A stretch of 32,000 bases of DNA from a bacterium (GTDB taxonomy: Bacteria > UBP6 > JAFGXH01): contig JAMOQH010000182.1 of assembly GCA_027064085.1 (NCBI GenBank), forward strand, positions 6,849 through 38,848, given 5' to 3'. The position numbers and the translations under genes are program-made. Below the pieces are notes generated by a model. It had not been told where the DNA came from and made no database searches. It saw only the letters and a program-made list of their open reading frames with translations. Shown in pieces: positions 1 through 32,000 of this stretch. Within the stretch, counting starts at the first letter, position 1; each line of letters begins with the position of its first letter.

Positions 1-971
1 TCAGTTGAATCACTAAGGGAGTTAAAGATATTAAAACTTAATAATAAAGATAGTGAATGACCTTTTGTAATAGGAAATTCCCAAAAATTTTCAGTGTATG
101 GGGAGTAATTATATCTTAAATTTATATTAGGCCAGTAATTTTTTTTAGATAACTCTAAATTATATTTAGAAAGTTCTAGTATTTCTCTATTTTGTTTAAC
201 TATAGGTGAGTTGTTTTCTAGTTTTTTAATAAACAGTGTTATTAATTTGCCTTTTTCTGTTTTTATAATATTTTGAGGGATTTCGTTTTCTATTGATAAT
301 TCAGTAGGCAAAATTTCTTTGTTTATTAAAGATGACATTTCAATAAAAGTATTATCTAGTTCCATTTGAGTATTTAGTATAGCTGATTTTCTTTCTTCAC
401 AGGATAGTTTAAATGTTAATAAATCAACTTTTACCAGTTTTCCAAGTGTGCTTAATAATTTTGCATTTTCATAGTTTTTTTGTGCTAAAGCTAGTGACTT
501 TTGAAGTATTTTGAGTTTATTTTGTAGGTTATATGCTTTTATAAATAGTGAAATAGCTTGAGACTTTAAATTTAAAATTATAATTTTTAGTTCATATTCG
601 GATAATTTTTTATTGGATTTGTTAATTTTTAATAAGCTAAATCGTTTTTCGCCTAGAAAAATTGGTAAATTTATAGTTAAGTTTTTGGTCCAACTTGGAT
701 TTTGAGGAGCAGGTGAAGAGCTAGGGAGATATTTGCTAAAAGCTGAATTATTTCTTGAATTTACTGTTGCACCATAATTAAAATCGGCTGTTGGTAAAAA
801 GTTGTTATAGCTTTGTTTTAAAGATAAAGATTTCTTTTTTATTATATTTTTTTTTATTTTTATGGACAAATTATTATTATTTAACAATTTTAAATAGCTT
901 TTGAAACTCAAATTGTTATCATTTGAGGCATAAATTTGTATAGAAAGTAATATGAATAATAAAGTCTTAAT
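1..971 (-). CDS. TolC-family outer-membrane efflux protein, N-terminal ~323 codons (3' end lies beyond the window edge); start codon non-canonical or disrupted
   Basis: The minus-strand frame is open from 971 to position 1. It is absent from the ORF track because no stop falls in the window. The translation IKTLLFILLSIQIYA/SNDNN... looks like a signal peptide. There are two TolC-type repeat signatures (..LKQSYNNFLPTADFNYG.. and ..LELSKKNYWPNINLRYNYS..) separated by long helical stretches. A GGAG box lies 4 nt upstream of an ATT codon at 971-969. Confidence 0.55.
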   Translation of the reverse strand, partial: MKTLLFILLSIQIYASNDNNLSFKSYLKLLNNNNLSIKIKKNIIKKKSLSLKQSYNNFLPTADFNYGATVNSRNNSAFSKYLPSSSPAPQNPSWTKNLTINLPIFLGEKRFSLLKINKSNKKLSEYELKIIILNLKSQAISLFIKAYNLQNKLKILQKSLALAQKNYENAKLLSTLGKLVKVDLLTFKLSCEERKSAILNTQMELDNTFIEMSSLINKEILPTELSIENEIPQNIIKTEKGKLITLFIKKLENNSPIVKQNREILELSKYNLELSKKNYWPNINLRYNYSPYTENFWEFPITKGHSLSLLLSFNIFNSLSDST

Positions 972-997
972 ACAACTCCATTAAAAAATCTGTTTTT

Positions 998-1025
998 AGT
1001 ATAATCTATATAATGATTTTTGCAA
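998..1025 (-). promoter_or_regulatory. Putative sigma-70 promoter for the TolC-like gene
   Basis: On the minus strand, TTGCAA (1025-1020) is followed by a 16-nt spacer and TATACT (1003-998). This sits about 25 nt upstream of the GGAG/ATT start region. Confidence 0.35.
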
Positions 1026-1044
1026 GTATTTAAGTGATTTTTAT

Positions 1045-1114
1045 GTAAAAAAGAGTCCTTTTCAGAAGTAGCCAGAGGGGTTAATTCTTGAAGCTTCTTA
1101 CTCTGAAAAGGACT
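1045..1114 (-). terminator. Rho-independent-type terminator after the Cys-rich protein gene
   Basis: A perfect 13-bp inverted repeat pairs AGTCCTTTTCAGA (1054-1066) with TCTGAAAAGGACT (1102-1114). The loop is 35 nt and contains the GAAGCTTC palindrome. On the minus strand the stem is followed by CTTTTTTAC (complement of 1045-1053). It lies directly downstream of the stop at 1134. Confidence 0.5.
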
Positions 1115-1133
1115 TTACTTGAATATGTATTAT

Positions 1134-1631
1134 TTATTTACAAACATCAATCCATCTATTCTGATTTTCATCAAATTCAGGCTCACATAATTCATATTGA
1201 GAGCAACTGTATTCTGTGCATGGATTTTTTTGGCAATCTAATACAGGATGTATTCCTGAATAATCATGAATTGGTAAGTAACCAGGATTACATACACAAT
1301 CTCCCATTGAGTCGCAATGAGTATTATATCCGGTACATGAGCAAGAATTCTGCTGAGGTCTTTTACATACAAGAACAGGAGTTGTTGCACCACTTGTATC
1401 TATATCACTTTCAAATCCAGCATCACAAACACAGTAAGGTTCTCTTTCCCCAACAACGCAGTGCTGATTAGCATCACAGTTGTAATTTATACAGGTGTTT
1501 TCAACACATGTGTTTCCGCCTTCGGGAATAACCTGACCTGCAGGACATGATGTATGTGGCCCCGGAGCACAGCTAACTGCCAATAATGTTAATAAAGCGA
1601 ACAATGATGTTATAAAAGAAGCTCTGTACAT
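1134..1631 (-). CDS. Secreted Cys-rich protein with EGF-like modules (probable lipoprotein)
   Basis: ORF track 1134-1643. I prefer the ATG at 1631, preceded by GGAGG with a 5-nt spacer, over the TTG at 1643. The N-terminus MYRASFITSLFALLTLLAVSC has a signal peptide with a lipobox-like Cys. The mature part has more than 20 Cys in CxxxxC/CxC spacing typical of EGF-like modules (..CDANQHCVVGEREPYCVCDAGFE..). Confidence 0.7.
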   Translation of the reverse strand: MYRASFITSLFALLTLLAVSCAPGPHTSCPAGQVIPEGGNTCVENTCINYNCDANQHCVVGEREPYCVCDAGFESDIDTSGATTPVLVCKRPQQNSCSCTGYNTHCDSMGDCVCNPGYLPIHDYSGIHPVLDCQKNPCTEYSCSQYELCEPEFDENQNRWIDVCK

Positions 1632-1881
1632 AAATACCTCCAAAAGTATGAGCTAGTAGAAAACAGTCTGAAATGTAAAGTCTTTTCTTACACTCGCTGT
1701 ACCTATACTATACAGTATCATTATGATATTGTCAAGTGCAAAATATAGGCCTTATGACTGATTTTTTTTGATTTTTTCTCAAATTACAATCAAAACTATA
1801 CTAATCGTCAGCCAATTTCAAAAAGGTGAATGTTTAAAAAATGACTTTAAAATCTAAATAACTTGATATATCAATTGCTTT

Positions 1882-2340
1882 ATGTTATGTTTTCTAGCTA
1901 GATTTATTAGTCTATGGGGGAACTATTTGGAGTGGAATATTCATCCTTTTAAGGAAGAGCCTTTGAAATCATTATTCTTATCTGTTTTTTTATTGATGTT
2001 ATTCATTATTTTGTTTTTAATCTTTCCTAATATTCCTTTTGTATTTGCTTCAATAATTGTAATGATTTTATCATTAAGAGGTTATTTGTTTAAATCTAAG
2101 TATAAATTAGAGCCTGAAAATTTAACTGTTAAAATGCTAGTTTTTGAATATAAAAAAAAGTATATTGATTTTAAAAGAGTTTATATTGGTAAATCTGCTT
2201 TTTTAATGTCTCCTTTTACATATAAAACAAAATTAAATAGATATAGAGGTATATATATACCTTTTCCGGAAAATTTAAGAGAGAATGTTATTACATTTAT
2301 TAGTGGGAAATTTGAAGATGTCGTTATCACAGAAGGATAA
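1882..2340 (+). CDS. Hypothetical membrane protein (two N-terminal TM helices, soluble C-terminal domain)
   Basis: ORF track entry. Hydrophobic stretches SLFLSVFLLMLFIILFLIF and FVFASIIVMILSL are present. There is no obvious Shine-Dalgarno box, so the start is uncertain. It overlaps the next gene, suggesting co-transcription. Confidence 0.5.
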   Translation: MLCFLARFISLWGNYLEWNIHPFKEEPLKSLFLSVFLLMLFIILFLIFPNIPFVFASIIVMILSLRGYLFKSKYKLEPENLTVKMLVFEYKKKYIDFKRVYIGKSAFLMSPFTYKTKLNRYRGIYIPFPENLRENVITFISGKFEDVVITEG

Positions 2341-2659
2341 AAAACTTATTGATACTTATGCAATAAAGTTAGTGAATAAAGGTTGGGGCACAATGGCAAT
2401 AATGTTTTTTGATTCAACAAAATATTTAAGTAATATTGGAAGTCAGTTATTGCATGTTTTGAGTCCTACTTTAACAATGATTCCATATCTTAATAACTTT
2501 TTTAAAGATTCTGACCAAATTTCAGAAATTCTTGAAGATAGAGATAATGTAGAGTATTTTATTACTAGAATTGAATACTTTATGAATGAAGAGAGTAAAG
2601 CAAAAGAAAACAAGAGGAAATTATTAGATAAAAATAATGATGGAGCAAAACATGAGTGA
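2318..2659 (+). CDS. Hypothetical small protein (113 aa)
   Basis: ORF track 2285-2659. I prefer the internal ATG at 2318 (MSLSQKDKK..), which shortens the overlap with the upstream gene. No family is recognised. The 3' end overlaps the ATPase gene start (ATGAGTGA). Confidence 0.5.
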   Translation: MSLSQKDKKLIDTYAIKLVNKGWGTMAIMFFDSTKYLSNIGSQLLHVLSPTLTMIPYLNNFFKDSDQISEILEDRDNVEYFITRIEYFMNEESKAKENKRKLLDKNNDGAKHE

Positions 2660-4505
2660 TGAAAACAAGAAAAATCTTGATATCAATGTAATTGTTGCGA
2701 CTGATTGTGGAAGTACCACGACAAAAGCAATTCTTATTCAAAAAATTCAAGATGAAACAGGAAAATGGGTTTATAGACAAACTTTTAGAGGAGAAGCTCC
2801 AACAACAGTTGAAGCTCCTTTTGAAGATGTTACCATGGGCGTTTTAAATGCAATTAATGAATTAGAAGATTTGAGTGGCTTAAAAATTCTAGATGATGAT
2901 AATAACATTATCAGACCAGCAAAAGGTAAAATTGGTACAGATGTTTACATTTCAACATCTAGTGCAGGTGGTGGTCTTCAAATGATGGTTACTGGTGTTG
3001 TTAGAAATATGTCAGCAGAGTCCGCAGAAAGAGCGGCTCTAGCTGCTGGTGCAATTGTTATGGATGTAATAAGTGCAAATGATAAAAGGCTTGCTCATGA
3101 ACAAATAGAACGAATTAGGCAACTTAGGCCGGATATGATGTTGCTAGCTGGAGGGATTGATGGAGGAACGAAATCTCATGTTATGGAAATGACAGAACTT
3201 GTTTCTGCTGCTGCACCACAACCAAGGCTTGGTGGATTATTACCTATTATCTATGCTGGAAACCAAGATGTTGTAGAGGCTGTTAAAGATAAACTTGGAG
3301 CAAAAACAGATTTATCAATTGTTGATAATGTTAGACCAACCCTTGATGATGAAAATATTGCCCCTGCAAGAGATAAAATACATGATTTATTTATGGAACA
3401 TGTTATGGCTCAAGCTCCTGGATATAAAAAACTTATGAAGATGACTGATGTTCCTATTATGCCTACTCCTGGTGCAGTTGGTTTAATTATGGAAGAAATT
3501 GCCAAAAGAGATGGTATAAATGTTGTTGGTGTTGATATTGGAGGAGCTACAACAGATGTATTTTCTGTTTTTGATACTAAATTTAACAGAACCGTTTCTG
3601 CAAACTTAGGTATGAGTTACTCTATATCAAATGTTTTTGCTGAAGCTGGACTTCCAAATGTTATGCGTTGGGTTCCATTTAATATGAATGAAAAACAACT
3701 AAGAAATTCAATTAAGAATAAAATGATTAGGCCTACTACTATTCCTCAAAAACTTGAGGATTTAGTATTGGAACAAGCTGTTGCAAAAGAAGCATTAAGG
3801 CTTTCTTTTGTTCAACATAGAGAATTTGCAACAGAACTAAAAGGAACTCAGAAGAAAAGAACAATTTCTGATGCTTTTGCACAAGGAGGAGGAGATGGTT
3901 CTTTAATTAATATGATGCGTTTGGATATGCTTGTTGGTAGTGGTGGAGTTTTATCACATGCTCCTAAAAGGGTTCAGACTGCTTTAATGCTTTTGGATTC
4001 ATTTCAACCAGAAGGATTTACAACATTAACTGTTGATTCTATTTTTATGATGCCTCAACTTGGTGTTTTAACGGAAATATCTCCTGAAGCTGCTGTACAG
4101 GTTTTTGAAAGAGATTGTATTATTTATCTTGGTGAGTCTATTGCTCCAGTTGGGCATGCTAAAAAGAAAGATGATATAATTGCAGAATATAAAATAGAAA
4201 TGCCAGATGGTAAAATAATTACTGAAAAATTAAAGTATGGCTCAATGAAAAAATATCCTCTTGCTGTTGGAGAAAAAGCTAAATTAACAATTACTCCAAA
4301 TGCTAAGTTTGATATGGGGGCAGGTAAAGGTAAATCGATGACTAAAGAAGTAAGTGGGGGTGTTGTTGGTCTGATTATTGATGGCCGAGGAAGACCCTTA
4401 AATTTACCGACTGAAGCCTCAGAAAGAGTTAGGAAATTAACCGAGTGGATGGAAGAGTTAGAGATTTATCCAACTAAAGTATTTAAAGATAATAAGGAGG
4501 TATAA
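2652..4505 (+). CDS. GlmL/MutL-family ASKHA (actin-fold) ATPase, hydantoinase/oxoprolinase-related
   Basis: ORF track 2637-4505. The ATG at 2652 is preferred because GGAG (2641-2644) sits 7 nt upstream. Two ASKHA phosphate-binding motifs are present, ..VATDCGSTTTKAILI.. and ..VVGVDIGGATTDVFSV... The C-terminal ..GGVVGLIIDGRGRPL.. is as I recall for this family. Confidence 0.85.
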   Translation: MSDENKKNLDINVIVATDCGSTTTKAILIQKIQDETGKWVYRQTFRGEAPTTVEAPFEDVTMGVLNAINELEDLSGLKILDDDNNIIRPAKGKIGTDVYISTSSAGGGLQMMVTGVVRNMSAESAERAALAAGAIVMDVISANDKRLAHEQIERIRQLRPDMMLLAGGIDGGTKSHVMEMTELVSAAAPQPRLGGLLPIIYAGNQDVVEAVKDKLGAKTDLSIVDNVRPTLDDENIAPARDKIHDLFMEHVMAQAPGYKKLMKMTDVPIMPTPGAVGLIMEEIAKRDGINVVGVDIGGATTDVFSVFDTKFNRTVSANLGMSYSISNVFAEAGLPNVMRWVPFNMNEKQLRNSIKNKMIRPTTIPQKLEDLVLEQAVAKEALRLSFVQHREFATELKGTQKKRTISDAFAQGGGDGSLINMMRLDMLVGSGGVLSHAPKRVQTALMLLDSFQPEGFTTLTVDSIFMMPQLGVLTEISPEAAVQVFERDCIIYLGESIAPVGHAKKKDDIIAEYKIEMPDGKIITEKLKYGSMKKYPLAVGEKAKLTITPNAKFDMGAGKGKSMTKEVSGGVVGLIIDGRGRPLNLPTEASERVRKLTEWMEELEIYPTKVFKDNKEV

Positions 4506-5635
4506 TGGGGCATGCTTATACACCAGGCCTTAAGGTTACCAAAAGAGCTGTTGTAAGAAAACAAAGACTTCTACCTATTAAGGGTGATGTTTTAGTGAAA
4601 AAAGGTGACAAAGTGAAACCAAATGATATTGTTGCAAAAACAGAGTTGCCAGGTATAGTATTACCGGTTAATCTTGCAAATAGATTAGGTGTTTTACCTG
4701 CTGATGTACCATCTATTGTAACAATAAAAGAAGATCAAAGAGTAGAGGCTGAAACAACAATTGCAACAAGTAAGTCCTTTTTCGGACTTTTTACAAACGA
4801 GTATAAAACTCCAATTGCTTCTACCCTTGAATCAGTATCTAATATCACCGGGCAATTGATTTTGAGAGGAGATCCCATTCCTGTTGAAGTAAGGGCATAT
4901 ATTACTGGTACTGTAACAGAAATCTTTCCTGAAGAAGGAGTTATGATTGAAGAAGTTGCGGCTTATATTCAAGGTATTTTTGGAATAGGTGGTGAAGTTG
5001 ATGGTACTCTTGAAGTGATTAGTGAAACTCTTGATGATGTTGTTGATGAACACAAAATAAAGCCTGAACATAAAGGAAAGATTTTAGTTGCAGGTTCACT
5101 TGTTACTGGGGCTGCTCTAAATAAAGCTGTTGAGTATGGTGTAAGTGGCATTATTACTGGCGGTTTTGAAGATCAAGATTTAAAAGCTTTTTTAGGTTAT
5201 GATATTGGTGTTGCAATTACAGGAACTGAAGAAAAGGGTATCTCTTTGGTTGTAACAGAGGGATTTGGGCAAATTAAAATGGCTCCTAGAACTTTTAATT
5301 TATTAAAATCTCATAATGGACATTTGGTTTCAATAAATGGTTCAACTCAAATTAGAGCTGGCGTTATCAGACCAGAAGTTATTATTCCTCTTGGTGAAGA
5401 ACTTCAAGCAGATATTCCATCTGCTGAATCAGAAGGAGCTGCATTGAAAATTGGTGCATATTTAAGGATAATTAGAAGGCCTAATTTTGGTGAAATCGGA
5501 GTTGTAACTGAATTGCCACCAGATCCAACTAAATTAGATTCTGGAACTTATGCAAGAATTTTAAAGTTAAAATTAAATAAAAATGGTGAAGAGGTTATTG
5601 TTCCAAGAAGTAATGTTGAAATGATAGAGGAATAA
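4505..5635 (+). CDS. Uncharacterised soluble protein, partner of the GlmL-like ATPase; N-terminus resembles a lipoyl/biotinyl-type hybrid barrel
   Basis: The start shares a TAATG overlap with the ATPase stop and is preceded by AGGAGG. The N-terminus ..KGDVLVKKGDKVKPNDIVAKTELPG.. has the G-D-x-V / G-D-x-V pattern of barrel-sandwich hybrid domains. No TM segments are present. Confidence 0.8.
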   Translation: MGHAYTPGLKVTKRAVVRKQRLLPIKGDVLVKKGDKVKPNDIVAKTELPGIVLPVNLANRLGVLPADVPSIVTIKEDQRVEAETTIATSKSFFGLFTNEYKTPIASTLESVSNITGQLILRGDPIPVEVRAYITGTVTEIFPEEGVMIEEVAAYIQGIFGIGGEVDGTLEVISETLDDVVDEHKIKPEHKGKILVAGSLVTGAALNKAVEYGVSGIITGGFEDQDLKAFLGYDIGVAITGTEEKGISLVVTEGFGQIKMAPRTFNLLKSHNGHLVSINGSTQIRAGVIRPEVIIPLGEELQADIPSAESEGAALKIGAYLRIIRRPNFGEIGVVTELPPDPTKLDSGTYARILKLKLNKNGEEVIVPRSNVEMIEE

Positions 5636-5637
5636 TT

Positions 5638-7071
5638 ATGAGATATATATTAATATTTTTGTTTTTGGTGAGTGCAAATATGTTATTTGCACAAAATTCC
5701 GATAAAAAAGAAGTAAATAAAACTTCTGATGTAACTATTAGTAAGGATAAGCCACAGGCTTCTCCTACGAAAAATACAATAGGAGATAAAAAAGAAGAAG
5801 CTGTACAAGAAGTTGCACAGGAAGAAAAGAAGTATGAATCATCTATTTTTAAATTAGAGAATCACAAAGAAAATCTTAGTGGAGTAAAATATTTTATAAA
5901 AGATGAAAATCTAAAAATTCCTACAAATTTTACAGTGAAAGATATTGATAATGATGGTGGGGGGATTGTTATATTGTCATGGAAATATCCACTAGAAGAT
6001 AATGCTGAGTTTTTTGAAATATTAAGACGCTCTGAAAAAGAAAAAGAATTTAAAAAAATAGCAACAATAAAAGCTAATAAAAAGGAATTTGTTGTTAAAA
6101 AAGTAGTTAAAGCAACTAAAAAAACTTCTAAAAAAGTAAAAAAAGCAAAGGACTTAAGTCTTTATGCTTTTAGAAATGCTGGATTAAATGATGACTTACA
6201 TTATTTTTATAAAATAGTAGTAAAAAAAGATGGAAGATTTAATGAAACAAAAGAAGTAAAGGTTCAATCTTTAGTTGCTATTTTTGATGCAAACAAGACT
6301 TCTGTACTTATTGCTGCAATATTTTTGACTTTTGCTATTGTGTTCTTTATTAAAATGGCTAGGTCCGGTAAAAAACTTTATATCAGAAGAATTGCAGGTT
6401 TAGATGCTGTTGACGATGCTGTTGGGCGTGCTACTGAAATGGGTAGAGAAATTATGTTTGTTCCTGGTATTGGAGATATAGATGACCCTCAAACAATCGC
6501 TGGTTTAACAATACTTGGAAGAGTTGCAAAATTAACTGCTCAGTATAAAACGCCATTATCTGTTCCTGTCTCTAAATCAATGGTAATGGTTACAGGAAGA
6601 GAAATTGTTAAAGAATCATATTTGAGTATGGGAAGGCCAGAAAATTTTCAAAGTGGAATGGTTTATTATTTAACTGATGACCAATTTGGCTTTGCTGCTG
6701 GTGTTGATGGTATTATGGTTAGAGAAAAACCTGCTACAATATTTTTACAAGGTAGTTTCTTTGCAGAATCATTAATTTTAGCAGAAACAGGTCATCATGT
6801 TGGAGCTATTCAGATTTCAGGAACAGCTGCACCATCTCAATTACCTTTCTTTATCACGGCATGTGATTATACTCTTATGGGCGAAGAATTATATGCTGCA
6901 AGTGCATATCTTTCAAGAGAGCCGCAATTACTAGGTTCATTAAGAGGACAGGATGCCGGTAAAGCAATTATCTTAGCTGCTATCATTATTGGGATAGTGT
7001 TAGAAACAATAGCTGCCGTTAATCCTGATTTGCAGTGGTTGAGTATTAAACACTATTTTCATATTAAATAA
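5638..7071 (+). CDS. Membrane protein: signal peptide, FN3-like ectodomain, TM helix, large conserved C-terminal domain of unknown function (I believe it is a DUF-class family, unverified)
   Basis: GAGGAA lies upstream. The signal peptide is MRYILIFLFLVSANMLFA/QN. Next come a beta-rich segment (..GGGIVILSWKYPLEDNAEFFEILRR..), K-rich linkers and the TM helix VLIAAIFLTFAIVFFIKMA. A well-ordered domain follows (..RRIAGLDAVDDAVGRATEMGREIMFVPG.. ..GHHVGAIQISGTAAPSQLPFF..), then a final TM helix. Confidence 0.8.
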   Translation: MRYILIFLFLVSANMLFAQNSDKKEVNKTSDVTISKDKPQASPTKNTIGDKKEEAVQEVAQEEKKYESSIFKLENHKENLSGVKYFIKDENLKIPTNFTVKDIDNDGGGIVILSWKYPLEDNAEFFEILRRSEKEKEFKKIATIKANKKEFVVKKVVKATKKTSKKVKKAKDLSLYAFRNAGLNDDLHYFYKIVVKKDGRFNETKEVKVQSLVAIFDANKTSVLIAAIFLTFAIVFFIKMARSGKKLYIRRIAGLDAVDDAVGRATEMGREIMFVPGIGDIDDPQTIAGLTILGRVAKLTAQYKTPLSVPVSKSMVMVTGREIVKESYLSMGRPENFQSGMVYYLTDDQFGFAAGVDGIMVREKPATIFLQGSFFAESLILAETGHHVGAIQISGTAAPSQLPFFITACDYTLMGEELYAASAYLSREPQLLGSLRGQDAGKAIILAAIIIGIVLETIAAVNPDLQWLSIKHYFHIK

Positions 7072-7083
7072 AAGGAGAGATTA

Positions 7084-8871
7084 ATGCGTAAGGAAATACC
7101 TTTATTTATTACTGGACTTGTTGGTATAGTCCTAATATTACAATATTTTAGTCCTAATAAATCAATTAATGGTTTAGAGGGAATCTTTACAAATTGGATG
7201 CAAATTATTGCTGCATTTAGTATGATTTTAGGAGTTTTAAACCTTATCAGGGTTAATGGTGATAAAATATATAAAAAAAGAAAAAATTGGGGATTTAGTA
7301 TTGTAATTATTGTATCTTTGTTTGCTACGCTAATTATTGGTTTTGCCAATATTGGTGGTAAGTCAATGTATAATAGAAAAATTTTAAGGACTAACGGAAC
7401 AGTTGTTGGTAATATAACTAAAGATGTGATGTCTCATAATGGTTTTAAAGTTACTGATGCTAGTTTTGGTATTATGTTTAAAGCTTTAGTTGATGCAACA
7501 CAAAAAGAAAAGACAATTTCATCTATTCTTCCTAAAAGTTTAAAAACAGGAGATTTGAGAGCTAAATTTGACAAAATGCTTCCTATAGTTAGAAAAAGAA
7601 GTCATAAATCAATAGAAATTGTTAATAATATTGGTAGGCAAGTAAATGTTGAATTAGAGTCTTCTTTAAAAAAGATGAATTCACAAAGTTTTAATGAGTC
7701 AATTTTAAGAGTTTATGATAATTTAGAAAAAACTATATTAGAAGAGAATAAAAATTTTAAATTAGAAAATAAAAAATTAATTGATGAAAATATAAAAGCT
7801 CAATTAGCATTTTTATTTAAAAATATTGATACAGCTAATTCAAACTTAAAGTATTATAAAGATATTAAAGTATTTATAACCGAATTTAATGATTTTTTAT
7901 CTAAAGATAAAGATTTAATTGCAAAATTAGATGAAAATATTAAGAATTCTAAGAGCTATAATGATTTTTATAAAAAATCCTCTGTTTTATTTGCTTTAAA
8001 GCAAAATAATAAACTTAATGACTTTTTACTAAAAAACATACTAGATACATATTTAAATAATATTTATGTTGCTAAAAGTTATAAAAATGCTAAGGTTAAT
8101 ATATTAAAATCATTATCAGGAAATAAAGATTTAATAAATGCTCTTACATTAAACATTGAAAATAAATTAACTCAGCAATATATTAAAGACTTTAATAAAT
8201 ATGTAAGTAATACAGAGCAGTATATATCAGGTAATAAATATGTGAAAGGTGATGCGATTATAAAAGCTACATATAAACCTATAATTGCTAAATTATATAC
8301 TACTGAGAAAAAGAAAATTGCAAGTGTTATTTCAGCAGAGCTTAAATCTCCTGCTTTGTTAAAAAAATTAAAAGTTAATCAGCTTTTTTTGACAAGTTTA
8401 ATAAAAAATTCAAAATCAGAAGTAACTGCTTTAGGTATATCTGAAAAAAGCAGTGAGTTTATTATGCAAAAATTATTGGAAGGTGGTGGAGAGTATAAAT
8501 TATATACTCTTGAAGTTGGTTCTTCATTTATGGAAATATATAGATATATTTTTACTCCTCTTTCTTCAACAATGTTTGCGTTATTGGCCTTTTTTGTTGC
8601 ATCTGCATCATACAGAGCATTTAGAGCTAGAAATAAGGAAGCTACTTTATTATTGGTTGCAGGATTTTTAGTTATGCTAGGAGCTGTACCTATTGGTGAA
8701 ATGTTATCAATTCCCGGAGTGTTTTCTGTAGCAGAAGTATCTGACTTTATTATGAATGTTCCTGTTATGTCGGTTCAGAGTGGAATTATGATAGGGGTAG
8801 CACTTGGCGTTATTTCTACATCTCTTAGACTTATCTTAGGAATAGAACGAAGCCATTTAGGAGGTGATTAA
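7084..8871 (+). CDS. Polytopic membrane protein with a long central Asn/Lys-rich low-complexity (coiled-coil-like) insert
   Basis: AGGAGA lies upstream. There are about 3 N-terminal and about 3-4 C-terminal TM helices. The central segment of roughly 360 aa is dominated by N/K/L/I with heptad-like periodicity. Confidence 0.75.
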   Translation: MRKEIPLFITGLVGIVLILQYFSPNKSINGLEGIFTNWMQIIAAFSMILGVLNLIRVNGDKIYKKRKNWGFSIVIIVSLFATLIIGFANIGGKSMYNRKILRTNGTVVGNITKDVMSHNGFKVTDASFGIMFKALVDATQKEKTISSILPKSLKTGDLRAKFDKMLPIVRKRSHKSIEIVNNIGRQVNVELESSLKKMNSQSFNESILRVYDNLEKTILEENKNFKLENKKLIDENIKAQLAFLFKNIDTANSNLKYYKDIKVFITEFNDFLSKDKDLIAKLDENIKNSKSYNDFYKKSSVLFALKQNNKLNDFLLKNILDTYLNNIYVAKSYKNAKVNILKSLSGNKDLINALTLNIENKLTQQYIKDFNKYVSNTEQYISGNKYVKGDAIIKATYKPIIAKLYTTEKKKIASVISAELKSPALLKKLKVNQLFLTSLIKNSKSEVTALGISEKSSEFIMQKLLEGGGEYKLYTLEVGSSFMEIYRYIFTPLSSTMFALLAFFVASASYRAFRARNKEATLLLVAGFLVMLGAVPIGEMLSIPGVFSVAEVSDFIMNVPVMSVQSGIMIGVALGVISTSLRLILGIERSHLGGD

Positions 8872-9731
8872 TGGAAAAGTTTTTTGAAAAATTATTAAAT
8901 ATAGATAGAAAAATAATATTTTTACTTATTGCTTTGTCTACATCCGTACCTTTGTTTTATTTTTATCCTCAAAAGATTATTGCAAATAAAGCATCAAGAA
9001 AATATAATGATGCTATAAATAAATTAGAAGAAAAAACTAAAAAAGGGGAAGAAGTTGTTGTTCTTATCTCTGGTGAATATGATCCTGGTACAGTACCTGA
9101 GTTATCTCCAATGGCAAGAGCAACAATTAAAAAATTATTAGATATGAAAGTTAAAATTATTATTATGGGGCTTGTTCCTATGGGGCCGCCATTGTTAATG
9201 GAAGAATTTAATGAGTTATTAAAAGAACCTAAATATTCTGATGTTAAATATGGTATAGACTATGTTAATTTGGGATATACAGTCGGTAATGCTGTTGTTA
9301 TTAAAGGTATGGTTAAAAATATAAAAGATAAATATCCTGTAGATGTTATGGGTACAGACTTAAATGAACTTCCACTTATGAGAAAAGTTAAAAACTTTGA
9401 TAACATAGATATGATAGTTAATTTTTCCTCTATGGGTGGTGGAGTTAAAACATGGATACAGTTTGCTAAAAAGACAACTGAAGAAAGTATGGACATCGTC
9501 TTTGGTTGTACTGGAGTTATGGTTCCTGAATCATATCCATATTTAAATTCAGGGCAAATTCAAGGTTTGTTAGGTGGATTAAAAGGTGCTGCTGATTATG
9601 AATCATTAATTAAAGAGCCTAAAAATGCAACAAAGTATATTTTTGCTCAGTCTATTGCACATGTTATCATTATGCTTTTTATTATTATTGGTAATATAGC
9701 ATTTTTTGTAACAAGAAAGAAAAGAGTTTAG
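8871..9731 (+). CDS. Bitopic membrane protein (TM helix at each end, alpha/beta-like central domain), function unknown
   Basis: The start shares a TAATG overlap with the upstream stop and is preceded by AGGAGGTGA. The TM helices are IIFLLIALSTSVPLFYF and IAHVIIMLFIIIGNIAFFV. Confidence 0.75.
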   Translation: MEKFFEKLLNIDRKIIFLLIALSTSVPLFYFYPQKIIANKASRKYNDAINKLEEKTKKGEEVVVLISGEYDPGTVPELSPMARATIKKLLDMKVKIIIMGLVPMGPPLLMEEFNELLKEPKYSDVKYGIDYVNLGYTVGNAVVIKGMVKNIKDKYPVDVMGTDLNELPLMRKVKNFDNIDMIVNFSSMGGGVKTWIQFAKKTTEESMDIVFGCTGVMVPESYPYLNSGQIQGLLGGLKGAADYESLIKEPKNATKYIFAQSIAHVIIMLFIIIGNIAFFVTRKKRV

Positions 9732-9741
9732 GAGGATATAA

Positions 9742-10374
9742 ATGAGTACTGAAATAGGAATTTGGGTAGCAGGTTTTTTAACATTAGCAATAATGTCCTT
9801 CTTGTATAAAGATAATCCTGTTTACAAAGCAGCGGAGGCAATATTTTTAGGCGTTTCTGCTGGTTACTGGACAGTTTATATGTTTTTTAATGTAGTAAAG
9901 CCATTATTAATAGATAATTTAGTTAAGGGCAATTTTTGGTATTTAATACCATTGGTATTAGGCCTTATGATGCTCGCAAGGCTTCTTCCTAATATTGGGT
10001 GGATTTCAAGATGGCCACTTGCCTTTGTTATTGGTATTACCGCAGGATTAAACTTTTACGCTTTTCTTGCTTCTGATGTTATAGGGCAAATTGAAGGTGC
10101 AATTAAGCCGTTAAATAACTGGGGTGGTGAACATCTGCTTAAGAGTCAAGGGCTTTGGAATACTCTTGCATCAATTGGGGTTATATCAACTCTAGTTTAT
10201 TTCTTTTTCTCAAAAGAACATAAGGGATTATTTGGTAAAACCGCTGGAATTGGTATTTTATTTATTATGGTCGGATTTGGTGGTTCATTTGGATATACCG
10301 TTATGGCAAGGATATCGTTATTAATTGGTAGAATGTATTTTATCTTTTCTACATGGTTAGGCCTAGCAAGTTAG
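9742..10374 (+). CDS. Polytopic integral membrane protein (about 5-6 TM), function unknown
   Basis: AGGAGG lies 6 nt upstream. The sequence is hydrophobic almost throughout. Confidence 0.75.
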   Translation: MSTEIGIWVAGFLTLAIMSFLYKDNPVYKAAEAIFLGVSAGYWTVYMFFNVVKPLLIDNLVKGNFWYLIPLVLGLMMLARLLPNIGWISRWPLAFVIGITAGLNFYAFLASDVIGQIEGAIKPLNNWGGEHLLKSQGLWNTLASIGVISTLVYFFFSKEHKGLFGKTAGIGILFIMVGFGGSFGYTVMARISLLIGRMYFIFSTWLGLAS

Positions 10375-10377
10375 TAA

Positions 10378-11043
10378 ATGTTTTCTTTTCCGAAATTAAC
10401 TAAATTAGCTAAAATATTAATTATTCTGAATGTTATTTTATGGGTAATTGAAGTAATTTTACTTAGAACTTCGTATTCCGATATTATAACTTCTATGTTT
10501 TTGACTCCTAAAGATGTTATGGGGGGGAAGGTTTGGCAATTATTAACTTATAGCTTTTTTCATTCACCTAATAATATTTTTCATCTAGTTTTAAATATGC
10601 TTGTGTTGTATTTCTTTTCTTATGATTTAGAAATTAAATGGGGTAAAAGGCGCTTTGTATTTTTTTATTTAATATCAGCATTGGTTGGAGGTATTTTTGT
10701 TGTATTAGAATCACTTTTTTTTATTACCAGCCATTATACTATTCCAACTTTAGGAGCAAGTGCTTCAATTTTTGCCCTAACAACGGCCTATGCACTATCT
10801 TATTCTAACAGAGAGATTTATTTTTTTATCTTTCCAATAAAAGCGAAATATCTAATTCATATTGATTTGGCTATAATTATCTTAAGTTATTTGTCAATTT
10901 CTAGCTCAAATATTTCTAATGCTGCTCATTTAGGTGGTATGTTTTCTGCATTTATGCTTATTAAGTTGCCTTGGTATAAATTATTTAAAAGAAAGGTTCA
11001 TAAAAAAGAAAAAGTTACTGAATATTTAAGAAGAGTTAAATAA
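10378..11043 (+). CDS. Rhomboid-family intramembrane serine protease
   Basis: Signature motifs are WQLLTYSFFH, GASASIF (the GxSx catalytic Ser helix) and AAHLGGMFSAF (the catalytic His helix). Six hydrophobic helices are present. It starts 3 nt after the previous stop. Confidence 0.85.
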   Translation: MFSFPKLTKLAKILIILNVILWVIEVILLRTSYSDIITSMFLTPKDVMGGKVWQLLTYSFFHSPNNIFHLVLNMLVLYFFSYDLEIKWGKRRFVFFYLISALVGGIFVVLESLFFITSHYTIPTLGASASIFALTTAYALSYSNREIYFFIFPIKAKYLIHIDLAIIILSYLSISSSNISNAAHLGGMFSAFMLIKLPWYKLFKRKVHKKEKVTEYLRRVK

Positions 11044-11195
11044 TGGAAAGAAGGGAGTTTTTTAAAATTATATTTTTAATGTTTTTAGCTTTTTCTAATA
11101 TTTTTAGTAAAAATATTAGAAAAAGAAATAATATAAAATCAAAAATAGATAAATTAGCTCCTAATGCTAATGAAGACTATTATCTTTACCTATAA
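11043..11195 (+). CDS. Possible 50-aa single-pass membrane mini-protein (MERREFFKIIFLMFLAFSNIF..)
   Basis: Read by hand; it is below the ORF-track length cutoff. Its ATG shares the A of the rhomboid TAA stop (TAATG). It has one hydrophobic helix after an RR-E-F-F-K motif and a basic tail. The call rests only on coupling geometry and plausibility. Confidence 0.3.
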   Translation: MERREFFKIIFLMFLAFSNIFSKNIRKRNNIKSKIDKLAPNANEDYYLYL

Positions 11196-11228
11196 AGCTA
11201 GTCTTTTTTAATCTTTTATCAATATTTG

Positions 11229-11256
11229 TTGACAGATAAAAATTTTATGTTAAAAT
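11229..11256 (+). promoter_or_regulatory. Sigma-70 promoter with extended -10
   Basis: TTGACA (11229-11234) is followed by a 16-nt spacer ending in TGT, then TAAAAT (11251-11256). It lies 24 nt upstream of the AAGGA-preceded ATG at 11280. Confidence 0.45.
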
Positions 11257-11279
11257 ATAGCTTATGTATTAAGGATGCT

Positions 11280-12122
11280 ATGAAAAAAATATTTTTATCA
11301 TTAATTTTACTTAATTCAATTGTGTTATATGCATTAACGCCAAAAGAGGAGTTTAATAAGGCTAAAAATTACTTTAATTTTGGTAACTATGATAGAACTA
11401 TTTCAATTTTAAAAAAGAATATTGTGAAACTAGAAAATAAAGATGATAAAATTGAAGGACTAAAACTTTTAGGAGCATCTTTATTTTTTAAAAATAAAAA
11501 AGAAGAATCAAAAAAACAATTCAGAGAACTACTTAGTATTTATGATAAAGTTGTTTTGGATTCTCTAATCTACCCTCCACCACTAATAACTTTTTTTAAT
11601 AAAATAAAAAAAGAGTTTATTGTAAAAAATAACATGATGAAAGATATTATCAAGAAAGATAAAAAGAAAAAAGAAGATGCTAAAAAACAGATTGTAATAA
11701 AAGAAATAAAATTTAAAGAAATTCATGAGGTAAAAACGACTATAGAAAAAAACTCATATTTTATGGCAATTGCTCCATTTGGTTATGCTCAGTACAGAAA
11801 CAATCAAAAAGGAAAAGCATATATGTTTTTAACAGCAGAATCTATTCTTTTAGCAAGTAATATTGTTAGTTATTTGTTAACTTATAATTTAAAAGACAAA
11901 AATGGATATTACACAGGTAGTAATAAAACAAAAGCAGAGGTTTATAACACTATTACAAAATATACATTTATTGCGTTTATTTCTTTTGTTGCCTATGGTG
12001 CAATTGATGGAACAATAAACTATAAGCCAATTTTTGAAACCAATATCATAAAGATAAAAAATAAACCTATAAGAATTAGTTTTTTAAATGGTAGTTTTAT
12101 ATCTTTTAAATACGATTTCTAG
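11280..12122 (+). CDS. Secreted/membrane protein, TPR-like N-terminal part, Lys-rich linker, two C-terminal TM helices
   Basis: ORF track 11226-12122. That start lies inside the promoter, so I prefer the ATG at 11280 (AAGGA upstream). It gives the signal peptide [18 protein letters not shown]. Confidence 0.65.
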
Positions 12123-12130
12123 GAGTAAAC

Positions 12131-13897
12131 ATGCCCTCTTTAAAGGTTAGTTTTAGTAATTCAGATCAAACATTAATCTTTCCTATTTTTAAAAAGTTAA
12201 CAACAATAGGAAATGATATAGATAATGATATATATATACCAGATATAACAATGTCTCCTTTACATGCTAATATTTTGTTTGATGGAGATAATTATTATCT
12301 TCACTCTATAAATAAGTCTCAAATATATTTTAATAAAAAGAAAACTAAAAAGCATAAGTTTTCAGAATATGATAAATTTATAATGGGAGCAACCATATTT
12401 GAGTTTATTCTACGAGACGAAGAGTTGGTTGAAGATTATGATAAAACAGTAGTAGACCAAAATATATATAAAAAGCTTTTAGAATTAAGTGATAGTATTC
12501 TTGAAATTAAAGAATTTGATATGTTACTTGAAAAATTACTTGATATGATAATATCTTTAGTGCAAGCAGAAAAGGGTTACATTTTAATATTTAAAGGAAA
12601 AGATATTGTTTCTGCTGCTGCAAGAAATATAAAAAAAGAAAATATTGGTAATCCACTAAGAGAACTATCCGATTCTATAATTGCCAAAGTGATAGAATCA
12701 GGAAAACCCATTATTATTAGTGATGCGTTAAATGATACAATATTTGGAAGTTCAAAATCTATAATTAATTTAAAATTAAGCTCTGTTTTATCTGCTCCTT
12801 TAAAGTCAGGTAGTGATTTAATAGGTTTAATCTATCTAGGTAATAATAGTGTTACTCACCTTTTTGAACATGAATCACTAGAAGCTCTAACTATTTTTGC
12901 GGCTCTTACTTCTCTAATTGTTCAAAATGCTTTTCTATTAAATCAATTAGATATAAAAAATGATGATAAGTTTAAAATGAAATATGGGAATATTATTGGC
13001 TCAAGCCCTAAAATGAAAGCAGTTTTTGATAAAATTGATAAAGTGGCACCTACTGATATATCTGTATTAATAACGGGAGAAACAGGTACAGGAAAAGAGT
13101 TGGTTGCTCAAGAAATTCATCATAACAGTGATAGAAGTGATAAGCCTTTTATTATTGTCAACTGTGCTGCTATTCCTGAAAATTTAATGGAGTCTGAATT
13201 TTTTGGTCATAAAAAAGGTTCTTTTACCTCTGCTGTTTCAGATAGTAAGGGTAAATTCCTTTCTGCAAATACTGGTACAATTTTCTTAGATGAAATTGGA
13301 GAAATGCCTTTAAGTTTGCAAGCTAAACTTTTAAGAGTTTTACAAGAAAAGATAGTGACACCGGTTGGCGATACAATAGAGCACTATGTTGATGTTAGGG
13401 TTATTGCGGCAACAAATAAAAACTTACCAGAAGAGGTGATAAAAGGTCGTTTTAGAGAAGATTTACTTTATAGATTAAATGTTATTCAGATTGAAATACC
13501 TCCATTGTCTCAAAGAGATGATGATATTGAAATTTTAGCTAAATACTTTTTAAATAAATTTTCTCAAAAATATAAAAAGAAAGTTGTTGGATTTTCTCCT
13601 AAAGCAATTGAAATAATGAAAAAATATTCATGGTTTGGAAATGTTAGAGAATTAGAAAATAAAGTAAAAAAAGCTGTAGTTTTATCAGATAAGGTACATA
13701 TTACTGAAGAATTACTTGGTATTACTGATAAGGCTATGGAAGGAATAAAACCATTAAGTATTGCAAAACAAGAATTTCAAAAAGAATATATTATGAATGC
13801 CCTTAATAAAAACAATGGGAATAAGGCTAAAACAGCAAGAGAATTAGAGATTGATGTAAGAACTATTTTTAGATATTTGGAAAAAACAATGCCATAA
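12131..13897 (+). CDS. Sigma-54-dependent transcriptional activator (bEBP) with FHA and GAF sensory domains and a Fis-type HTH
   Basis: AGGAG lies upstream. The N-terminus is FHA-like (..[26 protein letters not shown]..). A GAF-like region follows. The AAA+ core has Walker [16 protein letters not shown], a GAFTGA-loop variant GSFTSA, Walker B IFLDEIGE and RVIAATN. The C-terminal HTH is ..[21 protein letters not shown]. Confidence 0.9.
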
Positions 13898-13918
13898 ATG
13901 TCTTGTATTAAGGTGAAA

Positions 13919-14494
13919 ATGCTTAAAATTGGCTTAAAAACTATGGAAAAAATAATGCAACAAGTATTAATGTTGTTTTTATGGAGTATTCTCTTTATGA
14001 ATATAAATTCTTGTATGCCTATTGATATTTCCACACCACCTTTTGAGCAAGAGAATTTTGCACCAATGATAGTGTCTGTAACGCCTGATCCCTTTGCTGG
14101 AGCTTATAACTTTTCAGAGTTAAGTTCTAATAAAATAATAGTTAAAGTGATAGACTTGAATATTAATGATACTTTAACTTTAGGTTGGTATGTTAAAGAT
14201 GTAAATAATCAATTAGAAGTTCCATATAAGAATTCAATAATAAGAAAAGCAACTGATGATGAAACAGATTCAGAGGCAATATTTAGTTTTGAATTAAAAG
14301 AAGATTATCTTGTTTGTGGAGTCAATAGAGTTATTTTGCTAGTTTCAGATAGAGGTTTAAAAGATGGTGGATTGTCAGGAGAGGACGATTATCCGTATCC
14401 TAGTAAATTTGAAATACTAAAAGATGAAATAAATGCAAATAAAGTAAAAATAGATTTAAGAGAATGGATTATTAGAAAAGAGTGTTCAGAATGA
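13919..14494 (+). CDS. Hypothetical lipoprotein with Ig/cadherin-like beta domain
   Basis: ORF track 13898-14494. The start is uncertain among ATGs at 13898, 13919, 13943 and 13955. The signal peptide ends ..LFMNINSC (lipobox-like). Confidence 0.6.
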   Translation: MLKIGLKTMEKIMQQVLMLFLWSILFMNINSCMPIDISTPPFEQENFAPMIVSVTPDPFAGAYNFSELSSNKIIVKVIDLNINDTLTLGWYVKDVNNQLEVPYKNSIIRKATDDETDSEAIFSFELKEDYLVCGVNRVILLVSDRGLKDGGLSGEDDYPYPSKFEILKDEINANKVKIDLREWIIRKECSE

Positions 14495-16107
14495 GATTAA
14501 TATATTTTTTTATAATTATAATAATAATGAGTTCATGCTCCCTTATTGAAAAGGATAGTTCAACTAAGATTGATTTAACTCATTGCGAAGAAAATAGCGA
14601 TTGTTTAAAAGATGAAATTTGTGATGCGAGCTATTGTGTATCAAGTAAGATTGAAAATAGCAAAGCTTTTTTTGATTTAAAATTTATACCTCAAAATAAT
14701 TTAAATAAAAGTAAATATTATCATTCATTTAGTACAAATGTTTTAAATGGAGAGGATTTAAAAGAAAGCAATAGATTTAATATAGAAGTGTCAAATTATG
14801 TCGAATTTTCTGGAGAAATAAGGAATAATAGACAAATGGATTTGTCCTACAATTTAATACTTTATGATGAAGAAAATGATATTAGATTCTACGCTCATTC
14901 GTATAAAGATGGGGAAAAAACATATTTTCACTTTAAAATTCCAGATGGAGCTTATTCTTTAAGAGTTTATCCTAGTGATTTCTATCCTCCTTTTACTATA
15001 GATATTGATGAAATAAGTTCTAGTAATAAAGATAATTTAATAATTGTTGATAGGGAAATTGATTCTAAGAACTATTCAAATATTTTAGGTGCAATAAAAG
15101 TGAGTATTGATGATTCTATATATTTTCCTTATGATTATAAAGTATATGCTTTTGTTCAAAAAAATAATTCAGAAATTATTATCTCTAATAAATTCACTTG
15201 TAATGAAGATTGTGAGAATTTTAAATTAACTATTTTGAATACAGAAGAAGATGTTTATTTAAAAGTAACTTTAGACTTATTAGAAAATATTGAATTTAAA
15301 ATACCGATTAAAGATATTGACGATATGACTGATGGAGGAGTTGAAATTGATTTAGGAGATTTTTATCGTTCTAATTCAAATAAAATAATTTTATCAGGGG
15401 AGTGCGAGGAAATACTTAAGAATATTGAAATAGAAGTATCGGGTTCAATTGGTAAATATGCAAAATATAAAAATTCATTTAACTATAGTTGTGATTCAAC
15501 TAGTTGTAATAATAAATTTAATTTATATGAAGGAAACTATAATATATTTATTAAACCAAGTCTTGATTCTTGTTATAAGTCAAAATTTCTAAATATTGAT
15601 TTAAAAAGAGAAGCAAGTGATATTAGAATTAATTTGGATAAAAAGAAATTAATTTCTGGTATTTTGATTTCTACAACTGGTTCATCAATAGAAGGGGTAG
15701 TTACTTTTACTAGGAAAGATAATTCATTAAGTGATTTTATAGTGGTAGTGAATTCAAACGAAAAAGGTGAATTTAATGTATTATTAGAGCCTGGAGAGTA
15801 TGATGTTTTTATAAAACCACAGAACTCTTCTATAAATAGTTCAAATTGGATTTATTTAAATCAAAGAATAACAGTAAATACTAATGATTTATTATATCTT
15901 ATTCCAAGGTCTTATAAAATCCCCTTATATTTATATGCTCAAGGTAATAAACCATTAGCACAAGCACAAGTAACAATGAATTTACATAATTTAGATGAAG
16001 TGTTTTCTGATGACAATGGATACTTATATCCAGAGTCATATCCCCTATATGAATCAATTACTGATTCTGAAGGAAAATTTATACTTTCTGTTCCAATAAT
16101 AGAATAA
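14491..16107 (+). CDS. Hypothetical Cys-containing lipoprotein with carboxypeptidase-regulatory-like beta-sandwich repeats
   Basis: ORF track 14482 (GTG). I prefer the ATG at 14491, which forms an ATGA overlap with the upstream stop. The signal is MRLIYFFIIIIIMSSC (lipobox). The segment ..GILISTTGSSIEGVVTFTRKDN..GEFNVLLEPGEYDVFIKP is typical of CarboxypepD_reg-like folds. Confidence 0.7.
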   Translation: MRLIYFFIIIIIMSSCSLIEKDSSTKIDLTHCEENSDCLKDEICDASYCVSSKIENSKAFFDLKFIPQNNLNKSKYYHSFSTNVLNGEDLKESNRFNIEVSNYVEFSGEIRNNRQMDLSYNLILYDEENDIRFYAHSYKDGEKTYFHFKIPDGAYSLRVYPSDFYPPFTIDIDEISSSNKDNLIIVDREIDSKNYSNILGAIKVSIDDSIYFPYDYKVYAFVQKNNSEIIISNKFTCNEDCENFKLTILNTEEDVYLKVTLDLLENIEFKIPIKDIDDMTDGGVEIDLGDFYRSNSNKIILSGECEEILKNIEIEVSGSIGKYAKYKNSFNYSCDSTSCNNKFNLYEGNYNIFIKPSLDSCYKSKFLNIDLKREASDIRINLDKKKLISGILISTTGSSIEGVVTFTRKDNSLSDFIVVVNSNEKGEFNVLLEPGEYDVFIKPQNSSINSSNWIYLNQRITVNTNDLLYLIPRSYKIPLYLYAQGNKPLAQAQVTMNLHNLDEVFSDDNGYLYPESYPLYESITDSEGKFILSVPIIE

Positions 16108-16228
16108 AACCAAATAAAAAAATATTTTGTGAACTAATTTCAAAATTAAAGAAAAAAATGAAATATTTTATTAATTTATAATAAAAATAATGACTTTAAA
16201 AAAAAATTATGTTATTACAAAAATACGG

Positions 16229-16266
16229 TTGAACCACTTTAGATATTCTTATAATACAAAGTGGTT
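16229..16266 (+). promoter_or_regulatory. gdhA promoter region with a perfect 9-bp inverted repeat bracketing the -10 box
   Basis: TATAAT is at 16250-16255 and a possible -35 TTGAAC at 16229-16234, giving a short 15-nt spacer. AACCACTTT (16232-16240) and AAAGTGGTT (16258-16266) are exact reverse complements. Confidence 0.45.
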
Positions 16267-16294
16267 ACTTTATTATTTTTTATTAGGAGGCATA

Positions 16295-17635
16295 ATGAAA
16301 AGTTATGTTGAATCTGTTATCAATGGCTTAAAGAAGAGAAATTCTGAACAACCAGAATTCCTTCAAGCTGTAAGTGAAGTTTTACCATCTTTAATTCCTG
16401 TTCTAGAAAGAAATCCTATTTATAAAGAACACAAGATATTAGAGAGACTTACGGAGCCAGACAGAGTTATCATGTTTAAAGTACCTTGGATGGATGATAG
16501 AGGTGAATATCATGTAAATAGGGGCTTTAGAGTACAATTTAATAATGCGATTGGACCTTATAAAGGTGGTTTAAGATTTCATGATTCTGTTAATCTTGGA
16601 ATTTTAAAATTCTTAGGTTTTGAACAAATTTTTAAGAACAGTCTTACTACTTTACCTATGGGTGGTGGAAAAGGTGGTTCTGATTTTACTATTAGAGGCA
16701 AATCTGATTCTGAAGTTATGCGTTTTGCACAAAGTTTTATGACTGAATTATATAAATATATTGGGCCAAATATTGATGTTCCTGCTGGAGATATTGGTGT
16801 TGGAGGAAGAGAAATAGGATATTTATATGGTCAGTATAAAAGATTAACTAATTCTTTTGAGGGCGTGTTAACTGGAAAAGGATTAAATTGGGGTGGAAGT
16901 TTGGTAAGACCTGAAGCTACTGGTTTTGGTAATGTTTACTTTGCTAAGGAAATGCTTGCTACTAAAGGTGAAAGCTTTGATGGTAAAACTGTTTTAGTTT
17001 CTGGTTTTGGCAATGTTGCATGGGGAGCTGTTAGAAAAGCTACAGAACTTGGAGCAAAAGTTGTTACTTTATCTGGTCCTGATGGATTTATTTATGATAA
17101 AGATGGAATTAGTGGTGAAAAAATTGATTACATGCTTTATATGAGAGCAAGTGGTGTTGATAAAGTTCAACCTTTTGCTGATAAATTTGGCGTTGAATTT
17201 CATGCAGGTAAAAAACCTTGGGGAGTTAAAGCTGATATTGCCTTGCCTTGTGCTACTCAAAATGAAATTTACCTTAAAGATGCAAAAGAACTTGTTAAAA
17301 ATGGCGTTATATGTGTTTCCGAGGGTGCAAATATGCCAACAACTATTGATGCAACTAATTATTTTCTTGAAAACAATATCCTTTTTGGCCCAGGAAAAGC
17401 ATCTAATGCAGGTGGTGTTGCAACTAGTGGTTTAGAAATGTCTCAAAACAGTTTAAGATATGGTTGGGATGCAAAAACTGTAGATGAAAAATTACATAAT
17501 ATAATGAAAAATATTCATGCTACTGCAAAACAAACAGCTGAGGAATATGGTACTCCAGGTAACTATGTAAATGGTGCAAATATTGCAGGATTTGTAAAAG
17601 TTGCTAATTCTATGATAGATCAAGGTTTGGTATAA
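16295..17635 (+). CDS. gdhA: NAD(P)-specific glutamate dehydrogenase
   Basis: ORF track 16190-17635. The ATG at 16295 is preceded by AGGAGG (16285-16290) and gives the usual ~446-aa length. Motifs are KGGLRFH and LPMGGGKGGSDF (catalytic Lys region), plus GFGNVAW in the dinucleotide-binding fold. Confidence 0.95.
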   Translation: MKSYVESVINGLKKRNSEQPEFLQAVSEVLPSLIPVLERNPIYKEHKILERLTEPDRVIMFKVPWMDDRGEYHVNRGFRVQFNNAIGPYKGGLRFHDSVNLGILKFLGFEQIFKNSLTTLPMGGGKGGSDFTIRGKSDSEVMRFAQSFMTELYKYIGPNIDVPAGDIGVGGREIGYLYGQYKRLTNSFEGVLTGKGLNWGGSLVRPEATGFGNVYFAKEMLATKGESFDGKTVLVSGFGNVAWGAVRKATELGAKVVTLSGPDGFIYDKDGISGEKIDYMLYMRASGVDKVQPFADKFGVEFHAGKKPWGVKADIALPCATQNEIYLKDAKELVKNGVICVSEGANMPTTIDATNYFLENNILFGPGKASNAGGVATSGLEMSQNSLRYGWDAKTVDEKLHNIMKNIHATAKQTAEEYGTPGNYVNGANIAGFVKVANSMIDQGLV

Positions 17636-17766
17636 ACTTTTCATAACCAGTAAACTGTTTATTACAAGTATCGTTCAACTAATAGAAAATGTAAAATTTT
17701 ATATTATTTTCACTCTTATAAATTAATCGAGGTTTAATTTATGATTTAGTATGACAATGGATATAT

Positions 17767-18264
17767 ATGATTATTGTTCCTAAAAGTACAAAGAAATATA
17801 ACAGAAAGTCAATTCGTTTAAATGGTTATGATTATGCCCAAGGTGGATTATATTTTATTACAATAAATACATATCATAATCAATATTTATTTGGTGAAAT
17901 CAAGAATGAAGTAATGATATTAAATGCGCCTGGAAAAATGATAAATGCAATGTTTAGTGAAATTGAAAATGAGTTTGAGTATGTTATTATTACAGAATCT
18001 GTTGTAATGCCTAATCATGTTCATTTTATTGTTAAAATAGCAGGAAAGCCTAATAATATCGTATCATTAGGTGATGTAATTCAAATGTTCAAACGATATT
18101 CAACAGTTAAATATATTGAAAACGTAAAAAAGAATAATTGGGGTAGGTTTATTGGTAAAGTTTGGCATAGAAATTATTATGAACACATAATCAGAAATGA
18201 AAAGGATTATGAAAGAATAGCCAAATATGTAAGAGAAAATCCAAAGAATTGGGGTAGAAAATAG
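17767..18264 (+). CDS. REP-associated tyrosine transposase (RAYT) / IS200-like HUH Y1 transposase
   Basis: The N-terminus ..RKSIRLNGYDYAQGGLYFITINT.. is typical. The HUH motif is MPNHVHFIV. The catalytic Tyr region is ..NYYEHIIRNEKDYERIAKYVRENP. Confidence 0.85.
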   Translation: MIIVPKSTKKYNRKSIRLNGYDYAQGGLYFITINTYHNQYLFGEIKNEVMILNAPGKMINAMFSEIENEFEYVIITESVVMPNHVHFIVKIAGKPNNIVSLGDVIQMFKRYSTVKYIENVKKNNWGRFIGKVWHRNYYEHIIRNEKDYERIAKYVRENPKNWGRK

Positions 18265-18284
18265 ATTCCCAAAAAAATGTAGTA

Positions 18285-18433
18285 GGGGTAGATTCCATAT
18301 CTACCCAAAAGGATAGAAAAGGGAAAAAAGGGAATAAAAATATGATAATATAGGAAAAAGAAGGGATTAAAAATATGATAATTAGAAGGCCGATGGAATC
18401 ATTGGGGCAGATATAGATATGGAATGGGGGGGG
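18285..18433. repeat. REP-like palindromes and short direct repeats immediately 3' of the RAYT gene
   Basis: A hairpin pairs GGGTAGAT (18286-18293) with ATCTACCC (18299-18306). The 12-mer ATTCCATATCTA (18292-18303) recurs inverted as TAGATATGGAAT (18414-18425). Twenty-bp direct repeats GGGA[A/T]TAAAAATATGATAAT lie at 18330-18349 and 18363-18382. GGGGTAGA..GATTCC is also present at 18251-18270. A G8 run ends the region. Confidence 0.55.
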
Positions 18434-18435
18434 AT

Positions 18436-19179
18436 ATGTGTATTTTTGCGATATCTATAAACGAGCATACAGAATATAGAATTATTTTGGCCTCAAATAG
18501 AGATGAGTTTTTTAATAGAGAGAGCCAAAAGGCTCATTTTTGGAAAAAAGAAGGGATAATTGCAGGCAAAGATTTAAAAATGGGTGGAACATGGTTAGGT
18601 GTGAATAATCAAGATAAAAAGATTGCTATTTTGACTAATTATAGGAATCCTTTGCTTGTTAATGTGAATTATAAGTCTCGTGGTATGTTGATTTTAGACT
18701 ATTTGACTCAGAAAATAGGTGTTGATAATTGGAGAATAAATATAAAAAAAGAAAAATATAACCCTTTTAATATCATTTTAGGAGATTTCAACAATTTATA
18801 CTATTACACAAATATAAACAATGAATTAATAAAATTAGAAAATGGCATACATGTATTAAGCAATGGATTTTTAAATGAGCCTTGGCCAAAAGTCAAAAAA
18901 TTAAGAGAATTATTTACTCAAACAATAAAATCAGATTTTAATCGTCAAAATTTAATAGAAATTATGAAAGATGAAGAAAAATTTCCAACAAATACTCTTC
19001 CTGATACTAATATTTCAAAAGAAATGGAGTATTTTTTATCTTCTATTTTTATAAATAGTAAAAAATACGGTACAAGGGCAACTACAATTGTAACTGTAGA
19101 TTATGAAAATAAAGTTAAATTTACTGAAGTATCATATAATAGTAAAAAAGAAATTATTTCTTATATTGATCTAAAGTAA
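18436..19179 (+). CDS. NRDE-family protein (DUF833 / TANGO2-like)
   Basis: ORF track 18424. I prefer the ATG at 18436, which gives the family-typical MC.. N-terminus. The diagnostic ..LASNRDEF.. motif is present. Confidence 0.85.
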   Translation: MCIFAISINEHTEYRIILASNRDEFFNRESQKAHFWKKEGIIAGKDLKMGGTWLGVNNQDKKIAILTNYRNPLLVNVNYKSRGMLILDYLTQKIGVDNWRINIKKEKYNPFNIILGDFNNLYYYTNINNELIKLENGIHVLSNGFLNEPWPKVKKLRELFTQTIKSDFNRQNLIEIMKDEEKFPTNTLPDTNISKEMEYFLSSIFINSKKYGTRATTIVTVDYENKVKFTEVSYNSKKEIISYIDLK

Positions 19180-21307
19180 AATATTTAACCTTACCTCCTT
19201 CTCTAATCCTTAAAACATAATTAGCTGGAACATCTGTTAAAATTGTTTCATCATGAGTTTTGTTTGGCCATTTAATGGTAATTTTATCAGCTTTACAATT
19301 GTCATCAATACCGATAATTACAAATGGGTCTTTTTGAATACCAAATAAACCATATCCTCCTTGAATTACTCTTGTATATTTTTTGCCATTTGCTTCTACT
19401 ATTATTTTAGCTCCAATTGCATCACTATTTGATTTTCCTTCATAACCAGCTCCCTTAATGTCAATCATAATTTTATTGCTATTTTGGCCTGTTTTGTTTT
19501 TAAAAAGATGAACATAACTATCTGTTGGTTTATTAATTGCTTCATCTCCTGTACTCCAACGCATTAAAGAACGCCCCATTAAAATATCATAATCTCCATC
19601 TCTATCATAATCTATTAATGCAATACCATGAGCTCTTATAAATTTTAAACCACTATCTTCTGTTACATTAATAAATTTAACATTATCAGTTTGTTCATAA
19701 ATCAAGCTTGATGTACCTGGATAATCAGAAGAAGTAATTACAATATCAATTTTGCCATCATTATTTAAATCTTCTGCAACTCCACCCAAGTCACCATCAT
19801 TCCAAGAGCCTTCTCTAGTTCTTGTTATGCCACTTTGTGCTTCATTAATTCTTTCTAATGGAGTATTAGGAAAGCCATTATTTATTAATAATTGTGTTTT
19901 ATCAGATGATGCCCCAATATGCCAATGAGCTAATTCTATAGAAAGCAAATCGTTATCACCATCATTATCAAAATCAGCACATAGCGAATTACTTGTATTC
20001 CCTCCAAGTCTAAAAGGTTTATCATCAAAACCTATATTCCAATTGTTTTCTAGGCCCGTACAATTAATAAGAGGTGCTTTTGCATTTGCACATTCTGAAA
20101 CACCACTATGATTTGCACAATAACAAGCAAAAAATTGATTATCAATAAAGTTTTCAATATTATCATGAGCGAAATTACTCTCAATTGATTTATTTATATA
20201 TTTCCCATTATTATACATAAATAATAAATTATTTTGACGCCCATAAGAAGATACTAAAATTTCTTCATATCCATCATTATTTAAATCGCATGCGTTTGCT
20301 CCCCAAGAAGGAGTATTGCTATTAGCATTCATCGCTTCTTCTATTGAAAACGGTTCCGTTTTAATGCCCATTTCTCCCGTTACATCAGTAAATATGCCAT
20401 TCCCATCACCTTTATAAAGAGTGTCTGTTAAAGTTGAATCTAATACACCATAAGTTGAATAATGATGTGCAACAAAGAGATCTAGGTTTGAATCTTTATC
20501 ATAATCAAGAAAAAGAGCTGAAGAAGCAGGGTTATACATAGTATCAGGAGAAAATTTTTGTTCTCTAGCAATAGTAAATATACCATTTCCATTATTAAGA
20601 AATATACTTGTTTTATCTAATCTAGTATTTGCCGCGCTATCTAAATATGCAATATTAATTGCATCTGGATATTGGTCATTATTTATATCTCCAAAAATCA
20701 CATAAGATGATATTCTACCACTATTTGTATCTTCTCTAGTTTTAAATAATCCAGATTGCCAAGTATAGTTTTCAAAAACTCCTTTATTATTTCTAAATAA
20801 GGCATATTGATATTTTGGATCTGATTTATCATATCTTGTTTTAGCTCCTTTAGTAACAACAAAGTCAGGCCAATGGTCTTGGTCTATGTCAGTAACGGTA
20901 ATGTTAGTTCCAATTACTCTTTTATCTTTAAATTGTAAGCTACTTGTAATATCTTCGAATTGAATTTTCTGACTTCCATTATTTAAGCATATTGTAGGAG
21001 GCTGTTCATTGCAATTTAATCTATCAACATAATAATTATCATAACAGTTACATTTAGCTTTATCATTTTCAATAATACATTCTCCATGGTTGCTACAATT
21101 AATATTAGTACAGGGAGTATTTTCTTTACAACTAAGTCCTTCTTCATGAAAATTTTCATTACAATTACACTTTGCTTTGTCACCTTCAATAACACATTCT
21201 CCGTGATTATTGCAATTTATATCACTACAAGCATTATTTTCACTGCTTCCACAAGATATAATCATTAAAATTAATGTAAAAAATGTAAAGTTTAGTATTT
21301 TATTCAT
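19154..21307 (-). CDS. CRTAC1-like lipoprotein: two EGF-like modules, seven FG-GAP/VCBS repeats, ASPIC/UnbV C-terminal domain
   Basis: AGGAGA lies upstream. The lipobox is ..LILMIISCGSS. Tandem modules are CxDINCNNHGECVIEGDKAKCNC and CTNINCSNHGECIIENDKAKCNC. Seven Dx[DN]xDGxxD-type repeats are present (DIDQDHWPD, GDINNDQYPD, LDYDKDSNLD, CDLNNDGYEE, ADFDNDGDND, EDLNNDGKID, IDYDRDGDYD). The C-terminus ..SNSDAIGAKIIVEANGKKYTRVIQGGYG.. matches UnbV/ASPIC. Confidence 0.85.
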   Translation of the reverse strand: MNKILNFTFFTLILMIISCGSSENNACSDINCNNHGECVIEGDKAKCNCNENFHEEGLSCKENTPCTNINCSNHGECIIENDKAKCNCYDNYYVDRLNCNEQPPTICLNNGSQKIQFEDITSSLQFKDKRVIGTNITVTDIDQDHWPDFVVTKGAKTRYDKSDPKYQYALFRNNKGVFENYTWQSGLFKTREDTNSGRISSYVIFGDINNDQYPDAINIAYLDSAANTRLDKTSIFLNNGNGIFTIAREQKFSPDTMYNPASSALFLDYDKDSNLDLFVAHHYSTYGVLDSTLTDTLYKGDGNGIFTDVTGEMGIKTEPFSIEEAMNANSNTPSWGANACDLNNDGYEEILVSSYGRQNNLLFMYNNGKYINKSIESNFAHDNIENFIDNQFFACYCANHSGVSECANAKAPLINCTGLENNWNIGFDDKPFRLGGNTSNSLCADFDNDGDNDLLSIELAHWHIGASSDKTQLLINNGFPNTPLERINEAQSGITRTREGSWNDGDLGGVAEDLNNDGKIDIVITSSDYPGTSSLIYEQTDNVKFINVTEDSGLKFIRAHGIALIDYDRDGDYDILMGRSLMRWSTGDEAINKPTDSYVHLFKNKTGQNSNKIMIDIKGAGYEGKSNSDAIGAKIIVEANGKKYTRVIQGGYGLFGIQKDPFVIIGIDDNCKADKITIKWPNKTHDETILTDVPANYVLRIREGGKVKYFTLDQYKK

Positions 21308-21394
21308 ATTATCTCCTAAAATATTTTAAATATTACTACACTTATTAATAAATTACAATTATGATATGATTAAAATCAGATATTCTCTTAAAAG

Positions 21395-22303
21395 TTATTT
21401 TTTTAGCTTTATAAAATCTGTAAAACTTGATGTTAATAATTGTCTTGCTAGCTTGTTTGCCTTTTTTATTTGTTCTTTTGATGATAGGCTAGTCCCAAAG
21501 GTAATTTGTATTTTACCTCCAGGGATTTCTTCATTGACAACAGGAATAGTATTTATGATTCCATCAATTACTATTGCTAATCTATGTCCCGCAATTCTTT
21601 TTGTTAAATTTGCAAATAATTTTTTACCTTTGTTATTAAATATGAGTAGTATAGTTGGAGAATTGATATATTTATCAAGACCAACATAAGAATCTTTTAT
21701 TAAATAGCCTGAAATACTTAAATCATTTTTTAGCACAAATGTTTTATAGTATAATTTTTTTTTATAACCTTCTTTTTTATAGTAAATTTTATATCCTTTT
21801 TTTAACTTTAGTGTTTTAATAAATTCTTTTAAATTATTCTCATCTTTTGCAGTATCACTTTTAGTTCTGAAAAATCGATATTCTACTCTACCACCTTTAG
21901 CTGTATCGTAACTATCTTCACCTGTTGTTATATTATTTGGTAAATTTTTAGTATTTTTAACTAATTCAGATGAAAGATTAATAGATTCCAAGTCTTCTTC
22001 TAGAAAATAAACACTATGCTTTTTAGATAAATCATTTTTTATTTTGTTTATATTTTCTTTAATTGTAGATATTTTTATTTCTTGATTAGTTCTATTATAA
22101 TTTATACTTGTTTCTATTTTTGATAAATAATTTTTGATTTTATCATCAAGATTTTTTAATTTTTCTTTGTTAATAATAGTTGCTTCAAAAGTAATAGATT
22201 TTAGTGGTTTAAAATTATTAAAAAATTCTTTGAAATTCTTTGCACTATAAATGCTTTGAGTTATTGTTAGTATCAGTAAAATTATTATTATTTTCATTTT
22301 CAT
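21395..22303 (-). CDS. Secreted protein with a C-terminal SecD P1-head-like domain
   Basis: GGAG lies upstream. The signal peptide is MKMKIIIILLILTITQSIYSA. The C-terminus ..KKLFANLTKRIAGHRLAIVIDGIINTIPVVNEEIPGGKIQITFG..KKANKLARQL follows the SecD periplasmic-head pattern (..FA..T...IGKRLAIVLDG.V.SAPVI...I.GG...I.G......A..LA..L). There are no TM helices beyond the signal. Confidence 0.6.
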   Translation of the reverse strand: MKMKIIIILLILTITQSIYSAKNFKEFFNNFKPLKSITFEATIINKEKLKNLDDKIKNYLSKIETSINYNRTNQEIKISTIKENINKIKNDLSKKHSVYFLEEDLESINLSSELVKNTKNLPNNITTGEDSYDTAKGGRVEYRFFRTKSDTAKDENNLKEFIKTLKLKKGYKIYYKKEGYKKKLYYKTFVLKNDLSISGYLIKDSYVGLDKYINSPTILLIFNNKGKKLFANLTKRIAGHRLAIVIDGIINTIPVVNEEIPGGKIQITFGTSLSSKEQIKKANKLARQLLTSSFTDFIKLKK

Positions 22304-22419
22304 TTATTCTCCAATGAATAATATTTAACTTAGAAATATCATATCATATAAAAAAAGTAAAGATAATCTTACCCAAACTATGCAATTCAGGGATTAATGA
22401 TTGAATATTTCTTATAAAA

Positions 22420-22448
22420 TTGATTTTTATTTATTTTAAGTGTAAAAT
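22420..22448 (+). promoter_or_regulatory. Putative sigma-70 promoter
   Basis: TTGATT (22420-22425) is followed by a 17-nt spacer and TAAAAT (22443-22448). It lies 27 nt upstream of the ATG at 22476, which has a TGGAG SD. Confidence 0.4.
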
Positions 22449-22475
22449 TACCTAGTTTTTGTTTATGGAGTAGCT

Positions 22476-24014
22476 ATGACATATCATATTAAAAAATTTT
22501 TATTTCTAATGAGTTTATCATTAATTGTAATTTCATGTGGTGGTGGTGGTGGTTCAATTACTGAAGCATGTAATTTAAATTCTGATTGTTCAAAAACACA
22601 GGAGTGTAGATTTTCTAGCAAAACTGATAATTCTGGTGAATGTGTAGAAAAAAAAGTTTGCCAAGAAGATTCGGAATGTTCTGACAAAAGAGCATGTGCG
22701 GCTTCTTTAATTGGAACAGAAAAATACTGTGGTGGTTTTTTATCAAATTTTAGCTTTAAAGATGGTCAAAACCTAAAATCAGGAACAGTTGATGAAGTAT
22801 ATAATGATACAATTCAATTAATAGGGCAAACAGGTGCGTTTCATATTATTGTAAAAACAGGTGATAAATTGCCTGATGGATTAATGATAAATTTAAATAC
22901 TGGAGACATTTCTGGGACTCCAACAAAAGAAGGTGAGTTTAAATTTACTTTAATTGCTTATAATGGTGCTAGTGATGCAAAAAACTATTACAATATTATA
23001 AAAGTAGAAAAAGAATTTATCATTAAAATAAATAAGGCAAATGTTTGTACTCCTGATTGTACAAATAAAGTATGTGGTGATGATGGCTGTGGTGGAAGTT
23101 GTGGAACTTGCACAGAAGGAACTTGTAATAACAGTGGTCAATGTGAAACAACATGTACTCCTGATTGTACAAATAAAGTGTGTGGTGATGATGGCTGTGG
23201 TGGAAGTTGTGGAACTTGCACAGAAGGAACTTGTAATAACAGTGGTCAATGTGAAACAACATGTACTCCTGATTGTACAAATAAAGTGTGTGGCGATGAT
23301 GGCTGTGGTGGAAGTTGTGGAACTTGTACAGAAGGAACTTGTAATAATGATAGTGGCCAATGTGAAACAATATGTACTCCAAGTACTTGTGATGACTTAA
23401 GTGCTCAATGTGGTTCTATTGATGATGGCTGTGGAACAATGTTAGAATGTGGTGATTGCTATGTAGGAAGTGAATGTATTGATAATTTATGTGAAGTAAT
23501 TGTTGTAATTAATGAAGGTGATATTATTTTTAGTGAAATAATGGCAAATCCTAGTGTTCCAGATGGTCAAGGAGGAGTAATTAATGATTCCAAAACTGAG
23601 TGGGTTGAGTTATATAACACTACAGACCACGCAATAGATTTAGATGGTCTAAAAATAGTAAAAGGAACAACAAATTATGATATTACATTAATTACAACAA
23701 CAATAGAATCTCATTCTTATTATGTTATTGCAAGAAAAGAAGCAAGTGTTTCTAAACTACCAATAGTTGATGCAACGGGAGGGTTCTCTTTAACAAATGG
23801 AGGAGCGTCTTTACAACTTAAACTTGGAGATACACTACTTGATACAGTTACTTATCAAGCGGCAACAGAGGGAGCATCTTGGCAATTAGATAAAGATGTT
23901 ATGGATTTTGAATTAAATGATGATAATGCAGCGTGGTGTTTAGGTACAACTGTTATTAGTACAGAAAATACTGATTTAGGAACTCCAGCGCTAGAAAATC
24001 TATCTTGCCATTAA
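22476..24014 (+). CDS. Cys-rich surface lipoprotein: putative-Ig (cadherin-like) domain, three or more 36-aa Cys repeats, C-terminal lamin-tail domain (LTD)
   Basis: The lipobox is ..LSLIVISCGGGGGS. The segment ..LNTGDISGTPTKEGEFKFTLIAYNG is a putative-Ig signature. The unit CTPDCTNKVCGDDGCGGSCGTCTEGTCNNSGQCETT occurs three times. The C-terminus ..IIFSEIMANPS..TEWVELYNTTDHAIDLDGLKIV.. matches the LTD pattern. Confidence 0.85.
   Translation: MTYHIKKFLFLMSLSLIVISCGGGGGSITEACNLNSDCSKTQECRFSSKTDNSGECVEKKVCQEDSECSDKRACAASLIGTEKYCGGFLSNFSFKDGQNLKSGTVDEVYNDTIQLIGQTGAFHIIVKTGDKLPDGLMINLNTGDISGTPTKEGEFKFTLIAYNGASDAKNYYNIIKVEKEFIIKINKANVCTPDCTNKVCGDDGCGGSCGTCTEGTCNNSGQCETTCTPDCTNKVCGDDGCGGSCGTCTEGTCNNSGQCETTCTPDCTNKVCGDDGCGGSCGTCTEGTCNNDSGQCETICTPSTCDDLSAQCGSIDDGCGTMLECGDCYVGSECIDNLCEVIVVINEGDIIFSEIMANPSVPDGQGGVINDSKTEWVELYNTTDHAIDLDGLKIVKGTTNYDITLITTTIESHSYYVIARKEASVSKLPIVDATGGFSLTNGGASLQLKLGDTLLDTVTYQAATEGASWQLDKDVMDFELNDDNAAWCLGTTVISTENTDLGTPALENLSCH
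23046..23372 (+). repeat. Three in-frame tandem repeats (108, 108, 111 bp) inside the 22476-24014 CDS
   Basis: Units start at 23046, 23154 and 23262. Units 1 and 2 differ at one synonymous base (GTA/GTG). Unit 3 differs by three synonymous changes, a 3-bp insertion with an adjacent synonymous AAC-to-AAT change (net extra Asp codon, NNS to NNDS), and one Thr-to-Ile change. Confidence 0.95.
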
Positions 24015-24170
24015 AAATTATTTTACAATCAATAAATCTATTTATTGGCTACTTATTTTAATTTATAATCTTTACTCCTTGTGATATCATTTGATAAAAA
24101 TAAAGTTTAAGAATTAAACTTATATTCTAGTGAAGAGAAGAATAAAACACATTTATTTTACTATATAACA

Positions 24171-24199
24171 TTGAATTTTCCATATTTACTTGATATAGT
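24171..24199 (+). promoter_or_regulatory. Sigma-70 promoter with extended -10, about 170 nt upstream of the SDR gene
   Basis: TTGAAT (24171-24176) is followed by a 17-nt spacer ending in TGA, then TATAGT (24194-24199). Confidence 0.45.
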
Positions 24200-24368
24200 A
24201 AGTTGAATTATGGAGAGCTAGATATGATTTATGAAGTAAATTCAAGTAAATCTAAGGTAGAGTTTTTTTGAAACTGGAGACAAATTAAATAATGGAGAAA
24301 TGCAGAAATATATAAAAAGTATTTTTGATAATAAATGGAGATAAAGACTACTTAATAGGAGAATAATA

Positions 24369-25112
24369 ATGAAGAAAATAGCAATAATAACAGGAGCATC
24401 ATCTGGAATGGGCTGGGACTTTGCTAAAGAATTAGATAATAAAAATCTTGATGAAATCTGGATAGTTGCAAGAAGAAAAGAGCTTTTAGAAAAGTTGGCA
24501 TCTGAATTGAAAACTAGGTGTAAAATCTTTGATATTGACTTAACTGATAGTGAAAAAAATAAAAAAATAGAACTAGAATTAGAAAAAAAAGAATACGAAA
24601 TAAAATATCTTATTAATAACGCAGGATTTGGTTTGATGGGAGAGTTTTCTACACTTAATTTGAATAAGCAATTAAATATGATAGATTTAAATATACGAGC
24701 ATTGGTTCAAGTTACATACTTTTCCATTAAATTTATGTCTAAAAGTGGAGAAATAATTCAAGTAGCATCAACAGCCGGTTTTTTACCTATGAAAAATTTT
24801 GCAGTGTATGCCGCAAGTAAAGCTTTTGTAGTTAATTTCACTAATGCTTTGGCCTTAGAGCTTAAACCTAAGGGGATACATGCTATTGCAGTTTGCCCTG
24901 GACCTGTTAAAACTGAGTTTTTCGATGTGGCAACAAATGGTAAAGAGCCCGTATTTATTTATGAATCTATAAAAGTTGTAAAAAAGGCATTAAAGGATTC
25001 AAAAAAAGCTAAGTTAAATTCAATTTATGGTTTTTTAATGAATGTAGTGATGACTCTTGCTCATTTTACTCCAAGAAGGATAAAAGTTAGTCTTTCAGCT
25101 AAAAGCTTGTAG
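24369..25112 (+). CDS. Short-chain dehydrogenase/reductase (SDR) family oxidoreductase
   Basis: AGGAG lies upstream. Motifs are TGASSGMG (TGxxxGxG), NNAG and the catalytic YAASK (YxxxK). Confidence 0.9.
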   Translation: MKKIAIITGASSGMGWDFAKELDNKNLDEIWIVARRKELLEKLASELKTRCKIFDIDLTDSEKNKKIELELEKKEYEIKYLINNAGFGLMGEFSTLNLNKQLNMIDLNIRALVQVTYFSIKFMSKSGEIIQVASTAGFLPMKNFAVYAASKAFVVNFTNALALELKPKGIHAIAVCPGPVKTEFFDVATNGKEPVFIYESIKVVKKALKDSKKAKLNSIYGFLMNVVMTLAHFTPRRIKVSLSAKSL

Positions 25113-25115
25113 ATT

Positions 25116-28019
25116 CTAATTTTCATCACAAGAAATATTTAATTTATTTGGTAAATAAAAGTAATCACTATTATTTTTACCACCCAAAACATATATAAAA
25201 TGATCTTGGGAAGTATTTACCCAAAAAATATTTAGTCCATTTCTTTTATTGAAGGCATAATAATTAGAATTTGGTTTTATTTTTGTCCAATTTGTAGCTC
25301 CAATTTCAAGAGACCAAATATCATCTAAGTAATTATTGTCATCATCAATTCCACCGAATAAATATATGGAATTATTTTTATAATCATATAAAAACTTAGA
25401 ATTATCTCTTTTAGCAGGCTTAACTATTCCAATATAGTAGGTAAGCCACTTTTTAGTATTTATATCTAATACCCATAAATCATTTAATTTATCATCGTTT
25501 TTACCTCCAAATAAAAACAAATAATCGTTTCTAGGTGAATAAATAACAGAATAGTTGTTTCTGTTATTTGGTATACTACTAGATGTATCATAAAGTACTT
25601 TATTCCACTTGTTTTCTAATTTATTTAGTTTATATAAATCAGTAAAAAATTCTGATTCTTTACCTCCAAATAAATAAATATCTCCATCTTTATAAAATAA
25701 ATAGGCGTCAATTCTATAAGAAGGTCCATTGGTTGTATTTAAATTTTCCCAATTATCTTTGTTTGCTAAGTCAAGTTTCCATAAATTGCCATAGTTATTA
25801 ACTTCATCTCTTCCTCCATATAAATACAAGGAGTTGTCTATTTCACTATAAGTTAATGTAGCTCCTTCTCTTGCTTCAGGTTTAATTCCTAAATCTATTT
25901 TTTTCCAAGAGTTATCAACTGGAGAATATTCCCATAACTCATTAGAAAATCCTGCTTCAGTAAAACCACCAAATAAATAAGTTTTATTTTCTGTATAATC
26001 AAAAGTAAGTGATGCTTTATACATGCTAGCTATATCTTTTTTTATAGAGTATTTTTCTGTATTTAAATTAAAAATTAAATCTTTGTTTACAACTAACTCT
26101 GAATTGTCATTTCCGCCCCAAATAGTAACAGAATTATTTAAGTTATCAATAATAACAGAAGAAATAATATTTTCTTCTTGAGAATTTAGTATAGACCAAG
26201 TTTGAGTGTTTAAATCATATTTATATAATGTTAATTCACTGGTACTTTCTTTTTTTCCTCCCCAAAAGTATAATTTATTATCTTTAAACCAAGCAGATGA
26301 TTCTGAAGTATTAGCAATAGTATTATCGTTGGATTCTAGCGTCCACTCAAAAGTAATTAAATTAAATTTCCATAGTTCATTAGTTAAGCTACTATCCTCT
26401 AAAACTCCTCCAAATATATAAAAAGAATTTGTAGATGGTATAAATAATTGAGATTGACTATATCTTGCACTAGGATTAAGCGAACTATTAATATTACTCC
26501 ACTTGTTTTGACTTATAGAATATCTATAAGTTATAGAATTTACAGTGTTTTCTGATTTTCCTCCAAATAAAAAGATATTATCAAAGCCATCATTAAAAAC
26601 TGAAGCTCCATATAGTTTAATATTTATTGCGTTATTTATAAAAATTTGCTCCCATGTATTGTTTTCTATATCAAATTTCCAAAAATCATTTAAAATATTA
26701 CCTAAAGCATCTATTCCTCCATATAAATAAACTTCTTTGCTTGAGTTTTTGTAGGTTATTGAAGAATAAATTCTTGGAATAGGCTTATTACCTTGGGTTA
26801 CAAATTTTTTCCATATTTTAGTGGTTTCATTGTATTGCCATAAATCATTTGCTAGTTCTTGTGTTGGTAGTTCTCCTCCAAAAATAAAAACTTTGTTGTT
26901 ATTAGAAATAGTTTTTGCAAAATAAGTTCTTCTCGCCGGAGTATTATTAATCCAATCTTCACTATGGGGACTCATAGCATCACAACCAAGCCAGTGTCCT
27001 TCAATACAGATTGTTTCACCATTTTCACAAACATTTGAACATGGTTTATATAAGTCTTCATCAATTAGATTATTACAATTGTCATCTAAATTATTGCAAA
27101 TTTCTTCTTGAGGGGTAATTTCATTTTGTATAGTAATTAACTCAGAATTAACACATCTTTGTATTCCTTGTTGGCATTCACCAATATTACTTCCGGTAAT
27201 AATATCTCCAATGTTATCATCTATTTGATTATTACAATCATTATCTTTTCCATCACAAATTTCATCTGATGGAGGAATTTCTTCTTCTATTGTTACAAGC
27301 TGATGATTTATACACCTTTTTATACCTTGCTTACATTCTCCGGTGTTGGTTCCTGTAATAATATCTTCAATATTTTCATCTATTTGATCGTTGCAGTTAT
27401 TATCAAGATTATCACAAACTTCAGCGGTGGGTTTAATTTCTTCTTGTACTGTTTTTAATTTTCCATCAACACAAGAAACTATACCCTTTTGGCATTCTCC
27501 AGTATCTGTTCCAACAATAACATCATTAATGCCTTCATCTATATTTTCATTGCAATTGTTATCTATACCATCACAGATTTCTATTGTTCCAGGATTTATA
27601 TCTTTTAGATTTGCTGCACAATCATCTTCAATGAAGCCATCTCCATCAATGTCTGTGCTTGCTTTATAATTTACAATTTGTGAAAATTTCTCATTTGAAA
27701 TAATGGTTATTGCTCTTACTTTATAATAATAAGTTTTATTTCCTGATATAGTAAAATCATCAATATACTTATAAAAGTTTAGATTTTCATCATAATTAAT
27801 AGTTGATATTTTTATATAATTATCATTTTTGTTTATACTTTTATAAACTTCATATTGTTTTATTTCTGAATTTAAACTTAAAGAGTTCCAAGTTAATTCT
27901 ATTTTTAACTCACTGTTTAAAGAAGCTTTTAAATCATAGTTATCGTTAATCGGATTGTTCTTTGCTGGATTACACGATATAAACAAAAAAAATAATATAA
28001 ATGTTAGTAAAAATTTCAT
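25116..28019 (-). CDS. Large lipoprotein: FN3-like domain, four MopE-type Cys/Asp-rich modules, about a dozen Kelch-type beta-propeller repeats
   Basis: GGAGG lies upstream. The lipobox is ..LFFLFISCNPA. CD(G/N)xDN(N/D)CNxxID(E/D) motifs occur at a 53-aa period. Repeated ..[IVF]GG......L.[DN].W.[FY]......W..[IL] Kelch signatures fill the C-terminal ~600 aa. Confidence 0.85.
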   Translation of the reverse strand: MKFLLTFILFFLFISCNPAKNNPINDNYDLKASLNSELKIELTWNSLSLNSEIKQYEVYKSINKNDNYIKISTINYDENLNFYKYIDDFTISGNKTYYYKVRAITIISNEKFSQIVNYKASTDIDGDGFIEDDCAANLKDINPGTIEICDGIDNNCNENIDEGINDVIVGTDTGECQKGIVSCVDGKLKTVQEEIKPTAEVCDNLDNNCNDQIDENIEDIITGTNTGECKQGIKRCINHQLVTIEEEIPPSDEICDGKDNDCNNQIDDNIGDIITGSNIGECQQGIQRCVNSELITIQNEITPQEEICNNLDDNCNNLIDEDLYKPCSNVCENGETICIEGHWLGCDAMSPHSEDWINNTPARRTYFAKTISNNNKVFIFGGELPTQELANDLWQYNETTKIWKKFVTQGNKPIPRIYSSITYKNSSKEVYLYGGIDALGNILNDFWKFDIENNTWEQIFINNAINIKLYGASVFNDGFDNIFLFGGKSENTVNSITYRYSISQNKWSNINSSLNPSARYSQSQLFIPSTNSFYIFGGVLEDSSLTNELWKFNLITFEWTLESNDNTIANTSESSAWFKDNKLYFWGGKKESTSELTLYKYDLNTQTWSILNSQEENIISSVIIDNLNNSVTIWGGNDNSELVVNKDLIFNLNTEKYSIKKDIASMYKASLTFDYTENKTYLFGGFTEAGFSNELWEYSPVDNSWKKIDLGIKPEAREGATLTYSEIDNSLYLYGGRDEVNNYGNLWKLDLANKDNWENLNTTNGPSYRIDAYLFYKDGDIYLFGGKESEFFTDLYKLNKLENKWNKVLYDTSSSIPNNRNNYSVIYSPRNDYLFLFGGKNDDKLNDLWVLDINTKKWLTYYIGIVKPAKRDNSKFLYDYKNNSIYLFGGIDDDNNYLDDIWSLEIGATNWTKIKPNSNYYAFNKRNGLNIFWVNTSQDHFIYVLGGKNNSDYFYLPNKLNISCDEN

Positions 28020-28242
28020 AATTCCTCCAATAATATTAATTATATCGGATTTTTTATAAAAAAAAAAATTTTATGTTTACAAATGGAACATTTTTTATTT
28101 TTTTGTAACATTATAATAAAAAATAAATATTGTTATTAGGCTTTATTTAAGGCTTATTTTAGCTTTTTTTTATTTTTTTATAAAATTGGAAGTATAATTG
28201 ATTAAGTTATAATGTTTATTAATTATTTTATAGGAGTTTATT

Positions 28243-28494
28243 ATGAATAAGCCACAAACCGTTTACCAAATGTTATTAGTTAAACCTTATCAAAGACAAG
28301 GAGAAAGGAAATACAGTTATACCAATATTGGTATAGCTTTTAGAAAAGATCAATCTGATATTATTGACATGAAACTAGATTTATTTCCTATTTTAATTCC
28401 TGGAGCATTTATTCAACTAAAACCAGTTACGAAATCAAATAATAGCGAAAAAAATGAAACAGCTAATAAAAAAAGTAGTAAAAATAAAAAATAA
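28243..28494 (+). CDS. Hypothetical small basic protein (83 aa)
   Basis: AGGAG lies 6 nt upstream. A possible promoter has TTGGAA at 28186-28191 and TATAAT at 28208-28213. No family is recognised and the tail is low-complexity and Lys-rich. Confidence 0.45.
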   Translation: MNKPQTVYQMLLVKPYQRQGERKYSYTNIGIAFRKDQSDIIDMKLDLFPILIPGAFIQLKPVTKSNNSEKNETANKKSSKNKK

Positions 28495-28549
28495 AAAAAT
28501 TATTTTTGAGTTATTTTTTACACAAAAAATATATATAGAGGAGTTATTT

Positions 28550-28708
28550 ATGATTTTAAATAAAATTAATAAAAATTTTATCAATGCTCAAGTTGAAGAA
28601 AATATAATAGAATTAACTTTTGATAATGAAATTAATAAAGAATATTTGGTAGATCTGATTTTAGATAGTATTGATAATATTTCTTGGATAGAATTAGAAG
28701 TTCTTTAG
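28550..28708 (+). CDS. Possible 52-aa acidic protein
   Basis: ORF track 28454-28708. Only the ATG at 28550 has an SD (GAGGAG). The 3' end overlaps the convergent Nudix gene by 15 nt. No family is recognised. Confidence 0.25.
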   Translation: MILNKINKNFINAQVEENIIELTFDNEINKEYLVDLILDSIDNISWIELEVL

Positions 28709-29206
28709 CGATTTAATTGCCTCAAGAGTCATATCTAACTTCTCTTTTCTACCTCGTTTTAGAAGTTCTATAAGCCTATCAAGATTTACCCATTCGTATG
28801 CATTTATTTCTTCTTCTTGAAGGGTTAAACTTAATGGTCCATCATATTTACAATAATTAAAATAATATGCCTTTCCTTTTGTAAATCCTCGTTTGTCTTT
28901 TCTATCAAGAGGAGCGTCAACTATTTTATAAAAAAAGTTTTTAACTAGTATAGTTAAATCACTTTTTTTAATGCCAACTTCTTCTTCTATTTCTCTAAAT
29001 AGAGCATCTTGAGGAATTTCACCAGCTTCTATACCTCCTTGAGGAAAACTCCATGGTTTTATTCCTTTGATAGACTGAACAACTAAATACTTAGAATTTT
29101 TATTTTTTATTACTAATACAACAACAGGTCTATACTCTTTATTTATGTGATGTTCTGAAATTTCCTTTAATAGCTCCATATACTCCTCATATATAATGGG
29201 TTTCAT
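28694..29206 (-). CDS. Nudix hydrolase
   Basis: A complete Nudix box, GGIEAGEIPQDALFREIEEEVGI, matches Gx5Ex7REUxEExGU. Confidence 0.85.
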   Translation of the reverse strand: MKPIIYEEYMELLKEISEHHINKEYRPVVVLVIKNKNSKYLVVQSIKGIKPWSFPQGGIEAGEIPQDALFREIEEEVGIKKSDLTILVKNFFYKIVDAPLDRKDKRGFTKGKAYYFNYCKYDGPLSLTLQEEEINAYEWVNLDRLIELLKRGRKEKLDMTLEAIKSLKNF

Positions 29207-29262
29207 AGATTAACACATATTTTGAAAATAATTCAAATTTTTTGTGAAATTTATAATTATAA

Positions 29263-29290
29263 TTGACATTTTAATAAAGCTATTTATGAT
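29263..29290 (+). promoter_or_regulatory. Putative sigma-70 promoter for the dihydrolipoyl dehydrogenase gene
   Basis: TTGACA (29263-29268) is followed by a 16-nt spacer and TATGAT (29285-29290). It lies 26 nt upstream of the ATG at 29317, which has a GGAG SD. Confidence 0.35.
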
Positions 29291-29316
29291 AATAATATAT
29301 TATTTATGGAGTAATT

Positions 29317-30678
29317 ATGTATGATTTAACAATAATTGGTGCAGGGCCTGGTGGATATCACACTGCAATAAGAGCGGCACAAAAAGGATTAAGTGTTGCA
29401 CTAATAGAAAAAAATAAAGTAGGTGGTGTATGCTTAAATGTAGGTTGTATTCCAACAAAAGCCTTGTATGGCACTGCTCATAGGCTTATACAAGTAAATC
29501 AAGAAAATGAAAAATTTGGTATAAAATCAGAAAATACAACATTTGATTTTGATATTGCTCAACAAAGAAAGGATAAAGTTGTTAAACAAATGACATCTTC
29601 AGTTGAAGCATTGTTAAAAAAACATGGAGTTAATTTAATTTTTGGTGAAGCTGAATTTATCAATAAAAATAAAATAAAAGTAAATGATGAAGAAATAGAT
29701 AGTAAAAATATTATTATTGCAACTGGATCAAGCCCTCTAATGTTGCCTTTTTTTAATATAGACCACAATGTGATTTTAGATTCTACTGATTTACTAAATA
29801 TAAAAGAACTTCCTAAATCCTTAATTATACTTGGCGCAGGAGTAATGGGTATTGAATTTGCGAATATTTTTAATGCCTTTGGTGTAAAAGTAACGATTTT
29901 AGAGCTTGAAAAACAGATTTTGCCTTCAGTAGATAAAATGATATCTTCACAATTAGCAAAAATTCTAAAATCAAGAGGAATTGATATTTATTTAAAGAAG
30001 AAAACAACAGTAATCAAGAATGATAATGAAGAAGCATATTTTCAACTTGAAGATGGAGCAGAATTTAGAGCAGAGAAAGCTTTAATTTCTATAGGGAGAA
30101 AGTTTAATTCTGATATTAAAGGTTTAGATAATTTGGGAATAAGCAAAACTCCAAATGGCGCTATAATTGTTGATAAATATTACAAAACAAATATAGATAA
30201 TATCTATGCTATAGGAGATGTAAGCGGAGGCATGTTATTAGCTCATGTGGCATCTTATGAAGGAGAAAAAGCATTAGCGAGTATTGTTAATGAAAATTAT
30301 CCAAGTTCAACAATACCATCTGCAATATTCTCAATTCCAGAAATAGCAACAGTAGGTCTAACTGCTCAAAATAGTGATATTAAACTAAAAAAAGGAATGT
30401 TTTCGTATCAAGCAAGTGGAAAAGCAATGGCCATAGGCGAAGAACAAGGTCTTGCTATTTTTTATATTGCTGAAAATGATCTTATTGTAGGTTCTACAAT
30501 TATGGGAGCAGATGCTTCAAATTTAATACAGTTAATAACTCTTGCAATAAATAATAAAATGAAAGCAGAAGATTTTGTAAGAAATGTATTTCCTCATCCT
30601 ACTTTAAGTGAAATAGTTTTAGAAGGTGTTGAAGATATTCATGGTATGGCAATTCATAAGTTTGGTAAAAAGAAATAA
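29317..30678 (+). CDS. lpdA: Dihydrolipoyl dehydrogenase (E3 component, pyridine nucleotide-disulfide oxidoreductase class I)
   Basis: Motifs are the FAD-binding GAGPGGY, the redox-active disulfide GGVCLNVGCIPTK, the NAD-binding GAGVMGIE, and the C-terminal dimerisation/His-Glu motif HPTLSE. Confidence 0.92.
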   Translation: MYDLTIIGAGPGGYHTAIRAAQKGLSVALIEKNKVGGVCLNVGCIPTKALYGTAHRLIQVNQENEKFGIKSENTTFDFDIAQQRKDKVVKQMTSSVEALLKKHGVNLIFGEAEFINKNKIKVNDEEIDSKNIIIATGSSPLMLPFFNIDHNVILDSTDLLNIKELPKSLIILGAGVMGIEFANIFNAFGVKVTILELEKQILPSVDKMISSQLAKILKSRGIDIYLKKKTTVIKNDNEEAYFQLEDGAEFRAEKALISIGRKFNSDIKGLDNLGISKTPNGAIIVDKYYKTNIDNIYAIGDVSGGMLLAHVASYEGEKALASIVNENYPSSTIPSAIFSIPEIATVGLTAQNSDIKLKKGMFSYQASGKAMAIGEEQGLAIFYIAENDLIVGSTIMGADASNLIQLITLAINNKMKAEDFVRNVFPHPTLSEIVLEGVEDIHGMAIHKFGKKK

Positions 30679-30770
30679 AAAATACTGAATAGTTACCAAA
30701 AAATGGAAAATATTGAGCTTATAACTAAACAATAATTTGTTTTTTTACTTAAATATGGTATATAAATCTT

Positions 30771-31307
30771 ATGAAAAGTTTTTTATTATTAATAATATCT
30801 TTATTTATATTTTCTTGTACCTCTGGTAAAACCACTAAGGGAGGGATATACATTAATGGCGTATATAAAAATAGTGAGCTAAAGTATAACATAGGGAGGC
30901 TTCCTAAAGTTTGGAAGCGACTAGATGTTAATTACTTAAATCTAGTTTTTTATAACACTAAAAATAATTCTGTTATTTATGTTAATGGAAAATGTAGTGG
31001 AAGTAGCGATGTGCCTTTAACAATTTTAAGAACTCATTTATTGCTTGGTTTTAAGCATAAAAAAATAATAAAATCAGAAAAATTAAAAATTGAAAACCGT
31101 GAAGGCTTGCATTCTATAGTTCTTGCATCATTAGACGGTGTAAAAAGGAAAATAGATTATTATATTTTTAAAAAAGATGGTTGCTTGTATGATTTCGTTT
31201 TAATTTCAACAATAGCAACTTTTTATGAAAACCAAAAAAAGTTCAATAATGTTGTTAATAAATTCAAAATTATAAAAGGTAGTAACATTAAGGTATTTGT
31301 TAAATGA
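30771..31307 (+). CDS. Hypothetical lipoprotein
   Basis: The signal is MKSFLLLIISLFIFSC (lipobox). Its stop overlaps the start of the downstream MlaE-like gene (ATGATGA), suggesting one operon. Confidence 0.65.
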   Translation: MKSFLLLIISLFIFSCTSGKTTKGGIYINGVYKNSELKYNIGRLPKVWKRLDVNYLNLVFYNTKNNSVIYVNGKCSGSSDVPLTILRTHLLLGFKHKKIIKSEKLKIENREGLHSIVLASLDGVKRKIDYYIFKKDGCLYDFVLISTIATFYENQKKFNNVVNKFKIIKGSNIKVFVK

Positions 31308-32000
31308 TGAAGTTTTTTAGTAACTTAGGCTTTAAATTTATAGATTTTATTATACTCTCAGGTATAATAGTGAGATTTACCATTGAATTTTTTAGAGGTT
31401 TATTTACTAAAGGCGTAAATTTTTATTTAGTAGTTAGGCAAGTATATTTTGTTGGTGTTAAATCTTTGCCTTTAGCTACAATAATAGGTGTTTTCATTGG
31501 AATGGTTATAACAATTCAATTTGCTTATGGATTAAAATCTTATGGTGCACTTGATAAAGTTCCTAAATTGGTTGCATTAGCTATGGTTAGGGAGCTGGGA
31601 CCTGGTTTTATTGCGTTGCTAGTCGGAGGAAAGATAGGTAGTGGTTTTGCTGCAGAAATAGGTTCTATGAAGGTTAGCGAACAAATTGATGCAATGAGGT
31701 CACTAGGTGATGATCCCATTAGACGATTGCTTGCTCCTAGAATTATTGCAGTGATGTTAATACTTCCTTTTTTGACAATTTGGGCAGATCTGGTATCATT
31801 TATTGGTGGTGCCTTTGTTTCCTCAATTGAATATAACTTAGACCCTGCAATATTTTTAAAAGTCGTTAGAGGTTCTTTAAAAAATAGAGAAATTATTCAT
31901 TCTATAATTAAATCTATGGTTTTTGGTTATCTTATCGCTATAATTGGAGTTGCAAATGGTTTCAGAACAGGTTATGGTACTGAATCAGTTGGAAAATCAA
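31304..32000 (+). CDS. mlaE: MlaE/YrbE-family ABC transporter permease (3' end beyond window)
   Basis: Read by hand; it is not in the ORF track because no stop falls in the window. The translation is MMKFFSNLGFKFIDF... The family-typical ..RELGPGFIALLVGGKIGSGFAAEIGSMKVSEQIDAMRSLG.. is present. Confidence 0.85.
   Translation, partial: MMKFFSNLGFKFIDFIILSGIIVRFTIEFFRGLFTKGVNFYLVVRQVYFVGVKSLPLATIIGVFIGMVITIQFAYGLKSYGALDKVPKLVALAMVRELGPGFIALLVGGKIGSGFAAEIGSMKVSEQIDAMRSLGDDPIRRLLAPRIIAVMLILPFLTIWADLVSFIGGAFVSSIEYNLDPAIFLKVVRGSLKNREIIHSIIKSMVFGYLIAIIGVANGFRTGYGTESVGKS

Follow-up and report, generated by a model that had tools for sequence, protein, structure and literature searches.

Organization of the Operon

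The locus described here lies in a stretch of bacterial DNA of 32,000 nucleotides (the whole stretch is hereafter the window) and raises the question of what an ATPase of the GlmL/MutL family does in a compact array of membrane protein genes. Between positions 1882 and 11195 nine genes of the + strand, to which all coordinates below refer, are joined by overlaps or by gaps of 12 nt or less. They code for a small pair (a and b), the ATPase (G), a soluble partner (P), four membrane proteins (1 to 4) and a rhomboid protease. Using the starts of the gene caller, the successive spacings from gene a to a terminal 50-aa ORF are −23, −8, −1, +2, +12, −1, +10, +3 and −1 nt, and the ORF and junction coordinates agree with the tight packing reported in a preliminary description of this DNA. 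That description also placed Shine-Dalgarno boxes before most starts; GGAG-type boxes are indeed found upstream of G, P and proteins 1, 2, 3 and 4, but the rhomboid start in the window is not preceded by one.

A promoter-like site (TTGATA-17-TATGTT with a TG extension; 1863..1891; score 9/12) is located upstream of gene a, in the 238-nt gap that follows a divergent gene. Another (TTGACA-16-TAAAAT with a TG extension; 11229..11256; score 11/12), previously read as the promoter of the next transcription unit, is present 24 nt upstream of an ATG at 11280 that has an AAGGA box. Such sites are weak evidence because in DNA so rich in AT they are no commoner than chance would produce (56 found versus 62.8 expected from shuffled sequence).

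That these genes are a conserved unit, as opposed to a random cluster, is shown by other organisms, in which the same gene order recurs at 160 loci. This finding supports the unit and bears out the expectation of conserved synteny. Comparison of the 160 loci points to a core of eight genes, arranged as a-b, G-P and 1-2-3-4, that is under strong purifying selection and widespread in many uncultivated bacterial phyla, with FCB-related candidate phyla among them. The existence of the system is well shown. The PADLOC models of anti-phage defence gave no match to any of the ten proteins, and no mention of the cluster was found in the literature.

The ATPase and Its Soluble Partner

G (2652..4505; 617 aa) is an ASKHA ATPase of the GlmL/MutL family. 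It matches PF13941 (MutL; E-value 5e-124) with 414.8 bits for a gathering cut-off of 27, over all 450 positions of the profile (1–450) and residues 19–494 of the protein, as numbered on the ORF that starts at 2637. The motifs DCGSTTTK, DIGGATTD and SGGxLSHAP, which correspond to the ASKHA phosphate-1, phosphate-2 and adenosine motifs, are intact and invariant across 16 orthologues. The mean column identity is 73%, and G is 67–84% identical between loci where GcvT, GcvPB, TolQ and TolB from the same locus pairs reach 46–55%. A conserved C-terminal extension of about 125 aa is absent from its GlmL/MutL and Or-4 relatives, and the scores of G are below the cut-offs of NF040745 (GlmL; 224.8 versus 475 bits), NF040744 (Or-4; 216.4 versus 600) and TIGR01319 (glmL_fam; 164.7 versus 204). 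None of the larger ORFs in the window codes for a mutase, B12-binding or radical-SAM domain, and genes for B12-dependent mutases or aminomutases (glmS/glmE, oraS/oraE) are absent from the recurrent neighbour families of the 160 loci. The earlier designation of G as an orphan GlmL/MutL-type ATPase is in keeping with these results. Against the MreB, PilM and FtsA families only a trace of MreB-like_C was detected (E-value 0.089; 13.8 bits versus 27.8), and no PDB sequence match links G to the DdrAB/GdrAB/EutA reactivases.

P (4505..5635; 376 aa) is predicted to be soluble. Its AF2 model (pLDDT 84.6) has an N-terminal half with a barrel-sandwich hybrid, an alpha/beta middle and a KOW/SH3-like C-terminus, and Foldseek matches it to the PDB at the level of domains only. 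Among 17 members of the family Biotin_lipoyl is detected in 16, RnfC_N in 12 (best E-value 3e-5) and NQRA_N in nine, while for P of the window RnfC_N reaches an E-value of only 0.086, below the cut-off. P lacks the 51K, SLBB and ferredoxin/Fe-S domains, and Rnf or Nqr membrane subunits are missing as well. Some sources label P homologues NusG/Spt5. This assignment was rejected: the structural match is limited to the KOW-like barrel at the C-terminus, the whole-chain TM-score being ≤0.18, and in the family KOW is found in two of 17 members at an E-value of 0.08 and NGN in none.

Of 46 loci that allow the test, 31 have G immediately upstream of P. At least three fusions of the two into a single chain are seen (L052, P0257, P0360), and the pair is duplicated in L141. 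P is also present in about 10 loci with neither G nor the membrane cassette within 10 kb; alone, it occurs in housekeeping surroundings, in one locus beside ftsZ-ftsA-ftsQ.

The Membrane Cassette and the Small Pair

Protein 1 (5638..7071; 477 aa) is a DUF6754 membrane protein (PF20539; E-value 1e-119; 398.9 bits for a gathering cut-off of 27, residues 214–460) with more than 8000 relatives and about 50% identity across phyla. Its predicted periplasmic part holds an FN3-like domain (residues ~95–210; 5920..6267), supported by a match of the family profile to titin FN3 domains (2.6e-11) and by a beta-sandwich in the AF2 model (pLDDT 75–89); in one locus (L063) a PQQ/BamB-like propeller takes its place. 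Between the predicted TM helices 221–239 and 443–461, the first of which is immediately followed by a Lys/Arg cluster, lies a predicted cytoplasmic domain of 203 aa (6355..6963) with 73% mean column identity in 65 sequences. It has no significant match among PDB profiles, and AF2 models its fold with a pLDDT <50 only. In L018 DUF6754 seems to be fused to peptidase S49, but this is an artefact that arises from a 100-N gap.

Protein 2 (7084..8871; 595 aa) has six predicted TM helices. Its family is typically of ~216 aa, the window copy being enlarged by a Lys/Asn-rich insert of ~380 aa (7366..8508) in the predicted periplasmic TM3-TM4 loop, so that homologues align to residues 1–95 and 475–595 only. 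FG-GAP repeats are found at the same site in L023 and L031. Protein 3 (8871..9731; 286 aa) was previously called bitopic; two TM helices are predicted, one at each end (N-in and C-in), flanking a 228-aa domain that would be periplasmic. Protein 4 (9742..10374; 210 aa) is polytopic, with six or seven predicted TM helices and the invariant residues E32, R80, R190 and R197, of which E32 is within a predicted TM helix. Each cassette has about 16 predicted TM helices, and these carry polar and charged residues that are conserved.

No consistent Pfam family and no NCBIfam or PDB family was found for protein 2, and none in Pfam, NCBIfam or PDB for proteins 3 and 4. MreC, MreD, PilN and PilO gave no Pfam or NCBIfam match to proteins 1–4, taken singly or across family members. 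A stator of the MotA/TolQ/ExbB type (PF01618) was also considered and discarded, hhalign against the TolQ/ExbB alignment giving probabilities of 1.7% for protein 2 and 0.3% for protein 4. The membrane proteins match no described system in Pfam, NCBIfam, PADLOC, PDB sequence profiles or the TolQ/ExbB comparison, as had been anticipated.

Gene a (1882..2340; alternative gene-caller start TTG at 1927) codes for a small membrane protein with a hydrophobic hairpin of ~38 residues followed by a soluble domain of ~85 aa and without a Pfam match. Its homologues are found upstream of G or protein 1 in 18 related loci. Gene b (2318..2659; 113 aa), with homologues in 26 loci, invariably comes after gene a. 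The pair accompanies either of the other modules, adjoining G in some loci and protein 1 in others; in L058 and L074 it is directly upstream of protein 1 with no G-P in between.

Modularity and Genomic Neighbourhood

The preliminary description treated the locus as a single coupled block and asked if the GlmL-like gene travels with the membrane families. The gene set is conserved, but the block divides into the modules a-b, G-P and 1-2-3-4, of which the last two adjoin in only about one third of testable loci (23 of 63 anchored on P and 13 of 37 anchored on DUF6754). This adjacency is nevertheless seen in loci that carry at least seven different phylum-level labels, and in several gene orders: abGP1234 is the order in loci labelled Zixibacteria, Aegiribacteria/Fermentibacteria, Eisenbacteria, Neomarinimicrobiota, Coatesbacteria, Acidobacteriota and Planctomycetota, while rearranged loci keep the gene set intact with a divergent G-P, with a-b straight before protein 1, or with the doubled G-P mentioned above. 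Gene order within the cassette hardly varies. The DUF6754 gene is followed by proteins 2, 3 and 4 in the same order in 94 of 96 testable cases, and a locus has one to three copies, often two or three, tandem and paralogous. Cassettes with no G-P within 10 kb were found in six Poribacteria loci and in two full-flank WOR-3 loci (L022, L026).

In about 10 loci P is immediately followed by a full Tol-Pal cluster. WOR-3 and Fermentibacteria loci have a TolQ/ExbB-like gene ~3 kb downstream of the cassette, and in L146 and L159 an outer-membrane-like gene comes after P. The Tol-Pal link is confined to a few lineages and could be mere inherited gene order. The recurrent neighbour families include no conserved genes related to a substrate.

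The rhomboid (10378..11043; PF01694, E-value 1e-23, 84.2 bits for a cut-off of 22.6) shows GASAS and AAHLGG motifs, with the catalytic Ser and His, and scores below the cut-offs of rhombosortase (TIGR03902; 30.6 versus 84) and GlpG (TIGR04239; 24.4 versus 250). It was described as the closing member of the block. This view has to be abandoned because the gene is missing from all 160 distant loci (L001–L079, L082–L161) and is kept downstream of protein 4 only in the window's own clade (L162, L164, L165); it is a clade-specific neighbour or add-on and no part of the core system. The 50-aa ORF (11043..11195), proposed by the gene caller and overlapping the rhomboid stop codon (TAATG), is of uncertain status; L164 and L165 have a copy with 66% identity, and none was found in L162.

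Proposed Function and Alternatives

The reading that we favour, as a tentative one with a fair way to go before it could be called probable, is that the system is a machine of the inner membrane that uses ATP to act on the cell envelope. What we infer here is that G-P touches the cassette, in which direction energy flows and that the role is one in the envelope. G and P would form a single cytoplasmic ATP-hydrolysing unit, and proteins 1–4 would be obligate partners in an inner-membrane complex with ~16 TM helices. To the cytoplasm this complex would present the constant, alpha/beta-like 203-aa domain of protein 1, and to the periplasm a variable side made of the FN3 domain or propeller of protein 1, the loop inserts of protein 2 and, from protein 3, its 228-aa domain. 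Diol and glycerol dehydratase reactivases act in a chaperone-like manner; on this borrowed model, G-P might bind and remodel the cytoplasmic domain of protein 1, so that cytoplasmic ATP hydrolysis would be turned into periplasmic work, probably envelope maintenance. The rhomboid would be an extra of this organism's clade.

The most serious competitor, although itself rather unlikely, is that G-P and the cassette are distinct systems, frequently encoded side by side, G-P being a soluble chaperone or enzyme pair with a target of its own and the cassette working alone, for example powered by ion flow. The adjacency in only a third of loci, the solitary P genes in housekeeping surroundings and the Poribacteria and WOR-3 cassettes devoid of nearby G-P speak for it, as do the invariant charged residues of protein 4, E32 in its predicted TM helix included. 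It has to face the recurrence of the adjacency under at least seven phylum-level labels in several gene orders, the alternation of a-b between G and protein 1, and window junctions that are all of 12 nt or less. That the cassette is a new transporter of solutes, lipids or polymers, energised or gated by G-P, is unlikely. Several permeases can use one common energiser, and paralogous cassettes with differing periplasmic heads that share one ATPase resemble such an arrangement; the ~16 TM helices per cassette, with their conserved polar and charged residues, would also suit a transporter. No likeness to transporter families was found in Pfam, NCBIfam or PDB, however, conserved substrate-related genes are absent nearby, and we know of no transporter class powered by an ASKHA ATPase. 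Still less credit is given to G as a membrane-tethered, actin-like filament former that the membrane proteins anchor or guide, in the manner of MreB-MreCD, FtsA or PilM-PilNO. The ASKHA fold, the 67–84% identity across phyla expected if the whole surface of G is constrained, and the P gene beside ftsZ-ftsA-ftsQ would suit a filament, but G belongs to the MutL/hydantoinase branch, whose members are treated as non-polymerising enzymes (PMC5597319). Furthermore, MreB, FtsA, PilM, MreC, MreD, PilN and PilO have no Pfam match here, and fusion to a globular protein of 376 aa poorly suits a filament subunit.

Two other explanations appear highly improbable. Reactivation is the presumed role of the GlmL/MutL family and B12-binding domains are alpha/beta, as P and the protein 1 domain seem to be; G might then be the reactivase of a cobalamin-dependent or radical enzyme, that novel enzyme being either P or the domain which protein 1 exposes to the cytoplasm, and L079 does have a cobalamin riboswitch at 6 kb from its cassette. 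Mutase, B12-binding and radical-SAM domains are lacking in the window, though, a search of the window and four other loci detected no riboswitch close to the operon, the DxHxxG motif is not visible in P or protein 1, and G misses the GlmL and Or-4 equivalog cut-offs. A platform for membrane-protein quality control or processing centred on the rhomboid would account for the 3-nt gap that couples this gene in the window and for its retention behind protein 4 in a relative that has different flanking genes and a P of only 69% identity. None of the 160 more distant loci has the rhomboid, and the sole apparent protease fusion, DUF6754-S49, is the gap artefact of L018.

Comparison with Known Systems

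G is homologous to GlmL/MutL and Or-4 (PF13941; NF040745, NF040744, TIGR01319) over the full MutL domain, with intact ASKHA motifs, and differs from them by its additional ~125-aa C-terminal domain, the absence of an adjoining mutase or B12 gene, and its pairing with P and membrane proteins instead. The chaperone-like reactivases (DdrAB/GdrAB, EutA), which we take to be the nearest characterised relatives of G, likewise combine an actin-fold ATPase with a partner, in their case a small subunit, that has an alpha/beta domain. They and the glutamate-mutase family are actin-like and alike enough to be placed in one tree (PMC5597319). P differs from their partners by its length of 376 aa and its barrel-sandwich-hybrid and KOW-like domains, and the presumed client here is a membrane complex whereas theirs is a soluble enzyme. 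With the barrel-sandwich-hybrid domain of RnfC and NqrA there are N-terminal matches in part of the P family (RnfC_N in 12/17, NQRA_N in 9/17), but P of the window reaches an E-value of only 0.086 and the 51K, SLBB and ferredoxin domains and the membrane subunits are missing.

With MreB-MreCD, PilM-PilNO and FtsA the locus has a general layout in common, a cytoplasmic ASKHA protein encoded beside inner-membrane proteins with periplasmic domains. To that extent the analogy drawn in the preliminary description holds; it is formal only. No component is homologous, family membership fails and G lies outside the known polymer-forming branches. The likeness to the mechanotransmission ABC systems MacB, LolCDE and FtsEX is also one of analogy, G being an ASKHA and not an ABC ATPase and FtsX/MacB-type permeases being undetected, but envelope-related surroundings are common to both and the proposed logic would be the same: cytoplasmic ATP hydrolysis moves periplasmic domains without transmembrane transport.

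Organization of the Operon

The window is AT-rich (G+C content of ~28%) and one part of the ENA metagenome contig ERZ27262656 k141_147898 is identical to it. Ten ORFs are found on its plus strand within 1882–11195, spaced at their junctions by −23, −8, −1, +2, +12, −1, +10, +3 and −1 nt when the starts assigned by the gene caller are used. They comprise two small upstream genes (a and b), the genes of a 617-aa GlmL/MutL-family ASKHA ATPase (G) and of its 376-aa soluble partner (P), a cassette of four membrane proteins (proteins 1 to 4; 477, 595, 286 and 210 aa), a rhomboid gene (10378–11043) and a 50-aa ORF (11043–11195). GGAG-type boxes were identified upstream of six starts; the rhomboid start has none. 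Pfam domains were assigned to G (MutL, 5e-124), protein 1 (DUF6754, 1e-119) and the rhomboid (1e-23). The ORF calls and junction spacings bear out the tightly packed same-strand operon of the preliminary description, whose account of the operon is accurate in its ORFs, junctions, Pfam domains and absence of B12 and mutase domains. Two membrane proteins required adjustment: the 286-aa protein is indeed a membrane protein but not a bitopic one, as it has a TM helix at each end, and the polytopic 595-aa protein was refined to a ~216-aa six-TM family plus a ~380-aa insert. The promoter-like site at 11229–11256 is near-consensus as proposed, but is a weak mark of the next transcription unit: such sites are not more frequent in the window than in shuffled sequence, so that this one carries little weight alone. 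No riboswitch or leader RNA was found upstream of the operon, and PADLOC gave no matches.

The 50-aa ORF shares a TAATG overlap with the stop codon of the rhomboid gene, and its N-terminus is hydrophobic. Its conservation in the closest relatives is 66%, and no counterpart was found in L162, a locus of the window's own clade; it could code for a partner or substrate of the rhomboid, or else be spurious. Two genes downstream of the operon lies the gene of a sigma-54 activator that contains FHA and GAF domains (12131–13897); it is retained in the closest relatives L164 and L165 and is not found in L162. Elsewhere the window carries an IS200-like Y1 transposase ORF (17767–18264) and a bacterial TANGO2 homologue (18424–19179; PF05742, 2.6e-67). 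Four proteins are predicted to be exported: a Cys-rich protein of 169 aa (1134–1643, minus strand), a large FG-GAP/ASPIC protein (19154–21307, minus strand), a large lamin-tail-domain protein (22476–24014, plus strand) and a Kelch-repeat protein of 967 aa that bears MopE-like metal-binding motifs (25116–28019, minus strand).

Related Loci and Gene Order

Each GTDB species was represented by one genome in a scan with a DUF6754 alignment; from the 522 relatives confirmed in this way the 79 best loci were taken, and a P-anchored metagenome scan provided 80 further loci. The loci of the DUF6754 scan are labelled Zixibacteria, WOR-3/Stahlbacteria, Coatesbacteria, Eisenbacteria, Cloacimonadota, Fermentibacteria/Aegiribacteria, Neomarinimicrobiota, Poribacteria and Edwardsbacteria, with some Gemmatimonadetes, Acidobacteriota, Planctomycetota and other names. 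Gene order was surveyed by searching the window's proteins against all DUF6754- and P-anchored loci. The neighbourhood check called for in the preliminary description found that homologues of the next three genes follow the DUF6754 gene in the order 1-2-3-4 in 94 of the 96 cases that could be tested, and artefacts account for the other two. Tandem cassettes of two or three diverged paralogues are common, the window's copy resembling the first. P lies directly 3′ of G in 31 of 46 testable loci. Genes a and b are conserved and are found 5′ of G in most loci, while two loci (L058, L074) have them directly 5′ of the cassette. Two unusual arrangements were observed: a tandem a-G-P-b-G-P with two copies of G (L141, 3768–11119), and a locus with two G genes, one detected P and two cassettes in opposite orientation (L014, 13917–21123).

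The ATPase G and Its Partner P

G and P are one unit. They form a single ORF with a short linker and zero N bases in a Neomarinimicrobiota MAG (L052, 2–2623), and a search of 1.84 billion cluster representatives identified two more fusions (P0257 and P0360; 995 and 1003 aa), whose N-terminal 600 residues carry a MutL domain and share 60% and 50% identity with G of the window. The three ASKHA nucleotide-binding motifs of G are all invariant, and a conserved C-terminal extension lies outside the 450-position MutL model. G scores well under the NCBIfam cut-offs for GlmL, Or-4 and glmL_fam and has no sequence relative in the PDB. The new actin family FcmB is unrelated. The "glutamate mutase L" label given to G can mislead metabolic reconstructions of these organisms.

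The P family counts 1019 representatives of 50% identity clusters at E ≤1e-30 and 3368 at E ≤1e-3; at least 8000 sequences are related to P and at least 8000 to protein 1. The structure model of P (pLDDT 84.6) has a beta-rich N-terminal half, an alpha/beta middle and a KOW/SH3-like barrel at the C-terminus, and its Foldseek matches to the PDB are at domain level only. Family members match biotin-lipoyl-type, RnfC_N and NqrA_N barrel-sandwich-hybrid models. The name NusG carried by some homologues stems from the KOW-like end only.

Proteins of the Membrane Cassette

Protein 1 starts with a signal peptide and a periplasmic FN3-like domain; a first TM helix then leads into a 203-aa domain, predicted to be cytoplasmic by the positive-inside rule, and a second TM helix follows. 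The 203-aa domain has a mean column identity of 73% over 65 sequences. An AF2 model of protein 1 built with 18 sequences was unfit for fold search because of its low pLDDT (55 overall, below 50 in the conserved domain). The 65-sequence profile of the domain had no significant match in the PDB; its best non-significant ones (Na,K-ATPase P-domain, E ~0.7–2; MtnA, E 0.66) would fit a Rossmann-like alpha/beta unit and prove nothing.

Pfam has no entry for three of the four membrane families and lists the fourth as a domain of unknown function. Proteins 2, 3 and 4 show no relationship with one another or with protein 1; no internal homology was found between 1 and 3 nor between 2 and 4. Stator homology was rejected, proteins 2, 3 and 4 being unrelated to TolQ/ExbB. 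Periplasmic parts vary between loci: a PQQ/BamB-like beta-propeller replaces the FN3 domain of protein 1 in L063 (8249–10789), and protein 2 of the third cassette in two Zixibacteria-type loci (L023, 19407–21179; L031, 14926–16701) carries FG-GAP repeats over ~380 aa of its TM3-TM4 loop, the exact site of the window's Lys/Asn-rich insert. Two apparent variants of protein 1 were discarded: a fusion of DUF6754 to peptidase S49 (L018, 9788–12193), which suggested a link to proteolysis, is a 100-N scaffold gap and not a protein, and a 1031-aa long form (L029) is a stop-free high-GC reading artefact.

Conservation and Genomic Surroundings

Identities within the same pairs of loci are 67–84% for G as compared to 54% for GcvPB, 46% for GcvT, 55% for TolQ and 54% for TolB; P and the membrane proteins equal or exceed these benchmarks. 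Judged by such identities, the conservation of the system's proteins is at the level of a core cellular component.

Clustering of all neighbouring ORFs identified Tol-Pal genes as the commonest non-core neighbours. The full tolQ-R-A-B-pal cluster lies directly 3′ of P in ~10 loci, and the clade with this arrangement has an extra ~260-aa gene between G and P (L088, 2624–3421; L092, 3900–4736; L094, 9113–9964; and 9 other loci). Its product, for which Pfam gave no match, combines a signal peptide with a periplasmic domain and is anchored by a TM segment at the C-terminus. In WOR-3 and Fermentibacteria loci a TolQ/ExbB-like gene is found ~3 kb 3′ of the cassette. P genes that stand alone are surrounded by housekeeping genes (grpE-dnaK-dnaJ, accA and era, or ftsZ-ftsA-ftsQ); in two loci (L146, 11123–12004; L159, 11061–12011) the lone P is followed by a ~300-aa protein without Pfam match, which looks like an outer-membrane beta-barrel, and then by accA and era. 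These envelope and housekeeping links are suggestive and restricted to certain lineages. A cobalamin riboswitch (96 bits) lies ~6 kb downstream of the cassette in L079 (19542–19771), so close to the end of the locus that the gene under its control would be outside; it is probably unrelated.

Novelty, Proposed Mechanism and Alternatives

The preliminary description could match the operon to no described system, and indeed this gene set is described nowhere in Pfam (2025), NCBIfam (June 2026), PADLOC, the PDB or the openly searchable literature, where nothing relevant was found on DUF6754, PF13941, GlmL with membrane, or Zixibacteria with mutase. Its function is inferred, and its named parts are limited to a DUF and to an ATPase family that itself has no settled mechanism. 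Family sizes and sequence conservation mark the system as extensive and strongly selected. Since the carrier phyla are known almost only from metagenomes, its role, once found, would fill a gap in cell biology, and the GlmL/MutL family could gain a function outside B12 enzymology.

We propose, tentatively and at somewhat less than even confidence for the whole, that G-P acts on a complex of proteins 1 to 4 for periplasmic work. Proteins 1 to 4 would very probably form an obligate inner-membrane complex, and G-P is quite likely a cytoplasmic ATP-hydrolysing unit. We lean slightly towards G-P acting on the complex via the cytoplasmic domain of protein 1. That the result would be envelope-related, ATP-driven work at the periplasmic side is unlikely as a separate step.

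Among five alternatives, most weight is given to G-P and the cassette being two independent modules. The preliminary description asked whether the GlmL-like gene travels with the membrane genes: the cassette is directly 3′ of G-P in 23 of 63 P-anchored loci and G-P lies ≤10 kb from it in 13 of 37 DUF6754-anchored loci, under at least 7 phylum-level labels, but not in every locus. Next comes a new transporter formed by the cassette, whose proteins 2, 3 and 4 gave no consistent match in Pfam, NCBIfam or the PDB. An actin-like filament holds third place; glutamate mutase was placed among non-polymerising enzymes (PMC5597319). A B12-type reactivase with a hidden enzyme ranks fourth: the family assignment of G would suit it, but a domain search of the window's larger ORFs turned up nothing of the B12, mutase or aminomutase kind, as noted at the outset. 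Least weight goes to a proteolysis platform centred on the rhomboid. Only members of the clade to which the window belongs have this gene directly 3′ of the gene for protein 4, among them a relative with different flanking genes (P 69% identical), and it is present in 0 of the 160 more distant loci; its assignment to the system was abandoned.

A broader reading of G-P acting on the membrane complex, somewhat unlikely in our judgement, is that modular inner-membrane complexes draw their power from an ASKHA-fold ATPase, in place of a motor of the ABC, AAA+ or ion-driven kind, and work in the periplasm as a previously unrecognised core envelope machine of many mostly uncultivated phyla (Zixibacteria, WOR-3/Stahlbacteria, Fermentibacteria, Cloacimonadota, Marinimicrobia, Poribacteria, Eisenbacteria, Coatesbacteria and others). 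If true, such coupling of energy across the membrane would make up a new class, and the machine might fill a canonical envelope, shape or division role in these lineages. The mode of G-P may be chaperone-like, by analogy to the reactivases DdrAB and EutA; these, together with the family of glutamate mutase, count among the actin-like families alike enough for one tree (PMC5597319).
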